Shown here one piece after another: positions 1-64,000 of a stretch of 64,000 nucleotides of DNA. This stretch comes from Gemmatimonadales bacterium (lineage in GTDB: Bacteria > Gemmatimonadota > Gemmatimonadetes > Gemmatimonadales > GWC2-71-9): NCBI GenBank assembly GCA_037189525.1, contig JBBCJC010000011.1, positions 11,634-75,633 of the forward strand, written 5' to 3'. The notes below the pieces were generated by a model. That model searched no databases. It was not told the DNA's origin and saw nothing but the letters and a program-made list of their open reading frames with translations. Made by a program: the position numbers and the translations under genes. How positions within the stretch are numbered: position 1 is the stretch's first letter; the number at the start of each line of letters is the position of its first letter.

Positions 1-887
1 CCCGGTATGAGTACAACAACTTCGCCTACGGCATGGCCGGCCTCCTGGTGGAGAAGATCTCGGGCGTCGAATACGAGAAGTACATGGTCGAGAACATTCT
101 CAAGCCGCTCGGCGTCAAGACGCCGCATCCGGTGTATCCGTCGCCCGACATGGTGGAGCTGCTGGCGCTGCCGTACAATGCCGGCGGTTCGCATGGCACG
201 CCACGGCCCGAGCAACAGGTGCACTTCGACGTCTATCCGGCAGGTGACATCTACCTGACCGCCGAAGACATGGCGCGATTCCTTGGTGCCCACCTCAACG
301 GCGGAGTTTTCAACGGCAACCGGATCCTCTCGGAAGAGTCGATCAAGGCGATGCACGAGCCGCGGTTCGGCAGCAACTACGGATTTGGCTTCACGGTCAC
401 CAAGGACAGCGCCACGGGGCACACGCTGATCAACCACGGCGGTGCGATTCCCGGCCAGCGCGCGTTCATGATCGGCGACGTCGATGCCCGGGTTGGCGTC
501 TACTACATGACCAATTCCGATTTTCTGCCGGACAGTCCGACCCGCTATTCGGAACTGGTGGAAGCCGCGCTGCGGTTGCTGCGCGGCGAGGAACCGCTGC
601 CGCGGGTCGAGAAGAAGGGAGTCGCAGTGGACGAGAAGGTCCTCGACCGTTATGTCGGCACCTACCAGCTCGAGAACACGACGATCGTGATCAGCCGGAT
701 CGGCAAGGCGCTCGTATTCCAGCAGGGCGAGAGCCCCGCCAAGTATGAATTGTTTGCCGAGACGCCGGTTCGCTTCTTCCGGCGGAACAGCAACGCCATC
801 ATCACGTTCGAGGGAGATGGTAACGCGATCGATCGCCTCATCGTGGGAACGGGTGATCAGCGGCGGACTGCCACTCGTCGTCGGTAG
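1..887 (+). CDS. Serine hydrolase, beta-lactamase/PBP family, with a C-terminal accessory domain (5'-truncated by the window)
   Basis: Frame open from position 3 (RYEYNNFAYGMAGLLVEKISG, YxN motif); contains ILKPLG, PAGDIY..AEDMARFL and the HGG motif. Confidence 0.85.
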   Translation, partial: RYEYNNFAYGMAGLLVEKISGVEYEKYMVENILKPLGVKTPHPVYPSPDMVELLALPYNAGGSHGTPRPEQQVHFDVYPAGDIYLTAEDMARFLGAHLNGGVFNGNRILSEESIKAMHEPRFGSNYGFGFTVTKDSATGHTLINHGGAIPGQRAFMIGDVDARVGVYYMTNSDFLPDSPTRYSELVEAALRLLRGEEPLPRVEKKGVAVDEKVLDRYVGTYQLENTTIVISRIGKALVFQQGESPAKYELFAETPVRFFRRNSNAIITFEGDGNAIDRLIVGTGDQRRTATRRR

Positions 888-1110
888 TATCTATCAGCTC
901 GGCGCCGGCTCGGGTCACTTGGGAATCAGATGTCCGACCGGCGCCCAGCGATATCCCGGGCGATCTGCCGCGAAGCCATTGAGGGTGCGCCCTGGCAATC
1001 AATCCGTAGTGGTCCGGGTGGCCGTGAGATAAGATCAGGCCGAGAAGTGATGGAGACCCGTTGCCAATCCCACCAATCTCAGGGGCACCGCGGTGGATAC
1101 ACGCTCGCAT
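838..1110 (-). pseudogene. Internally deleted relic of an MBL-fold (RNase J-like) metallohydrolase
   Basis: N-terminus MRACIHRGAPEIGG followed almost immediately by LILSHGHPDHYGL (HxHxDH); only 90 aa and runs into the convergent gene. Confidence 0.55.
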
Positions 1111-1335
1111 GTTCAGGTACCCCAGGTAGCGGATACGTCGGGTCGGACGTTTTGCGCTACGAAGTCAGTGCTTGGGCTCGCCTGAGGATTGCCGCGATAT
1201 AGCCTGATCGCCTTGAGGTGGCCTTCGGATGCATCCGCCCCATTGTATCGGCAGTCAATGTACTGCGCCAGTGTGACACGCGTGGTATACTGGTCAGGCC
1301 CGAGGCCTTTGAAGTGCCGCCTGTTTTGCTGGCCC

Positions 1336-1635
1336 TCAGGCTGAGGCGACGAATTCGCGGATGCGCTGCACCAGTTCCCGAATGTAGGCCATTTCCCTTC
1401 CGCTCGGTGCGCCCCCAAAATGCCGCCACCGCCGCTGCTCGAAGAACAGGCACGCTCGTGCGTTGGTGAGCGAATCATGCCGGCATTCGTTGGCGATCGC
1501 GGCGCACGCTTCGAACGAACCCAGTCGCTCGTAGCCGTTGAACGTCAAAGCGAAGCGACCGATCTCCCCCCAGCGGGCAGTCGGCTCGGGAATGTCATCG
1601 AGCGTCAAGTCCTCGTTGGTGATTTCCTGGACCAT
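1336..1635 (-). CDS. Hypothetical protein, 99 aa
   Basis: ATG at 1635 with a purine-rich RBS (AGGTAGGGA); globular-looking sequence FALTFNGYE...CLFFEQRRWRHFG. Confidence 0.7.
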   Translation of the reverse strand: MVQEITNEDLTLDDIPEPTARWGEIGRFALTFNGYERLGSFEACAAIANECRHDSLTNARACLFFEQRRWRHFGGAPSGREMAYIRELVQRIREFVASA

Positions 1636-1640
1636 TGTCC

Positions 1641-2832
1641 CTACCTGCTGCGATCGGGAACGATGTACAGGACCACGACATGCTCTTCGCCCTCCTCGTC
1701 GGTTGCGACGCAAAGGAGGCGGTTGCCATCGCGGTCGAGCAGCCGGTGATCTGCCGGGAGGTCCACGATGAACCGCATCGTCCCATCCGCCTCAAAGGCG
1801 GCCCAGCGATCGGGATCGTACCAGGTGGGCTGCATCGGGTTGGGGTTGGGCGGCAGCAACTCGGCCGGGATCCGTTTGCCAGGTGCGGAGAGCTGAGCCC
1901 ACACCGTTCCCGTGGCGTCCGTCTGGATCCGATGGACCGGCTGCTTTCGTTCAGGGAGCGAACCGAGCGGTTTACCCAGCAACCGGTTCAGCTGGTCGAC
2001 GACCGCCTGCATGTCCGCTCGCTCGTCTGCCCCGTACTCCGGAGGCAACCCCGGCCACTCGGCGACGAGCACGGTGCCGTCCGGCGCGATACGCGTCATT
2101 CGATTCGGCCCCGGTACGGTGGTCAGCACGGAGCTATCGGAGCCGACGGTTCGGATGCGTCCAGGGGTGATGCCGTCGGGGGTCGGTTCCGTCAGGAGTT
2201 GGGCTGGCGGGTGTACCGTGTCTCGTACGGCGCCGGTCGAATCGAAGTGAAACCACCCGAACCGGCCCACGCGGGTCGGCGTATTCGGTTCGAAGAGCGC
2301 CGTGATGTACCAGCCGCCATGTCGGTCGGGGGTGACGACCCACCCCGTCGCGACTTCCGGGGGGGAGTGTCAGGGTCGCCAGCACCTCTCCGCTTGACGC
2401 GAAGCGCACGGCGCGGGTGGTGCGCATCTCCTTGGCCAGCATCGACCGGTTGGCGAGTCGGAAGATCTGCAATGGTGCGCGATACTCACCCGGGCCGGCG
2501 CCCTGCCGTCCCGCCTGTCCGATCTGCGCGCCGAGCGAGTCGAGCAGGACGATTCGGGCGCCATTACGCGCGGCGCCGTCGAACAGCCAGATGGTCCCGT
2601 CGGGCCCGAAGGCGCCGGCATCGATGCGGCCAAGGTCGGCGGCCGACGCGCCGATACGCAGCACCTCCTCCAGTCCTACGGGTCCCTCCGTTCCCTCGGC
2701 GGGCGACGAGACGAAGGTGGTGTCGCCCGCACTCCGGCGCGAAACGCCACTATCCGTGCCCGCGCTGCTGCATGCCTGCGTCAGAGCTGCCGCGACTACA
2801 ATGCTGAAGAGTCGCCCCGCCGTCCTCGTCAT
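1641..2832 (-). pseudogene. Secreted/lipoprotein beta-propeller-like protein split by a one-base insertion in a C7 tract (real frameshift or sequencing error)
   Basis: ORF 2134-2832 has a signal peptide with Cys and GRQGAGPGEY; removing one G from G7 at 2359-2365 gives LPPEVATGWVVTPDRHGGWY...VGRFGWF, in frame with ORF 1641-2270. Confidence 0.75.
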
Positions 2833-2944
2833 GTCAGGTGCTTCCGCCTCCCGGCACGGGAACTAGCCGCCGATTCTTGTGCCAGCCCGCCCCGAGTCAA
2901 TACGAAACGACTGCTCTCCTCGCCCGGCCGTCGGCTCGGGAAGG

Positions 2945-3688
2945 TCATCGAGCTTCAGGTCCGTTCTGAGCCGAAATAGTCGCCTCGCTTGGCTGCTTGA
3001 CGCCAACGATCAGGAGCCAGAGGCAGGTGCCGATCTCTCCTAACCCGGAGGGCAATGACATCAGGCTTGCGATACCGCTCTGCCCATAGTCGCGCGAAAA
3101 GGATTGCCCCAGCACGTTCACCAGATAGCCGAAACACCCAGCCATCAGCAGAACACCCAATATGCGTGGGAGAAAGCCGGACCTGAATACGAGATAGCCG
3201 AACGGCAGCAACCAGAGCCCCCAGAAGATCTCCGAGGCCAGGAGCCCGTTGCCGTAGGCATCCAGCGACAGCATTACCTGCGCATTCAGGTGCTCATTCG
3301 TGAACGCACGCAAGTAGTCTGCCCCACTCAGCAGCGACAGAACGTTGAGTTTGTTGAGCAGGTTGACGAGCGAGATCGGGACGCTGACCACCGCGAATGC
3401 CACCATGAATACCGCGGCGCCTGCGTGGACGTGGCTGAGCAGCCTGTACAAGGCAAAGGGCAGCAACAGGAACGTCGTGTAGCAGACCAAGCCAGCGACG
3501 ATGCCCAATCGAAACAGTTGCTCCGATGCCACGATATTCCGGACCGTCGCCGACGGGTCGCCCTGCACGGTGATCTGTGATGGAACGTAAAGAAGACTGA
3601 AGCCCCCGGTTACCACGACGATCAGGTACAGCAGGCCCGCCGTTCTCGCGATCGTCTTCCTTGTGTCTCGGTTCACTGTCATTGTCAT
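2945..3688 (-). CDS. DUF4386-like multi-pass membrane protein
   Basis: ARTAGLLYL start, about 6 TM helices, FWGLWLLPFGYLVFRSGFLPRILG and GEIGTCLWLLIVG motifs. Confidence 0.8.
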   Translation of the reverse strand: MTMTVNRDTRKTIARTAGLLYLIVVVTGGFSLLYVPSQITVQGDPSATVRNIVASEQLFRLGIVAGLVCYTTFLLLPFALYRLLSHVHAGAAVFMVAFAVVSVPISLVNLLNKLNVLSLLSGADYLRAFTNEHLNAQVMLSLDAYGNGLLASEIFWGLWLLPFGYLVFRSGFLPRILGVLLMAGCFGYLVNVLGQSFSRDYGQSGIASLMSLPSGLGEIGTCLWLLIVGVKQPSEATISAQNGPEAR

Positions 3689-3757
3689 GACGTTCCTTCG
3701 AGCCGCGCAGGGCGATGGATGCGGCTTGCTATTCCGATGCGCGCGGAGGCTGGATAC

Positions 3758-3795
3758 GTAGAGGGGCGGGAGAGTGTCCTCTTCCGCCCCTCTGC
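3758..3795 (-). terminator. GC-rich hairpin downstream of gyrB
   Basis: gtagaggggcgggagag-tgtc-ctcttccgcccctctgc inverted repeat about 20 nt after the gyrB stop; no clear U-tract. Confidence 0.55.
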
Positions 3796-3816
3796 TACCT
3801 CATCCGCCGATCAGCA

Positions 3817-5868
<2,052 letters not shown>

Positions 5869-6034
5869 TTAATGGGGTCAGGCCCTATTTCAGAGTCCGG
5901 AGACCGACCGATTTCGGCCCGGTGCGTGGTCCCGAACGCCCCGGCGCGATTACTTTCGAACCGACTGGTTACGACACCCCCGCGTGGGAGGCAGCATTGC
6001 CCGCGCGGCTTCACACTCTCGTGAGCGATCCGTT

Positions 6035-6616
6035 ATGGAAGAAGCGACCCCCCAGGGCCAGAAGTCCGGTCCGCCCGAGATGATTGCCGATCGGCTGTTC
6101 AAGGCGCGGACGGTGATTATCGCCGGAGAAATCAATCAGCGCGTGGCCGCATCGGTGGCGTCCCAACTCCTGGCCCTCTCGGCCGAGTCGTCGGACGACA
6201 TCACCATCTTCGTGAGCAGCCCGGGCGGCCATGTCGAGTCGGGGGACATGATCCACGACATGATCCGCTTCATCACCCCGCGGGTCCGGATGGTCGGGTC
6301 CGGCTGGGTGGCCAGCGCCGGGGCCCTGATCTACGTGGCGGTGCCCCGCGAGGACCGTTTCTGTCTGCCCAACACCCGGTTCCTGCTGCACCAGCCGTCG
6401 GGTGGCGCCGGCGGGGCCGCGTCGGACATCGAGATCGAAGCCCGGGAAATCATCCGGATGCGCGACCGGCTCAATCGGGTCTTTGCTCGGCAGACCGGCC
6501 AGCCGCTCGACCGGATCGAAGAGGACACCCACCGGAACTTCTGGCTCTCTGCGGAGGAAGCGATCGCCTACGGGCTGGTCGGACAGATCGTGGAGGATCA
6601 GGGCCAGGTCAAGTAA
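6035..6616 (+). CDS. clpP: ATP-dependent Clp protease proteolytic subunit (Ser-His-Asn type)
   Basis: [32 protein letters not shown]. Confidence 0.92.
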
Positions 6617-6629
6617 CCTGCTCCAAGTC

Positions 6630-6675
6630 AAAAACGACGGGCGGCCACCGCGATCGGGTGGCCGCCTGTTTTCGT
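6630..6675. terminator. Bidirectional rho-independent terminator between convergent clpP and msrB
   Basis: AAAAA...ggcggccacc-gcgatcg-ggtggccgcc-TGTTTT. Confidence 0.75.
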
Positions 6676-7080
6676 TCAGGCCCGGTCGAAGTCGAGCGAG
6701 GCGGAGTTGATGCAGTAGCGGAGACCAGTCGGTCGCGGCCCATCGGGAAAGAGATGGCCGAGATGACTGCCACATTTGGCGCAGTGGACCTCGACCCGCC
6801 GCATCCCTAAGCTGGTGTCGACCTGCTCCTCGACCGCGTCCTTGGCGACCACGTTGCTGAAGCTGGGCCAGCCGGTTCCCGAATCGAACTTGGTGTCCGA
6901 GGCAAAGAGCGCCGCGCCACATCCCTTGCAGCGGTAGGTGCCCTCGCCATGCTCGTCCCAGTAGGCACCGGTAAAGGCCCGCTCGGTGCCGCGCTCCCGC
7001 AGGATCCGGTACTGGTCCGGCGTCAGCTCCGCACGCCACTCGGCGTCGGTTTTGATCACTTTCTCGTTGGTCTCACTCAT
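6676..7080 (-). CDS. msrB: Peptide methionine-(R)-sulfoxide reductase
   Basis: GTERAFTG, two CxxC Zn sites, [24 protein letters not shown]. Confidence 0.97.
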
Positions 7081-7418
7081 CGGTTCTCCTCACCAGAATC
7101 AGCAGGTACTGCGGCGCGCGAGCCGACCAGGCAGCGAAGTCCCTTGATCTTGCCGGTGCGCCCTTCGTTGAGCCGTTCCAGAATGCGCGGCGCCATCAGC
7201 GAAAGCTCCGCGGCCCACGGGGAGGTCCGAACCCGGACCCACAGGATCCCGTCGGCCGTGACCGCTTCGGCCCGCGCATTGGCGGCCACCCGGTCGCCCA
7301 CGATTTCGGCCCAGCGCTCGACCGCGCCGGCCAGATCGAGCCGTTTGGTCAGCCCCGACTTGCTCAGGTACTGGCCGACCAGTTCGCCCAGAGGCGCGGG
7401 ACGCTGACGCGAACTCAT
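7077..7418 (-). CDS. DUF721/DciA-family protein (helicase-loading factor-like)
   Basis: [10 protein letters not shown]...SPWAAEL pattern; overlaps the recF stop, the usual recF-DUF721 context. Confidence 0.8.
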
Positions 7419-8509
7419 GCGGCGCGGCGCTCCGACAGCCGGACCACGCGACCGGCCTCGATCTCGACGATGGGAAGCCCGAGGCCATCGGGCAGTTCGT
7501 CGAGCCGCGGTGCCGAGACGAAGACCTGTCCTCCGGGCCGAGTCAGGCGCGCCGCCAGCCGCTCCTGCCGTCCGCGATCGAGCTCGGCAAAGACGTCATC
7601 GAGCAGCAGGGCGGGGGGCTGGCCGTGCGCAGCTGCCAGGGTGTCGCGCTCGCAGAGCTTGAGGGCAATCGCTGCGGTCCGCTGCTGGCCGGTCGACCCG
7701 GCCACCCGGAGCGGATGGCCGTCCAGCTCGAAGATCAGATCGTCGCGATGCGGACCGAGCGAGGTGGCCCCCAGGGCCCGGTCCCGGGCGCGTTGCGCCT
7801 GGAGCAGCGGCGCCCAAGCCTCGACCTCCGCCAGCTCGGCACGGCCGCGGTAGCGCAGCGTTACCGGCATCGGTTCGCCCAGTTCATCGCACGCGCCGGT
7901 CCACTCGGCGGCGAAGCGTTCGACCCAGTCGAGCCGTTCGCGAATCACCACCGCGCCGTAGCGGGCCACCAGCGGGTCGAAGGCCCAGGCGGCGTCCGGC
8001 TCGTGTTTGCGGAGCGCCGCGTTGCGCTGCTCCACCGCGGTCCGGTAGCGGCGCAGTGCCGTCAGGTACGCAGTGCTGGACAGCGCCAGGACGCGGTCCA
8101 GGAACTGGCGTCGCTCCGAGGCGCCGCCCGCTACCAGTCCCACGTCGGTCGGCAGAAAGGCCACCGCGAGCCAGAGGCCCAGGGCGTCGACCATCCGTTC
8201 GGGCACCGCGCCGTCGACGGCAATCCGTTTACGGCGACCGGTGGTGGCAAAGCCGGCTTCGATGGTGTGGCTCCCGCTCTGTCGCTCGAGGTGGAGCCGG
8301 CCATGGAAGGCCGGCGCCCCATGGCGGACCAGATCCTGGTCGCGGACGCCGCGGAGACTCCGGAAGAGAACCGGGTAGTAGATCAGTTCGAGCAGATTGG
8401 TCTTGCCATGGCCGTTGGGACCCAGCAGTACGGCCCCCTCGCCGGGCAATTCCAGGTCGAGGCGCTCCAGGTTACGGAAATCGGTCGCCTCGACCCGGGT
8501 CGCACGCAT
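7415..8509 (-). CDS. recF: DNA replication and repair protein RecF
   Basis: FRNL, GPNGHGKTNLLE, ERRQFLD, GPHRDDL, STGQQR, LLLDDVFAELD. Confidence 0.96.
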   Translation of the reverse strand: MRATRVEATDFRNLERLDLELPGEGAVLLGPNGHGKTNLLELIYYPVLFRSLRGVRDQDLVRHGAPAFHGRLHLERQSGSHTIEAGFATTGRRKRIAVDGAVPERMVDALGLWLAVAFLPTDVGLVAGGASERRQFLDRVLALSSTAYLTALRRYRTAVEQRNAALRKHEPDAAWAFDPLVARYGAVVIRERLDWVERFAAEWTGACDELGEPMPVTLRYRGRAELAEVEAWAPLLQAQRARDRALGATSLGPHRDDLIFELDGHPLRVAGSTGQQRTAAIALKLCERDTLAAAHGQPPALLLDDVFAELDRGRQERLAARLTRPGGQVFVSAPRLDELPDGLGLPIVEIEAGRVVRLSERRAA

Positions 8510-8527
8510 ACTGCGAAGATAGTCGGG

Positions 8528-9313
8528 TCAGCGCCCCGTGAAGTTGGGGGCGCGTTTGGCCAGAAATGCGGCAGCGCCCTCCTGGGCGTCTTCGGTCGCG
8601 AAGAGGCTGCCGAAGTGGCTCGACTCGAGACTCAGCGCGTCATCGGTCTGGAGCCCTTCCTGGAGATTGGCCAGCTCGATGCAGGCGGCCACCGCCAGCG
8701 GCGCGTTGACCAGGATGGCCTTGGCAATCTTCTCCGCCTCCGCCAGCAGTTGGTCGGCCGGGTAGACCCGGTTGACCAGGCCGATCCGATCGGCCTCGCG
8801 GGCGTCGATCATCCCGCCGGTCGTCAAGAGTTCCAGCGCGCGCCCCTTGCCCACCAGGCGGGCCAGGCGGACGGTGCCGCCGTAGCCCGGCGGAATGCCG
8901 AGTTTCACCTCGGGCTGGCCGAACTTGGCGTTCTCGCTGGCAATCCGGATGTGACACGCCATGGCCAGTTCGCAACCGCCGCCCAGGGCAAACCCGTTGA
9001 CGGCGGCAATGTACGGCTTGGCGCTGGTCTCGATGCTCCGGAAGATGCCGGAGCCCTTGGTCGAGAGCCGGCGGGCGGCCACGCCCTTGAGATTCTGAAA
9101 TTCGCTGATGTCGGCTCCGGCCACGAAGGCCTTGGGGCCGGCACCGGTGAGGATGGCGGCGCGGATGTCGGAGGATTGGCGCACCAGATCCACCGCCTTG
9201 CCCAGTTCATCGATCACCTGGGCATTCAGCGCATTGAGTTTGTCGGGACGGTTGATGGTGATGAACGCGATGCCATCGCGCGGCTCGAAGAGCAGGGTCG
9301 AGAAGGTGCTCAT
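8528..9313 (-). CDS. Enoyl-CoA hydratase/crotonase
   Basis: NRPDKLNALN, FVAGADI, ALGGGCELAMAC, GQPEVKLG; start could be 9322. Confidence 0.92.
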   Translation of the reverse strand: MSTFSTLLFEPRDGIAFITINRPDKLNALNAQVIDELGKAVDLVRQSSDIRAAILTGAGPKAFVAGADISEFQNLKGVAARRLSTKGSGIFRSIETSAKPYIAAVNGFALGGGCELAMACHIRIASENAKFGQPEVKLGIPPGYGGTVRLARLVGKGRALELLTTGGMIDAREADRIGLVNRVYPADQLLAEAEKIAKAILVNAPLAVAACIELANLQEGLQTDDALSLESSHFGSLFATEDAQEGAAAFLAKRAPNFTGR

Positions 9314-9421
9314 GGGCGTCATCGTCGGGGTAAAGGGAGAGTCCAGGCAGTGTCTGTGCTATCATAGTTTAGCGGCTGCCGGGCCGATTCCCTACACCTC
9401 TGACTTTCGCTCCGAGCTGAC

Positions 9422-10897
9422 ATGTCTTCGATCCTCGCCCTCGATCAGGGCACCACCAGTTCGCGCGCCATGGTCATCCACCAGGATGGCACGGTGCTCG
9501 GTCAGGCCCAGTACGAGTTCGCGCAGCATTTTCCGGAGCCCGGTTGGGTCGAGCACGATCCGCGGGATCTCTGGAACACCACGGTGCGGGCCGCGCGCGA
9601 AGCGATCCGCGCCGCGGGGGAGCGTCCGACCGGGATCGGGATTACCAATCAGCGGGAGACGACGGTCCTCTGGGACCGGCGGACGCTGGAACCGGTGGCG
9701 CCGGCCATCGTCTGGCAGGACCGGCGGACCAGCGCGCGCTGTGCGGAGCTGGCGGCTGCCGGTCGTGAGCCCGATCTCCGGAATCGGACGGGGCTGGTGC
9801 TCGATCCGTACTTCTCCGCCACCAAGCTGGAGTGGCTCCTTGCCCAGGGCGATTTGCGGCAGCGCGCCGAACGGGGGGAACTGGCATTCGGCACGGTGGA
9901 CAGCTGGTTGATGGCCAAGCTGACGGGTGGCGCGCTGCACGCGACCGATCCGACCAACGCGAGCCGCACACTGCTGTTCAACCTGCGGCGCCACGACTGG
10001 GACCCGGAATTGCTCGACTTGTTCGGGGTGCCGGTATCGCTGCTGCCCGAAGTCAGGCCGTCGAGCGGCGTGATGGGCGAGACCCTGTCCGAAATTTTCG
10101 GAGCGCCACTCCCGATTGCCGGTGTCGCCGGCGACCAGCAGGCCGCGCTCTTCGGGCAGGGCTGTGTCGCGCCGGGTATGGCGAAGAACACCTACGGCAC
10201 CGGCGCGTTCCTGCTGCTCTATGCAGGTAGCGAAGCGCCGATTCCTCCGGCGGGGCTCCTGGCCACCGCCGCCTGCAATGCGGAAGGAGGGCTCGGCTAT
10301 GCGTTGGAGGGCAGCGTCTTCATTGCGGGCGCGGTGATCCAGTGGCTCCGCGACGGTCTCGGCGTGCTGGCCACGGCGCGCGAATCTGCGGACCTGGCGT
10401 CGTCGGTGGTCGATACGGGAGGCGTCTACTTCGTGCCGGCGTTCGTGGGGCTGGGGTCGCCCTACTGGGAACCGGAGGCGCGTGGCATCATCACCGGTCT
10501 GACGCGGGCGACCGGGCGGGCTCACCTGGTGCGCGCGGCGCTCGAATCCATGGCTTACTCCACCCGCGACCTGCTGCGCACCATGCTCGAGGGGACTCGG
10601 CTCGAAATTCCGGTGCTTCGGGTCGACGGCGGGGCCGCGGCCAACCCGCGCCTGATGCAGTTCCAGGCCGATCTGCTCGATGTGCCGGTCGAGCGCCCCG
10701 ACTGCGTCGAAACGACCGCGCTTGGTGCGGCGGCGTTGGCGGGAATTGCTATCGGCGTCTGGCCTTCGATCGGTGAGTTCGTCGCAAGCCGCCGTTTCGA
10801 AACCTTCCACCCGGCCGCCGACGCCGCCAGCCGCGAATGCTGGATTGCCGGGTGGGAACGGGCCGTTTCGACGGCGCTCCATTGGGCCCGCGCCTGA
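9422..10897 (+). CDS. glpK: Glycerol kinase
   Basis: ALDQGTTSSR, GITNQRET, AIVWQDRRT, DPYFSATK, AGDQQAALFGQ, KNTYGTG. Confidence 0.95.
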   Translation: MSSILALDQGTTSSRAMVIHQDGTVLGQAQYEFAQHFPEPGWVEHDPRDLWNTTVRAAREAIRAAGERPTGIGITNQRETTVLWDRRTLEPVAPAIVWQDRRTSARCAELAAAGREPDLRNRTGLVLDPYFSATKLEWLLAQGDLRQRAERGELAFGTVDSWLMAKLTGGALHATDPTNASRTLLFNLRRHDWDPELLDLFGVPVSLLPEVRPSSGVMGETLSEIFGAPLPIAGVAGDQQAALFGQGCVAPGMAKNTYGTGAFLLLYAGSEAPIPPAGLLATAACNAEGGLGYALEGSVFIAGAVIQWLRDGLGVLATARESADLASSVVDTGGVYFVPAFVGLGSPYWEPEARGIITGLTRATGRAHLVRAALESMAYSTRDLLRTMLEGTRLEIPVLRVDGGAAANPRLMQFQADLLDVPVERPDCVETTALGAAALAGIAIGVWPSIGEFVASRRFETFHPAADAASRECWIAGWERAVSTALHWARA

Positions 10898-10904
10898 TCC
10901 GTAG

Positions 10905-12350
10905 CTAGGGAGATCGGGGAATGGCCGCGCCGTGGCAGGCGGCGCACATCTCCGGGTTGCGGCGGCGGAGGCGTTCGGCGTCGAAACCGGGGCCGTGCGG
11001 GTTGAACCGGAAGCCGCGCCCGATGGCCGCGTGGCAGGCGGTGCAGTCGCGCTCGGTGTGACAGGAAACGCACGATTCGAGCGATTGCCGGGCCGCCTGG
11101 CCATGGCCCAGGATGAACGAGGCCCTGCCGTCGTGGAAACGGGCGCTGCCGAGCGAGCGGCTGGCGCCGAGTCCGGCCTGGGCGTGGCAACTGGCGCAGA
11201 ACTGCTGGGTGTTGTGGCAGTCGCTGCAACTGGTCTGCCGGGCAAACGCGGCGCTCGGGTGGCTGGTCAGGAACCCGGCCGGATGGTAGTTGCCTCCGGA
11301 CGGCTGCCCCGGATCGGGCCGGTGGCAGGCAAGGCAATCCTCGCGGACGTGACAACTGCTGCAACTCCGCGGCGCGGCCGTGGCGGTGCCCGCATGGTTC
11401 TCCCGGAACTCCACGGTGTGCGAGGCTGGCGGACGCCGGTCGAGCAGGGCGCCGGCGGCCCGGCCCGGCGCCGGCTGGTGCAATGCCGTTACCGCGCGGG
11501 GAGCCGGAGCGACGTGGCAGGCGGCGCAGCTGGGCTGGGCGTGGCACGTGGCGCAGCTGGCGGGATTGCGTTGGGCCTGGCGACCGTGCGCCGTCGCGAA
11601 GTTCCGGGCCGCGTGCGACGGCGGAGCGACGAATTCCGCGCGATGAACCAGCGACCGCTCGTCCGGCCTGAGCGCCTGGATCGCGGCGACCTCGGGGGCG
11701 TTGACGTGGCAGTTGAGGCAGAAATTCTGCGCATGGCAGGTCGCGCAGCTGGCGGAAACGGTCGGCTGCCCGCCCGGGGTTCTCACCGAAGCGAGCTTGG
11801 CATGACCGCTGAGCCCGAACTCGGGGGCCTGGTGAGAGGGCGGAGCGGGAAACCCGCGGATCTGGCCCGCCGGGAGCGCGACGGCCTCCGCCAGAGGAAG
11901 GTGACAAGTGGCGCACTGCTGATTGACCACGGTGAGATGCTCGGCGCCGGGCTGATGGCAGTCGATGCATTGAGTCACCACGTTGCGGTGGACCTCGCTC
12001 CGCAGGCCGTCAGTGGTGTGGCACTGGGCGCAGCCGACCGAGTCGGCGGTGGCGCTCGAGTGCCGGTCGTGCGCAAAGCGCAGGTTGGACGGAGGCGGTG
12101 CCAGAGGGGCCGTCCAGCTGACCACCGGCGCGACTTCGCCGTCATGGCATGCTGCGCACTTATCGCGGTCGGGCCAGACGGCAGCGCCGAGCTCCGCGGC
12201 GCCGGCATGACAGGTCGTGCAGGCCAGCGGAAACAGCTTGCCGTGGACCGCGTGGTCGAAGCCCCGCCGGGACGAGGCGGCCCGGACGGCTGCCGCGGCA
12301 AGGATCAGCGCCAGGCCGGCGGCCACCAGTCGAAAGGTGCGCGCTCTCAT
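10905..12350 (-). CDS. Periplasmic multiheme c-type cytochrome, 16 CxxCH
   Basis: Signal peptide MRARTFRLVAAGLALILAAAAVRA; 16 CxxCH counted, with five tandem CxxCH-x4/5-CxxCH doublets. Confidence 0.92.
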   Translation of the reverse strand: MRARTFRLVAAGLALILAAAAVRAASSRRGFDHAVHGKLFPLACTTCHAGAAELGAAVWPDRDKCAACHDGEVAPVVSWTAPLAPPPSNLRFAHDRHSSATADSVGCAQCHTTDGLRSEVHRNVVTQCIDCHQPGAEHLTVVNQQCATCHLPLAEAVALPAGQIRGFPAPPSHQAPEFGLSGHAKLASVRTPGGQPTVSASCATCHAQNFCLNCHVNAPEVAAIQALRPDERSLVHRAEFVAPPSHAARNFATAHGRQAQRNPASCATCHAQPSCAACHVAPAPRAVTALHQPAPGRAAGALLDRRPPASHTVEFRENHAGTATAAPRSCSSCHVREDCLACHRPDPGQPSGGNYHPAGFLTSHPSAAFARQTSCSDCHNTQQFCASCHAQAGLGASRSLGSARFHDGRASFILGHGQAARQSLESCVSCHTERDCTACHAAIGRGFRFNPHGPGFDAERLRRRNPEMCAACHGAAIPRSP

Positions 12351-12375
12351 CGGCGCCGCTCGCTCGGCAGGAGGA

Positions 12376-13869
12376 TCATCGGCGCTCTCCGCGAGGTACT
12401 GCGTGAGGCAGGGGGAGCCGATCGGCATTGGAGCCGAAAAGAACCGTCACCCGGGCCGACACGCGGAGCTGATCCCAGTCGAGCGCGCGCGCGTCGAGCC
12501 GTTGCCGCTGTTCGTTGTATCGGGCGGTGGTGATCCCCACCCGCCATCGGTCATTGGGCCGGTACTCCGCATCCGCGCCGAATCCCAGAAGCTCGGCGTC
12601 GTCATAGCGTAGTTCCAGCGGGCGCTTGCTGCGGGTGCCGTGCGCACTGAGCCAGAGCCGGTCGGTCGCGACCCAGGTGACCCGGCCGTCGAACCCCCGC
12701 GACGCTGCCCCCGGCCCGAACTCGGCCCGATAGCCTGCATCGACCGTCCAGCGGTCGGCGGGGCTCCAGGTCACGCCCGACTCGAATCGCCAGCCGCGAT
12801 CCTCTACCGTAATACCAGGGGTGAAGGTTTCCGTGTCGTCGAAGCGGAATCGCTCGCCGCGGGCCCGAAGCGTCACCCGAGCCGTGGGACGGACCGTGCC
12901 GGACAGGTGCCAGGCGTGATGAGCCACGGGGCTGAAGGCGCCCCAGATGGTCCACAGGTCGAAGAACGGCCGGTAGCGGCGGACTCCGCCGCTCACGCTG
13001 AAGCGCGGGTCGATCCAGCTGACCGTCGCGTCGGCGCTGCCTACCTGGCCAAAGGCGAGATCGTATTCGCCACCCGTCGTGAGGCTGACGCGGCGGTGGG
13101 GCCGAATGGCGATGGCGGCGGCGGCCCGCTCGGACACGAAGTAGTCGACGGCGGGATCCAACTCCCTCCGGTACTCGACTCGCGCATTGGCCACGGCGTG
13201 GGTCCAGCCCAGCTCGAGGCCCGCAACTACCTGTCGGTCGCGGGGTTGAAAGTCGTCGAGCGGATTGAGGGCCGGATCGGTTACCGGAAGCATGGCGCCC
13301 CGCGCCAGGCCCCACCCCGCGTATCCTCCCGCTTCGAGGCCGGAACCCCGATGCCGGACGAGCACGCGGCCTCCGTCGAGCCCATAGGCTCCCAGTCGCC
13401 CTAACAGCAATTGACGTCCCGCCCGGGCGATCAGCTGGTTCCGTTGGTATTCGAGATATCCCTCGACCAGCTGAAGGGCGGGTTCGGTGCCGGGCCAGCT
13501 GGCCTCGCCCAGGTCGGTGGCCGAGCGGACGTTGGCGCGGGCGGTCAGTCCGGCCACACCGAAGCCCCAGACGGTCAGGTCGGCCTGGGTCACCCAGGGC
13601 ATTCCGCGCAACTCGGCGCCAGGTGCGAAGTAGGAGCAGGTCTGCTCGCCGCACAGCGCGGCGTAGCCATCCGGCGTGAGGAATCCGCCCCCCGTCTGCG
13701 GAATGGCTTGGGCGCGCGGGAGGGTGCCGGCCAGAACCCCGCGCCAGGCCACGCTCTGCAGCCGGCTGTCGAGCCTGACGCGATACCCCTGCGCGGCGGC
13801 GGTCGTGGCCGTAGCAGTCGAGAGGCCCAGCGCAGCAAGCACAATCAGGCCGAGACGTGGGACGATCAT
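12376..13869 (-). CDS. Probable outer-membrane beta-barrel (porin of a porin-cytochrome complex)
   Basis: Signal peptide ending AAA-Q; alternating amphipathic strands rich in G/R/W/Y/F; ATGA overlap with the upstream cytochrome; lies between multiheme genes. Confidence 0.75.
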   Translation of the reverse strand: MIVPRLGLIVLAALGLSTATATTAAAQGYRVRLDSRLQSVAWRGVLAGTLPRAQAIPQTGGGFLTPDGYAALCGEQTCSYFAPGAELRGMPWVTQADLTVWGFGVAGLTARANVRSATDLGEASWPGTEPALQLVEGYLEYQRNQLIARAGRQLLLGRLGAYGLDGGRVLVRHRGSGLEAGGYAGWGLARGAMLPVTDPALNPLDDFQPRDRQVVAGLELGWTHAVANARVEYRRELDPAVDYFVSERAAAAIAIRPHRRVSLTTGGEYDLAFGQVGSADATVSWIDPRFSVSGGVRRYRPFFDLWTIWGAFSPVAHHAWHLSGTVRPTARVTLRARGERFRFDDTETFTPGITVEDRGWRFESGVTWSPADRWTVDAGYRAEFGPGAASRGFDGRVTWVATDRLWLSAHGTRSKRPLELRYDDAELLGFGADAEYRPNDRWRVGITTARYNEQRQRLDARALDWDQLRVSARVTVLFGSNADRLPLPHAVPRGERR

Positions 13870-15920
13870 GAGCGCCCCGGTCCGGTCAGCCGGCGCCGCA
13901 GTTCGGCCGGCGACTCGAGGAAATGGCAGGTGGCGCACTCGCGGCTCGGATAATGATCCTTCGCTTGCTCGGCATGGCAGGTCGCGCAGAACAACCGGTC
14001 GGGAGTAAACCGGGCCACGGTCGACGCGGTGTGACAGGCATCGCAGCGCTGGTGCGACGCCGCGAGGTCGTCCGCGTGCGCGGTGCGGATCTCGGGGCCG
14101 GTGTGACAGGCAGCACAGCTTCGGCCCGCGGCGTGGTGATCGCTATGACAATCGGCGCAGCGGCGGACGCCTTCCGCCGGCGCCAGCGACACCGGCTGGG
14201 TATGGCAGGTGACGCAACGGAGTTCGGTGTGTGTCTGGTGCGCAAAACCGACGCTCCTGACCCGTGGCTCCCGGTCCTTGACCCCGATCGGTACCGCCAG
14301 CGCGCGGATCGCCGCCAGGTCGCCGGGGCGGTGGCACGCGGCGCAGTTGCTCGATCGTGGCGCCTGATGGTGACAGATCTGACATCCTCGCGGCGGGACG
14401 AAGGTCAGTGTTGCAGAACTCGCTCCGGTGGTATGACAGGTGATGCAGGCAAGGCGGGTATGTCGGGCATGGGGAAAGGAGTCGACGGACGCAATCGATG
14501 GTTCGGCTGCTGCCGTTGGCGGGTCCGGCGCCGGGAGTTCCGGCGGCGGGGTGTCTCCTTTCCCGGGAAGCTCGATCTCTGCGGCTGGAGCAGGCGCCGC
14601 GGCCGGCCGCGGCGGCCAGGCTACGGGACCGGGCGGTCGTGCTCCGTCGAAGTGCCCGACACTCGGTGGAACCGGTTGCTCGGGATCACGTGCCGAAGTC
14701 CGCAGCGCCCGCGTGGTGTCGAACGGCAGGGGCGGACGGAGACGGAGGGTGCCGAAGCGCGCGGTCACGCTGGTATGGCATGCCACGCAATCGCTGGCGT
14801 CGACCCGCGCGGCGTGCTGATTGTGGCAGACCAGGCACTGCTGGCCAACCTGACCGTGAGCCCGCCCGGTATGGAACGGTACGGTCTGCCAATCCGCATG
14901 GCACTGACTGCAGGTCTTGCCTGCCTCGGCCGGGGTGGTCTGGGTGTGCGGGTTGTGGCAGGTCCCGCAGGTGCCGTTGTGCGGATCGCGCGCGGGGTCG
15001 AAGTCTCCGGCGACCTGTCGCATCGCGTGACAGGAGAAACACTGCCGGCTGCCGGGCTGCATCGCGTCGGCCGCGTCCTCGCGCGTGGCCAGCCGCGGCA
15101 CCTCGGCGGTGAACTGGTGGCACTGGTTGCAGTGCAGCGTGGACTGGGTGGCCATCCGGCCCAGCTTGATGTCGAGATTGGCGTGGCAGCCCGCGCTGCC
15201 GCAGGTCTCGTTGGCTGGGATGAACGCGTGCACTTCCTTCCCATGGCAGGTCACGCAGAGCACCTTTTCGAGCGCGCTCGAATCCGATTCCAGATGGACC
15301 CGATGCCCCGCGGTCTGCGCGATCCGGGTCCAGGCTTCGGACTGATCCTTGGCATGGCACGATTCGCAGCGCGCGTTAGGCACCGGCGCGTGGGGCGGGA
15401 TTTCCACCGGCTTGTTGGCCACCCAGAGCACCAGCTGGCGGGTGCTGGCGTAGAGCGATTGCTGATGGCAGTCGTGACACTGCAGAGCGCTGTGCTTGCC
15501 CGCGTCGGATCCGAACTTGTTCCAGGGCCCTTCCATGATGTGGCAGCCGACGCAAAAGGCGTTGTCGTGCTGCATGAAGTTCCAACTGACCTGGCCGCCG
15601 CGGAACAGGAGCGCCAGCACCAATACGGCGCCCGTGCTCATGGCGATTTTGACCCCGCGGTCCCGGGTCGTGAGCCAGTGGCCGATGGCGCTGCGTCGTC
15701 GCCAGAGGAACAGCGCGAGCCAGATGCCGACCGTGAGGCCCACCACGATCCCAACCACCCACGCCCAGGTCGGCGCGTTGAAAATGGCGCGGAGCACGGT
15801 CATGACGCCGCCGGGGATCGGCGGAGGCTCCGCAGGAACGCCCTCGCGGAATCGGTGGAAACTGGCCGAGTCGGGAATCTGCGGAGCGAGCGCGGCCAGG
15901 CCCGGAAGGAAGAGTGCCAT
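13866..15920 (-). CDS. Inner-membrane-anchored multiheme cytochrome with a NapC/NirT-like N-terminus, 19 CxxCH + 1 CX4CH
   Basis: Two N-terminal TM helices, then FCVGCHIM (CxxCHxM); 11 heme motifs, a Pro/Ala-rich linker, then 9 more; start could be upstream (16040). Confidence 0.88.
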   Translation of the reverse strand: MALFLPGLAALAPQIPDSASFHRFREGVPAEPPPIPGGVMTVLRAIFNAPTWAWVVGIVVGLTVGIWLALFLWRRRSAIGHWLTTRDRGVKIAMSTGAVLVLALLFRGGQVSWNFMQHDNAFCVGCHIMEGPWNKFGSDAGKHSALQCHDCHQQSLYASTRQLVLWVANKPVEIPPHAPVPNARCESCHAKDQSEAWTRIAQTAGHRVHLESDSSALEKVLCVTCHGKEVHAFIPANETCGSAGCHANLDIKLGRMATQSTLHCNQCHQFTAEVPRLATREDAADAMQPGSRQCFSCHAMRQVAGDFDPARDPHNGTCGTCHNPHTQTTPAEAGKTCSQCHADWQTVPFHTGRAHGQVGQQCLVCHNQHAARVDASDCVACHTSVTARFGTLRLRPPLPFDTTRALRTSARDPEQPVPPSVGHFDGARPPGPVAWPPRPAAAPAPAAEIELPGKGDTPPPELPAPDPPTAAAEPSIASVDSFPHARHTRLACITCHTTGASSATLTFVPPRGCQICHHQAPRSSNCAACHRPGDLAAIRALAVPIGVKDREPRVRSVGFAHQTHTELRCVTCHTQPVSLAPAEGVRRCADCHSDHHAAGRSCAACHTGPEIRTAHADDLAASHQRCDACHTASTVARFTPDRLFCATCHAEQAKDHYPSRECATCHFLESPAELRRRLTGPGRS

Positions 15921-16043
15921 GGTCAGGCGCTTTCCGCGCGGATCGTGATTCGGATTACGGGGCCGTGGGTCGGGCGCCTGTCCGGACGGAACGACCGACG
16001 CCCCGCGGCCGGAAGGGACCGCGGGGTCGTGGATTGGCACCGG

Positions 16044-17609
16044 TTACCGGGAGGCGCCGGCGACCGTGATCTCATGCCCAGGTATCGGCGTACTCGAGCG
16101 CCGGAGGCCGTGCGCGTATTTCCCGCCCGTCGGACCGTCCAGAATGGCCTGGATCGCGGCCGACGGGGCCGGAAGCGCGTAGGTCGCCTGCACCTCGTTG
16201 ATCGAAGCAATCAGCAGCGCTTCGCAGAGGAACGGGTTGTGGATGCCCTTCGAATTGTCGGCCGTCGACTGGCCGTACTCGCCGCACATCCGGGCGTTGA
16301 ACTCGGCGCCTTCGGCCGGGGTGATCTGATTGTCCGTCGTGCTCCACGCCTGCGGGTAGAGCTGCCGCACTCTGGGCAGCAAGCCGGCGTCGGTCGGGGC
16401 CGCCTGCATCGAACCGTTGCCGTCGGTGTCGGTCCAGAGCTGGTTGGTGAGCAGCCGCATCCGGGACCGGACGGTGGTGAATGCCGCAGCCGCCACCGAT
16501 GCGTTGGCGTGGCAACCCGAGGCGGTGCAGGTGGCCCAGGAACGCGCGGTCGGGGTGTAGCCGCAGTTGTCGCTGGCGGTCGGGCGACCCTGCTCGTCGA
16601 GGCAGGGGATCGGCCGCATCAGATGGCCGGTGGCCTGGAAGGCCTGGCCGCCCTGCTGGTCGGGCGCGGTGACGCGGTTCAGGTGGCATCCGGCGCAGAG
16701 CGTCGGGTTCGCCTCGGTGGCGTGCGAACTGAAAATCCGATCCTCGGCATAGATGAAGCCAGCCGGCCGATAGCCCGCGGTGCCGAGCAGGAGCGAACCC
16801 TGCGGAGCATGGGGCGACGAACTGGTGTTGGTCGGCGCGTCGTAGCGGAGGTGGCATTTCATGCAGAGGTTCTGTTCCACGTCCGCCGTGTTGATCGGGA
16901 AGCGAAGTTGGGACGGATTCTCCGAGCCGTGCGGATCGTGGCAGGTCGCGCAGACGGCGACCGGCTGATACGCCGTGGCTTCGCCCTTCTCCATGTAGTT
17001 GTTGGTGACGCCCCAGCGGGCCAGCGCCTGCCGGCTCTCGTGACATCCGGCGCAGGACGCGTTGGCGGTGCGGGACGGGTTCACCACCGCGTGCTGGGAC
17101 TGGCGCCACTCCTCGACGTAGGGATGGTGGGTGTCGCTGTGACACTCTGCGCAGGTACCGTTGCCCGTCATTCCGATGCGGGCGAGCGGGCGCACGACCT
17201 GTCCCTGGCCGATACCGCGGACGTGGTCGAGTCCGGGTCCGTGGCAGCTTTCACACTGGACATCGTGGTAAACGGCATCGCGGGTGGTGTTGAAGCCGGC
17301 CGCTTCGCTCACCATGTTGCCGCGCTCGGTGACCGCATGGCAACTGGCGCATTGATTCGGCGCGGTCGACGGCAGGTCCGCAAAGGTGGTGGCATGCGCC
17401 GTCGTCCGCCAGCGGCTCTGCACGTCGGCGTGGCAATTACCGCAGGTGGTCTGTTTGTTTTCCGCAGAGTAGTAGCCCAGGAAGCCGAGTGCGGCTGCGG
17501 GCGGTTCATTGAAGGGATCGCGATCGCGATAGACGACTTTGTCCGCTGCGCAGCCTGCGAGCAGGGCAGCGAGCGGAAGCGTCCGAAGTGCCAACGCAAC
17601 GATGCGCAT
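16044..17609 (-). CDS. Lipoprotein multiheme cytochrome c, 8 CxxCH + 1 CX4CH
   Basis: Lipobox LLAG-C; CESCHGPG and CATCHDPH motifs; C-terminal GIHNP. Confidence 0.9.
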   Translation of the reverse strand: MRIVALALRTLPLAALLAGCAADKVVYRDRDPFNEPPAAALGFLGYYSAENKQTTCGNCHADVQSRWRTTAHATTFADLPSTAPNQCASCHAVTERGNMVSEAAGFNTTRDAVYHDVQCESCHGPGLDHVRGIGQGQVVRPLARIGMTGNGTCAECHSDTHHPYVEEWRQSQHAVVNPSRTANASCAGCHESRQALARWGVTNNYMEKGEATAYQPVAVCATCHDPHGSENPSQLRFPINTADVEQNLCMKCHLRYDAPTNTSSSPHAPQGSLLLGTAGYRPAGFIYAEDRIFSSHATEANPTLCAGCHLNRVTAPDQQGGQAFQATGHLMRPIPCLDEQGRPTASDNCGYTPTARSWATCTASGCHANASVAAAAFTTVRSRMRLLTNQLWTDTDGNGSMQAAPTDAGLLPRVRQLYPQAWSTTDNQITPAEGAEFNARMCGEYGQSTADNSKGIHNPFLCEALLIASINEVQATYALPAPSAAIQAILDGPTGGKYAHGLRRSSTPIPGHEITVAGASR

Positions 17610-17940
17610 GGTTCGGGTTCCCGAGTGAGTACGGTGAAGCGGTTCGGACGATCGTCGCGTTCTGCTTACCGTAGTTCTACTCTAGGAGCATCGAGCCCGC
17701 TACGCAATGGGGAAACGTTTCTATTTAATAGCAGTTGAGTCGCCTTTGTGACCATGCTGCGCGCTGCAGGAATTACGAGAGAAAAATTCAGAAATCCACT
17801 TCGTCGGATGCAGCGTATTCGTGACGCGGCAAGGCTGATCGACAGGTGCCGATCGTCGAGCGCCGCGCTAATTTTCTTTGGGTAACGGGTCGGTTATTGC
17901 GACCTCGTTGATCGGATTGCTTCAACGGAGTGTGAGCGCG
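17610..17940. promoter_or_regulatory. Divergent promoter region between the cytochrome operon and the ccm operon
   Basis: AT-enriched 330-bp intergenic region; palindrome GAAACGTTTC at 17712-17721 adjoining CTATT-T-AATAG at 17721-17731. Confidence 0.55.
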
Positions 17941-18735
17941 ATGACATCGGTTCCTCCCGCATCGTGTCCTGCGTGCGGCCAACCCGTCGGCGGGCGGTTC
18001 TGCGGTTCCTGCGGCGCGGCCGTCACGTGCGGAGCTTGCGGCGCGGCGCTCGGTTCGGGCGTCCGATTCTGTGGCAGTTGCGGAGCGGCGGCGGGCGCGA
18101 TGGCTCCGGCGCGCGCGCGGGGGAGTTGGCGGACGGGTCCGGCGGTCTTCCCGCTCGCCCTTGCCGGCATCATGGTCGTCGTGGCTCTGGTCGTGTACCT
18201 GGTTCGCCGGGACCCGGCGTCGCCCGCCCTCGCTGGTGGAGTCATGGACTTTGCTCCCGGCAGTACCGAGCCGGCGCCCGCGCTGGACGGACTGTCCGGG
18301 CGTGACCGATTCGATACGCTGTACAATCGCGTCATGCGCGCGTCGGAGCGGGGCGACGGCGCCACGGTGAACCGCTTTGCCCCAGAGGCCCTGCAGGCCT
18401 ATCGGGAGCTCGAGCAGCCCGACATCGATGCCCGGTACCATGCCGCGATGCTGCGGCTCCACACCGGTGACCCGGCCGGCGCATTGGCCCTGGCCGACAC
18501 GATCGGCAGCTTGGAGTCCAGCCACCTCTTCGGTTTCGTGATCCGTGGCACCGTCGCCCGGTTCCGGGGTGACAGTACTCGGCTCTCGACCGAACAGGCC
18601 AGAGTGCTCCAGCATTATGACGCCGAGATGGCGGTGGGGCGGTACGAATACGCCCATCACAAGTTCATTCTCGACCAGTTCATCGGGGAGGCGCGGCAGC
18701 GGGCGGCGGCGCCGGCCGAACAGCCGGGACGATAG
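17941..18735 (+). CDS. Double zinc-ribbon + TM + helical (TPR-like) protein, first gene of the ccm operon
   Basis: Four CxxC (CPAC, CGSC, CGAC, CGSC), one TM helix, Ala-rich helical C-terminal domain. Confidence 0.75.
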   Translation: MTSVPPASCPACGQPVGGRFCGSCGAAVTCGACGAALGSGVRFCGSCGAAAGAMAPARARGSWRTGPAVFPLALAGIMVVVALVVYLVRRDPASPALAGGVMDFAPGSTEPAPALDGLSGRDRFDTLYNRVMRASERGDGATVNRFAPEALQAYRELEQPDIDARYHAAMLRLHTGDPAGALALADTIGSLESSHLFGFVIRGTVARFRGDSTRLSTEQARVLQHYDAEMAVGRYEYAHHKFILDQFIGEARQRAAAPAEQPGR

Positions 18736-18762
18736 GGCTATATTTGCGGGACGGAGGACGCT

Positions 18763-19188
18763 ATGAAGGCCGGAACCAAATTCATGCTGGGCGCGGCGAT
18801 CATCGCCGGTGCGACGGCGCTTCTCATCTATACGGGGATCAGTCAGACCGGGGTCTATTTCCTGAGCCCGTCCGAGCTGCTCGCCAAGGTGGAGGCGGAT
18901 GCCTCCTTCCACGAGGTGGGACTCAAGGTCGGGGCGAAGGTCGTACCCGGCTCGATCCGGCGCGACGATGCCAGCCGGCGGATCGAGTTCAAGGTGGCCG
19001 ACGCGGGCGGGACCTTTCCCGTCGTCTATGACGGCCTGGTCCCCGACACCTTCACCGACGAGAATGACATCGAAGTCATCATGTCGGGCAAGCTCGACCG
19101 CAATGGGGTCTTCCAGGCCACCGAAGTGCTCGCGAAGTGCGGGTCCCGATACGAATCGGAGTACTCGAAACTGGCGCAGGCAAGCTGA
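18763..19188 (+). CDS. ccmE: Heme chaperone CcmE, CxxxY variant
   Basis: N-terminal TM, YFLSPSEL, VVYDGLVPDTF, EVLAKCGSRY; GGAGG RBS. Confidence 0.93.
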   Translation: MKAGTKFMLGAAIIAGATALLIYTGISQTGVYFLSPSELLAKVEADASFHEVGLKVGAKVVPGSIRRDDASRRIEFKVADAGGTFPVVYDGLVPDTFTDENDIEVIMSGKLDRNGVFQATEVLAKCGSRYESEYSKLAQAS

Positions 19189-19216
19189 CTTCCGTGCCCC
19201 GGAGTAGGCGAAGCTC

Positions 19217-21256
19217 ATGAATCTGCTTGGTCAATTCGCCCTCTGGGCCGCGCTGCTGATTTCGATCTGGGCCGTCGTGCTCGCATTTTCGGGGCAGACG
19301 GTCGAACGCGCCGAGGTGGCCCGCGCGGTTCGCCGGGCTCCGCACGCGGCCTCGCTGGCGGTCTGGATCGCCTCGATCGCGCTGTGGAAGGCGCTCTTTG
19401 CGCACGACTTCAGCGTCGAATACGTCTACGCGTACACCTCGCGGAACCTCCCCGACTACTACCTCTTCTCGGCTTTCTGGGCCGGTCAGAAGGGCTCGCT
19501 GCTCTTCTGGGCGCTGGTGCTCGGGTCGTTTGCGTCGCTGGCCCAGATCGTCACGCCGCCGCGGTATCGTGATCTCCTGCCCACCGTCGCCGGGGTGACC
19601 AGCGGGGTTCTCGCCTTTTTCCTTCTGGTGATGCTGGTCGGCGGGGCTAATCCGTTCGGCCAGCTGCCCTTCGTGCCGCCGGACGGACGCGGCCTCAATC
19701 CGCAGTTGCAAAACCCGGGGATGGTGATCCACCCGCCGATGCTCTATCTCGGGTATATCGGCCTCACCATTCCGTTTGCGTTTGCCATCGCGGCGCTGTG
19801 GCATCGGCGGCTCGACAGCGGCTGGATCCACGCGATTCGCAAATGGTCGCTCGTGTCCTGGCTCTTCCTCTCGGTCGGCATCACCATCGGTATGTGGTGG
19901 GCGTATGTCGAACTCGGGTGGGGCGGCTACTGGGCCTGGGATCCGGTCGAGAATGCGAGCCTGCTGCCGTGGCTCACGCTGACGGCCTTCCTTCATTCCG
20001 TCATGATCCAGGAAAAGCGCGGGATGCTCAAGCGATGGAACGTGGGCCTGGTGATCGGCTCCTTCCTGCTCAGCATCTTCGGCACCTTCCTGACCCGGTC
20101 GGGCGTGATTGCGAGTGTCCACAGCTTCGCGCAGTCGAACGTCGGCTATTTCTTCCTGGCGTTTCTGGTCGTGGTCGGCGTCCTGTGCTACACCTTGCTG
20201 TACACCCGCTGGCCGGCGCTCGAGCCCGAGGCGCAACTCGAATCGCTCGCGAGCCGGGAAGCGGCCTTTCTGTTCAATAACCTGATCCTGATCGGGATTG
20301 CCTTCTCGGTTCTGTGGGGCACCATCTTTCCCGTCCTGTCCGAAGCCGTGCGGGACGTCAAGATTTCGGTCGGGCCGCCGTTCTTCAATCGCGTCAACGT
20401 TCCGCTCGGTCTGATGCTGCTGTTGCTGACGGGGATCGGTCCCTTGATTGCCTGGCGGAAGACGTCGGTGCCCAATCTGAAGCGGCAGTTCGCGGCGTCG
20501 TTAGGCGGCGCGCTGGTGACCGCGGTCGTCCTGCTGGTCGCCGGGATGCGCGACTTCTATGCCCTGATTGCGCTGGTCATTGCCGCTTTCGTCCTCGGCA
20601 CCGTGGTCCAGGAGTTCGTGCGCGGTATCCGGGCCCGCCGGCGCCTCTATGGTGAATCGCTGATCGTCGCCACCGGTCGCCTGGTAGGCAGGAACCGTCG
20701 CCGCTACGGGGGCTACCTGGTGCACGTTGCCATCGTGGTGTACTTCGTGGCGTTCACGGGCGGGGCCTTCAAAGTCACCCGGGAAGCCACGCTGCGGGTC
20801 GGCGAGTCGATGGACATCCGGAGTCCCTTCGGCGCGACCTATCGACTGACCCATCTGGGCGTTTCCCAGTATGACGCGCTCAACCGCCAGGTCTCGGCCG
20901 CTACGCTGGAAGTGCGCCGCGATGGCCAGAGGATCGGGACGGTGGTGTCGGAGAAGCGCCAGCACGTCGACAGCTTCGGCAATCCGACGTTCCAGCCCTC
21001 GACCGAAGTCGGGATCCTGCCCAGCATACGGGAGGACCTCTACGTCGTCTTTGCGGGCACGGTCGATTTCACTGAGCGGGCTTCCTTTGCCATCACCCTC
21101 AATCCGCTGGTATGGTGGGTCTGGTTCGGTGGCATCCTGCTGGTCGTCGGCGGGCTGATCACGCTTTGGCCGGGCGGCCCGGGTATGGCACCGCAGGTAA
21201 CGCGAGTGCGCGCGCCCGAAGCGCTGGAGCCGGCCCCCGAGCCGGTCAACGTATGA
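19217..21256 (+). CDS. ccmF: Cytochrome c synthase CcmF
   Basis: WAGQKGSLLFW, GLNPQLQ, IHPPMLYLGY, WAYVELGWGGYWAWDPVENASLLPW, LTRSGVIASVHSFA. Confidence 0.96.
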   Translation: MNLLGQFALWAALLISIWAVVLAFSGQTVERAEVARAVRRAPHAASLAVWIASIALWKALFAHDFSVEYVYAYTSRNLPDYYLFSAFWAGQKGSLLFWALVLGSFASLAQIVTPPRYRDLLPTVAGVTSGVLAFFLLVMLVGGANPFGQLPFVPPDGRGLNPQLQNPGMVIHPPMLYLGYIGLTIPFAFAIAALWHRRLDSGWIHAIRKWSLVSWLFLSVGITIGMWWAYVELGWGGYWAWDPVENASLLPWLTLTAFLHSVMIQEKRGMLKRWNVGLVIGSFLLSIFGTFLTRSGVIASVHSFAQSNVGYFFLAFLVVVGVLCYTLLYTRWPALEPEAQLESLASREAAFLFNNLILIGIAFSVLWGTIFPVLSEAVRDVKISVGPPFFNRVNVPLGLMLLLLTGIGPLIAWRKTSVPNLKRQFAASLGGALVTAVVLLVAGMRDFYALIALVIAAFVLGTVVQEFVRGIRARRRLYGESLIVATGRLVGRNRRRYGGYLVHVAIVVYFVAFTGGAFKVTREATLRVGESMDIRSPFGATYRLTHLGVSQYDALNRQVSAATLEVRRDGQRIGTVVSEKRQHVDSFGNPTFQPSTEVGILPSIREDLYVVFAGTVDFTERASFAITLNPLVWWVWFGGILLVVGGLITLWPGGPGMAPQVTRVRAPEALEPAPEPVNV

Positions 21257-21867
21257 CCGGCCCGATCGATCGCCGTCGCGTTCTCGGTGTGCTGGCGGCC
21301 GGCCTGCTGGCCCGGCGCCTCGACGCGCAGCAGGCCGGGCAGCCCGGAGCGGCCGATCCGCTGCCACGCCCCGGCGTGGTCGGTGCGCCGCGCCGAGTGG
21401 TCGATTCGGTTCAGAATGACCCGCAGATCGTCGCCGTCGAGCGGCGGCTCCGTTGCCCCTGTCCCTGCGGGCTCGACGTCTTTACTTGCCGGACCACCGA
21501 TTTCACCTGCACCTATTCGCCGGCTCGGCACGACGAAGTGGTTGCCCTGTTCCGGGAAGGCAAGACCCCGGAGGAAGTGGTGGCCGCGTTCGTCGACCGG
21601 TACGGCGAAGAGGCGCTGATGGCGCCCAAGCCCGAGGGCTTCGGGATCGTCGGATACCTGCTGCCAGGCGCCGCCATCCTGACCGGCGCCAGCCTGCTCG
21701 GCTGGTACATCCTGCGCCGATCCCGGCTGCGTCGAGCCGCTGCCGGTGCGGTGGCGGTTTCGGATGTCTCACCGGCGCCGGTGCCGGACATCGCAGGCGC
21801 CGCCGATCGTGAAACGGCCCAGGATGTAGACCGGCTCCAGCGGGCCCTTCGGGATCTCGAGACCTGA
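21253..21867 (+). CDS. ccmH: CcmH-like protein
   Basis: LRCPCPC motif, FVDRYGEEALMAP, C-terminal TM; ATGA overlap with ccmF. Confidence 0.8.
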   Translation: MTGPIDRRRVLGVLAAGLLARRLDAQQAGQPGAADPLPRPGVVGAPRRVVDSVQNDPQIVAVERRLRCPCPCGLDVFTCRTTDFTCTYSPARHDEVVALFREGKTPEEVVAAFVDRYGEEALMAPKPEGFGIVGYLLPGAAILTGASLLGWYILRRSRLRRAAAGAVAVSDVSPAPVPDIAGAADRETAQDVDRLQRALRDLET

Positions 21868-22352
21868 TGCTGGAACTCGCTGCCATCATCGTGCTCGGCC
21901 TGGTGCTCATCGGTATGGTGATGACACCGTTGCTCCGCAGGACGCCGGACCCGGACGACCTCGACGAACCGTTGCCGCTCGAGGAGACCCGCCAGGGCCA
22001 GGCCCTGCTTGCCATCAAAGACCTCGATTTCGATCACGCCACCGGGAAGATCTCGGAGGATGATTACCTCGCGTTGAAGGGCCGATTCACTTCCGCGGCA
22101 CTTGCCGCGCTTCGGGACGAGCCGGCCGATCCCGCCGAGCAGCTGGTTGCGGCGCGGCGGGCGGCGCTCGACGGAGCCGGGCCGGTCGCGGTGTGTCCCG
22201 CCTGTGGCCCTCGGCCCGAATCGGACGCCCGTTTCTGTTCCGATTGCGGCCTCTCGCTCGATACCCCTACGACCTGCCCGAGCTGCGCGGCTCCGCTGCC
22301 GTCGGGAGCCCGTTTCTGTGCCGGTTGCGGGACTCGGGCGGCGGCAGCGTAG
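21867..22352 (+). CDS. CcmI N-terminal-like membrane protein with a C-terminal double zinc ribbon
   Basis: TM followed by AIKDLDFDHATGKISEDDYLAL; four CxxC at the C-terminus. Confidence 0.7.
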   Translation: MLELAAIIVLGLVLIGMVMTPLLRRTPDPDDLDEPLPLEETRQGQALLAIKDLDFDHATGKISEDDYLALKGRFTSAALAALRDEPADPAEQLVAARRAALDGAGPVAVCPACGPRPESDARFCSDCGLSLDTPTTCPSCAAPLPSGARFCAGCGTRAAAA

Positions 22353-22400
22353 TCCGGATCGGATAGCCCGCGCATCGATTGCTGCGCAGTTGATGCCTGC

Positions 22401-23666
22401 TCAGCGCATTTCCAGTCTGATCGCCCCGTTCATCACGCTGTTCTCACCCCGAACGACCCAGTTGGCTCCCGGCAGGTACGCATTGGCCGCCGCCACATCT
22501 TCGACCGCATTGCCGACCGGGTCGTCGTTGGTCGAGAAGAATGAGAACGTCGCCTTGAGCATCCGGATCCAGATCGGCGCCTTCTCGAAGATCCGCCCGC
22601 CGGCGCGCGCGACGTCCTTGCCGCCGGTGTTGTCGCCGTAGACCAGCCGAATCGATTCGAAGAGGGCGTTGGCGCGGTTCTGATCGATCTTGATCTGGCA
22701 GGCGCCATCGTCGTCCTCCACCACGAATACCCTGAGCGCCTGGCCGGGATGCTGGGTCTGGTAGCTGTTCAACTGCGCCTGGCTCATCAACATGACGTTT
22801 CCGGACCATTGGGTACTGTTCTGGTCGAAGGTGTAGGGGCCGCCCGCATGTTCGCCGGCGCACTGATAGCTGGTCAGCGCGTTCTCGGAACCGGCCTTAC
22901 CCAGGACGTGAACCTCGAACTCGGGGGCCCCTTTGAACCAGCCTTCGAAGGTGTCGACGAATTTGGCGCGCGTCATGAACAGGCCCTGGGATGCGGTCGA
23001 GCCGCCACTGCCACCGCCGCCTCCCCCGACGCTGCCACCTCCTCCACCGCCGCCCGGACCCAGCATGTCGTCACAGGCCATCAGGCACGAGTTGGCCATC
23101 GGCCGATCGAAGTCGATCTCCGCGCGGCCGAGCATCAGCACCGGGGTCTCGGGCGGAGTGGTGGGGCTCAGCAGGTGGCGTCGCCCGGCCAGATCGAAGG
23201 CGACCGGCGCATCATTATCGAGTTCGGCCGTGGCAACCAGCAGGTCCTCGCCGCCGTTCCACCGGGCCCGGTGTTCCGGCACCGGAAAGTAGACCTCGAT
23301 GGCCGGCCCGTCGGCGATCCGTTCCGTGACGCCGATTTCGGCCGAAGCGGTCGGCGCAGCAAGGTGCGCATAGGCGCGCCTGTCCCGGCTCAGGAAGCCC
23401 TGCAGGCTGATTTTCCCTTCGGGGAGCGGTGAATGGCGAAGTTCCAGCATCACCGTGCGCCGAAACTCCGGATTGCGCATGGCGACGGCCACTTGCTCGG
23501 CAAGCCATTCGTGGCGCTCGCGAAGATGGGCCAGGTAGGGCGGGTCGGCGGGAGGTCTAACTGCTTGCTCCGCATTCGGCTGGGTCGGATGGACGGTCGG
23601 TCGGTCGCTGCAGGCGGCAAGACCCAGGAGCAACGCGGCGGCGAGGCCGGTACGGCGGTACGACAT
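22401..23666 (-). CDS. Lipoprotein of unknown function with a Gly-rich linker (possibly DUF3103-like)
   Basis: Lipobox LAA-C; two domains joined by GPGGGGGGGSVGGGGGGSGGS; EGWFKGAPEFEV. Confidence 0.7.
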   Translation of the reverse strand: MSYRRTGLAAALLLGLAACSDRPTVHPTQPNAEQAVRPPADPPYLAHLRERHEWLAEQVAVAMRNPEFRRTVMLELRHSPLPEGKISLQGFLSRDRRAYAHLAAPTASAEIGVTERIADGPAIEVYFPVPEHRARWNGGEDLLVATAELDNDAPVAFDLAGRRHLLSPTTPPETPVLMLGRAEIDFDRPMANSCLMACDDMLGPGGGGGGGSVGGGGGGSGGSTASQGLFMTRAKFVDTFEGWFKGAPEFEVHVLGKAGSENALTSYQCAGEHAGGPYTFDQNSTQWSGNVMLMSQAQLNSYQTQHPGQALRVFVVEDDDGACQIKIDQNRANALFESIRLVYGDNTGGKDVARAGGRIFEKAPIWIRMLKATFSFFSTNDDPVGNAVEDVAAANAYLPGANWVVRGENSVMNGAIRLEMR

Positions 23667-23784
23667 GGTTCCCCCTTGCTAGTGGTGACCGGCCCGCGTT
23701 CGGCGGGTCGGGATCACACACTAGGAAGGGGTGCGAAGGTGGCGTGAAGCGAGAAAACGCAACGCGGCGCGAAAACGCGCGAGG

Positions 23785-25500
23785 TCAGACTTCCAGGGCT
23801 TCGAGACGCTTGAGACTGCGCTGCAACGGAATGATCGTCGCCGCGGCGCAGAGCAGAAAAACTTTGCCGAGCACCAGCCAGAGCTCGGGCGGCAGATCGT
23901 TTTCGCCGCCGCCCATCTGATACTGGCGCAAGTGCTCGGCCACCGGCCGGGCCTCGATGGCAATGATGCCGGCCAACAGCAGAATGGCGGTCATCATGAA
24001 GACCAGGCCGCCGAAGCTGGTCGGGATCTGGGCGGCATTCTCGGTGTCGAACTGCGGATAGAGCACGCCCAGCGAGAGCGCGAGCGCGCCGGCCGCCATG
24101 GTAAAACAGGCGATCGTGACGACCGACAGGAACATCATGAACGGCGATGCGCGCAGGATCTCGTTGGTCACCACCGTGATAGTCAGCGCCACGACGAGCA
24201 GCGGCGCGGTGCCGACCCAGTACTTGCTCCACAGCATGGCGCGCAGGTCGAGCGGGCTCGATTTGAGGAGCCAGAGCTGGCGGCCTTCCAGCGAAACCGA
24301 GGGGAAGATGAATCGAGCGGCAATGGCCGCCAACACGAACCCGGCGAGTCCCTGATTCAGGAAGACCACCAGGGTCACCAGGATGTACGGCACCCGTTCG
24401 CCGGTGTAGAGCGGCAGGGCGCGGATGTTGAAGACGTAGACGACCAGGAGAACGCCCAGCAGGATCAGCTGGCTCCACTGCGTGGTGTCGCGGAAAAAGA
24501 CCCGCAGATCCTTGAGAACGAATTCACGCTTGGTCACCGGCAGAAAGCGAAGCACGCGCGACGCGACTCGCTGCCAGGCCTGTCCCGCGGCATAGGTGTC
24601 GGCGCCCTCCTGGGCCTTGGAGAAGCCCTTGGGAAAGAGCCGGCTGTGGAGCGCGGCACCGAGGACGATGAACGCTCCCGCGGTGGTCCAGAGCAGCATC
24701 AGCGGCAGCGGATCGGCCACGCGGCCCAGCCAGTTCATCATGGCGTTGGCCGCCCACTCGCTGGGCATCAGCGGGTGACTGGGCGCCTGCAACTCCGCTA
24801 CGAAGTCGACCAGGTTCCGGAATCCTTCGGGACGGGACAGCTGTTCCGGACGGAGGAACCGGAGCACCAGCACGACGCCACCCACGGCGCCGATGGCAAT
24901 CAGGGTCAGCAGATCGCGCGCGCGGCGGGCCGGGAAGACGTTGACCAGGAGCAGCGTGATGGTCGAGCCGACTACGGTGGGGAGCAGGAAATAGGGAATC
25001 AGCGCGCCCAGCGCAGCGATCGGAAAGAGGAAACCGCCGTCGTAGACCACCCCATACGCCGTCAGGATCGGCACCAGCAGGAGCGCCACCATCCACGACG
25101 AGTGGATCAGCGTCTCGATCAGCTTGGCCAGATAGAGCCGGGCCCAGTCGACCGGGGCCGAGACCAGCATGTCGAGGTCTTTGGCCAGGAAAAAGGTCGA
25201 GAGCGCGGTGACGAGATTGGACAGGAGCAGGATGGCGGAAAACGCCAGCAGCAGCATGCTCAGGATCTTGCCCGCCAGCAGGCCGCCGATTTCCGGGGTC
25301 GTGCCGAGGTAGCGGAGGACCCGATAGAATATGGCAAACGCTCCGGCCCAGAAGCCGCCGCCGATGACGACGAGGAGCAGGACGCGCCAGAACGCATCGC
25401 TCCGCCCCTTGGCCATCCGTGCCCGGACGCTGCGCCACTTCGGCTCGAGGATCCGGACGACGCCGGCTCCCCGATCGACTTTAGCGGTCGAGGACTGCAC
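23785..25500 (-). CDS. ABC exporter permease (multi-TM)
   Basis: Many TM segments; DLDMLVSAPV and SLEGRQLWLLKSSP motifs; overlaps the ATPase gene. Confidence 0.85.
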   Translation of the reverse strand: MQSSTAKVDRGAGVVRILEPKWRSVRARMAKGRSDAFWRVLLLVVIGGGFWAGAFAIFYRVLRYLGTTPEIGGLLAGKILSMLLLAFSAILLLSNLVTALSTFFLAKDLDMLVSAPVDWARLYLAKLIETLIHSSWMVALLLVPILTAYGVVYDGGFLFPIAALGALIPYFLLPTVVGSTITLLLVNVFPARRARDLLTLIAIGAVGGVVLVLRFLRPEQLSRPEGFRNLVDFVAELQAPSHPLMPSEWAANAMMNWLGRVADPLPLMLLWTTAGAFIVLGAALHSRLFPKGFSKAQEGADTYAAGQAWQRVASRVLRFLPVTKREFVLKDLRVFFRDTTQWSQLILLGVLLVVYVFNIRALPLYTGERVPYILVTLVVFLNQGLAGFVLAAIAARFIFPSVSLEGRQLWLLKSSPLDLRAMLWSKYWVGTAPLLVVALTITVVTNEILRASPFMMFLSVVTIACFTMAAGALALSLGVLYPQFDTENAAQIPTSFGGLVFMMTAILLLAGIIAIEARPVAEHLRQYQMGGGENDLPPELWLVLGKVFLLCAAATIIPLQRSLKRLEALEV

Positions 25501-26239
25501 TCAGCTCTCGCTCTCCCAATCCGCCGGTGAGTTTGAGGAAGATGTCCTCGAGGCTTGCATCGCCCGCCGCCGTCTGTTCCCGAATTTCGGCCATGGTGCC
25601 GGCCGCCGCGATCTTGCCGCCGAACACGATTCCGATCCGGTCGCACATCACTTCGGCGATCTCGAGCGTGTGGGTGCTCATCAGGACGGTGCCGCCGCGC
25701 TCGACAAAGCCGCGAAACAGGTCCTTGAGGAGCCGCGCGCTCTTGGGGTCGAGACCGACCATCGGCTCGTCCACTACGATCACATCGGGCCGATGCACCA
25801 TGGCGCTCGAGATGATCAGCTTCTGTCGCATACCGTGGCTGTATGACTCGGTCAGTTCGTGTTTCCAGGGCGCCAGCTCGAACAGCTCAAGCAATTCATC
25901 GAGGCGCCGCTCGATCTCCGGCCCCGATTGCCCGTACAGCCCCGCGACGAATCGAAGGAATTCGGCGCCGGTGAGTTTGTCGTAGACGAAGGGACGGTCC
26001 GGAATGAAGCCGAGCCGTTGCTTGGCCTGCATCGGCTGGCTGACGATGTCGTAGCCCGCCACCGTGACCGAACCGGAGGTCGGCCGGAGGATCCCGGCGA
26101 TCATCCGCATGGTCGTCGTCTTGCCCGCCCCGTTCGGTCCCAGCAGGCCGTACAACGTCCCGGAGGGAATCTCGAGCGAGATCTGGTCGACCGCGGTGAA
26201 CTTGCCATACCGCTTGGTCAGATTGGAAAGCTGAATCAT
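25481..26239 (-). CDS. ABC transporter ATP-binding protein
   Basis: GPNGAGKTT, YSHGMRQK, IVVDEP, STH. Confidence 0.95.
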   Translation of the reverse strand: MIQLSNLTKRYGKFTAVDQISLEIPSGTLYGLLGPNGAGKTTTMRMIAGILRPTSGSVTVAGYDIVSQPMQAKQRLGFIPDRPFVYDKLTGAEFLRFVAGLYGQSGPEIERRLDELLELFELAPWKHELTESYSHGMRQKLIISSAMVHRPDVIVVDEPMVGLDPKSARLLKDLFRGFVERGGTVLMSTHTLEIAEVMCDRIGIVFGGKIAAAGTMAEIREQTAAGDASLEDIFLKLTGGLGERELSAVLDR

Positions 26240-27777
26240 GGTTGCGCGTCCGACGGAATCGGTTCGAGAACGGCGGCGCCGACCAAGGGCACCAGATCGA
26301 TGGCGCGACCGTACCCGCCGGACACGATGCGCAGCAAGGACGCCGAGGCGGGGAACTGCCCGAAGGTCGGATCCACGGCAATCCAGGCATCATTCAGCCG
26401 GACCTCGGCCCAGGTATGCCCGTAGGTGGTGCCACCCACGACGGCCACGCCGCCCACCACTCGTGCGGTCAAGCCGCGCGCGCGCGCCAGGTCGGCAAAC
26501 AGTGATGCCATGCCCTCGGCGCCGGCGCGACGGTCCCGGAGGACGCGGTCCGGCGCCTTGGCCGCGGCGAGCGAGCGGTCCGGCCGGACTTCGCGGTGGA
26601 CCCATTCGGCCAGCGCGGCGACGACGGCACGGTCTCGTGCCTCCGGAGCGATTGTCGCTGCCTGCGCAGCAACGCTCGGCGCGATCGGACGCAGTTTTGC
26701 CGCGGGGTCGAGGAAACCACGGCGGACCGAGTCGGTTCCGACGGTGTGGCGACCGATGTCGATCCGGTCCTGGTCGGAGGACTGCCGCCCGCCGGTGAGC
26801 CACGTTGTCTGCGGTGCCGTGGCGCCTGCCGCGGTCCGGACGCGGTACTCGACGCTGTCGGCGCGGGGCAGGCGGAGGCCGGCTTCCAGCAGGCTGCGCA
26901 TGGCCGGCAGGCGAGAACGAACCGTGGGATCTTTCGCCAGCTCCGCACGGTAGTTGATGTTGACCAGTTCGAAAGCCGATCGGGTCAGGCGGACGCCCAG
27001 CGGGGTTTCGCTCTCGACCAGATTGCCGTTGGCGTCGACCCAGAGGACTTCCGGCGTTCCGCTCGCGGCGTGCGTGAGCCGCCATGCGGTGACGGTATCG
27101 TATCGGGCCGGCTGCCAGGTCCGGGTGCCGCGGGTTTCGACCGCGCTGTCGGCGTACACGAACGACGACTCCGCCGTCGCCGCGACTTCGAGCCGGCTGA
27201 TCGTTCCGGTGGTCAGGTCGAGCAGATTGGTGATGCCCGACTGCCCCACGCTGAGGCGTCGGGCAAAGGCCAGCCGATAGGGCAGGATCTCGGGCAGCGC
27301 CACGTCTCCCGACACTCTGAGAGTCCATTCGCCCACCGTGCCGTCGCGGTCGTCCTGTTGGGCCAGCCGGAGCAGCGAATCACCCTCGACCGTGCCGCGA
27401 AGTTCGTCGAACTGTCCTCCGCCCGTTACGGTGCGGACAAAGCTGAGCAGACGCAAGCTGCGCGAGAGCGCGATGTCGGTCCGCCGGGTGATCCGGCGAA
27501 TCGAGTCGTTGGTGATGGGGACGTCGAGGGCCATGACCTGGGAAACGCGGAAGCCGGCGGCCGTCGTGTCGATGGTGATGCTGGCGTATCCGATTTGGAG
27601 GTCGCCCGCCTTGACGGAATAGAAGAACGCGTCGGGATTGAGCCGAATGGTGGCTTCGGCGATGGTTTCCGCTTCGGTCTTGCCCAATTCGCGACGGGCC
27701 AGCCAGCCGAGTGCCGCGGCCCATGCGAGCAACATGACCTGTGCCGCTGTCCGCCGATTGAACACGCCAAGCTTCAC
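26236..27777 (-). CDS. Membrane-anchored transglutaminase-like protein, catalytic Cys apparently absent
   Basis: GHTWAEV and VDPTFGQ motifs present; the expected GxC site reads AGAEGMASLF. Confidence 0.75.
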   Translation of the reverse strand: MKLGVFNRRTAAQVMLLAWAAALGWLARRELGKTEAETIAEATIRLNPDAFFYSVKAGDLQIGYASITIDTTAAGFRVSQVMALDVPITNDSIRRITRRTDIALSRSLRLLSFVRTVTGGGQFDELRGTVEGDSLLRLAQQDDRDGTVGEWTLRVSGDVALPEILPYRLAFARRLSVGQSGITNLLDLTTGTISRLEVAATAESSFVYADSAVETRGTRTWQPARYDTVTAWRLTHAASGTPEVLWVDANGNLVESETPLGVRLTRSAFELVNINYRAELAKDPTVRSRLPAMRSLLEAGLRLPRADSVEYRVRTAAGATAPQTTWLTGGRQSSDQDRIDIGRHTVGTDSVRRGFLDPAAKLRPIAPSVAAQAATIAPEARDRAVVAALAEWVHREVRPDRSLAAAKAPDRVLRDRRAGAEGMASLFADLARARGLTARVVGGVAVVGGTTYGHTWAEVRLNDAWIAVDPTFGQFPASASLLRIVSGGYGRAIDLVPLVGAAVLEPIPSDAQP

Positions 27778-28562
27778 AGGCCTGCTACCTCGCGCGCTTT
27801 ACGGTGCATCGTCATCGCAACCTCCTGCCGGCCGAGCCGATCATGCAGTCGGCCCAGCAGCGTAAAGCCTCGGGGATCGGTGGGCAGCGTCTCGACCGCC
27901 CACTGCAGCAACTCCTCGGCCTCGGCGAGATCGCCGCTCGTCAGGAGTGCTTCCGCCAGGTATAAGGCACACTCGGGGTCTCGAGGTGCCAGGGACCTGG
28001 CTTCCCGAAGCACCGAAACGGCCTCGGCCACCCCACCGAGCCGTAGCCGGGTGGTACCGAGGTAACGGTATGCAGGCCAGTAGCTTGCGTCCTTCCGGAT
28101 GGCTTCCCGGAAATCCGCCTCAGCCGCCTGCGGTTGTCCCGACTGTGCATAGAGTGCGCCACGCCGTACCAGGATCGGGGCCGCCTGACGGGTCAGCTCG
28201 AGCAGGACGCCGAGTTGTTCCAGGGCCTGCTCTGCCTCGCCGGCTTCCGCCAGCATTTCCGCCAGGGCCAGGCGGGGCTCGATGGTGTCCGGATGTGCGG
28301 CGACGAACTGGTCCAACGAGGCGATGGCGTCGAGGCGGCGCCCCCGCCGGCTCAGATCCCGGGCCCGGTCGACCGTCTGGATAGGCAACGGCGCGTCCGG
28401 GTCGGCGCTGGTCGGGAGCCGCTGCTCCGGAACATCCCGCTCGAACGGCCTGAGCGCGGTGATGGGGTCCGGACTGGAGTCGCCCTCCAGGGCCAATAGT
28501 TCGAAGCCCTCGAGGAGGCCCGGGTCGGCCTCGCCGGAGCGGGAATGGTGGAGCCGTCCCAT
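27774..28562 (-). CDS. Tetratricopeptide-repeat protein
   Basis: Multiple TPR-like helices (RGALYAQSGQPQAAEADFREAI, YLG...AEAVSVLREA). Confidence 0.85.
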   Translation of the reverse strand: MGRLHHSRSGEADPGLLEGFELLALEGDSSPDPITALRPFERDVPEQRLPTSADPDAPLPIQTVDRARDLSRRGRRLDAIASLDQFVAAHPDTIEPRLALAEMLAEAGEAEQALEQLGVLLELTRQAAPILVRRGALYAQSGQPQAAEADFREAIRKDASYWPAYRYLGTTRLRLGGVAEAVSVLREARSLAPRDPECALYLAEALLTSGDLAEAEELLQWAVETLPTDPRGFTLLGRLHDRLGRQEVAMTMHRKAREVAGL

Positions 28563-28566
28563 CGAT

Positions 28567-29772
28567 TTACTCCGAGGCGTGCATCAGCGGCGGGGCAGAG
28601 GTAAAGAAGTCCCGGTAGAACGCCGCCTGATATTCGTCGACCAGCGACTCGACCCGGTCGTGCTTGGCGGCCGCGACGATCAGCCCCGCATGGTGGCGCT
28701 TGGTCAGCCGCCAGGCGACTTCGGGAGCATCATAGCCCGAAAGGTCGGGCCATTCCTGCTTGGCAAGCGACAGCACCAGACCGGCGTAGTGCTTCTTGAA
28801 CGGCATCACCAGGTACGGCTCGTTGGCTTCCCGGCACTCCAGCTTGGCCCATTCGCTCCAGAGATTGAGGCCGGTGGCGCACTCGACCATATCCACGATG
28901 TGGGCGCCGCCGACGCGGGCCGAGGTTTCCAGAAAGAAGAAACGCCCGTCCGGATGCCGGATGAACTCGGTATGCGAAACGCCCTGCTTGAGGCCGAGTG
29001 CCTTGAGGAGCTGCTGATTGAAGGTGAGGAGCGACCGTTCCTCGCGGCTCCGGCGCCGGAGGGTCCGGGAGGAGAACACCCGCCCTTCGTGCGCCGCTTC
29101 CAGCGGGGGCGTTCCGTACTGGCTCGCCAGAGCAAAGCGGACCCGATGGTCGGCCACGATCGAATCGACGTGGAAGACCTCGCCGGGAATGAACTGCTCG
29201 AGCAGATAGAGCGATTGCTCGTCTCCCAGCGCATCGAGCACCGGCCACAGGTCCTCGCCCGAGTCGATCTTTCGGATCCCGATGGCGGCGGCCATGAAGC
29301 GCGGCTTGAGCACGTAGGGCCCGGGGTGCGCCTGGAGGAACGCCTTGATTTCGTCGTAATTGATGATGGGCACGAATGCGGGAATGGCCAGGCCGGCGCT
29401 GCTCGCTTTGGCGCGCATAGCGAGCTTGTCCCGAAAGTACCGGGCCGTCGTGTCGCCCATGCCGGGGACTCGCAGATGTTCACGCAGGGCCGCGGCCTTC
29501 TCGACGTCGAAGTCGTCGAGGGCCACGATCCGGTCGATCTTGACGGTGCGCGCGAGCCAGCTCACCGCTTTGATGACATCGGCCATGTCCCAGCGATTGT
29601 CGACGTCGGGCATATAGTAGACGTCGTCGAGCGATTCCCGCGGCCAGTCGGCGTGCTCGAGACTCTTCGAGGTCAGCAGTAACACTCTGGCGCCCAACCG
29701 CTTGGCGGCGACCAGGAAGGCGTCGCCTTTGCGATAGCTTGCCAGGCACAGGACAGTGAGCGGACGGTGCAT
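28567..29772 (-). CDS. ATP-grasp domain protein
   Basis: FRDKLAMR, YVLKPR, LLEQFIPG, HTEFI, FFLETSARVGG. Confidence 0.88.
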   Translation of the reverse strand: MHRPLTVLCLASYRKGDAFLVAAKRLGARVLLLTSKSLEHADWPRESLDDVYYMPDVDNRWDMADVIKAVSWLARTVKIDRIVALDDFDVEKAAALREHLRVPGMGDTTARYFRDKLAMRAKASSAGLAIPAFVPIINYDEIKAFLQAHPGPYVLKPRFMAAAIGIRKIDSGEDLWPVLDALGDEQSLYLLEQFIPGEVFHVDSIVADHRVRFALASQYGTPPLEAAHEGRVFSSRTLRRRSREERSLLTFNQQLLKALGLKQGVSHTEFIRHPDGRFFFLETSARVGGAHIVDMVECATGLNLWSEWAKLECREANEPYLVMPFKKHYAGLVLSLAKQEWPDLSGYDAPEVAWRLTKRHHAGLIVAAAKHDRVESLVDEYQAAFYRDFFTSAPPLMHASE

Positions 29773-29899
29773 TGGGCGCTCCGGAGGGAGACACGAGATA
29801 CCCTCGCGAACCTTAGTCGGATTCTGCGGGCCGTCAACGCGTTCGCGCCGGCCTCGGCGCTCCGGAACCCGGTCTCGATCCTCCATCCGTGCGGCAGGA

Positions 29900-29929
29900 T
29901 TGAAGGCGATGGAGGTTCGGGCTATGTTC
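29900..29929 (+). promoter_or_regulatory. Sigma70-like uvrA promoter overlapped by a candidate LexA box (GTTC-N7-GTTC)
   Basis: TTGAAG(29900)-17 nt-TATGTT(29923); GTTC-GGGCTAT-GTTC at 29915-29929. Confidence 0.55.
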
Positions 29930-29936
29930 AGGGGTT

Positions 29937-32792
29937 ATGGCGCAAGAATTTCTGCGGGTCCGTGGTGCGCGCGAGCACAATCTCAAGAACATCTCCGTTT
30001 CGATTCCCCGTAACCAGCTGACGGTCATCACCGGCCTGTCCGGGTCCGGAAAATCGTCGCTGGCGTTCGACACCATCTACGCCGAGGGGCAGCGGCGGTA
30101 CGTCGAGTCGCTGTCGGCCTACGCCCGGCAGTTCCTCGGCCTGATGGAAAAGCCCGACGTCGATGCCATCGAGGGTCTCTCGCCGGCCATTTCGATCGAA
30201 CAGAAGTCGACCGGGAACAATCCCCGCTCGACGGTCGGCACGGTAACGGAGATCTACGACTACATGCGCCTGCTCTGGGCGCGCGCGGGTGTGCCGCACT
30301 GTCCGAATGACGGGTCGCCAGTGACCCGGTCCAGTGCCAGCCAGATTACCGAGGCGGTTCTGGGCTGGCCCGAGGGCACCCGGATCGAGGTGCTGGGCCC
30401 GATCGTTCGGGGCCGGAAAGGCGAGTTCCGTGAACTCTTCGACGACCTGGCCAAGCGCGGGTTCGTCAGGGCCCGGGTCGACGGCACCGTCTACGAGCTT
30501 GGTGCTGTTCCCAAACTCAACCGCCGCCAGAATCACGACGTGGCCGTCATGGTCGACCGGCTGGTGGTGCGGGAACAGGATCGGAGCCGGCTGGCCGACT
30601 CGATCGAAACGGCGCTCAAAGCGGCGGACGGGATCGTCGAGTTCATTCGCTACGATCGCGGGGCGTCGGAGGGCGAGTCGGTCCTTTTTTCGGAACGGTT
30701 TGCCTGTCCCAAGTGCGGCCTGTCGATGCCCGAACTCGAGCCGCGCCAATTCTCGTTCAACTCGCCCTTCGGGGTGTGCCCCGATTGCCACGGGCTGGGC
30801 ACCCGTCGCGAAGCGGTGACCGAATTGGTCTTGGGCGACCCATCGATTTCGATTCTCGAAGGGGTCGTGCTTCCCTGGGGCGAGCCAAGCGGCTACCTGC
30901 GCAAATCGATTTTGCCGACCTTGGCCAAGGCGTTCAAGTTCGATCTCCATAGCCCCTGGAAGTCGCTGCCCGCGGCCGCGAAGGATATGCTGCTGCACGG
31001 CGTGTCCAACAAGACCTTCAAGTTCAAGATGGAAGGCGGGAAATTCAAAGGCGAGTACGAGACGGGCTGGGAGGGCATTCTCAAGAACGTCGAGCGCCGC
31101 TTTTACGAAACCCAGAGCGACACGGTCCGGCAGCAGCTGGGCGACTTCATGGTGGAGATGCCCTGTCGCACCTGTCAGGGGCGCCGCCTCAAGCCCGAGA
31201 GTCTGGCCGTCTTGCTGCACGGCAAGAGTATCGGCGAGGTGGTCGACTATGCGGTCGACGATGCGCTCGCGTTCTTCGACGGGATTCCAGTCGCGCGGGG
31301 GCGGGCCGGGGCGATCGACCCGGAAATCGGCGCGCCGATCCTCAAGGAAATCCACGATCGGCTCTCCTTCCTGCGGGACGTCGGTCTCGAGTACCTCACG
31401 CTGGGCCGCGGGGCGGGAAGCCTCTCGGGCGGTGAAGCGCAACGAATCCGGCTGGCGACCCAGATCGGGTCGCGCCTGGTGGGCGTCCTCTATATCCTCG
31501 ACGAGCCCAGCATCGGGCTCCATCAGCGCGACAACGACCGGTTGCTCAACACGCTTCGGGAGTTGCGCGATCTGGGCAACACGGTCCTGGTGGTCGAGCA
31601 CGATGAAGACACCATCCGCGCGGCCGACTACGTCGTCGATCTGGGGCCGCGGGCCGGACGCTTCGGCGGTGAGATCGTGGTTGCCGGCAGTGTCGAGGAC
31701 GTGGAGCGCCATCCCGATTCGCTGACCGGCCGCTACCTGCGCGGCGAGCTGCGGATTCCGGTGCCGGCCACCCGACGATCGATTACGCCTTCACGAAAGC
31801 TGCGCATCGTCGGGGCTCGCGCCAACAATCTCAAGAACCTGACCGTCGACATCCCGCTCGGCGTCTTTGCCGTGGTGACTGGGGTATCGGGGTCGGGCAA
31901 GTCGACTCTGATCACCGACATCCTCTATCAGTCCCTGGCACGGCAGTTCTATCGGGCCAAGGTCGTGCCGGGCGCGCACAAGACCATCGACGGGTTGCAG
32001 CACCTGGACAAAGTCATCGACATCGACCAGAGCCCGATCGGCCGGACGCCGCGGTCCAACCCGGCGACCTATACCGGTCTGTTTACCCCGATCCGCGAGC
32101 TGTTTGCGCAGCTGCCGGAAGCGAAGATACGCGGGTACGGCCCCGGGCGGTTCTCCTTCAACGTCAAAGGCGGCCGCTGCGAGTCGTGCGAAGGCGACGG
32201 GCTGGTCAAGATCGAGATGCATTTCCTGCCCGACGTCTATGTCGCGTGCGAAGTCTGCAAAGGACGCCGCTACAATCGGGAAACTCTGGAAGTGCGCTAT
32301 CGGGGCCGCAGCATTGCCGATGTGCTCGAACTGACGGTGGCCGACGGGCTGGACTTTTTCAGCGCGCAGGGCCGGATCCGCGACAAGCTCGAACTGCTCA
32401 ACGATGTCGGCCTGGGCTACCTCCATCTGGGCCAGTCGGCGACGACCTTGTCCGGAGGCGAAGCGCAGCGGGTCAAGCTCGCCACCGAACTCTCCAAGCG
32501 CGACACCGGGCGCACCCTGTACATCCTGGATGAGCCGACCACCGGGCTCCATTTCGAAGACGTCCGGCTCCTGCTCGATGTATTGCACCGGCTGGTCGAC
32601 AAGGGCAACAGCGTTCTCGTCATCGAACACAACCTCGACGTCATCAAAACGGCGGACTGGATCGTCGACATGGGGCCCGAAGGGGGCGCCAAGGGCGGAC
32701 GTGTCGTGGCGGCCGGGACGCCCGAGGCGGTGGCGCAGGTGGCGGAGAGCCATACCGGACACTTCTTGCGCCGGCTCGTTGCAGCGGGCTAG
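29937..32792 (+). CDS. uvrA: Excinuclease ABC subunit A
   Basis: GAREHNLKN, two GxSGSGKS Walker A motifs, two LSGGEAQR signatures, zinc fingers. Confidence 0.98.
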
Positions 32793-32841
32793 GCTTGGAC
32801 GGTGGTTGCGGACGTAACTCTGGCTGATTTCGAGGTCTCCT

Positions 32842-35106
32842 GTGGATAGACGATTTGTCCTGACGATGTCGCTGCTGCTCGTACCGGCTCTGGTAACCGC
32901 GCAGCAGGTCGACCGGCGCGCGGATCCGTCGCTGGTCACGGTCCAGCGGGTGTACGGGAGCGCGGACTTCCAGCCGGAGCGGTTCGGACCGACCCGGTGG
33001 CTGGGCGACGGGTCATCGTACACCACACTCGAGACGAGCGTGAGCGGCGGCGGGCGGGACATCGTGCGCTATGACACCCAAACCGGCGCGCGTGAGGTCT
33101 TGATTCCGGCGTCGCAGTTGATTCCGTCGGGCGCCAACGCCCCGCTCACCATCGAGGACTATCACTGGGGTCCCGGGCAGCGGAAGCTGCTCGTCTACAC
33201 CAACTCGAAACAGGTCTGGCGTCTCAATACCCGCGGCGACTATTGGGTGCTCGACCGCGCGTCGGGCCGGCTCAGCAAGCTGGGCGGCGATGCGGAGCCG
33301 TCGACGCTGATGTATGCCAAGTTCGATCCCGCCGGTGAGCGGGTCGGCTACGTCCGCAACAACAACATCTACGTCGAAGATCTCGCGACCGGCGCGATTA
33401 CCCAGCTGACGCACGACGGCAGCCGCACGGTCATCAACGGCAACTTCGACTGGGTCTACGAAGAAGAACTGTCGCTGCACGACGGGTGGCGCTGGAGTCC
33501 CGATGGAACCCGGATCGCGTACTGGCAGCTCGAGGCCGACCGGGTCCGGGACTTTCTGATGTATCGGACCACCGATTCGCTCTACTCCTCGATGGTGCCC
33601 GTTCAGTATCCCAAGGCGGGTGAAGACAACTCGGCGGTTCGGATCGGTGTCGTGCTGGCTACCGGGGGGGCCACTCGCTGGCTCGATATCGAGGGCGACC
33701 CGCGCAACATCTATCTGGCCCGGATGGAGTGGGCGGCGTCGAGCGACGAACTGGTGGTGCAACGGCTCAATCGGTTGCAGAATCGGCTCGACCTCCTGAT
33801 GGCCGACGCCCGGAGCGGTGCGGTGCGCACCATTCTCACCGAGCAGGATTCGGCCTGGGTCGAGGTGGTCGACGACCTGGTCTGGCTCGATGGCGGCAAG
33901 TCGTTTACCTGGGTGAGCGAGCGCGACGGCTGGACCAAGGCCTATGTGGTGTCGCGAGACGGCCGTCAGGTGCGCGCGATCACGCCGGGGGCCTATGACG
34001 TAATCGGCATCCGCGCCGTCGACGAGCGGGGTGGCTGGCTCTATTTCATCGCGTCGCCGGACAATCCGACGCAGCGGTACCTCTATCGGGTCCGGCTCGA
34101 CGGCAAAGGCAAGCTCGAACGGGTCTCGCCAGCCGGGCAGCAGGGCACCCACGTCTATAATCTCTCGCCCGATGCGCGCTGGGCCATCCATACCTTTTCG
34201 AAGTTCGGCACGCCGCCGGTGATGGCGCTGGTTCGCTTGCCGACGCATCAGACCGTCCGCACCGTGGTGACCAACACCAAGCTTGCTGCGCAGGTCGACG
34301 CGTTGCGGCGGGGGCAGGCGTCGTTTGAGCGGGTCGATATCGGGGGCGGAATCCAACTCGATGCCTGGATCATGCGGCCGCCCGGGTTCGATTCGACGAA
34401 GCGTTATCCGATTCTGTTCTCGATCTATGGCGGGCCCGGATCGCAAACGGTGCTCGACAGCTGGGGTGGCGCCAACTACCTCTGGCATCTGAGTCTGACG
34501 CAGCGGGGCATCGTGGTGGCCAGCGTGGACAACCGGGGCAGCGGGGCCCGCGGTCGCGACTGGCGCAAGATCGTCTACGGCCGTCTCGGCGTGATCGAGA
34601 CGCAGGATCAGGCTGCCGCGGCGCAGGCGTTCGCCAAGAAATCGTGGATCGATCCGACCCGGATGGGGATCTTCGGCTGGAGCTACGGCGGGTTCATGAG
34701 CCTGAACGGTCTGTTCCAGGCGCCGGATGTGTATTCGACCGCTGTTTCGGTGGCGCCGGTGACCCACTGGAAGTATTACGATACCATCTACACCGAGCGC
34801 TACAACGGGCTGCCCCAACAGAACGCGGCCGGGTATGATCAGGGGTCGCCCTTGTCGTATGTCGATCGGATGAAGGGCAACCTGCTGTTGGTCCATGGCA
34901 CCGGCGACGACAACGTGCACTATCAGAACACCGAGTCGTTGATCGATGCGCTGGTGGCGGCCAACAAGCAGTTCCGGCTGATGTCCTATCCCAATCGGAA
35001 CCACTCGATTTCCGGGGGCACCACGTCGGTCCACCTGCGGACCATGATTTCGGATTATCTGGTCGAGAAGCTCACACCGGCAGAGCCGCCCCCGGCCCGC
35101 CCCTGA
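32842..35106 (+). CDS. Dipeptidyl peptidase IV, S9B family, secreted
   Basis: Signal peptide; DWVYEEE, YPKAG, GWSYGG, YTERY, HGTGDDNVH, NH. Confidence 0.94.
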   Translation: MDRRFVLTMSLLLVPALVTAQQVDRRADPSLVTVQRVYGSADFQPERFGPTRWLGDGSSYTTLETSVSGGGRDIVRYDTQTGAREVLIPASQLIPSGANAPLTIEDYHWGPGQRKLLVYTNSKQVWRLNTRGDYWVLDRASGRLSKLGGDAEPSTLMYAKFDPAGERVGYVRNNNIYVEDLATGAITQLTHDGSRTVINGNFDWVYEEELSLHDGWRWSPDGTRIAYWQLEADRVRDFLMYRTTDSLYSSMVPVQYPKAGEDNSAVRIGVVLATGGATRWLDIEGDPRNIYLARMEWAASSDELVVQRLNRLQNRLDLLMADARSGAVRTILTEQDSAWVEVVDDLVWLDGGKSFTWVSERDGWTKAYVVSRDGRQVRAITPGAYDVIGIRAVDERGGWLYFIASPDNPTQRYLYRVRLDGKGKLERVSPAGQQGTHVYNLSPDARWAIHTFSKFGTPPVMALVRLPTHQTVRTVVTNTKLAAQVDALRRGQASFERVDIGGGIQLDAWIMRPPGFDSTKRYPILFSIYGGPGSQTVLDSWGGANYLWHLSLTQRGIVVASVDNRGSGARGRDWRKIVYGRLGVIETQDQAAAAQAFAKKSWIDPTRMGIFGWSYGGFMSLNGLFQAPDVYSTAVSVAPVTHWKYYDTIYTERYNGLPQQNAAGYDQGSPLSYVDRMKGNLLLVHGTGDDNVHYQNTESLIDALVAANKQFRLMSYPNRNHSISGGTTSVHLRTMISDYLVEKLTPAEPPPARP

Positions 35107-35137
35107 GGCTGGGATGGCCGGAACCGTCCGGTCGACC

Positions 35138-35164
35138 TGAAACATTTTGCAACGTCGGGTCGTA
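35138..35164 (+). promoter_or_regulatory. ECF sigma (SigW/SigM-like) promoter candidate for the psp-like operon
   Basis: TGAAAC-ATTTT...-CGTA with a 17-nt spacer, 38 nt upstream of the first ATG. Confidence 0.55.
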
Positions 35165-35202
35165 GGCAGAGCAATCGTCCCAGAGTGAGGATTACGAAAG
35201 CG

Positions 35203-35496
35203 ATGGCCAACCCCGATATCGTCGTCCCGGTTTTCGGAATGATCACGGGCATCCTGACGACCGGGGCCCTCGCCTGGGGGATGGTCAGAGTGTTCCAGGG
35301 TCCGGTGGGGCAGGCCCTGGCACGGCGGATCCAGGGACGGGGCAGCGCGCCGGAGCCCGAGCTTCTCCATGAAATCGACGATCTGCGACTGCAGGTCGAT
35401 CAGATGCAGCAGCGGCTGACCGAAGCCGAGGAACGGCTCGATTTCAGTGAACGGTTGCTGGCGCAGCGGTCGTCGGGGGAGAGCGGGCGGTTCTGA
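35203..35496 (+). CDS. Small TM + coiled-coil protein, paralog 1 (PspB-like architecture)
   Basis: TM, GPVGQALARRIQG, EAEERLDFSERLLA. Confidence 0.8.
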   Translation: MANPDIVVPVFGMITGILTTGALAWGMVRVFQGPVGQALARRIQGRGSAPEPELLHEIDDLRLQVDQMQQRLTEAEERLDFSERLLAQRSSGESGRF

Positions 35497-35539
35497 GGGC
35501 GGCCCACCGGACGGTGATGTCTCGAGGACGGGAGGAACG

Positions 35540-35800
35540 ATGGAAGGGATTCTGGCGATTCTGCTCATCTTCGGCGGCGGTACGCTCGGCGTCTTGGCGT
35601 ACAGTCCGATCGGGAAGGCCTTTGCGGCACGGATCCGGGGAGACCAGTTGCCGCCGGAAACCGATCCCGCGGTCCTGGAAGAACTCGATCGGGTCAGGCA
35701 CGAATTGGCGGAGTTGGCGGAACGGGTAGATTTCGCGGAGCGCCTGCTTGCGAATCGGGGCGAAGCACCGGTGTCGAGACTGCCGGAGGTGGGGTCATGA
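35540..35800 (+). CDS. Small TM + coiled-coil protein, paralog 2
   Basis: GGAGG RBS; SPIGKAFAARIRG, ELAERVDFAERLLA. Confidence 0.8.
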   Translation: MEGILAILLIFGGGTLGVLAYSPIGKAFAARIRGDQLPPETDPAVLEELDRVRHELAELAERVDFAERLLANRGEAPVSRLPEVGS

Positions 35801-36183
35801 TGCAGGTCGTCGTTCAGGTGCCGAATCCACCTCAGCCGCCGGACGTGTCGGTGATCGTGGCGCAGCCGCCTGACCTGCCGCCGTTTCCCCCGTTCCCGCC
35901 GGGCGGCCCGCCCGAGGCACTCATTATTGCGGGTGTCGTGATCGTCGGGATCATCGTCGCCGGCATCGTGTTCGGACCGTTGCTCCGGGCGTATGCCCGT
36001 CGGATCGAGGGCAAGGGCGCCGATGCGCAGCTTGCGACCGAGGTGGACCAGCTTCGGATCCGGGTAGCCGAGCTCGAGTCGGTGCAGCATCGGGTCGCCG
36101 AATTGGAAGAGCGGGTCGACTTCTCGGAACGCCTGTTGGCCCAGGGGCGTGAGTCCCAGTCGATCGGCCGGAATCCGGGTTGA
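35797..36183 (+). CDS. Small TM + coiled-coil protein, paralog 3, with a Pro-rich N-terminus
   Basis: ATGA overlap; GPLLRAYARRIEG, ELEERVDFSERLLA. Confidence 0.8.
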   Translation: MMQVVVQVPNPPQPPDVSVIVAQPPDLPPFPPFPPGGPPEALIIAGVVIVGIIVAGIVFGPLLRAYARRIEGKGADAQLATEVDQLRIRVAELESVQHRVAELEERVDFSERLLAQGRESQSIGRNPG

Positions 36184-36185
36184 GT

Positions 36186-36581
36186 ATGTCCTGGTTCCGT
36201 AAGCATTTCGGGATGGACGCGATCGATCTCGCCATCCATGCGGTGATGACCGGCACGGTGGCGGCTTTCGTGGCCGAACTGTTCCGTGGTCCGGCCGACG
36301 ATGCGATGATCGCGGCCGTGTTGGCCGGATCGCTCGCGGTCTTCTCCTGGCGGCGGCACCGCGGTCTTGCCAAGCTGGCGCGGACCCCCGAGGGGCTCAC
36401 CACGGGGCAGATGGCTGCCGCCCGGCTGGAAGAGTTGGAGCAGCGGGTTGCCGATCTCGAAGCGGCGGAAGCCCGCGTCCTGGAGCTGGAAGAGCGGCTC
36501 GACTTTACCGAGCGCCTCCTGGCCCGGACAGCCGACCAGGCGGCCATCGCTCCGGTCGCACGCGGAGATCACCATGGGTGA
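36186..36581 (+). CDS. Two-TM + coiled-coil protein, paralog 4
   Basis: GLTTGQMAAARL, ELEERLDFTERLLA. Confidence 0.8.
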   Translation: MSWFRKHFGMDAIDLAIHAVMTGTVAAFVAELFRGPADDAMIAAVLAGSLAVFSWRRHRGLAKLARTPEGLTTGQMAAARLEELEQRVADLEAAEARVLELEERLDFTERLLARTADQAAIAPVARGDHHG

Positions 36582-36846
36582 GCTGGGCTTTTTCGCCTTG
36601 TTCGGCGCGATTGCGGCCATCGGGGCATCGCTCTTTCTCGGTCCGATCGGGCAGGCCATCGCGCGCCGGATCGCGGGTACCCCGCCCAAGGGCCGGGACG
36701 GACTCTCCACCGGCGAGATGGCCGCCGAGCGGGTTGCTGGGCTGGAGGCGAGAGTGGTCGAGCTGGAGGAGCGCCTCGACTTCACGGAGCGGTTGCTGGC
36801 GCAGGGTAACGGCGAGCCGTCGGCCTTACCCGACCGGACGCCCTGA
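36574..36846 (+). CDS. Small TM + coiled-coil protein, paralog 5
   Basis: GGAG RBS; GPIGQAIARRIAG, GLSTGEMAAERV, ELEERLDFTERLLA. Confidence 0.8.
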   Translation: MGELGFFALFGAIAAIGASLFLGPIGQAIARRIAGTPPKGRDGLSTGEMAAERVAGLEARVVELEERLDFTERLLAQGNGEPSALPDRTP

Positions 36847-36903
36847 ATTCGGCCAAACGCAGTACATTTCTCGCCTCGGTATCGGGGCGGAGGAGGACGG
36901 CGC

Positions 36904-37299
36904 ATGGTAACAAAGGACGATCTGCAGACGTTTCTCGACCGGGTCGACGGCGGGGCCGTCGAGGTCCGGGAGGTCGAGTCCGGACTCTGGCTGGTCCGCA
37001 CGCAGCAAGGGGCTGAGGTCGTGGTCCACTACTCGCCGCCGGTGGTGATCCTCCGGTTGCGCGTGATGGAAGAGCCGGCCGCGGTCGAGCGGCGGAGCGA
37101 GCTCTTCCGGCAGTTGCTCGAGCTCAATGCCCGTGACCTGGTCCACGGATCCTACGGGCTCGAGGGTGATCACATCGTGCTCACCGACACACTGGAGCTC
37201 GAGAACCTCGACTATTCGGAGTTCGAGGCGAGCTTCGACTCGCTCACCTTGGCCCTGTCATCGCATCTGGGCGCTCTGGCGCCGTACCGCGAAAGGTAA
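36904..37299 (+). CDS. YbjN/CesT (type III chaperone-like) domain protein
   Basis: Acidic 131 aa; LFRQLLELNARDLVHGSYGL, LENLDYSEF; GGAGGAGG RBS. Confidence 0.75.
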   Translation: MVTKDDLQTFLDRVDGGAVEVREVESGLWLVRTQQGAEVVVHYSPPVVILRLRVMEEPAAVERRSELFRQLLELNARDLVHGSYGLEGDHIVLTDTLELENLDYSEFEASFDSLTLALSSHLGALAPYRER

Positions 37300-37306
37300 G
37301 CCGCGA

Positions 37307-38065
37307 ATGGGTATCTTCGAACGTTTTTCGACCATGCTGCGGTCGAACATCAACGACCTCATCAGTCGGGCCGAGAACCCCGAGAAGATGTTGAATCAGT
37401 TGATTCTCGACATGAAGACGCAGCTGGCCAAAGCCAAGCAGGAAGCGGCGGGCGCCATCGCGGACGAAAAGAAGCTGCAGGCCGACGCCGAAGGGCTCAA
37501 GAAGCAGGCGGAGGACTGGGAGCGGCGCGCCATGCTGGCCGTGCAGGAGGGCCGGGACGACCTCGCCAAGCAGGCGCTGATGCGCTACAACGAGGCCCTG
37601 CAAGGTGCGCAGCAGCTGCACGAGACCTGGGCCAAGCACCGCGCCGATACCGAGAACCTGAAGCTCCAGCTCCGCCAGCTCCACGATAAGATCGAGGAAG
37701 CCAAGCGGAAGAAGAACATCCTGGTCGCCCGGGCCAAGCGCGCCGAAGCGCAGCAGCGGATCCAGCAGACCATGTCGGGGATGTCGGACAAGAGCGCGTT
37801 CGAGTCCTTCGATCGGATGGCCGAGAAGATCGAGTCGATCGAGCGGAAGGCGCTCGCGGCCGCCGAACTGCAGCAGGAGTTCGAGGGCGACGACCTGACC
37901 CAGCAGTTCAAGCAGCTCGAGTACCATGGCTCGTCCGATCAGCAGTTGATCGAACTCAAAGCCAAGATGGGACTGCTCAAGGGCGGCAGCGACGAGGCCA
38001 AGAAGCTCGGCCGGGGCGAGGCCGTGGTGGATGATCCGGAAGTTCTGGAGGATGATGGCCGATAG
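37307..38065 (+). CDS. pspA: PspA/IM30 (bacterial ESCRT-III-like) protein
   Basis: MGIFERFSTMLRSNINDLISRAENPEKMLNQLILDM, GRDDLAKQAL, FDRMAEKI, ELKAKMG. Confidence 0.93.
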   Translation: MGIFERFSTMLRSNINDLISRAENPEKMLNQLILDMKTQLAKAKQEAAGAIADEKKLQADAEGLKKQAEDWERRAMLAVQEGRDDLAKQALMRYNEALQGAQQLHETWAKHRADTENLKLQLRQLHDKIEEAKRKKNILVARAKRAEAQQRIQQTMSGMSDKSAFESFDRMAEKIESIERKALAAAELQQEFEGDDLTQQFKQLEYHGSSDQQLIELKAKMGLLKGGSDEAKKLGRGEAVVDDPEVLEDDGR

Positions 38066-38078
38066 GCCCACGCCGTGG

Positions 38079-38118
38079 AAAAATGCAATGAGGGCCATTC
38101 GGCCCTCGTTGCATTTTG
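38079..38118 (+). terminator. Rho-independent terminator after pspA
   Basis: aaaatgcaatgagggcc-attc-ggccctcgttgcatttt. Confidence 0.8.
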
Positions 38119-38133
38119 TCATCGGCGACCGCC

Positions 38134-38172
38134 TTGACCGCCGCAGGTTATCGAATACAGTTCTGTATACGA
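38134..38172 (+). promoter_or_regulatory. Sigma70-like promoter with a palindromic operator over the -10 element
   Basis: TTGACC(38134)-16 nt-TACAGT(38156); palindrome tcg-a-ATACAG-TT-CTGTAT-a-cga. Confidence 0.55.
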
Positions 38173-38232
38173 ATGAGGCCCGAGCCGGAGATTCCGGCCC
38201 GGCAGCCCCCGTTCTAAACCCGTGACCTATAT

Positions 38233-39306
38233 ATGGATACCCCCCGCTACCTGATCATTGCCGACGGCAACTTCCACCCCCTGGAATCGAAGACCGCGAA
38301 CTCCGTCATCCGGTACCATCCGTCGCGGGTCGTCGCCGTGCTCGATCGGCGGACGGCAGGGAAAACCGTTCAGGACGTGCTGGGGTTCGGTGGCGCGACG
38401 CCGATCGTCGGATCGATCGAGGAGGGCCTGGCCTTCAAGCCGACGGCCGTGATGATCGGTATCGCCCCTGCCGGCGGCCGGTTGCCGGACGAGTGGAAGG
38501 GCTGGCTGACCAAGTCGCTCGATGCGGGGGCCGATCTGGTCAGCGGGTTGCACACGTTCCTCTCCGATGATCCCGACCTTGCCGCGCAGGCCAAGCGGCT
38601 CAGCCGGTCCATCTACGACGCCCGGAAGGCCCCGGCCAACCTGCCGATTGCGGCGGGCGAAGCGCGGCTGGTCGATCCGTTCGTGGTCCTGACTGTCGGG
38701 ACGGACTGCAACGTCGGCAAGATGACGGCGCAGCTCCAGCTGGTCGAAGGCCTCAAGGCGCGCGGGTTGCGGACCCGGTTCGTCGCGACCGGGCAGACCG
38801 GCATCTTCATCGAGGGGTGGGGCACGGCGGTCGACGCCGTGATCGCCGACTTCATCGCGGGTGCGGCCGAGGATCTGGTGCTCCAGGGCGCCAAGGACGC
38901 GGACATCGTGCTGGTCGAAGGCCAGGGCAGCATCAATCACCCAGGCTACTCGGGCGTCACGGTCGGCTTGCTGCACGGGTCCTGCCCCGATGCCTTGATC
39001 CTCTGCCACCAGGCGACCCGGAGCCACATCGGCGAGTATCGGACGACGCCGTGGCTCAAGATCCCGCCTCTGTCCCGCTATGTCGAGCTCTACGAGATGC
39101 TCGGCTCGGCGGTGCATCCGACCAAGGTGGTGGGTATCTGCCTCAACACCTACGATCTCAACGAGGCGGATGCGATCAAGGCGTGCCAGGCTGCCGCCGC
39201 CGAAACGGGGCTGCCGGCAACCGACCCGGTCCGGTTCGATGCGGCGCCGCTGCTCAACGCCTTGGTGCGCGAGCGGGAGAACTATCTGGAGCGTCGGGCG
39301 CGGTAA
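38233..39306 (+). CDS. DUF1611-family P-loop protein
   Basis: GIAPAGGRLP, SGLH, VGTDCNVGKMT, ATGQTG, DFIAGA, VEGQGS, LLHGS. Confidence 0.88.
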   Translation: MDTPRYLIIADGNFHPLESKTANSVIRYHPSRVVAVLDRRTAGKTVQDVLGFGGATPIVGSIEEGLAFKPTAVMIGIAPAGGRLPDEWKGWLTKSLDAGADLVSGLHTFLSDDPDLAAQAKRLSRSIYDARKAPANLPIAAGEARLVDPFVVLTVGTDCNVGKMTAQLQLVEGLKARGLRTRFVATGQTGIFIEGWGTAVDAVIADFIAGAAEDLVLQGAKDADIVLVEGQGSINHPGYSGVTVGLLHGSCPDALILCHQATRSHIGEYRTTPWLKIPPLSRYVELYEMLGSAVHPTKVVGICLNTYDLNEADAIKACQAAAAETGLPATDPVRFDAAPLLNALVRERENYLERRAR

Positions 39307-39386
39307 CGCGCTGCCGAGCTGGCGGATCGAGTACGAAGGGCGGGGCGCGTGAAGCGCTCCGCCCTTTCGTCGTCAGAGAAGGGTGA

Positions 39387-41291
39387 TCAGGCCGGCTGGT
39401 CGAAGATTGTACGTACCTTGCGAACCAGCAGTTCGAGTGAATACGGCTTGAGCAGAAAAGGATGCCCGCCGAGGTCCGCTTCGTCGAGATCAGCAGCTCC
39501 GGAGGTGAGCAGGGTGCGAACGCTGGAATAGCGGGTGCGGAGCTGCGCCAGGAGGTCCCGGCCATCGCCGTCGGGCAGGTGCAGATCCGCGATGACGAGA
39601 TCCGGAGGTTTCCGCATTTCGCCGGCCAGCTGGAGCGCCTCGGCGACACTGGCCGCCACCGCGACCTCGTATCCGTTGGCGGTCAACATGGCGTTGCCGA
39701 CGGCGCGCACCTGCGGCTGGTCTTCCACCAGGAGGATGGTCTCGGTCCCGCGAGCACCCGTTGCGTCGCTGCCCGCGCCAGGCGTTTCCTGGGTTTCCTG
39801 CGCACGTGGCAAATAGACGTGAAAGGTGGAGCCCTCTCCCAGCGTCGAATCGACCGTGATCACGCCCTGGAATCGTTCGATGATTCCGTGACAGGTGGCC
39901 AGGCCGAGTCCGGTGCCCGTGCCCCGGGGTTTGGTGGTGAAAAACGGCTCGAACATCCGGGCTCGCACATCGTCGGGAATACCGGTGCCGGTGTCCGTCA
40001 CCGAGATCCGGACCCAGTCGCCACTGGCCAGCGCGGCGGCGGTACCGGGACGGCCGTTCGGAACATTGCTGGTGGTAATGGTGACGGCGCCGCCGCTCGG
40101 CATGGCGTCGCGGGCGTTGACGACCAGGTTGGTGAGCACCTGTTCGAGCTGACCCCGGTCGGCCACCGTGGCCCAAAGGTCGGTTGCCAGTGCGGTGCCG
40201 CACTTGACGGTGCTGCCCACCAGACGGCTGAGCAGCCGCTCCAGGTCGGCCACCATGCGGTTCAGGTCGAGCTCGGTTGGTTCGGACGGCTGCCGTCGCG
40301 CAAACGACAGCAACTGTCGGGTCAACGCTGCGCCCCGATTGGCGGTGGCGGCGATACTCTCGAACACGGGGCGGACTGCCAGGGGAAGATCCGGCTCGCT
40401 CAGGCCGGTTTCCGCTTCGGCCAGCATGACGGCGAGCAGATTATTGAAGTCGTGGGCGACACCACCGGCCAGACGTCCCAGGGCGTCGAGTCGCTGGGCG
40501 TCCTGGAGCTGGGTTTCCAGGCGGCGGCGCGCGGTCGTGTCTTCGTACATTGCGACGAGCGCCCCCGGCGTTTCCGGATGGTCGGTCAGACGCGCCGCAC
40601 TGAGCCGCAGATCGATGATCGCACCGTCCGGCCGGCGATACTGCAGGTCGATGCCGGTCAGTTGACGGCCGCGCAAGACTCCGTCGAGGAGCAGGTGGGC
40701 CGGGCCCTCGATTGCATGATCCAGCGGCGGCATCGGCTGACCGATGACCTGGGAGGCGGGTACGCCGAAGACCTGCTCGGCGGCGCCGTTCCAGAGTCGG
40801 ACCGTCAGGTCGTCGTTCAAGACGGCAATCGGGAGCGGCGAGGCGTCGAACACGGCGCTCAGCAGGCGCTGGGTCCGGTGGAGTTCATCGCGCGCCTGGC
40901 GCAGACGCCACCGCCCCTCGGCCGTGCGTAAGGTGCGCACGAGCAGGTCGGGGTCCACCGGCTTGAGCAGGTAGTCGCACTCCTCCTCCCGCAGGGCACG
41001 GATGGCGCTTTCCAGCGTCCCGTTACCGGTCAGGATGACCACCTGCATTTCCCCCGAGTAGGCGTGCAATCGCACCGCCAGATCCAGCCCGTCCATGTCC
41101 GGCAGCCGGAGGTCGACCACGGCCACCGGCGGGGTGTGTCGCGCTTCCTGGGCAAGGGCCAGCGCCTCGCCACCGGTCTGCGCCGTGAGCGGCGCAAAGC
41201 CATGCAGGGGGAGGATGTCCTCCAGGGTCCGGGTCAGGATCTCGTCGTCGTCGACGACCAGGACCGGAACGTGATCAGCGTCGGTCAGCAT
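39387..41291 (-). CDS. Hybrid histidine kinase REC-PAS-HisKA-HATPase-REC
   Basis: VVDDD...[39 protein letters not shown]-terminal REC. Confidence 0.93.
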
Positions 41292-42000
41292 TGAGCACGT
41301 CCAGCAGACGGTCGATGGGGAGCGGTTTGGTAAAGGCGGCGTCGATCAGGCCTTCCGGCGTTTCCTCGACGGTTCGGTAGAGGTCATCCGGGTGGCCGCT
41401 GTAGAGAATCAGGAGCACCGACGGATTGACTTCGCGGATCGCGAGGATGCATGCCTTCGGATCGATGTGGTTGAGCCGAAGGTCCAGGAGGACCGCGGTT
41501 GGCCGATCGGCCGCCATGCGGGAGACGGCTTCGTTCAAGGTGCGCGCCTTGACGGGCGACAGCCCCTGCGTCGTGAGGAGCTCGCACAGGGTGTCGAGGA
41601 ACTCGGGCTGGTCATCGACGACCAGGACCGAGCGGGCATCGCCGCGGGCCGCCTCCAGATAGGTGAGCAGCGCCGGGAGATCGACCGGCTTGCGCAGAAC
41701 CTGCAGCACGCCCGCCGTCTCCGCCTCGGCGATCAGTTCTTGCGCTGCAAACGCGGTCATCAGCACCACCCGGGTCCCCGGGCGGTCCTTCTTGATGGCC
41801 TGGAGCGCTTCGACGCCATTGAGGCGGGGCATCCGAACGTCCATCAGGACGACATCGACGGACTGTTCGTGCGCCAGACGGACGGCGTCCTCGCCGTCGA
41901 AGGCCCGATAGGTTACCCAGCCGTTCAGTTCGAGGATATCGCAGAGCGTCTCGACCATGCCGCGGTCATCATCGACGACGAGGATCTGTTTGGTAGTCAT
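41275..42000 (-). CDS. Tandem receiver (REC-REC) response regulator
   Basis: LVVDDD/MDVRMP/RKP and LVVDDQ/LDLRL/TKP. Confidence 0.9.
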   Translation of the reverse strand: MTTKQILVVDDDRGMVETLCDILELNGWVTYRAFDGEDAVRLAHEQSVDVVLMDVRMPRLNGVEALQAIKKDRPGTRVVLMTAFAAQELIAEAETAGVLQVLRKPVDLPALLTYLEAARGDARSVLVVDDQPEFLDTLCELLTTQGLSPVKARTLNEAVSRMAADRPTAVLLDLRLNHIDPKACILAIREVNPSVLLILYSGHPDDLYRTVEETPEGLIDAAFTKPLPIDRLLDVLNADRR

Positions 42001-43754
42001 GAGGAGGCAATCGGTACGTGCAGCGTAAACGTCGTCCCGCGCCCGAGCGTGGACTCGAAGGAGAGGTCTCCGTTGTTGGCTCGGGCCAGGCTTCGGGAGA
42101 CGGCGAGCCCGAGGCCGATGCCTCGGGCTTTGGTGGTAAACAGCGGCTCGAAGATGCGGTCGCGATTCTCGTCGGTGATCCCGCTTCCGGTGTCCGTGAC
42201 ATCGATGGCCAATCGGTCACCGTCGAGCCGCGTCCGTATCGTCATGGTGCCCCCGTCCGGTTCCATGGCTTGGACGGCATTGCTCAGGAGATTGATGACG
42301 ATCTGGCCGATCTGCACCGAGTCGACGAACATGGCTGGAGGGCCGCCGAACTCCTTCACCACCGCGACGGATTTCGGGGTTGCGACCCGTCCCATGGCCT
42401 CGTCGATAAAGGGGCCAACGGCAACCGTGCTGCGCTGAGGGGGCTTGATCCGGGCGTAGTCGAGGAGGTCCGAGACGATCTTCTCCGAGACGCGGATCTG
42501 GCCGCGGATGATGCCCAGGTACTCGCGGACTTTGGGTGGTGCGTCCCGCTGAGTGGCTTCGAGGTAGTAGACCGCGTTGGTCATCACACCCAACGGGTTG
42601 CGTAACTCGTGGCCAACGCTGCTGGAGAGCTGGCCTAACGTGGCGAGCCGTTCCTTTCGGATCAGGTCCTTTTGAGCGGCTTCCAGTTGGGTGAGCGCCT
42701 CGGACAGCTGATTGGTTCGGGTCGCCACCTGGCTTTCCAGGGTCTCGATTCCGGCTCGGACCTGATCAGTCATCGATGCGAACGACCGGGCCAGGATGCC
42801 GATTTCGTCCCGACGCCCGGTTGCCAGGACCGAGAGCGAGAAGGTGTTGCCGCTGGCAATTGCCTCGGTGGCATGCGTGAGCGACTCCAGCGGCTGGGTG
42901 ATGGTCCGGCCGACCCACCAGGCGAGTGCGGCGCCCAGTGCAACGACGATGAGACCGATTCCGAGGAATGTCTGCGTGAGCGTTCGGGCGGGAGCCAAGG
43001 CCTGATCAGCGGGCATCTCCACCGAGACGACCAACGGTAGCCCGGGGAACTGTTCGCTTGCTGCGATCCGGTGTGCTCCCTCTCGATCGTACTCGCGTCC
43101 GCCCGAGGTCGGTGGGGGACGATCGACCACTCGCCTCATATCGGTCCAGACGGTTCCATCGAGGTTGCCGAAAAGCAGGACGGCGTCGGGACCGATCAGA
43201 TTGGTGAGTTGGGCAATGGCCGTCGCGGCCGCGACGAGGCGGTGCGTCTGGACCACATGACCGAGTGTGGCTCCTCCGATCCGTACCGGTGCGCTGACTT
43301 CGAAAAAAACGGTGTCGCTCGCAACGAAGAGCGGGCCAACGGCTGCCGTATCGGCTCGGGAATACGGCGCCGGCGGCGCGGACGCTCCCGCTTCTGCCAC
43401 GACGGCGCCGCTGGCGTCCCGCAGGCTGATGGAGGCCAGCGGGTTGTTGGCCGGAAGCAGCTCCTGCAGGATGCCGGCGACCCCAGCGGTCTGGGATGGC
43501 GTCTGGAGTGCGGCAATCACGGCCGCATTCTCCGCGCCCCGGACGAGACGGGTGCGGGCGGTGAGGAAGCCGGGGTTGGCCATCTGGACGAACTGCTGAG
43601 CGACCGACTGCAGGCGCGCGACGGCCGCTTCTTTGGCGCTTCGGCGCACGACCTGATAGGCCACGACACCGAACGCGAGCACGACGAGCAACAACATCGC
43701 CACCATGGCAGCGATGAATCGAAGTCGTAACGAAATGTACCGAGGTTCGCTCAT
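41997..43754 (-). CDS. Membrane sensor histidine kinase with HAMP domain
   Basis: Two TM helices, DEIGILARSF, GHELRNPL, NLLSNAVQAM, GIGLGL. Confidence 0.93.
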   Translation of the reverse strand: MSEPRYISLRLRFIAAMVAMLLLVVLAFGVVAYQVVRRSAKEAAVARLQSVAQQFVQMANPGFLTARTRLVRGAENAAVIAALQTPSQTAGVAGILQELLPANNPLASISLRDASGAVVAEAGASAPPAPYSRADTAAVGPLFVASDTVFFEVSAPVRIGGATLGHVVQTHRLVAAATAIAQLTNLIGPDAVLLFGNLDGTVWTDMRRVVDRPPPTSGGREYDREGAHRIAASEQFPGLPLVVSVEMPADQALAPARTLTQTFLGIGLIVVALGAALAWWVGRTITQPLESLTHATEAIASGNTFSLSVLATGRRDEIGILARSFASMTDQVRAGIETLESQVATRTNQLSEALTQLEAAQKDLIRKERLATLGQLSSSVGHELRNPLGVMTNAVYYLEATQRDAPPKVREYLGIIRGQIRVSEKIVSDLLDYARIKPPQRSTVAVGPFIDEAMGRVATPKSVAVVKEFGGPPAMFVDSVQIGQIVINLLSNAVQAMEPDGGTMTIRTRLDGDRLAIDVTDTGSGITDENRDRIFEPLFTTKARGIGLGLAVSRSLARANNGDLSFESTLGRGTTFTLHVPIASS

Positions 43755-43869
43755 ACGGAGACCTCCGTTATTCCAACGGTCCGGACCGCGTGGCGCGTCC
43801 CGAACCTAACGACGTTGACGTGATCCCGTCACCGGGTGGATCGAATCGACTCCGTCATCGATCGGTCGA

Positions 43870-45018
43870 TCATACCGAACTCGCGATCGTCGTCACGTAA
43901 ATGGCACCGGCTATCGGCAGATTGGCCCAGTAATTCTCGATCCGGGTCACCAGTCCTTCGGTCGCTTCCTGGCCACGGGCAATCAGCAGCTGGCCGTCGG
44001 CTGTTCGAACATCACTCACGAAAATCATGCCCGGTTGGACGGCGGTGAGCGCGACCTCTCGAACCGGCGCCGCATCCGACTTGGGCTCGTGAAGGGCACG
44101 GAGTCGTGTCAGCAAGTCCGGGTCGTATCGTCCGGCGTGGCTGGCGAGGCGGCGGAGCGCATCGTCGGGTTCCACCCCGGCCGTGAGCAGGTCATCGAAG
44201 GCAAACGCGAGCGTCAGAAGCCGGGCGCCGAGGGGAATGTCCACTGCGCCAGGCTGGTTGGGCGCCCCGACGGGAAGGCCGATCCCGAGCAGGATTGCGC
44301 GCACGGACTCGAGGCGCGGAATGTTCGCGATGATCCGCGCGGCGACATGCGGGACCTCAGCGACGGCCTCGCTCTCCTGCGCGGTCAGGCCCGCGCCCGT
44401 TGCCAGCTTGTCGACGACCGATGGCGCCAGCGAGATGGTCCCGATCTGAGACACCATCGCCGCCACGTCCACTGCCCACCAGTTCGAGATCTCGAGATCG
44501 CCGGCGATCCGATGAGCCAGTCGTTTGACCCGCCCGGCACGTCCGAATGCGCCCGGCTGGGAAATCGCGAGGATGTCGACCAACGCGGCAACGCTGCCGT
44601 GTAAGGTCCGCTCGAGGAGGACCCGTTCGCCGACCACCAGGTCGTGCTGGACGCGCGCCGCATCCAATGCCGCGATCAGAACCTCCGACGCGCACGGCTT
44701 TTCCAGGAAGCGGAAGATGCTGCCTTCGTTGACGGCATCGATCGCCGCCGACAGATCGGCCTGCCCGGTGAGCAGGATGCGAACGGCGTCCGGCTGCATG
44801 GTCCGGATGGCGCGGAGCAGCGCCACACCGTTCATGCCCGGCATGTTGTAGTCGGACACCACGATCGTGAACTGACGCTCGGCGGCGAGCGCAACCGCCT
44901 GATTCCCGTGCTCGGCGCTGACGACCTCGAAGCGCCGGTGCAGCATGCGCGTCACCGCCTCCAGCAGCCGCGGATCGTCGTCGACGATCAGGATCGGAGG
45001 ACGCCCGGCGACGGTCAT
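43870..45018 (-). CDS. Response regulator with a degenerate HD/HD-GYP-like domain
   Basis: REC (VDDD, SDYNMP, EKP); the HD position reads MVSQIG; IPLGARLL, GRYDP. Confidence 0.8.
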   Translation of the reverse strand: MTVAGRPPILIVDDDPRLLEAVTRMLHRRFEVVSAEHGNQAVALAAERQFTIVVSDYNMPGMNGVALLRAIRTMQPDAVRILLTGQADLSAAIDAVNEGSIFRFLEKPCASEVLIAALDAARVQHDLVVGERVLLERTLHGSVAALVDILAISQPGAFGRAGRVKRLAHRIAGDLEISNWWAVDVAAMVSQIGTISLAPSVVDKLATGAGLTAQESEAVAEVPHVAARIIANIPRLESVRAILLGIGLPVGAPNQPGAVDIPLGARLLTLAFAFDDLLTAGVEPDDALRRLASHAGRYDPDLLTRLRALHEPKSDAAPVREVALTAVQPGMIFVSDVRTADGQLLIARGQEATEGLVTRIENYWANLPIAGAIYVTTIASSV

Positions 45019-46211
45019 CGCGCGACTTCCAGCTCGGTCGCCAGCTCGCGCCAGTGGGGAACCTTTTCGCCGAGGTCGCGGGCCGAGAGGGCTGCCTCGT
45101 CGAGGACTGCGGGATGGCGGTGGGCGTCGCGGCCATCGGTTGTCTGTTCCCGAATCAGTGCGTCGGCGACATGGACATAGATGGCGAGGCCGGCGGGATC
45201 GGGTTCGAGGCCCGGAGTATGGTGATAACGCGCGGCACCGACGATCGACCAGGGCAGTCCCCAGAGCCCGAGCGCATAGGCGCCGAGGCTCGCGTGCGTC
45301 GTGCCGAGCACCGCTTCCTCGGCAAGGTGCATCGGGAGGCCCTCGGCGTCGGCATGCGCGACCACGGCGTCGTAGTGATCGGGACCCCGGCTGGCCAGGA
45401 GCAGACGCCCGACATCGTGCAGCAGCCCGGCGGAGAATGCGGCCTCCGCCTGAGTGTGGCTGGGCGCGAGCCGCCGGGCCAGCACGCCGACGGCAATCGC
45501 ATGGGCCTGTTCACGCTTTGCGTCGAATCCGAGCGGCAGCGCCAGGTCCTCGATCGAGCGGAACATCCCGTGCACCATCGCCAGCGACTGGATCAGCCTG
45601 CTGCCCAGCAAGCTGACCGCCCACTCGATGCTCAACACGTCCCGGCTCGGCCCGAAGAAGGATGAGTTGACGAGCTGCAGGACCTTGGCCGCCAGGGACG
45701 CGTCGCGCTCGACCACGGCGGCGACATCGCCGACCGTCACGTCATCCCGGGCCAGCAGCTCGGTGAGCAGCCGGTAGACGGCCGGCACGGTGGGGAGTGT
45801 CTCGGCGCTGCCGACGATTGCCTCCAGCACCGGATCCGTGACCAGGTCTCGGAGCAGGCAGGCGCGCTCCAGCACGGCTTGGAGTGTGGTGGGGTCGCAG
45901 GGTTTCGCGAGGAACTGATGGGCTACGCGGGATGCGAGCAGGGTGCTCCGCGCGTCGGTCTGGCCCGTCAACACCAGTCGGATCGTTCCGGGCCACTGCT
46001 CGGCAATGGCCGCCAGGAACGTGGCGCCGTCCATCTCCGGCATCCGCATGTCGCTCACGACGATGTCGAACGGTGCCCGGTTGCATTCGAGCAACGCATC
46101 CGTTGGACTGCTGATGAAGATCGCGTCCCATTCATCCCGCCGGCTGCGGAGCACCCGCCGCACGCCGTCGAGGACCCGGGGCTCGTCGTCGACGAAAAGG
46201 ATCCGTTTCAC
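45015..46211 (-). CDS. REC + HDOD domain protein
   Basis: FVDDE, SDMRMP; DASLAAKVLQLVNSSFFG, GLLHDVG, WGLP. Confidence 0.9.
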   Translation of the reverse strand: MKRILFVDDEPRVLDGVRRVLRSRRDEWDAIFISSPTDALLECNRAPFDIVVSDMRMPEMDGATFLAAIAEQWPGTIRLVLTGQTDARSTLLASRVAHQFLAKPCDPTTLQAVLERACLLRDLVTDPVLEAIVGSAETLPTVPAVYRLLTELLARDDVTVGDVAAVVERDASLAAKVLQLVNSSFFGPSRDVLSIEWAVSLLGSRLIQSLAMVHGMFRSIEDLALPLGFDAKREQAHAIAVGVLARRLAPSHTQAEAAFSAGLLHDVGRLLLASRGPDHYDAVVAHADAEGLPMHLAEEAVLGTTHASLGAYALGLWGLPWSIVGAARYHHTPGLEPDPAGLAIYVHVADALIREQTTDGRDAHRHPAVLDEAALSARDLGEKVPHWRELATELEVAR

Positions 46212-47491
46212 GGGGCCTCCTGAGGCATGCCCGCCTGGGGGAGGCGCAGATAGAATGTCGTGCTGCGGCCAACCTCGGACTCGAATCGGATCGAGCCGCC
46301 GTGCTTCTTGACCACGACGTCATAGACGAAGGACAACCCCTGCCCGCTGCCCAAGCCGCCCTCCCTGATGGAGAAGAAGGGGTCGAACACGCGTGGCTTG
46401 ACGGCGTCGGGAATGCCGGGTCCGGTATCGCTGACGGAGAGTTCGATGTCCGCTCCGGCCGATCGGGTTCGGATGTTGATCTGACCCGGCTCGCCACCGG
46501 GCCGCTCGTGGCTGGTGTCGGCGACGGCGTGCGCGGCATGGATGATCAGGGCGAGCACGGCTTGTTGGATCTCGCTGCGGAAGCAGGGGACGGTCGGCAG
46601 GTCCGGCTCGAGGTCGGTCGCCGTGGCAGCCACGTACTTCCACTCGTTGCGGGATAGCGCCAGCGTGGTGGCGACGATCGCATTCAGGTCCGTCGGTTCC
46701 CGTTCACCCGATCCGGGATGGGCAAAGCTCTTAACGGCACTGACAATTTCGCCGACGCGACGGACGCCTTCACGTGCCTGGCCCAGTGCGCGCGGAATTT
46801 CCGTGATAAGGAAATGAAGATCGATCTCATCCGCGAGGCTTTGAAGGCGCGCTGCATCCTCCGGAGCGATGCCCGATCGGTCGAGCACGGCCGTTTGCTG
46901 GTGAAGGAACGTGACGAGCTGGCGAAATCCCTCTTCGAGGAAACAGAGGTTGTCGCCGGCGTATTGGGTCGGGGTATTGATTTCGTGGGCAATGCCGGCC
47001 GCGAGGTGGCCGATGGCCTCGACGCGATGTGTCTGCGCGAGTTGCTGTTCGAGGAGCCGTCTGTCCGTGATATCGCGGAAGGCGCCAACCGAGCGGATTG
47101 CGACGCCCGTTTCGTCCCGGACGTAGTGACCCCAGATGGCGACCCAGCGGACCTCCCCGCTCGGATGGACGACCCGAGTCTCGAGTGAGAACGGCTCGCC
47201 CGAGCGCCGAGCGGCATCGATGGTCTGGAGAAACCGGCGCTGATCGTCGGGATGAATCGCGTTCACGATCTGACCGAAATCGGTAAGCTGCTCCGCGCTC
47301 GCCAGCAGCTCGGTCGCATGTCCGCCCCACTCGACTCGATCTTCGGCGATATAGCGATACCAGGTCCCGAGCTGCGCGGCTTCCATCGCAGCGCGGAGCA
47401 ACTCTTCGTGGGCGGTTGCAGTCGTCTCGCGGACCATCGGCGCCGGGTCCCGGTCGAGCTGCTGTGATAAGGCCGTCTCAGCCACGATCAA
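46208..47491 (-). CDS. Cytoplasmic PAS histidine kinase with a degenerate N-box
   Basis: IHPDD PAS; AHEINTP; N-box reads LALIIHAAHA; DTGPGI, GSGQGL; start uncertain. Confidence 0.85.
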   Translation of the reverse strand: MIVAETALSQQLDRDPAPMVRETTATAHEELLRAAMEAAQLGTWYRYIAEDRVEWGGHATELLASAEQLTDFGQIVNAIHPDDQRRFLQTIDAARRSGEPFSLETRVVHPSGEVRWVAIWGHYVRDETGVAIRSVGAFRDITDRRLLEQQLAQTHRVEAIGHLAAGIAHEINTPTQYAGDNLCFLEEGFRQLVTFLHQQTAVLDRSGIAPEDAARLQSLADEIDLHFLITEIPRALGQAREGVRRVGEIVSAVKSFAHPGSGEREPTDLNAIVATTLALSRNEWKYVAATATDLEPDLPTVPCFRSEIQQAVLALIIHAAHAVADTSHERPGGEPGQINIRTRSAGADIELSVSDTGPGIPDAVKPRVFDPFFSIREGGLGSGQGLSFVYDVVVKKHGGSIRFESEVGRSTTFYLRLPQAGMPQEAP

Positions 47492-47675
47492 GTCCTCATT
47501 CTACCGTCGGGTGGAGCATCCAGGTCGACGCTCCGTCGACACTGCATATCGATAGGAAGTATCGGCTTGGCGGCGCCGAGGTTGAGCAGGGCGCCGCCAA
47601 AGACTCCGCTATCTGAACTCGCCCGGCGAAGCATGACGCATTTCGTGACCGGAAACGACCGTGGTCGTGTACCGC

Positions 47676-48431
47676 TCAGGGTGAAGGGATTATCCCGGGA
47701 CTCAGGTCGGGGTGGTCTGAAAGTGGAGCATAGCCCGCCGGCCGCGAGTCGTGCGGATTGGGGTCGAGACGAATGCTGTACCCGACACCTCGGACCGTCT
47801 CGATGTACGGAGTGGTGACGATGGTCCGGAGCTTCCGGCGCAACTTGCCGACATGGACGTCCACGACGTTGCTCTCGGGATCGAACTGATGCTGCCAGAC
47901 ATGCTCGATCAAACGTGCCCGCCGGATCACGTGTCCCGGGTGGAGCATGAAGTACTCGAGCATGCGGAACTCGAGCGCGGTCAGCGTGAGCTCGAGCCCG
48001 TTGCCGGTAACCCGATGCCGCAGGCGATCGATTTTGAGCGGTCCGAGTTGCAGCACGTCCAGGCGATCCGAGCTGTGCCGGCGCTGGAGTGCGCGGATCC
48101 GGGCCAGGAGCTCGTCGATGCGAAATGGCTTGGTCAAGTAATCGTCGGCGCCAGCATCGAGCGCGGCAACGATCGCTTCGTGGGCTTCCGGAGGAGCGAA
48201 GAGCAGGATCGGGGCATTGCAGCCCTCGCGTCGTAACGCGCGAATCGCATCGACACCCGTCCCGCGTTCCAAGTCCGCGTCGATCATGACAACGTCGTAA
48301 TCGGCTTGTTGCAGCAGATTCGTGATGTCATGATGACTGCGGGCGACATCGACCACATACCCGCCATCGCTCAATTCGTGGGTGAGCCCCACCATCAGCG
48401 GCAGATTCGATTCGGCGAGTAAAAGCTTCAT
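47676..48431 (-). CDS. OmpR/CusR-family response regulator with an atypical receiver
   Basis: LLAESN in place of LLVEDD; GADDYLTKPF; SNVVDVHVGKLRRKL, TVRGVGY. Confidence 0.88.
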   Translation of the reverse strand: MKLLLAESNLPLMVGLTHELSDGGYVVDVARSHHDITNLLQQADYDVVMIDADLERGTGVDAIRALRREGCNAPILLFAPPEAHEAIVAALDAGADDYLTKPFRIDELLARIRALQRRHSSDRLDVLQLGPLKIDRLRHRVTGNGLELTLTALEFRMLEYFMLHPGHVIRRARLIEHVWQHQFDPESNVVDVHVGKLRRKLRTIVTTPYIETVRGVGYSIRLDPNPHDSRPAGYAPLSDHPDLSPGIIPSP

Positions 48432-48654
48432 GACGACCGCAGTTCGCTTCGAGGTAATGGTGCGTTGCTCGATGCGCAGGGAAGAAGGTGCGATTGATCC
48501 GCAATGTACGAAAACCGTCATGGTAGTCAACCGTTATACAGGTGAAAATGGCGATCTCGTTGGTGATGCATTCCTGCAATAGGGCCGAATGGCCCTACTA
48601 ACACATTGCAAGTCAGGTTAGAACGGTGCGCATCCGCCGTCGACGTCATCGTGC

Positions 48655-49674
48655 TCAGTCCAGTTCCGCGATTCGCCGCGCGACATCGGCCACGTCGTGC
48701 GACGCGCTGAGCCGAGCGAATACCGATCCCGCTGCCTCATAACTCGCCTTCGCTTCCGCCAGACGACTCGTCGCGGCCAACAGGTCGCCTAACTCGCGGC
48801 GAGCTTCACCGTCGGTAAGCGGTGTCTGACTGCGGTCTGCCATCGCCACCGCGGCCTTGAGGAACGACTCGGCCGAATCGAAACGGTTGAGCGAGGCGTG
48901 AATGCGTCCCAGGATCCGGCAAGCGCCGGCCAAATCGACCAGCGTGCCGGTCTGGAGGAAGACGGCGTACGCGCCGGTGGCATCGTCCAGTGCGCGATCG
49001 AACGCTCCTTCGGCATGGAGAAGCTCGGCGCGATTGAGATGGCAGAGGCCCGTCAGGCGCCCGTCGCCTGCCCGTTCGGCGGCGGCCAGCCCTTCGCCGA
49101 AATGCTGGTGAGCCGTGTCGGTGTGACCGCGATCGGATGCGATCATGGCCAGGTTGTGATGGACCATGGCCAACCCCGCGGCATCCTCGTGGCGCGCCAG
49201 GCAACTCAACGCTCTCCGGTAGTGCGCTTCCGCGTCGTCCCAGCGTCCCTGGATGCTGGCGACGATGCCCAGGTTCTGCTCGATTCGCCCGGCGAGGTCG
49301 TCGGGGATGCCGTCGATCGCCAGGGCGTCGAGGAAGCTTTCCGTGGCGTGTTCGAGGTCGCCCATTTCGAGCTGGATGCAGCCGATGGTATTGCTCGTCT
49401 CGACTCGGAGGCGGCTCTGGTTGGTGCGGAGCGCGCAGTTGCGGCTCCGCTCGGCCAGACTGCGGGCGTCTCCCGGATAGCCGGCGCGGAAGCGAAGCTC
49501 CGCCAGGCGCCGTAACGCATCGGCTTCGACGGCGGCATTGCCTTCGTCATGCGCTGCGGTTGCCGCGCGGGCGAACTGTTCCGAGGCGCGTTCGAATCGG
49601 CCGGCTGCCAGCAGCAGGAGTCCGTCCTCGACCATGGCAGACGCAGGTTCTGCCTTCCATGGCGCGGTGGCCAT
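48655..49674 (-). CDS. TPR-repeat protein (MalT/TPR_12-like)
   Basis: Repeated NLG/NLA...G..D.A..H..AL helices; start could be 49704. Confidence 0.8.
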   Translation of the reverse strand: MATAPWKAEPASAMVEDGLLLLAAGRFERASEQFARAATAAHDEGNAAVEADALRRLAELRFRAGYPGDARSLAERSRNCALRTNQSRLRVETSNTIGCIQLEMGDLEHATESFLDALAIDGIPDDLAGRIEQNLGIVASIQGRWDDAEAHYRRALSCLARHEDAAGLAMVHHNLAMIASDRGHTDTAHQHFGEGLAAAERAGDGRLTGLCHLNRAELLHAEGAFDRALDDATGAYAVFLQTGTLVDLAGACRILGRIHASLNRFDSAESFLKAAVAMADRSQTPLTDGEARRELGDLLAATSRLAEAKASYEAAGSVFARLSASHDVADVARRIAELD

Positions 49675-50103
49675 GCTCTCGGTCGAGTCGAATCGGTCGA
49701 TCACTGTTGCCCTCCCATTCGCGCCGCGTTCTCGGATTGCGCCGTGGCTTCTGCCGTCGTGCGTTCACGGGGCAACGCGGGTGCCGCATCCGACGCACAA
49801 CCCGCTATCTCGCGCCGATTGGCCCGCAACTAGGGCCATTCGGCCCTATCGCGATCGACTGAACCGGCGGATTCATGAAGGTCCGATGATGTGGCCGTCA
49901 TAGATGAAAACGAGATGATGCAGGCCTCACGATAAAGTGCGAGTGCAGTTGTCGCGAATTGCTGGCGCGCCATGCAAACTTCGCCGCCGAATCGGAAGTG
50001 CGGCCGGGCTCGTCGTTTTGCGGCTCTCTAGGTACGCATTGAGCGAAGACGTAGCCTACGCCGGACATCTTCTCTCTGCGGAGCCTGGCCGATCGGACCT
50101 GCG

Positions 50104-50118
50104 TGGCACACCGGTTGC
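50104..50118 (+). promoter_or_regulatory. Sigma54 (-24/-12) promoter of the pilus operon
   Basis: Exact TGGCAC-N5-TTGC (TGGCAC ACCGG TTGC) about 110 nt upstream of the first subunit gene. Confidence 0.7.
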
Positions 50119-50228
50119 GCCTGGTGCGATCGATGCGCTGCCCTCCCGCTGGTGCGGACACGGCGGCAGCCGACCACCCGCTCTAGGGAATGGGACGGCG
50201 TGATTCCGGACTTCGTCAGGAGGTGTGC

Positions 50229-50729
50229 GTGCGATCGAAACGATGGATCGGACTGGTCGTTCTCGTCATGGCCGTGGGCGCTGCCCAGCGCGCCGTGGCG
50301 CAGAACTCTGCCAATGCGAGTGTCACTGCCAGCGTGCAACAGCCGATCACGGTAACGGCGACGGCCGATCTGGACTTCGGGTTGGTGTTTCCCGGTCTCG
50401 ATCGCACCATCGCCGTTACCGACGGCGGCGCGGCGCGTTTCACGGTGCAGGGACAGCAGAGCGCGAACATCAACATCACGTTCACCCTGCCGGCCAACAT
50501 TACCAGCGGAGCGAACAATCTCCCGATCTCGAGTTGGCAGGGCCGGCACAACAGCTCCAATACGCCGGCCTCCGGAACGGACTTCGTCCCGGCGCCGACC
50601 GCGACCTCGACATCGATTCCTGGCGGCGGCTTCCTCTATGTATTCGTTGGCGCCACCGCGCAGCCATCGGTGTCGCAGGCGGCGGGGACCTACACCGGAA
50701 CCATGACGATGACCGTGGTGTACTTCTGA
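50229..50729 (+). CDS. Secreted pilin-like subunit (DUF4402-like)
   Basis: AGGAGG then GTG; signal peptide AVA-Q; DLDFG; C-terminal AGTYTGTMTMTVVYF. Confidence 0.8.
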   Translation: MRSKRWIGLVVLVMAVGAAQRAVAQNSANASVTASVQQPITVTATADLDFGLVFPGLDRTIAVTDGGAARFTVQGQQSANINITFTLPANITSGANNLPISSWQGRHNSSNTPASGTDFVPAPTATSTSIPGGGFLYVFVGATAQPSVSQAAGTYTGTMTMTVVYF

Positions 50730-50732
50730 CCG

Positions 50733-51557
50733 ATGTGGCGCCTTCGTCTCGTCTCCCTGCTTGCCGCGGCGTTTCCGGCATCACTTGCCGCGCAGGCCGT
50801 GCTGATTGCGCCGCAAGCCGTGGTGGTCGATCGGGGCCAGCGCGCCGGAACCTTCACGGTCGTCAACATCGGTGAGGATCGGGTCGAGGTCGATCTGTCG
50901 ACGCTCTACGGCGTTCCGGTTACGGATTCGGTCGGAAACCTGCTCCTCGACACCAAGACGCCGCTGACCGATTCGACCCCGTCGGCGGCTGCCTGGATCG
51001 AGATGTTTCCGCGCCGCTTTGCCCTCGAACCCGGTGCGCGGCGAACGGTGCGTCTCCTGGTGCGCCCGCCCGACGGTGTCCCTGATCGGGAGTACTGGGC
51101 CCGTCTGGTCGTGGCATCCCGCGCGGTGCCACGTGCTGCTCCAGTCGCTGCGGCAGAGGCGGTCAATGTGGCGATCACCCTGGAAGTCAGGAGCGTCTTT
51201 CCGTTCCTCTTTCGAAAGGGCAGTGTCGCGACGGCGCTCGAACTTGGCGAACCGACCGCCGTGCGCGGAGCCGATTCGATCACCGTACGCGTTCCGCTTA
51301 CTCGTCGCGGCAACGCGGCCTGGGTTGGAACCGTGCGTGCAACGGTCGAGGACAAGAGCGGCCGAGTGGTGCGTGAAGCCGAGCTGCCGCTGGGGGTCTA
51401 TCACAGTCTGCACCCGCGTCTGGTGATGTCGGCGGCTGACCTGCCCGATCGGGACTACCTGGTTCGGGTCGAGGCCATCGGCAAGCGGAGCGATCTGCCC
51501 GCCTCGTTCGTGTTGCCGACCGCGCCGGTCCGACGGGTGGTGGAGCTCCGCCGGTGA
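50733..51557 (+). CDS. Periplasmic pilus chaperone (PapD-like)
   Basis: Signal peptide; IAPQAVVV, FPRRFALEPGARRTVRL, EYWARL, RRGNA. Confidence 0.78.
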   Translation: MWRLRLVSLLAAAFPASLAAQAVLIAPQAVVVDRGQRAGTFTVVNIGEDRVEVDLSTLYGVPVTDSVGNLLLDTKTPLTDSTPSAAAWIEMFPRRFALEPGARRTVRLLVRPPDGVPDREYWARLVVASRAVPRAAPVAAAEAVNVAITLEVRSVFPFLFRKGSVATALELGEPTAVRGADSITVRVPLTRRGNAAWVGTVRATVEDKSGRVVREAELPLGVYHSLHPRLVMSAADLPDRDYLVRVEAIGKRSDLPASFVLPTAPVRRVVELRR

Positions 51558-52033
51558 CCGTCCTGGCGAGGGCTCGGCGCGGGTGCCTCGCTGTCGCCGT
51601 TGCGCTAGCCTCGCCGGTCCGCCTCGATGCGCAAGTCACGCAGCGAGCCAATCTGAATCTGGGTTCGGTCATCTCCGGTACCACGACCAGCGTTGGACCG
51701 GCCGAGGCCGGCGCCGCCAGCTGGCGGATCCATTTCACCCTGCTCGCGGTGCTCCCATCGTTCGAGCTCACGCTACCCACGCAACTCGATCGGACGGGTG
51801 GCGGCGCCAGTATGCCGATTTCGTTCTGCAGCACGTGCGGTCTCTACCGGAACAACAACACCACGCCCGGCGGCACGACGTTCAACCCGAATACGTCGGT
51901 CGGCCTGGGTATCATCTCCCTGGGGACCAACATCTACGTGTGGCTCGGGGGCTCGGTCTCGCCTCCGCTCAACCAGATGGCCGGCAATTATTCCGGCACC
52001 GTGGTCCTCACGCTCTACGGCGTCACGCTCTAG
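51554..52033 (+). CDS. Second pilin-like subunit (DUF4402-like)
   Basis: Signal peptide; NLNLG; YVWLGGSVSP..NQMAGNYSGTVVLTL, paralogous to 50229-50729. Confidence 0.75.
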   Translation: MTVLARARRGCLAVAVALASPVRLDAQVTQRANLNLGSVISGTTTSVGPAEAGAASWRIHFTLLAVLPSFELTLPTQLDRTGGGASMPISFCSTCGLYRNNNTTPGGTTFNPNTSVGLGIISLGTNIYVWLGGSVSPPLNQMAGNYSGTVVLTLYGVTL

Positions 52034-52043
52034 CGGGGCCGCC

Positions 52044-54494
52044 ATGACGGCTCCCGGTAGCAACGCATGGCGATGGACATTCGGCTGGCTCGTGCTGAGT
52101 ATCGGGTGCGGGGCGCCTGGTCCGGTGTCGATGCCAACCCCCGCTCCGGGCTCAGCCGTGGTAGACGATACCGGCGACCCCGTCCTGGTCGAAGTGCGGC
52201 TGGGGGCGGTGGCGGCGTCGACCATGCCGGGACGCATGGTTCGCGACACTCTCTACCTTCCGGTTGCCTCCGTGTTCGACCTGCTGGAAATCCGGCGCTC
52301 GTCTGATCGTCGCTACCGCTCGCTCGACGACCTGGGGCGGGTCCTCGGAACGGGGCTCAGCTTCGACGAGTCGCAAGCCCTGGTACGGGTTGCCCCGTCT
52401 GCGGACCTGCCGATCGTACGCCGATTGCTGCGCGCGGCGGCGCGGGAGCGCCTGCGAGACTCCGCTACGGCCCAACCGGTTGCGGCCGCCGCCGAACGGC
52501 CTGGGTGGAGCGGCATGGTCCTGGACTACGACCTGCATACGACCGGCCGCACTCCGATCGATCACACCACCTATCGGGTGGGCCTTGCCAGTGCCGCGCT
52601 CGGCGGTGTGGCCGTCGGCCGGTTTCGCGGCACCAGCGGCAGCGATGCGTCGGTCGACCTCGAGTGGCACCGCACCTGGCCCGAGAGCCGCTGGCTCACC
52701 GGCCTTCGGGTGGGAGATGTCGCTACCCAGAGCCCGCGCACCGAGCAGGTGCGCGGTGTTTCGCTGACGAACCGTCCACCCTTTCGTCCGCTGCTGCTCG
52801 AGGCGCTGCCGTTTTCCGGCGCGTTGCCGCCGGGGTGGAGCGTCGACGCGTACCGCTCCGGCCGCCTGATCGGTTTCGACTCGGCCGGAGCAGGGGGACG
52901 CTACCGGATCATGGTGCCGGTCCACTACGGGGAGAACCCGATCGATCTGGTTGCCTACGGACCAAACGGCGAGATTCGGGAGCTGAATCAGAGCTTTCGG
53001 GCGGTGCCGATGCTGTTGCGCGGCGGGGCGGCGGAGTATGCCGTGGCCGCCGGTGAATGCCGAGATGCGCGCTGCCGATGGCTTGCCAATGCGGACTTTG
53101 CGGTCGGCGTGACCTCGCGCCTGTCTGCCCGGGCCGGTATCACCATGCAGGCCAGCGATACCGCGCGCACCTGGCGCCCCTACGGCACTCTCACTGCCGC
53201 ACCCCTCAACGCTCTCGGCCTCGACTTCGAGCATCTCACGGGTCTGGTGACGCGGGCCGCCGTTCGCTACGAACCGAGCGTGCATCGGGCGCTGACGCTC
53301 GACCTGCTCGACTTTGCAGACGGCGGCGTCCGGCGCGAGTGGCGGCTCCACGGCCGGATCGGTTCCCGCGGGCGCGGCACCGTCGGCGTCGAAGCCATGG
53401 TCAGTCGCGCCCTGGGCGATTCCGGCACGGCGACCACGGCGCGGGCGGCGCTGGCCATGCCGCTCTCGCATCTCCACGTTCGTCCCTTCGTCAGGCTCAG
53501 CTGGGGTTCGCTCGGTGCGGATCAGTCGGCCTTCGGTCTCGAGGGAACCCTTCTGCCGGCGGCGGGGTGGCCAGCGTTGCTGCGCCGGCTCTGGCTCCGC
53601 GCCGATGCGGAGGTCGACCTGGATGGTACGTTGCGTCGTTCCAGCCTCGCGGCCATGACCGGCATGGGCTCGCTCGGCCGACTGGAGACGATCGTGACCT
53701 GGGAACGAAATCGAACCGGTCCGGCGTTTTCGCTCGGTCTGGTGACCCAGCTGTCGCAACTGCGCTATGCGGTGCGCGGGATTGCCGATCCGGGCAGCTC
53801 CGGCCGGATGGACCAGGTGGCGGGCGGCTCGGCCGTGTGGGATCGGAAGGGCGGGCGGGTCATGTGGTCTGCGGAGCCGGCAATCGATCGGGCCGGGGTG
53901 GCGGGCATCGTCTTTCTCGACCTCGACGGCAACGGGTCCCGGAGCGCTGATGAGCCGCTGCTGCCCGGCACCCGGCTGTTCACCGCCGGTCGAGCGTTGG
54001 TCACCGACCAGTCCGGACGCTTCGAGTTGTGGGGTGTGCAACCGTTCGAACCGATTCAACTCACCGTCGACAGCGCCAGTCTGGCCGATCCGCAGTGGAT
54101 TCCCGATCGTGCCCGGCTGGCGGTCGTGCCTCGGCCCGGAGAAGTCGTCAGTCTCCAGATTCCGATCGTGGAGGGCGCCATTCTGGAGGGACGGCTCGAA
54201 TGGAGCGGGGCCGGTAGTGCGCTGGCGGGCCGCATCGAGCTCGTGCTCGAGCATCAGCACTCGGGTGTGACGCAGCGGATCGAGCCGTTTTCCGACGGGT
54301 CGTTCTATCAGATGGGACTCAGGCCGGGACGGTACCGGCTCAGTCTCGACGGAGCGGCGGCCGCCGCGTTGGGCGTAGCGGCCGACCCTGTCACGTTCGA
54401 GCTGGCTGCCGGAACCCGCGCAGGAACCGGAAGTACCGGGCCGGTGGTGCTGGCGTTGCGATCCCGCGAGGACGCCGTCGCCATCCGTCGCTGA
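52044..54494 (+). CDS. Outer-membrane usher-like protein
   Basis: 816 aa, beta-rich; LPPGWSVDAYRSGRL, YGENPIDLVAYGPNGE; C-terminal FLDLDGNG..DEP and carboxypeptidase-regulatory-like repeats. Confidence 0.72.
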   Translation: MTAPGSNAWRWTFGWLVLSIGCGAPGPVSMPTPAPGSAVVDDTGDPVLVEVRLGAVAASTMPGRMVRDTLYLPVASVFDLLEIRRSSDRRYRSLDDLGRVLGTGLSFDESQALVRVAPSADLPIVRRLLRAAARERLRDSATAQPVAAAAERPGWSGMVLDYDLHTTGRTPIDHTTYRVGLASAALGGVAVGRFRGTSGSDASVDLEWHRTWPESRWLTGLRVGDVATQSPRTEQVRGVSLTNRPPFRPLLLEALPFSGALPPGWSVDAYRSGRLIGFDSAGAGGRYRIMVPVHYGENPIDLVAYGPNGEIRELNQSFRAVPMLLRGGAAEYAVAAGECRDARCRWLANADFAVGVTSRLSARAGITMQASDTARTWRPYGTLTAAPLNALGLDFEHLTGLVTRAAVRYEPSVHRALTLDLLDFADGGVRREWRLHGRIGSRGRGTVGVEAMVSRALGDSGTATTARAALAMPLSHLHVRPFVRLSWGSLGADQSAFGLEGTLLPAAGWPALLRRLWLRADAEVDLDGTLRRSSLAAMTGMGSLGRLETIVTWERNRTGPAFSLGLVTQLSQLRYAVRGIADPGSSGRMDQVAGGSAVWDRKGGRVMWSAEPAIDRAGVAGIVFLDLDGNGSRSADEPLLPGTRLFTAGRALVTDQSGRFELWGVQPFEPIQLTVDSASLADPQWIPDRARLAVVPRPGEVVSLQIPIVEGAILEGRLEWSGAGSALAGRIELVLEHQHSGVTQRIEPFSDGSFYQMGLRPGRYRLSLDGAAAAALGVAADPVTFELAAGTRAGTGSTGPVVLALRSREDAVAIRR

Positions 54495-54515
54495 GGGAGA
54501 ACCTTCGGCCTAGGC

Positions 54516-56357
54516 CTAGATTCGTCCGCCGAGAACGCGGAGCGCGTTGACGATGACGGCGACGTCGATCGCTTCCTGTAGCAGCGCACCAACCGTGGGC
54601 GTAATCTGCCCCGCGGCGGCAAACCCCATCGCCACCAGCGATAATCCGAGCCCGGCTCCGATGCTTTGCCGGGCAATCCGCATGGTGCGCCTGGCGATCC
54701 CGACGGCTTCGGGAATCCGGCGCAGGTCGTCGGTCAGCAGGACGACGTCGGCTGCTTCGGCACTCAGCCCCCGGGTTTCCGTTGCGATCGCGAGGCCGAC
54801 ATGCGCAGCGGCGAGGGCCGGCGCATCGTTGGCGCCGTCGCCCACCATCAGGACATGGCGTCCGTCGCGCTGCATTGCACTGATCCGGGCCAGCTTGTCC
54901 TCCGGCAACAGATCGCCCTCCGCTTCGCGGATACCGAGCTCGCCGGCGACGGCGGAGACGTTGGCGGCGCGGTCGCCGGAGAGCAGGAGGGTACGACGGA
55001 TCCCGGCCGACTCGAGCGCCTGCACCGCGGCTCGCGCCTGAGGCCGAAGCTGGTCGGCGTAGTGAACCATGCCTGCGGCGCGGCCGTCGATCACGACGTA
55101 TGCCCGGAGCCCCGGATCGTTGTCGTACGACAGGAAGGCCCGGGCTGCTTCCGGCTCGAAGCTCCGAATCAGCTTCTGCGCGCCAACCGTGACGGTATGC
55201 CCGTCGACTCGGCCGGTTACGCCGCCACCCGGCGCCTCGACCACGTCGGTCGCCTCGGGCAGGGCGGGGTACTCCCGCGCGGCCGCTGCGCTGAGCGAAC
55301 GGGCCAGCAGATGTCCTGACCCCTGCTCGACGGCGCCGGCCAGTTTGAGCAATTCGGACGGAGTGAACGGCGGGAGTGCCGTGACATGATCGACCTCGGG
55401 GTGCCCCTCGGTGAGCGTACCCGTTTTGTCGAACACCGCGGTGTCCACCGAGGCCAGCCGCTCCAAGGCGACGCCATGACGAACGATGATTTGCCGCCGC
55501 GCCGAACGGTTGATGCCGCCCAACATCGCGACCGGCGCGGCCAGGATCAGCGGGCAGGGCGTCGCCACGACGAGGACGGCCAGGACCCGGACGGGGTCGC
55601 CGGAGAGCGCGTACGCCGCCGCGCACACGACGAGCGTCACCGGTGTAAACCAGACGGCCGCGCGATCCGCGACGCGCTGGATCGGAGCCTTGCTGGTTTC
55701 CGCCGTGCGTACCAACTCGACGATTCGATGATAGTGGCTGGCGTCGGCCGGTGCGGTGACCTCGATCGTGACCGGGCGTTCGAGGGCAATCGATCCGCTC
55801 AGCACCGGCATGCCGGGCTGGGCATCGACCGGGGCCGCTTCCCCGGTGATGGTGGCGACATCGAAGCTGCCGCGTCCTTGGCGGACCACGCCGTTGCAGG
55901 GCACCATCTCGCCGGGGCGTACCAGGATCAGGTCGCCGATGATGACGACGCCGACCGGCCGATCCTCGACCGCGCCGTCCCGGAGCACGTGGGCAATCCG
56001 CGGGGCCATCGCTTCGAGGGTCGCGACCGCCTGTGATGCGCGCCGAGCGGCGCCGGCTTCGAGCGCTTCGCCGCCCGTTTGCATGATGACGATGACGAGT
56101 CCGGCCACCGGCTCGCCCAGGATCACGGCGGCCACTAGCGCCAGCGAAGCGACCAGATCGGCCGCGAATCTGCCCTGGAAAGCGCCCCGCAGCGTTGCCA
56201 GGACGATCGGGGCGCCGAGCCCGACCAGACCGACCATCCAGATCTGATGGCGCAGCGCGGGGGTCGAGCCCAGGTAGGGGGCGAGAAATCCGGCGGCCAG
56301 GAACGCAGCGGCGGCCAGCGGGTGGGCCGCCGTACGTGCCCAGCTGCCGAGTGTCAC
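54516..56357 (-). CDS. Heavy-metal P-type ATPase, P1B-5 subclass signature, no hemerythrin domain
   Basis: TGE, TPCP, DKTGT, GDGAND, Q-x4-G-x3-S-x3-M (QSIGAGLGLSLVAM), QEAID. Confidence 0.9.
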   Translation of the reverse strand: MTLGSWARTAAHPLAAAAFLAAGFLAPYLGSTPALRHQIWMVGLVGLGAPIVLATLRGAFQGRFAADLVASLALVAAVILGEPVAGLVIVIMQTGGEALEAGAARRASQAVATLEAMAPRIAHVLRDGAVEDRPVGVVIIGDLILVRPGEMVPCNGVVRQGRGSFDVATITGEAAPVDAQPGMPVLSGSIALERPVTIEVTAPADASHYHRIVELVRTAETSKAPIQRVADRAAVWFTPVTLVVCAAAYALSGDPVRVLAVLVVATPCPLILAAPVAMLGGINRSARRQIIVRHGVALERLASVDTAVFDKTGTLTEGHPEVDHVTALPPFTPSELLKLAGAVEQGSGHLLARSLSAAAAREYPALPEATDVVEAPGGGVTGRVDGHTVTVGAQKLIRSFEPEAARAFLSYDNDPGLRAYVVIDGRAAGMVHYADQLRPQARAAVQALESAGIRRTLLLSGDRAANVSAVAGELGIREAEGDLLPEDKLARISAMQRDGRHVLMVGDGANDAPALAAAHVGLAIATETRGLSAEAADVVLLTDDLRRIPEAVGIARRTMRIARQSIGAGLGLSLVAMGFAAAGQITPTVGALLQEAIDVAVIVNALRVLGGRI

Positions 56358-57031
56358 TCCTCTGCCGATCGGAGGCTGAAGCCGACGCCGCGGACCGTGA
56401 CGATCTGCGGATCGCTGGCGTACTTGAGGAGCTTGCGGCGCAGGTTACCGACATGGACATCGACCACGTTGCTCTCCGGGTCGAAATGCATGTCCCAGAC
56501 CTTTTCGAGCAGCGTGGTCCGCCGGATCACCTCGGCGGGGTGCAGCATGAAGTACTCGAAGAGTTGAAACTCTTTGGCGGTCAGGTCGATCCGTTTGCCG
56601 TCGGCGCTGGCCTGGTGCTTGAGCCGGTCGATCTCGAACGGCCCGACCCGGATCACGTCCATGCGTTCGGCGCCGCCCCGGCGGTGCAGGGCGCGCAGCC
56701 GGGCGAGCAGTTCATCGAATCGGAACGGCTTGGTCAGGTAGTCGTCCGCGCCCGCGTCGAGCCCCCGGACCACGTCTTCGCCGGCGTCCCGTGAGGTGAG
56801 CATCATGATCGGCGTGTTACGTCCCTCTCGGCGCAGTTCCTGGGCAACCTGGAACCCGTTCTTCTTCGGGAGCATCACGTCGAGCAGGATCACATCGTAG
56901 TCGTAGACGTGTGCCAGCATGGTGGCTTCGTCGCCGTCGGGGGCCACATCGACGACATAGCCCTCTTCCTTGAGCCCCTGTTCGATAAATCCGGCAACTT
57001 TCCGATCGTCTTCGACGAGGAGGATTTTCAT
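56354..57031 (-). CDS. OmpR/CusR-family response regulator
   Basis: LLVEDD, LDVMLP, GADDYLTKPF, SNVVDVHVGNLRRKL. Confidence 0.95.
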   Translation of the reverse strand: MKILLVEDDRKVAGFIEQGLKEEGYVVDVAPDGDEATMLAHVYDYDVILLDVMLPKKNGFQVAQELRREGRNTPIMMLTSRDAGEDVVRGLDAGADDYLTKPFRFDELLARLRALHRRGGAERMDVIRVGPFEIDRLKHQASADGKRIDLTAKEFQLFEYFMLHPAEVIRRTTLLEKVWDMHFDPESNVVDVHVGNLRRKLLKYASDPQIVTVRGVGFSLRSAEE

Positions 57032-57068
57032 AGAGATACGCGCTGACGTGTCTGGTTAGGTGCGGACA

Positions 57069-58292
57069 TCAGGGCTGATTATCTGGTACTCCGGGCAATC
57101 GAAGGACGAACCGTCCCCCGGCCTGCGGCACGGCCCAGAGATCGCCGCCGAGCAGCCGGGCCAGCCGGCGGGACAGGGCCAGGCCGACGCCGTGTCCGGG
57201 GTCGGAACCGTCCATGGCTCCCGCACGATAATAGATATCGAAGATGTGCTCCGTCATCTCTTCCGGCACCCCGGGCCCCTCGTCGAGGACTTCGAATTCG
57301 ACGTCGGTCGGGCCGATGGTGGCCGTCACCGTCACCCGGCTGCCGCTCGGTGCGTAGCGGACGGCGTTGCTCAGCACATTGACGAAAATCTGTTCGACCC
57401 GGTGCGCATCGGTCCGGCAGAGGACGTCTGTTGCCGGCGGGAGGCCGCTCAGGGTGACCTGGCGCTCGTCGGCAGCCGGGGTAACCCGCTGCAGCGCCGA
57501 GCGAACCAGGGCGGCGCAGTCGACGTCTCGGATGATCGGCTTGAGACGGTCCTCGTCGAGCCGATTGAGGTCGAGCAGGTCGTTGATCAGCGCTACTGCA
57601 TGCTCGGCAGCTTCCAGAATCTCGATCGAGCCGCGGGGAACGGTGGCGGGATCCTTCCTGCGCACCATCAGCTCGGCCCAGCCATATACGGCGGCGAGGG
57701 CGTTGCGCAGCTCGTGATTGATCATCGAGAAGAAGCGCTCGCGGCTCCGATGGAGCTGCTGGATTTCCTCGAGGAGCCGGATGGTCCGCTCGTGCAGCTG
57801 CGCATTCTCGACCGCCGATGCCACGATCGAGGCCAGTAGCAGCGCGATGTGCACGTCTTCGTCGCTGAACTCGGCGGCGCCCTGTTTCTCGGTCAGGTAG
57901 AGATCGCCGACGATACCGGCGCGGCCGACGATCGGCACGCCCAGGAACGAATGCATCGGCGGATGATTGGGCGGGAACCCGACTGCCGACGGATGCCGCT
58001 GGAGGTCGGGCATCCGAATCACCTGGCCCTCCCGGATGACCAGCCCGAGCACTCCGTGTCCCACCGGCGGGTTGCCGATCAGGGTGCGCTCCTCATCGGA
58101 GAGCCCCGCGGTCGTGAACGACTTGAGGGTGCGGTGATCCGGATTGAGGAGGCCGACCGCCGCGTACTTCGCATGGAGCAGGTCGCGCGCCAGCTCTGCG
58201 ATCCGGGGCAGGGCGGTGTCGAGGCTGAGTTCGCCGACCAGTTCCGGCGTTGCCCGGACCAATTGTTCGATTCGATCGCCGCTCGAAGCCAT
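57069..58292 (-). CDS. GAF (DosS/DevS-like) sensor histidine kinase
   Basis: GHGVLG...HPSAVGFPPNHPPMHSFLGVPI; NHELRNAL, NVLSNAVRY, DEGPG, GVGL. Confidence 0.88.
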   Translation of the reverse strand: MASSGDRIEQLVRATPELVGELSLDTALPRIAELARDLLHAKYAAVGLLNPDHRTLKSFTTAGLSDEERTLIGNPPVGHGVLGLVIREGQVIRMPDLQRHPSAVGFPPNHPPMHSFLGVPIVGRAGIVGDLYLTEKQGAAEFSDEDVHIALLLASIVASAVENAQLHERTIRLLEEIQQLHRSRERFFSMINHELRNALAAVYGWAELMVRRKDPATVPRGSIEILEAAEHAVALINDLLDLNRLDEDRLKPIIRDVDCAALVRSALQRVTPAADERQVTLSGLPPATDVLCRTDAHRVEQIFVNVLSNAVRYAPSGSRVTVTATIGPTDVEFEVLDEGPGVPEEMTEHIFDIYYRAGAMDGSDPGHGVGLALSRRLARLLGGDLWAVPQAGGRFVLRLPGVPDNQP

Positions 58293-58436
58293 GAGCCCTA
58301 TCATAAGGCATCTTGGATCGTCTCGACAGACGGAATGGCCTCCCCGGGTGTCCGATGGAACAACCCTCGTCATGCATTCATAAATTCTTCACGATTGGAG
58401 GTCTAGCTTGCCGTTCAACCGTATCACGAGGAGCAG

Positions 58437-59210
58437 GTGCTCGGAGACCGAATTCTGGTGGCCAGCGATGATTCGGAGGAGGGTCGTTATGCGACCGAGG
58501 TCGCGACGCGGCTGCGGGCGGAGCGCGCCGCGCCTCTGGCTATCCTGCGCGTCGACGAGCGTACCCCGTCCAATGCCGGCGACGGCGCGGATCAGGCGCG
58601 CCTGGCGGCATGGCTCGAACGGCAGCCTCGGACGGCGACCGCGTGGGTTGCGGCCGGCGTGCCCGGGATCGAGATCAGCCGCTTCGGCGACCGGCACCGG
58701 GCCTCGCTGATCGTGCTGGGACGTCGGGACCGGAGCGGCCAGCGTCCGGACTCGCTCGGTGAGACGTCCGATGCCGTTGTCCGTCGGACCGGGATTCCGG
58801 TCCTGTCCGTCCCGAAAGGCGGCTGGCCGTTGCGGCGGGGCCTGGTGGCGCTCGACGAAACGCCCCGTGCGCACCAGGTGCTCGAACTGGCGATGCGCTG
58901 GAGCCGGGAAATCGATCTGTCGCTCACGGGCGTGACCGTGACGCGTATGGGAGCCGGGCACATCGGGGTGCGACCAGTGCTGTCCCGTTCTCTGACCTCG
59001 GGCTCGGGCGACGACAACGGCACCGTGCGCGTCATGTTGCGCAGCGGGCGTCCGGTCGACGAGATCCTGGAGGCCGTCGGCGCGGCGGAAGCGGATGTAC
59101 TCGTGATCGGCTATCGTCGAGGGGGGCCGCCCAAGGTCGTCGAGCCGACCGAAACGGCTCGCAGTCTGTTGCTTGCTGCACCGTGCGCGGTGCTGACGGT
59201 GCCGTTGTAG
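58437..59210 (+). CDS. Tandem universal stress protein
   Basis: ILVASDDS, LIVLG, LGETSDAVVR...PVLSV; second domain ends APCAVLTV. Confidence 0.85.
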   Translation: MLGDRILVASDDSEEGRYATEVATRLRAERAAPLAILRVDERTPSNAGDGADQARLAAWLERQPRTATAWVAAGVPGIEISRFGDRHRASLIVLGRRDRSGQRPDSLGETSDAVVRRTGIPVLSVPKGGWPLRRGLVALDETPRAHQVLELAMRWSREIDLSLTGVTVTRMGAGHIGVRPVLSRSLTSGSGDDNGTVRVMLRSGRPVDEILEAVGAAEADVLVIGYRRGGPPKVVEPTETARSLLLAAPCAVLTVPL

Positions 59211-59255
59211 GCGACCGAATGGGTCGCCGTGGATCCTTCACTTCGGAGGTCAGCC

Positions 59256-59468
59256 ATGACCCGGAATGTTGGCACGATCGATCGCGGGATTCGGCTGGTA
59301 ATCGGCATCCTCATTCTCGGGCTCTACGGCGCTCTCGAACCGCCCTGGCGCTACGTGACCCTGATCGGCTTGATTCCGATCGGAACGGCGCTGACGGGCA
59401 ACTGTCCGATGTACACGCTCTTCCGCATCAACACTTGTCGTACCGGTTCCCCGGGCGCATCCAAGTGA
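59256..59468 (+). CDS. DUF2892 (YgaP-like) small membrane protein
   Basis: NVGTIDRGIR...TALTGNCPMYTLFRINT; GGAGG RBS. Confidence 0.88.
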   Translation: MTRNVGTIDRGIRLVIGILILGLYGALEPPWRYVTLIGLIPIGTALTGNCPMYTLFRINTCRTGSPGASK

Positions 59469-59500
59469 TCTGACCCGCGCGGCGCGGAGAAGGAGGCACG

Positions 59501-60430
59501 ATGACAATGAAGTCGGTAGTGATCTCGCTCGACGGCTCGCCGTTTGCCGAAGCGGCCCTGCCGGTGGCGGTGCGTCTGGCCCGCGAGTCCCGGGCTCGGC
59601 TCACCATCCTCCGGGTGCATGAACTGGCGACCGGTCTGGGGCCGATCGAAGGCGCGCCCATGGTCGGGGTCCCGGACGAAGAACAGGTCCGCCAGGAGGA
59701 ATCGGCCTATCTGGCCGGCGTGGCGCGATCGCTCGGTACGGTTGGTGGGCACGAGGTGGCCTATCGCCTGATCGACGGGGTGGTGGGCGACGCGCTGGTC
59801 GCCGAGCTCGATCGGATGCGGCCCGATGTCTTCGTGATGTCGACCCACGGACGGGGGGCGCTGGCCCGGGCCTGGCTCGGCAGCGTGGCCGACTTTGTGA
59901 TCCGTCGCACGGTCGCCCCGGTACTCCTGGTGCGGCCCAAGGATGGCAAGCCGGTCGTGCCCGATGAGGCGCCCTTCGATCGATGCCTCGTCCCGCTTGA
60001 CCAGTCGGTTGCTTCCGAAGCGATCCTGGCGCCGTTGATTCCGTTTGCGCTGGTAACGCAGGCGCACCTGACCCTGCTCCACGTCAACGAGCCCAGTCTC
60101 GGCATTACCGGATCGATGCCGCCCTATCCGATCGTCTTTTCTGACGAGGAGATGACGGCGCGGCAGGCGCTCTCCGAGCGGTATCTGGAGCAGGTGGCCG
60201 AACGGCTGCGAAGCCACGGACTGCGGGTCACCACCAAGTGCGTCATCGGCGTGTCGGCGGTGCCGAGTATTCTCGATGAACTCGGGACCGGCGCGTACGA
60301 TTTCGTGGCGATGGCCACGCAGGGCGCCACCGGGTTCCGCCGGCTCCTGCTCGGGAGTGTCGCCGGAGAAATCATTCGCGGCGCCGGTGTGCCGGTGCTG
60401 GTGGCGCGCCCGGAGGAAACGCCCGCCTGA
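59501..60430 (+). CDS. Tandem universal stress protein
   Basis: SLDGSPFAE, MSTHGRG...LGSVAD, VPLDQS, MATQG...LLGSVA. Confidence 0.92.
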   Translation: MTMKSVVISLDGSPFAEAALPVAVRLARESRARLTILRVHELATGLGPIEGAPMVGVPDEEQVRQEESAYLAGVARSLGTVGGHEVAYRLIDGVVGDALVAELDRMRPDVFVMSTHGRGALARAWLGSVADFVIRRTVAPVLLVRPKDGKPVVPDEAPFDRCLVPLDQSVASEAILAPLIPFALVTQAHLTLLHVNEPSLGITGSMPPYPIVFSDEEMTARQALSERYLEQVAERLRSHGLRVTTKCVIGVSAVPSILDELGTGAYDFVAMATQGATGFRRLLLGSVAGEIIRGAGVPVLVARPEETPA

Positions 60431-60535
60431 TCCGGCTGGGCTGGACGGAGCAGGGCGAGGGGTGCCGCGGATTCGACCGCCGGCACCCCTCGCCTATTTG
60501 ACGATCGACGGGCCGTCGCTCTAAGCTTGGGCACT

Positions 60536-61462
60536 ATGGACGTTCCCATGATCGACTGGATTGCCGAACTGCTGGGGACCGAGCGTGGCCATATGGTCCG
60601 CAAGGTCCTCCAGTTGGGCGTGTTGCTCCTCCTGGGCTGGGCCGGCACCGGTCTGGTCCGTCTGATTGCCCGCCGGATCGAGATTGCCGCCGATGACGGC
60701 GACGGAAGCGTCCTCTCGGCCGGCGAGAAGCGGGGCCAGACCATTGCGCAGCTGGTGCGCAGCGTGGGCCGAGCCGTGGTCCTGGTGGCGGTTCTGATGT
60801 CCGGTCTCAATCTGTTCATCGACATCCGGCCGCTGCTGGCCGGTGTCGGGATCCTGAGCCTCGCGGTATCGTTTGGTGCGCAAAGCCTGGTGAAGGATCT
60901 GATTTCCGGGTTCTTCATTCTGCTCGAGAATCAGTTCGTGGTGGGCGACGGCGTCCGGATCGGAGAGCACAGCGGCACCGTTGAACAGGTCTCGCTCCGC
61001 GCGGTCCGCCTGCGCGACCTGCACGGTGCGCTCCATATCATCCCGAACGGGTCGATTCCCTGGGTCATCAATACCAGTCGAGGCTGGTCGCGGGCCGTCG
61101 TCGACATTCCGGTCAGCTACGGAACCGACGTCGATCACGCGCTGGCGGTGGTGCGGGACGAGCTGACCAGGTTCCGGGCCGACCCGGCGTGGAAAGCCCG
61201 CTTCGATGGCGGTTCGGAGGTGGTGGGGATCGACCGGTTCGGCGACAACGGGATCGTGATCCGGACGCTCATCCGCACCGTTCCGGGCCAGGAAGGCCCG
61301 GCCTTCCGCGAGTTCTCCCGTCGCCTCAAGCTCCGGTTGGACGCCGAGGGCATCCAGATTCCCGCCGCGCAGCGCACCATCCTGATGCAGCCGTCGGCAG
61401 GGCGGCCCGATGTCCAGACGGCCGATCCGCTCAACGACGACGCTCCGCTCGACGAAGGCTGA
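60536..61462 (+). CDS. Small-conductance mechanosensitive channel (MscS family)
   Basis: SFGAQSLVKDLISGFFILLENQF.VGD, GTVE, IPNG. Confidence 0.92.
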   Translation: MDVPMIDWIAELLGTERGHMVRKVLQLGVLLLLGWAGTGLVRLIARRIEIAADDGDGSVLSAGEKRGQTIAQLVRSVGRAVVLVAVLMSGLNLFIDIRPLLAGVGILSLAVSFGAQSLVKDLISGFFILLENQFVVGDGVRIGEHSGTVEQVSLRAVRLRDLHGALHIIPNGSIPWVINTSRGWSRAVVDIPVSYGTDVDHALAVVRDELTRFRADPAWKARFDGGSEVVGIDRFGDNGIVIRTLIRTVPGQEGPAFREFSRRLKLRLDAEGIQIPAAQRTILMQPSAGRPDVQTADPLNDDAPLDEG

Positions 61463-61553
61463 CCCGCGAGGATCGGGCGGCCTGTTCCTCATCGGCATGG
61501 ATCGCTAGCTTCCCGCCTCGCGTGTGGCTGGGATCTGGGCCCAGGGCGGAGGA

Positions 61554-63074
61554 ATGGACGTGGGGCTGTCACTCTTCAATACGTTGACTCGTCGGATCGA
61601 GCCGTTCGTGCCGGGGGCGCCGCCTCGCGTCACGCTCTATTCCTGCGGGCCTACCGTCTATAACTACGCCCACATCGGGAACTTCCGGACTTTTCTGTTC
61701 GTCGACCTGCTCAGGCGCTGGCTCGAAGCCAGCGGGTATCAGGTCTTTCACATCATGAATCTCACCGATGTGGACGACAAGATCATCCGGGTCGCCGGCG
61801 AGCAGGGGGTCGGCATCGATCAGTTGGTGGCGCCCTATGTGACGGCGTTCTATGAGGACCGCGATTACCTGCGCATCGTTCCGGCGCATGCCTATCCGCG
61901 GGCCACGGCGTTCGTGCCGTCGATGGTGCGGCTGGTCTCCGGTCTCCTGCGGAATGGCACCGCGTATCGGGGCGAAGACGGCTCGGTCTATTTCGGGATC
62001 GATCGGTTTCCCGCGTATGGCCGTCTGTCCCAGCTCGACCGTCGGGAGCTCAAGGCGGGCGCCAGCGGACGGGTCAACTCCGACGAGTACACCAAGGACA
62101 ATGCCCAGGATTTCGTGCTCTGGAAGGCGGCCAAGCCGGAGGACGAGAAGGTGGGCGCCGCCTGGGATGCTCCCTTCGGCCGCGGCCGCCCCGGGTGGCA
62201 TCTGGAGTGCTCGGCCATGGCGCTCGAGCTGGTGAGTCATCGGTATGGTGAGCAGGTGCTCGACATCCATACCGGTGGCGTCGACCTGATCTTTCCGCAC
62301 CACGAGGACGAGATCGCGCAGAGCTGTGCTTATACGGGTGAGGATCTCTTTGCGAGGTACTGGCTCCACGGCGAGTTCCTCAACGTGCGCGGCGCCAAGA
62401 TGTCCAAGCGGTTCGGCAACATCACCACGCCCAGGGACCTGCGCGAGGACGGAGTCGAAGCGGCGGCCATCCGGCTTTTGATCTATCAGACCCATTATCG
62501 TCAGCAGCTCGACCTGACCGACGACGCCCTGGCCGCGGCGCGGGAGGGCTCCCGGCGGCTGGGCGAGTTTGCCGATCGGCTGGAGCGGGCCGGACAGGGC
62601 AAGGGTGGCGCCGACTCTCCGTGGGCTGCTCCGAGTGCCGCGCTCGAGGCCGGGGTCACCAGCGCACTCGACGACGACCTCAATGCGCCCGAGGCGATCG
62701 GCTGCGTCTTCGAGTTCGTGCGCGAGGCCAATCGGCTGCTCGATGACGGGGTCGTGCCGACGGCGGCGGCCCGGCAGGCGTGGGATCTGGTCGACCGGGT
62801 CCTGGCCATCGCGCATCGGGCCCAGGCGCGGGCCGAAATTCCGGCATCGGCCACGGACGACGACGAGACGCCCCTCGCATCGACCGCACCGAGCGGGGCC
62901 GACGACCGGCTTCGCTGGGCGACCCGCTGGGCGGTCCGGCGGCGGATTGCCAAAGGGGCCAAGGACTTTGCCGAGGCGGATCGGGTCCGCCAGCTGCTGA
63001 CGGGGGAGCGGTTCGAGATTCGGGATCGGCGGGACGGCAGTGCGGAGCTGATCGATCGGGGGTCGGGAAGCTGA
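61554..63074 (+). CDS. cysS: Cysteine--tRNA ligase
   Basis: CGPTVYNYAHIGN, GRPGWHLECSAM, FPHHEDE, KMSKR. Confidence 0.97.
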   Translation: MDVGLSLFNTLTRRIEPFVPGAPPRVTLYSCGPTVYNYAHIGNFRTFLFVDLLRRWLEASGYQVFHIMNLTDVDDKIIRVAGEQGVGIDQLVAPYVTAFYEDRDYLRIVPAHAYPRATAFVPSMVRLVSGLLRNGTAYRGEDGSVYFGIDRFPAYGRLSQLDRRELKAGASGRVNSDEYTKDNAQDFVLWKAAKPEDEKVGAAWDAPFGRGRPGWHLECSAMALELVSHRYGEQVLDIHTGGVDLIFPHHEDEIAQSCAYTGEDLFARYWLHGEFLNVRGAKMSKRFGNITTPRDLREDGVEAAAIRLLIYQTHYRQQLDLTDDALAAAREGSRRLGEFADRLERAGQGKGGADSPWAAPSAALEAGVTSALDDDLNAPEAIGCVFEFVREANRLLDDGVVPTAAARQAWDLVDRVLAIAHRAQARAEIPASATDDDETPLASTAPSGADDRLRWATRWAVRRRIAKGAKDFAEADRVRQLLTGERFEIRDRRDGSAELIDRGSGS

Positions 63075-63164
63075 GTCGGGTTTTGTTCGGGGGTCGATTT
63101 GGGGCTTGGACCGGGTCGGGTGAGTGGCAGAGGCGGGTTTCGCCAAAGCGGGGTCGGTCGCCCG

Positions 63165-63193
63165 TTGACGATTGCGCTAAGTCAAGGTAAGAT
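63165..63193 (+). promoter_or_regulatory. Sigma70 promoter of the tRNA-tuf operon
   Basis: TTGACG-17 nt-TAAGAT. Confidence 0.7.
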
Positions 63194-63228
63194 AAGGGTC
63201 TGTCAACTTTCTGCGGGCTTTTGGGTCC

Positions 63229-63301
63229 GCTGGCGTAGCTCAATTGGCAGAGCAGCTGATTTGTAATCAGCAGGTTAAGGGTTCGAGTCCCTTCGTCAGC
63301 T
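63229..63301 (+). tRNA. tRNA-Thr(TGT)
   Basis: GCTGGCG/CGTCAGC acceptor stem; anticodon arm gctga-TTTGTAA-tcagc; GTTCGA. Confidence 0.96.
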
Positions 63302-63381
63302 TGAGCGCGCAGAATGGAAGGTACACGGAACCCCGCTTTCGGTCGAGCGGGGTTCCGTTTCGAAAAGCGGTGAGTCGGTAC

Positions 63382-63465
63382 GGTGGGGTGGCCGAGTGGC
63401 TAATGGCAGCAGACTGTAAATCTGCCGGGCTTCGCCCTACGTAGGTTCGAATCCTACCCCCACCA
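63382..63465 (+). tRNA. tRNA-Tyr(GTA)
   Basis: GGTGGGG/CCCCACC; gcaga-CTGTAAA-tctgc; long variable arm. Confidence 0.96.
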
Positions 63466-63532
63466 TTGTGGCAGTGTTGCGGGACGGTTCGCCCGGGCGG
63501 ACGAACGGTAGGTAGGCAGGAGCGGTCCAAGC

Positions 63533-63605
63533 GCGGGTGTAGCTCAGTTGGTAGAGCATCAGCCTTCCAAGCTGAGGGTCGCGGGTTCGAGTCCCGTCGC
63601 CCGCT
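63533..63605 (+). tRNA. tRNA-Gly(TCC)
   Basis: GCGGGTG/CGCCCGC; tcagc-CTTCCAA-gctga. Confidence 0.96.
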
Positions 63606-63668
63606 TGGGACGACAAACGCAGGAAGCGCGACGCAGGGCGGTCGCGGCAGGTGCGCAAAAGGAATGGC

Positions 63669-63741
63669 GCTCGCGTAGCTCAGTCGGTAGAGCACATCCT
63701 TGGTAAGGATGAGGTCACCGGTTCGATCCCGGTCGCGAGCT
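63669..63741 (+). tRNA. tRNA-Thr(GGT)
   Basis: GCTCGCG/CGCGAGC; catcc-TTGGTAA-ggatg. Confidence 0.96.
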
Positions 63742-63859
63742 TGCTGGGCCTTCATGGAGTGGTGGTGGCGGGTGTTCGAGTGCGATGGTGCATCCGAACG
63801 CTGCGCACCGAGGGGAGCGGCAGCTCCGGTACGAGGACCTAACTGACGGAGTAAGGGTC

Positions 63860-64000
63860 ATGGGCAAGGCGAAATTCGAGCGGAGCAAGCCGCACGTCAA
63901 CGTTGGGACGATCGGGCACGTTGACCACGGGAAGACGACGACGACGGCGGCGTTGACGAAGATCGCGGCCGATAAGGGGCTGGGGTCGTACGTGCCGTAC
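63860..64000 (+). CDS. tuf: Elongation factor Tu (3'-truncated by the window)
   Basis: [27 protein letters not shown]; follows Thr-Tyr-Gly-Thr tRNAs as in the tufB operon. Confidence 0.97.

Follow-up and report, generated by a model that had tools for sequence, protein, structure and literature searches.

A candidate trans-membrane electron conduit encoded by a four-gene, 45-heme operon of Gemmatimonadota

The minus strand of the window (the whole stretch of DNA that was analysed, 64,000 nucleotides) carries four linked genes, here called A, B, C and D, with a motif count of 45 heme motifs (9 in A, 20 in B, none in C and 16 in D). Four linked minus-strand genes with about 45 motifs had been claimed in an earlier note on this DNA, and our recount gave the same: 43 CxxCH and two CX4CH motifs, distributed over A, B and D. 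The genes and their surroundings are:

16044..17609, minus strand: gene A, lipoprotein cytochrome c with nine hemes, OcwA type (521 amino acids; 8 CxxCH and 1 CX4CH; lipobox)
13866..15920, minus strand: gene B, predicted inner-membrane 20-heme cytochrome (684 amino acids from the probable ATG start at 15920; 19 CxxCH and 1 CX4CH)
12376..13869, minus strand: gene C, predicted 22-stranded outer-membrane beta-barrel without plug domain (497 amino acids; signal-peptide-like N-terminus; no heme motif)
10905..12350, minus strand: gene D, 16-heme cytochrome with signal peptide (481 amino acids from the probable ATG start at 12350; 16 CxxCH)
17610..17877, no strand assigned: intergenic region between the start of gene A and its divergent neighbour, with a higher A+T content, the presumed promoter region (from the sequence)
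17878-18735: gene for a zinc-ribbon membrane protein between the operon and ccmEFH, side context
18763..21867, plus strand: ccmE, ccmF and ccmH (System I heme attachment), divergent from the operon (Pfam, NCBIfam)

The stop of B overlaps the start of C by 4 nucleotides, C and D are 25 nucleotides apart, and the distance between A and B is 123 nucleotides if B starts at its ATG or 3 nucleotides if it starts at an alternative GTG at position 16040 (ORF 13866-16040). The longest ORF of D begins at 12428 (10905-12428). Only 10 ORFs of at least 60 amino acids with at least two CxxCH motifs are present in the 4.65-Mb genome, with A, B and D being the largest three, indicating that the heme-motif density of these genes is not caused by chance; all heme cysteines and histidines are invariant across the alignments of relatives. 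No sigma-70 consensus was found in the intergenic region 17610..17877, and a scan for promoters and terminators returned nothing exceeding shuffled sequences. The host genome has two matches to PF01578 and the neighbouring ccmF is the only one of ccmF length; ccmEFH are thus probably housekeeping genes. A function as dedicated maturase of the operon was considered for ccmEFH and rejected, as there is just one other PF01578 gene in the genome. In some relatives, ccm genes are also found near the operon.

Gene C encodes the protein that the earlier note took for a porin. Its AF2 model (pLDDT 86.7, pTM 0.81; strands from DSSP) has 22 membrane strands and neither a plug nor a chaperone domain, and its structural neighbours in Foldseek and VIA searches are outer-membrane barrels of 6-13% identity: both the porin call and the beta-barrel topology, which the note had named beforehand as a point to check, are borne out by these predictions. 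The best structural neighbour is a TonB-type barrel (VIA: Z 18.8, rmsd 4.2, 360 aligned residues); for the MtrB structure the values are Z 15.5, rmsd 6.2 and 10% identity, and no OmbB-type structure is among the Foldseek or VIA matches listed. Profile searches (Pfam, NCBIfam, MtrB_PioB) found no named family above its cut-off, none of 37 members of the C family has an MtrB_PioB match at E 0.1 or better and PF11854 has no match anywhere in the host genome. When the C profile was compared with PDB sequences, there were no matches at E 1 or better, with 6R2Q present in the library. C is predicted to be an outer-membrane barrel of an unnamed family and not an MtrB. It has a long loop at residues 299-314 that is invariant among relatives.

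Gene D has a layout of five N-terminal c7/ActA-like hemes, five paired-heme repeats and one last heme. The alignment shows 16 conserved distal histidines for the 16 hemes, indicating that the hemes are likely all bis-His, and D is densely packed (about 29 residues per heme); heme density and number of distal histidines are likely those expected of a wire. Over its repeats, D scores 45 bits with PF22113, the profile for heme domains of MtrC, and so passes the cut-off of 30; D is not a lipoprotein. TIGR03508 (decaheme MtrA/DmsE) gave no match to D at E 0.05 or better and the match to 6r2q_A is weak (E 0.025). D homologues with 9, 11, 12 and 14 hemes exist. A separate family of short D-like proteins was considered and rejected: these proteins are mostly fragments of full-length members. 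Two named short D-like matches carry the labels Ca. Eisenbacteria and NC10, both unconfirmed.

A model of the complex between C (residues 27-490) and D (residues 160-481), a check that the earlier note had proposed, reached a score of 0.66, with 0.00 for the best of three controls, and supports binding. This mark is attained by 116 of 157 solved pairs and by 2 of 215 mismatched pairs, a calibration that is only approximate for the present alignments; the passing score may also reflect likeness to the solved MtrAB complex. The model runs have at least 51% of contacts in common, with a partner pLDDT of at least 65. The interface is formed by residues 357-472 of D and pairs the invariant loop 299-314 of C with the invariant D motifs 415-431 and 450-453. 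The loop-rich barrel end holds most of the confidently modelled contacts, and the last five hemes of D are predicted to be placed at the barrel's outer end; placement in the lumen was read from alternating strand residues in the contact lists, not from coordinates. According to the model, the C-terminal hemes of D likely run through the barrel. All four shortened D relatives (9-14 hemes) retain the barrel-contacting C-terminal part.

C homologues are present in 135 and D homologues in 138 of the 301 sampled genomes of the phylum, and comparison of both listings finds the two together in 132 genomes. The gene immediately after C is D in 20 of 20 loci, in 20 of 20 distant loci and in all 78 testable loci of a set of 80; the three sets overlap and kin genomes are not independent. 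Among 80 loci found with D, C precedes D in all 52 that were testable. A adjoins B in most loci, and a quinol-linked partner is usually encoded beside C and D; of the 54 loci with at least 4.5 kb of upstream sequence, seven do not have both A and a full-length B. In seven loci (L037, L051, L054, L056, L066, L148 and L150), A stands beside C and D in the absence of the head of B, indicating that A is tied to the barrel rather than to B. Two loci without the B head (L052, L063) encode a protein that combines 19 hemes with a cytochrome b domain and, separately, a NapC-like protein with 21 hemes. The lineage suspected in the earlier note, Gemmatimonadota, agrees with the named sources of the homologues (Gemmatimonadales/Gemmatimonadota) and with the titles of 79 of the 80 carrier genomes, which name the phylum or one of its orders; the remaining title reads proteobacterium. 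All 80 carrier genomes are MAGs according to their titles, and a cultured carrier was not found.

Gene B starts with two hydrophobic trans-membrane helices that flank an Arg/Lys-rich loop; the NrfH-like head is followed by 11 hemes, a variable Pro/Ala-rich linker and a 9-heme c3/c7-like module, which is a free-standing protein in some relatives. With NrfH (2J7A chain C) and NapC/NirT/CymA, B shares a membrane helix followed by a CxxCHxM heme 1 (Met169 in 17 of 17) and heme 2. B differs from NrfH by an extra N-terminal helix (in most members), by having 20 hemes rather than four and by its divergence after heme 2: the match to 2j7a_C (E 5.4e-8) spans only the trans-membrane helix and hemes 1-2, the score with TIGR03153 NrfH is 36.5 bits, far under the cut-off of 134.2, and there is no PF03264 match at E 0.01 or better. 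B has no obvious copy of the Lys/Asp pair that we take to be the quinol site of NrfH. A search with the B profile missed the NrfH-like protein of the host genome, which the bias filter removed. From its sequence features, B is likely a quinol dehydrogenase plus periplasmic relay.

The lipobox of gene A ends at Cys20, which is present in 77 of 77 aligned homologues. A consists of a c554-like N-terminal half and an NrfA-like C-terminal half with a helical bundle. OcwA is the best match of the A model (AF2 pLDDT 74.3) in Foldseek (E 3.6e-6, TM 0.45-0.48, rmsd 8.9), a modest fold match, and the A profile matches 6i5b with an E value of 1.1e-6; MtrC and MtrF have no row in the fold search. With OcwA of Thermincola potens (6I5B) and OmhA of Carboxydothermus ferrireducens, A has nine hemes in matching order in common, as well as a helical bundle at the C-terminus that carries the same motif with His and, following heme 4, an HH pair. 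In contrast to OcwA, A is a diderm lipoprotein encoded with a barrel, has only 15-16% identity, lacks the insertion of roughly 55 residues after heme 4 and lacks the His/Met ligation of heme 9: where OcwA has Met, His296 is found in 75 of 77 homologues, with no conserved free Met (mapping from the alignment).

H161 and H162 of A align to OcwA's HH pair (H161 in 68 and H162 in 46 of 77 homologues), and H267 (76 of 77) is a single His where OcwA has HH at heme 5. We considered bis-His ligation for every heme of A, as the number of free conserved His equals that of the hemes (nine each), and dropped this, as two of the histidines map on OcwA's non-bonding caps and one is variable. Hemes 2 and 5 are possibly open. 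The role of OcwA as cell-surface iron-oxide reductase accompanies its two open heme sites, and the enzyme slowly reduces nitrite and turns over hydroxylamine (PMC6703420); with A being of the OcwA type, a catalytic heme in A is thus possible. The OcwA-related family also includes periplasmic enzymes (PMC9250108). By analogy to OcwA, A is likely a surface-facing terminal reductase.

A common plan connects the operon with MtrCAB plus CymA (6R2Q), MtoAB and PioAB: a barrel-sheathed cytochrome (predicted here), a lipoprotein cytochrome (here the likely outer partner) and a NapC/NrfH-like quinol module. The parts differ: C has 22 strands and no MtrB_PioB match while 28 strands are predicted for MtrB, D has 16 hemes and MtrA is decaheme, A is OcwA-like and not MtrC-like, and B is a fusion of the quinol module with a periplasmic relay, unlike in CymA systems. 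The view of the earlier note that gene order and heme counts are unlike MtrCAB thus holds, and PDB and Pfam/MtrB_PioB searches found no close match to a characterised complex.

The Geobacter-type Pcc (OmbB-OmaB-OmcB, ExtABCD, ExtEFG) also combines a porin with periplasmic and lipoprotein multiheme cytochromes and often has a membrane cytochrome nearby. The 22 strands of C fall within the 18-22 predicted for Pcc porins (PMC4245776, which also gives the 28 of MtrB), and the Pcc clusters of Shi et al. 2014 include those of Ignavibacterium album and Anaeromyxobacter (PMC4245776). Differences to Pcc are the 16 hemes of the periplasmic partner (5-14 in Pcc), the OcwA-type nine-heme lipoprotein gene at the first position and the gene for a 20-heme NrfH-headed membrane cytochrome within the operon. 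Remote homologues of C and D (hhalign 99.0%) stand in the Pcc order of porin, 11-14-heme cytochrome and 10-12-heme lipoprotein-like cytochrome, so that the barrel may be distantly related to Pcc instead of having been invented independently. NCBIfam returned no porin match for four and Pfam none for five of the remote homologues, although these databases may not include the OmbB, ExtB and ExtE families. The operon may likewise be a distant Pcc branch.

PCC3 and PCC4 are similar in being single clusters proposed to span the envelope, with heme-dense repeat cytochromes (He et al. 2017, PMC5566968); in PCC3, the median heme counts of the cytochromes are 34 and 21, and the porins have up to 42 strands (PMC5566968). 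At the inner membrane, PCC3/PCC4 have a cytochrome b-like protein with five helices and two HX13H motifs (PMC5566968), in contrast to the two-helix c-type B here; the operon has no other membrane gene. The claim that the whole path is encoded in one operon is a supported reading, but not new in itself: PCC3/PCC4 (PMC5566968) precede it, as does the Rhodoferax mtr cluster with cymA, which also holds a whole path in one cluster (PMC6295460).

We consider it highly probable that the operon encodes a trans-membrane electron conduit, whichever the direction of the flow, and favour, with moderate confidence, an outward conduit from quinol to the cell surface in a heterotroph. B would oxidise menaquinol at its NrfH-like membrane head, and its heme chain and the 9-heme tail on the flexible linker would conduct electrons through the periplasm to D, where the N-terminal hemes would receive them. 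D hemes 12-16 are predicted to fill the plug-less barrel, with the outer end wrapped by the barrel's long loops. At the surface, the lipoprotein A would accept the electrons and pass them to oxides of Fe(III) or Mn(IV), to humic quinones, to electrodes or to partner cells; a side activity with nitrite or hydroxylamine at open hemes is possible. The location of A and the direction of flow are what we infer in this scheme.

The host genome is 98.1% complete and has the futalosine menaquinone genes; neither RuBisCO nor NiFe hydrogenase was found in it and the host thus looks heterotrophic. This argues against the rather unlikely possibility of inward flow, in which Fe(II), reduced humics, a cathode or partner cells would feed menaquinone and O2 or N2O respiration as a mixotrophic supplement, similar to MtoAB/PioAB. 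Such a flow would be feasible given the three heme-copper oxidases, one of them cbb3-like (types read from the sequences), and the NosZ-like protein of the host, and CymA-type proteins can operate in both directions (PMC6295460). The resemblance of A to OcwA, a known terminal reductase, points in the opposite direction. Moreover, electron transfer from Fe(II) to low-potential menaquinone is uphill at neutral pH.

It is unlikely that A is a periplasmic enzyme that reduces a soluble compound, be it nitrite, hydroxylamine, NO or a sulfur oxyanion, and is fed by the B head in the manner of NrfHA, with C and D as a side branch. The NrfA/HAO-superfamily fold of A, the histidines retained at both OcwA open-heme caps, the activities of OcwA with nitrite and hydroxylamine (PMC6703420) and the position of A next to B in most loci would all fit. 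However, NrfA is a pentaheme protein with a CxxCK catalytic heme, and none of the nine hemes of A has a CxxCK motif, with PF02335 below its cut-off; the variable heme-2 cap is unlike a conserved active site, and A travels with C and D where the B head is absent. The genome also already has a separate pair, presumably NrfH/NrfA-like as named from its motifs. Very unlikely is a barrel that serves as a pore through which D or A is exported or by which it is anchored (for instance in a surface cytochrome layer or filament), or 45 hemes acting mainly as charge capacitor across oxic-anoxic shifts: contacts at the loop-rich end also fit docking from outside and the barrel is similar in size to transport barrels, but C lacks plug and chaperone domains, pairs strictly one-to-one with a densely packed bis-His D whose barrel-contacting part is always kept, and usually has a quinol-linked partner encoded alongside.

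Soils, sediments and sludge harbour abundant Gemmatimonadota, which are treated as plain heterotrophs. If the outward conduit operates throughout the carriers, nearly half of the phylum would be electroactive via a hard-wired 45-heme chain of fused B, 16-heme D in an unnamed 22-stranded barrel and an OcwA-type surface terminal with open hemes, a proposal that we make tentatively. No soluble shuttle would be needed in such a chain, as B would be both quinol dehydrogenase and periplasm-spanning wire, and a major aerobic soil phylum would have been overlooked as one that reduces metal oxides and humics where microsites are anoxic. PMC11316326 describes Gemmatimonadota as abundant in marine sediments and reports MtrCAB in three marine MAGs and, widely in marine Gemmatimonadota, matches to the FeGenie DFE_0461-0465 cluster; MtrCAB was further reported in one Gemmatimonadetes genome (PMC8805035). 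MtrB-based marker tools miss barrel C, and these few reports of MtrCAB compare with 135 C-carrying genomes among the 301 sampled. A description of the operon was not found in the literature, which was searched mainly as open text without figures and some supplements.

If the conduit works, it would add a large uncounted group to the redox cycling of iron, manganese and humics, with the barrel and the D repeats as a ready marker, and would provide a compact module of four genes for electron export that could be tested in heterologous hosts. It would also link the OcwA-type fold, whose characterised examples so far all come from Gram-positive cell walls, to diderm porin conduits.

As side observations that serve as leads only, atlas searches found look-alikes of the D repeats most commonly in Myxococcota and Ignavibacteriota, and, for C, unnamed clusters of Gemmatimonadota. 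One A homologue in RefSeq, WP_337172543.1, is labelled Gemmatimonas aurantiaca (protein record only).

The four tightly linked minus-strand genes and the heme motifs that the earlier note had assigned to them are borne out by a motif count, which gives 45 heme motifs for A, B and D together. The genes and the neighbouring ccm genes are:

16044-17609, minus strand: gene A, lipoprotein cytochrome, 8 CxxCH and one CX4CH, lipobox Cys20
13866-16040 (probable ATG at 15920), minus strand: gene B, cytochrome, 19 CxxCH and 1 CX4CH
12376-13869, minus strand: gene C, without heme motif
10905-12350, minus strand: gene D, 16 CxxCH
18763-21867, divergent from the operon: ccmE, ccmF and ccmH, Pfam/NCBIfam matches

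B and C overlap by 4 nt and the gap between C and D is 25 nt. Only 10 open reading frames of the host genome have two or more CxxCH motifs, and A, B and D are the three largest. Going by the names of homologues, the host belongs to Gemmatimonadales. The operon is real and conserved: among the 54 loci of relatives with at least 4.5 kb upstream of C, A is upstream of C in 50, and A and a full-length B are both upstream in 47. At one locus (L031:3-3074) no stop separates B from C and the signal peptide of C is intact; this single open frame is either an assembly error or read-through. A zinc-ribbon membrane protein gene (17878-18735), divergent from A, lies near the operon or the ccm genes in many relatives; its C-terminal part has no family.

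The proposed porin, C, is supported as a beta-barrel by its AlphaFold2 model (116-sequence alignment; pLDDT 86.7, pTM 0.81) and by structural matches: the model has 22 membrane strands by count and, since strand 1 begins directly after the signal peptide, no plug. The Foldseek matches listed are outer-membrane barrels with 8-13% identity, with MtrB (6r2q_B) at rank 10 (TM 0.42, 10% identity); the best VIA-align match is a TonB-type transporter barrel (Z 18.8, rmsd 4.2, 360 aligned), compared with Z 15.5, rmsd 6.2 and 349 aligned for MtrB. C belongs to a large family: 1484 of 8000 scored candidates are members. Separately, clustering at 50% identity gives 969 clusters, of which 242 reach 1e-30 or better; the best 150 of the 969 were listed. 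Among the matches listed for 37 diverse members, none is over a Pfam or NCBIfam cut-off, and MtrB_PioB matches none of the 37. Going by the tests made, the operon is neither MtrCAB nor PCC3 nor PCC4. Five genomes (G214, G184, G324, G325, G134) have two strong copies of C each.

In the accessible parts of the literature, an MtrCAB is described for one Gemmatimonadetes genome (PMC8805035), three MtrABC operons along with widespread FeGenie DFE matches for marine MAGs (PMC11316326), and the PCC3/PCC4 clusters in PMC5566968. No description of the A-B-C-D operon was found in literature that included these parts and those of PMC6295460, PMC11495043, PMC13591261, PMC8478452, PMC7399161 and PMC13264449 (outside its Fig. 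6).

C is followed by D in 20/20 loci drawn from 20 of the 26 other matching genomes (D is split in two in one locus), in 20/20 loci chosen from distant families (19 of 135 matching genomes) and in all 78 testable loci of 80, the remaining two stopping at a contig edge, and in the reverse test from D, C precedes in all 52 loci (of 80) with at least 500 nt upstream; these sets overlap, and related genomes do not count as independent. Of 301 genomes in one sample of the phylum, 135 matched C, 138 matched D and 132 matched both (listings compared). D has five N-terminal hemes with likeness to c7/ActA, then five repeats of paired hemes and one final heme; its 16 non-motif histidines are each kept in 17-20 of 20 sequences, so that D would fit an all-bis-His wire. 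A complex model of C (27-490) and D (160-481) supports binding, with a score of 0.66 (best control 0.00) that may owe something to the solved MtrAB complex; the mark for such models is reached by 116/157 solved and 2/215 mismatched pairs. The runs share at least 51% of contacts, with a partner pLDDT of 65 or higher. The confident contacts join D 357-472 (hemes 12-16) to alternating residues on several strands and to the long-loop end of C, which by standard barrel topology is the extracellular half of the lumen. Tightest is the pairing of the invariant C loop 299-314 with invariant D residues 415-431 and 450-453, and the C-terminal part that contacts the barrel is retained in each of the four shorter D relatives, which have 9, 12, 12 and 14 hemes.

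Five stretches with weak matches, fetched from two further families of the phylum that lie outside the window's class, have triads homologous to C and D (L231-L235, from G046, G049, G054, G064 and G066). All five have, in this order, a 410-457 aa gene (37-64 bits with the C profile), an 11-14-heme D homologue and a 10-12-motif lipoprotein-like cytochrome, which is the gene order of the Geobacter-type porin-cytochrome (Pcc) clusters. Profile-profile comparison of C with the 410-457 aa genes gives porin homology at 99.0% (E 5.4e-18, 397 columns), and look-alikes of the D repeats occur in clusters of Myxococcota and Ignavibacteriota. Pcc clusters have 18-22 strands and 5-14 hemes, the Ignavibacterium album member being 14-heme and 400-aa, according to Shi et al. 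2014 (PMC4245776). That C is a remote relative of OmbB, ExtB or ExtE is a live possibility, and the barrel can be called wholly new only with that reservation. The third gene has CxxxxCH/CxxCH repeats in three of the five stretches, with TIGR01904 over cut-off in L231.

The profile of A matches the Thermincola surface reductase OcwA (6i5b) at E 1.1e-6, and OcwA is the only Foldseek match of the A model (pLDDT 74.3) below E 0.001 (3.6e-6, TM 0.45-0.48, rmsd 8.9), followed by HAO and NrfA at E 0.05-0.1. PMC6703420 and PMC9250108 describe OcwA as a cell-surface reductase with nine hemes, of which hemes 2 and 5 are open and capped by His-His pairs, and with weak nitrite reductase activity. In an alignment of 77 sequences (the window and 76 distinct homologue entries, one perhaps its close twin), seven free histidines of A are kept in 75-77, and Cys20 and a likely disulfide, C336-C349, in all 77. 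Positions mapped from local alignments place H267 (76/77) at the heme-5 cap and H161 (68/77) and H162 (46/77) at the heme-2 cap, so A may have open hemes; it has no CxxCK. A adjoins C-D without the head of B in seven loci, which argues that A belongs with the barrel. Three loci (L037 in G027, L051 in G081, and L147) have two tandem copies of A upstream of the barrel, with B missing or reduced to its tail; at one His-cap position the L037 copies have Asn and Met.

B has an Arg/Lys-rich loop between two helices which, by the positive-inside rule, would place its hemes in the periplasm. The likeness to NrfH covers the second helix and hemes 1-2 (2j7a_C, E 5.4e-8), CxxCHxM is invariant, and TIGR03153 scores 36.5 bits (cut-off 134.2). 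As the match ends after heme 2, and the Lys/Asp pair of the NrfH quinol site is not evident in B, quinol oxidation is a putative function of B. Eleven hemes are followed by a variable Pro/Ala linker and nine more; elsewhere this tail is found both on its own, as an exported protein, and joined to other NapC-like proteins, the mark of a relay module. At loci L052 and L063 B is missing, and a 19-heme protein there has a cytochrome b domain. Large multiheme islands surround C-D in L052 (G104), L053 (G134), L055 (G162) and L063 (G302), with 9-, 11-, 18-, 19- and 21-heme proteins, cytochrome b fusions and repeated tetraheme proteins; A was not seen in the fetched stretches of L052, L053 or L063.

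The operon products probably form a porin-cytochrome conduit, whichever its direction. Futalosine menaquinone genes are present in the 98.1% complete host genome, as are three heme-copper oxidases, a NosZ-like gene that stays under the clade I cut-off, and cytochromes of NrfH/NrfA-like and ActA-like type, named after their motifs; MtrB, RuBisCO, NiFe hydrogenase and bd oxidase were not found in it. For a heterotroph with an OcwA-like terminal, electron export is the likeliest use, and we somewhat favour outward flow; inward use stays conceivable. The NrfA-like protein of the NrfH/NrfA-like pair (G000:C1:743725-745678) carries five CxxCH motifs and lacks CxxCK at heme 1, a His-type variant. In one DNA run with the label microbial fuel cell metagenome, the fraction of sampled operon words present is 0.24, which is no sign of electroactivity.

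Elsewhere in the window, four small membrane proteins without Pfam family precede a CesT/Tir-like chaperone-fold gene and pspA (35203-38065), and seven signalling genes are densely packed at 39387-48431 (hybrid PAS kinases, HD and HDOD response regulators, an OmpR-type regulator). At 50268-54494, a DUF4402 pilin-like gene, a chaperone-like gene and a 778-aa protein without Pfam match have a layout that we take to resemble a chaperone-usher type locus.

Follow-up and report, generated by a model that had tools for sequence, protein, structure and literature searches.

An ordered array of small, predicted membrane proteins of PspB-like build encoded upstream of pspA in Gemmatimonadales

In the window, the 64,000-nt stretch of Gemmatimonadales DNA that was analysed, pspA is preceded by five tandem genes for proteins of 86–131 aa, all on the + strand and exactly where the sequence-only reading had placed them. 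The first, g1 (class E, 35203–35496), encodes a 97 aa protein with one predicted TM helix, an amphipathic helix and a coiled coil containing ERLDFSERLLA. It is followed by g2 (35540–35800, 86 aa), a member of class B, the commonest class, with a conserved FGGG in its TM helix; by g3 (class A, 35797–36183, 128 aa), which has a proline-rich N-terminal extension ahead of its TM helix; by g4 (class D, 36186–36581, 131 aa), with two predicted membrane helices, the sequence GLTTGQMAA and a coiled coil; and by g5 (36574–36846, 90 aa), from class G, the sister of class D, which overlaps g4 by 8 nt. The gaps from g1 to g5 are 43, −4, 2 and −8 nt, with the start of g3 overlapping the stop of g2. After a further 57 nt comes a gene for a 131 aa protein with a CesT/Tir-like (YbjN-like) chaperone fold (36904–37299, +; CesT_Tir_1, PF22550, E 1.9e-24, 86.5 bits against a Pfam cut-off of 27), and 7 nt later pspA itself (37307–38065, +), which encodes a bacterial ESCRT-III-like protein of 252 aa (PspA_IM30, PF04012, E 6.2e-49, 167 bits, cut-off 33.9) and is single copy in the genome. 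The CesT/YbjN-like gene and pspA proposed earlier are both confirmed by Pfam, but the terminator proposed with them is only likely: the 17-bp inverted repeat 3′ of pspA (38080–38117, +) forms a strong hairpin (−42.6 kcal/mol, z −7.0) with an imperfect U-tract on the + strand, a terminator scan lists the − strand only, and the element may be a terminator or a stabilising hairpin. Genes for a DPP IV peptidase and a DUF1611 protein flank the locus; among relatives (n = 70) the next gene is DUF1611 in 34 and, in 31, a homolog of what we take to be an AI-2E-like permease. Two-component genes (kinase) next to the window lie near the array in only 3 of 101 loci and are not conserved.

The five array proteins share 33–51% pairwise identity. 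All of them carry the expected C-terminal motif ER(L/V)DFxERLLA, and its five exact occurrences in a six-frame translation of the 4.65-Mb genome all fall within the array. The other motifs that had been described are also present, a juxtamembrane (G/S)Px(G/L)xAxAxRIxG in g1, g2, g3 and g5 and GL(T/S)TG(Q/E)MAA in g4 and g5, and the claimed architecture of one TM helix plus a coiled coil holds for g1, g2, g3 and g5 but not for g4, which has two hydrophobic helices. AlphaFold2 models place helices at residues 4–32, 34–47 and 52–94 of g1 (pLDDT 91) and at 3–8, 12–32, 38–66 and 73–121 of g4, and for each array protein the prediction is a membrane anchor together with a basic amphipathic helix facing the cytoplasm and a coiled coil that is itself cytoplasmic. 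Across 474 anchored sequences, motif residues E(−4), D(−1) and L(+5) are conserved at 96%, 95% and 96%, and the D, F and R of the motif occupy heptad positions b, c and f. The heptad before the motif contains R-h-x-x-h-E (positions g-a-b-c-d-e) in 277 of the 474, including g3, g4 and g5 and excluding g1 and g2; it is nearly absent from the commonest class B (2/73), and E. coli PspB and PspC also contain it. This sequence favours parallel trimers, and dimers also carry it (PMC3653964). Pfam returns no match for g1–g5, a Foldseek search of the PDB with the g1 model nothing at E ≤ 0.001, and a PDB sequence search generic TM and coiled-coil matches only (best E 0.0096); no named family fits in Pfam or other profile searches, and we found no description of such an array in the published literature. 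The unnamed family comprises about 4,000 clusters at 50% identity.

In build, a TM helix followed by a cytoplasmic helical or coiled-coil domain, g1 is predicted from hydropathy and AlphaFold2 to be PspB-like, with the same predicted build in g2, g3 and g5, and any homology to PspB appears weak at the level of sequence. No protein exceeded the PspB cut-off in any of 41 genomes, and the array proteins fall below all PspB cut-offs: Pfam PspB (PF06667) matches 2 of 75 members at E ≤ 0.05 (best 0.018), TIGR02976 PspB matches 13 of 75 (best 3e-4), and g3 matches TIGR02976 weakly (E 0.0057, far below cut-off). Using hhalign against a shallow PspB profile gave probabilities of 26%, 34% and 9% in two different registers, with a profile that is under-powered, as all 120 listed homologs have ≥72% identity with PspB of E. 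coli and plasmids added none useful. Among whole-genome matches to the PspB model at E ≤ 0.05, 16 of 22 are family members, compared with at least 13 of 68 for the GspM control, and the nearest named cluster in the Atlas is PspB at 0.77, which we treat as a lead only. The sequence-only reading saw neither pspC nor pspF nearby, and both prove to be absent throughout this 98% complete genome: PspC (PF04024) has no match (control positive in 8/14 genomes), and the 16 sigma54-activator-like matches genome-wide all score under the PspF cut-off and all lie on contigs other than that of the array.

Upstream of g1, at 35138–35164 (+), lies a predicted ECF (sigmaW-like) promoter motif, TGAAAC-N17-CGTA, which is conserved upstream of arrays and is an addition to the sequence-only reading. 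By motif alone it fits the TGAAAC-N16/17-CGTA pattern of a sigmaW-type ECF regulon, and a sigma-70 scan finds nothing upstream of the array. In B. subtilis, pspA-ydjGHI is controlled by sigmaW. The sigmaW promoters of that species have the consensus TGAAAC ... CGTA (PMC5758882). The motif stands upstream of 59 of 81 arrays under a strict definition and of 71 under a relaxed one (shuffles: mean 0.35, maximum 3). Among 68 arrays, just one has it ahead of CesT and two have it internally. At sister-family loci with CesT and no array it lies directly before CesT (6/6), and this position supports treating array, CesT and pspA as one operon, so that g1–g5, the CesT-like gene and pspA are, judging by sequence, likely a single operon. 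Gaps of ≤10 nt (283 of 407 across relatives) provide no operon evidence because start choice is biased to overlaps, and RNA data from one run (0.08 of words; contigs consisting of part of pspA and short pieces) are uninformative on co-transcription. A candidate ECF sigma factor gene at C5:1122376-1122981, the only one scanned of 25 sigma-domain matches, is followed by an anti-sigma-like gene; its best model is SigW (NF007223; 153 bits against a cut-off of 209), and no promoter motif was found within 600 nt upstream of it.

Linkage to pspA had been set beforehand as a test of the proposed system, and many Gemmatimonadales show the same arrangement. Of the 79 related loci, 67 continue directly into (CesT-)pspA, the remainder being 8 cut by contig ends and 4 solo genes, with an array copy number of 1 to 13. 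The link persists without CesT at 9 loci. Two further families of the class (G079 and G102) have just one family gene in front of CesT-pspA, so the link probably predates the expansion.

We interpret the locus, with a probability of about one half, as a Gemmatimonadales form of the phage-shock operon in which the small proteins would anchor PspA to the membrane, substituting for the missing PspB and PspC. In the mechanism that we draw from the genomics, the five PspB-like small membrane proteins would be expressed together with the CesT-like protein and PspA from a likely ECF-sigma promoter, and envelope stress would release a SigW-like sigma factor and so lead to transcription of the whole operon. 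The coiled coils may form parallel homo- and hetero-oligomers, probably trimers, in which near-invariant residues outside the a/d core (E, D, F and R of ExRhDFxER) could present a docking surface common to the paralogs that recruits or nucleates PspA at the stressed membrane, and the class-specific TM and outer segments might direct individual paralogs to membrane partners or sites of their own. Docking of the motif on PspA and combinatorial sensing are suggested here by gene order and analogy: PspBC and LiaI recruit PspA and LiaH, respectively (PMC7619361), PspB self-associates, and the leucine zipper of PspC is needed for contact with PspA, although in E. coli there is no direct binding of PspA by PspB (PMC3068692). 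A complex prediction with alignments for three copies of g2 residues 20–80 and PspA 1–226 scored 0.41, against 0.34 for one unrelated control, and we count it on neither side of the binding question.

A less probable but still sizeable alternative is that the array proteins, although expressed from the same promoter as pspA, do not bind PspA and work in their own right as envelope-stress effectors; each class would have its own target and either shield or sequester membrane proteins or peptides that do damage, or modulate membrane partners such as histidine kinases, in parallel to PspBC and mislocalised secretins, where PspBC alone counteract toxicity (PMC5596341). The distribution of the family lends this some credit, since the claimed tie of homologs to pspA, which holds at 67/79 loci, is not exclusive, and family genes also occur in operons without pspA, several of them behind the same promoter motif. 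This genome has five further family genes outside the array, G079 has a three-gene array with the promoter motif away from pspA, several sister-family genomes carry pairs of family genes that have a histidine kinase on one side and an NtrC-type regulator on the other, and TM2-domain fusions of family genes also occur. The sister family has CesT-pspA without an array (none in 8/8 pspA loci examined), TM segments are conserved by class, as with FGGG in class B, and the copy number of 1 to 13 resembles that of birth-and-death defence-like families. No family members were found on plasmids and viral contigs, which show no sign of a mobile origin; the sole match in a more distant family (G056) lies in what we take to be a cell-division cluster and is probably a false positive, presumably FtsL-like. 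What weighs against independent effectors is that the expansion is mostly at the pspA locus, that its link to pspA survives CesT loss and occurs in other families of the class, and that one near-invariant cytoplasmic motif points to a common partner, not many.

The common partner could in principle be the CesT-like chaperone, bridging the membrane proteins to PspA. In most loci CesT lies between the array and pspA, CesT/Tir folds mediate protein–protein contacts, and a CesT-PspA dyad is known (PMC11237479, Ravi et al. 2024). However, genome-wide searches find no CesT_Tir_1 gene in 8/8 array-bearing genomes whose locus lacks CesT (positive control 5/5), genomes that may be one lineage and of which some are incomplete; all eight keep intact motifs, and the sister family retains CesT though the motif is altered there, which makes a bridging role improbable. 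The chaperone had been counted as a member of the system, and its gene does adjoin pspA, but because these eight array-bearing genomes lack it, it is not an obligatory array partner as far as gene content tells.

Comparison across genomes establishes the paralogs as old, position-conserved classes under purifying selection, in keeping with the earlier argument that motif codons varying at synonymous sites point to selection and not to recent DNA duplication. Recent duplication is rejected, array repeats being 63–79% identical and paralog dS about 0.9–1.7. Class B is present in 57 of 68 promoter-bearing arrays. As improbable as the chaperone bridge is the idea that a single PspB-like gene expanded by gene dosage or near-neutrally into interchangeable copies whose motif is only a coiled-coil self-assembly core: copy number does vary freely, the two closest relatives (G005 and G021) have no g5, one copy or none is enough in other families, and a quick tree does not recover clusters A and C as monophyletic, but classes keep their order across genomes, the best match lies in another genome for 464 of 479 proteins and in the same array for only 15, dN/dS is 0.04–0.21 (8 ortholog pairs), the conserved residues include non-core positions, and each class retains its own topology, with one or two helices or a proline-rich extension. 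Long fusion proteins were also sought, with 3 matches among 231–2000 aa proteins; the top long match and three other long matches look like frameshifted read-throughs of neighbouring paralogs and not fusions.

The anchor reading has a more elaborate and, in our view, unlikely extension, a mix-and-match recruitment code in which up to 13 ancient paralogs would form hetero-trimers that read different kinds of membrane damage through their varied membrane and outer segments, with one invariant coiled-coil surface nucleating PspA; if true, bacteria would have independently evolved an equivalent of the upstream ESCRT adaptors of eukaryotes. The targeting of bacterial ESCRT-III proteins to damaged membrane is known for few models (PspBC, LiaI and PspM), and the present order, which is abundant and largely uncultured, combines one PspA and the lack of PspBC, LiaI and PspM with an unnamed family expanded into ordered arrays in the pspA operon. 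As these small, motif-sharing proteins can be expressed in E. coli or used as peptides, the questions of what recruits PspA and of whether its recruitment may be combinatorial are directly testable, and the conserved ECF promoter motif outlines an envelope-stress regulon for Gemmatimonadota.

Several described systems resemble this locus in part. As in the CesT/Tir-PspA dyad, a CesT_Tir_1 gene is immediately upstream of pspA, but the neighbours are unlike those of the larger operons described in PMC11237479, which carry band-7/flotillin with an AAA ATPase, a spermidine synthase fusion or an ATP-grasp ligase and among which neither a small TM coiled-coil paralog array nor Gemmatimonadota is mentioned; in this genome a band-7/flotillin gene lies elsewhere. 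The B. subtilis LiaI-LiaH pair provides a small membrane protein that is co-induced with and recruits a PspA homolog (PMC7619361), whereas here there are many paralogs and no match in the genome to the LiaI-LiaF-like TM domain (PF18917; control matched in B. subtilis). PspM (Rv2743c) of Actinobacteria is similarly a lineage-specific integral membrane partner encoded with pspA (PMC11237479), but only 2 of 75 members match NF047839, weakly (best E 0.0043). Compared with the sigmaW regulon, the best sigma candidate is under the SigW cut-off and the partners have no relation to the YdjGHI proteins that PMC11237479 describes. The closest likeness in build is to PspB, also a small protein encoded with pspA, in which the N-terminal TM helix ends in Pro and the coiled coil that follows in the cytoplasm contains R-h-x-x-h-E, and which is duplicated in some operons (PMC11237479). 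The array proteins differ from it in their DFxERLL signature, which PspB lacks, and their operon differs from pspFABC in having no PspC or PspF, an ECF-type instead of a sigma54 promoter, and up to 13 divergent copies upstream of pspA against one or two of PspB.

The locus is a real, conserved Psp-system variant, with an expanded family of PspB-like membrane proteins upstream of CesT-pspA in an ECF-type operon. Five tandem paralogs, g1 to g5 (35203-36846, forward strand; 97, 86, 128, 131 and 90 aa), are followed by a CesT-like gene (36904-37299; CesT_Tir_1, 86.5 bits) and pspA (37307-38065; PspA_IM30, 167 bits), just where the sequence-only reading had placed them, with gaps from g1 through to pspA of 43, −4, 2, −8, 57 and 7 nt. 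The paralogs are 33-51% identical pairwise and receive no name from Pfam or NCBIfam. The three motifs proposed for them each occur in exactly the genes named, the motif codons do differ at synonymous sites, and exact ER(L/V)DFxERLLA occurs five times in a six-frame translation of the whole genome, always within this array of membrane-anchor and coiled-coil genes. The single membrane helix claimed per paralog stands except for g4, which has two hydrophobic helices, and the terminator claimed after pspA has its 17-bp hairpin (z −7.0) but an imperfect U-tract on that strand. The operon is flanked by uvrA, a DPP IV peptidase gene and DUF1611 (29937-35106 and 38233-39306), which lie near pspA in 62, 30 and 79 of 101 loci, respectively, duplicates included.

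Related loci carry Gemmatimonadota labels, mostly Gemmatimonadales, with one unclassified record among the best 80 of 428. A 75-sequence profile found matches in 130 of 151 genomes sampled from the phylum, including 73/73 of the window's own family and, with few and weak matches, 27/31 of the sister family f2, and in 0/9 and 0/3 genomes of two distant families; beyond the phylum, no members were found on the plasmids or viral contigs searched. By this profile the family comprises 4,039 clusters at 50% identity, and the named ones in a listing of 120 homologs are called ‘hypothetical’ or bear scattered automatic names. Linkage to pspA, which the sequence-only reading had put forward for checking, is conserved: among 79 non-independent loci picked by likeness to g1, 67 lead directly into (CesT-)pspA; of the others, 8 are truncated by a contig end and 4 consist of a solo gene. 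The 68 arrays with the promoter still in place have a median of 6 genes and a maximum of 13. Two genomes from other families of the class, G079 and G102, have a single family gene upstream of CesT-pspA; no such gene is present there in three genomes of another family (f7), and an array was found at none of eight f2 pspA loci examined.

Sequence comparisons show the paralogs to be old and under selection. Clustering 479 proteins from 83 arrays gave classes with constant order, E-B-A-D-G for g1 to g5 and typically E-B-A-F-D-G-C in close relatives; of 68 arrays, 57 contain class B, 56 class A and 51 class C. In a quick tree, class labels cluster far beyond shuffles (20 changes vs a mean of 78); D joins G, neither A nor C forms a single clade, and many branchings stay open. 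Selection rather than recent duplication, as had been proposed from the codons, agrees with dN/dS of 0.04-0.21 in eight ortholog pairs between the window and its two closest relatives, both of which lack g5, and with a best match inside the own array for only 15/479 proteins.

A TGAAAC-N17-CGTA motif (35138-35164) precedes g1, and array upstream regions carry it in 59/81 cases under strict and 71/81 under relaxed matching, as against a mean of 0.35 in shuffles and 1 on the reverse strand. The motif is the consensus of Bacillus subtilis sigmaW promoters (PMC5758882). In f2 it lies 55-104 nt upstream of CesT in six loci with CesT and is absent from two loci without it; promoter-bearing arrays have it before CesT in 1/68 and within the array in 2/68. 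On the simplest reading the array expanded between an ancestral promoter and CesT-pspA, and pspA would therefore be transcribed through the array. The candidate sigma factor is closest to SigW but scores under the cut-off, and an anti-sigma-like gene follows it; a motif match overlapping the SigW-like stop and anti-sigma start (L209:7992-8018, G000:C5:1122991) may mark an internal promoter or be fortuitous. Other high-scoring motifs in the genome lie at C2:709530, C2:439338, C1:135429, C3:742050, C2:688225, C3:98646 and C2:461710. The genes behind them, which we take from their sequences to be ABC-permease and transporter genes, small membrane protein genes, PadR-like genes and an efflux-like operon, together look like an envelope-stress regulon.

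The AlphaFold2 model of g1 (pLDDT 91) has a helix of TM length (4-32), a short one past a conserved Pro (34-47) and a long one (52-94). Because basic residues come after the TM helix, the C-terminal one is predicted to lie in the cytoplasm. Anchoring 474/479 array proteins on the Phe (position 0) of the ExRhDFxER motif revealed a clean heptad, hydrophobic at −16, −13, −9, −6, −2 and +5 in 82-100%. R(−3), F and E(+2) are fixed by the anchoring pattern itself; E(−4) (96%), D(−1) (95%) and L(+5) (96%) are not, and R78, F81, E83 and R84 are invariant in a 75-sequence alignment without anchoring. D, F and R(+3) lie off the core, at heptad positions b, c and f, and may form a binding surface common to the paralogs. 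The preceding heptad carries R-h-x-x-h-E, a motif that favours parallel trimers and is also carried by dimers (PMC3653964), in 277/474 proteins, among them g3-g5, and in only 2/73 of class B. About 14 residues past the invariant F, 245/474 paralog tails carry a short L-(P/G) motif, frequently preceded by R/Q/K (shuffled tails: mean 97, maximum 119), which is retained in genomes without CesT; PspA tails (37984-38004 in the window) have a similar (K/R)(Q/A)(L/I)GxG motif, and this common element (alignments A3, A4) may be a linear motif for some partner.

We consider it the most likely mechanism, at a probability of about 0.5, that the array proteins are oligomeric membrane adaptors for PspA. 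PspA is encoded once in the 98% complete genome, across which PspC, PspF over the cut-off and LiaI domains are absent, extending the lack of pspC and pspF noted nearby. The array adjoins pspA directly in nine loci, and CesT_Tir_1 was not found genome-wide in any of the eight of these that were searched (positive control 5/5), perhaps one lineage and some of them incomplete; motifs are intact in their paralogs, so what the array stays linked to is pspA rather than the chaperone. The main rival, the less probable of the two, holds that the array proteins are co-regulated effectors acting without PspA. Against a dedicated PspA role count five further family genes elsewhere in the genome, a three-gene array in G079 (L213:6250-7350, G079:C72), which has the full promoter motif and is unlinked to pspA (one other family gene of G079 stands upstream of CesT-pspA), and divergent f2 family pairs flanked by a histidine kinase gene and an NtrC-type regulator gene (L216:5212-8557, L217, L170, L158, L164, L172). 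These pairs are of ISEGQRFTTRLL type, with neither the R nor the E of the salt-bridge pair, and share the promoter motif in three loci; the closest kinase-regulator pair in the window's genome (C1:270324-272968) has no family gene in between.

Family genes and the promoter motif also occur in other settings. The family coiled-coil motif is found fused to a TM2 domain (PF05154; G000:C2:654100-654513, L193; L201, L202, L204, L205, L207), with CGAAAC-N17-CGTA upstream in the window's genome and three relatives. A divergent solo gene of ENRFLQQLL type (L211:5675-5950, G000:C3; L160-L162), between presumably bshC-like and murJ-like genes, keeps its position in other families of the class. A band-7/flotillin gene (PF01145; L212:7147-10750, G000:C1:135146-138749), with a neighbour that we take to be YqiJ-like, lies just 5′ of a 72-aa membrane gene with the same promoter motif; such operons have been proposed to act with PspA encoded elsewhere. 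Another solo gene (L210:6667-7616, G000:C2) lies directly 3′ of a PadR regulator, and PadR systems are listed among Psp partners (PMC11237479).

The array-CesT-pspA variant is apparently undescribed: as the sequence-only reading had supposed, we found no account of such an array in literature on Gemmatimonad PspA/PspB, PspA-CesT, PspB-like and bacterial ESCRT-III accessory proteins, most subscription journals being outside scope. In the text available, Ravi 2024 (PMC11237479) reports the CesT-PspA dyad and duplicated PspB without mentioning the phylum, though its web app or further tables could list such loci, and the terms Gemmat, CesT and YbjN are all absent from Popp 2022 (PMC9239133). PspB has the same overall build as the family proteins, and remote homology is somewhat better than an even bet from profile comparisons. 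With a shallow PspB profile, hhalign placed the end of the PspB zipper on the heptad preceding the motif at 26-34% probability, and at 9% in a different register with a wider profile; TIGR02976 weakly matched 13/75 members and GspM 16/75. Over 41 genomes, 16 of 22 PspB-model matches (E ≤ 0.05) belonged to the family (9 assigned by coordinates and 7 confirmed), as did at least 13 of 68 for the GspM control by coordinates only. No member reached a PspB cut-off, and we do not class the family as PspB. Escherichia coli PspB self-associates and binds PspC, not PspA (PMC3068692). Because PspC reportedly ends in a divergent PspB domain (PMC11237479) and the PspC zipper is required for contact with PspA (PMC3068692), the PspB-like coil could, by analogy, be the PspA-binding part of the array proteins.
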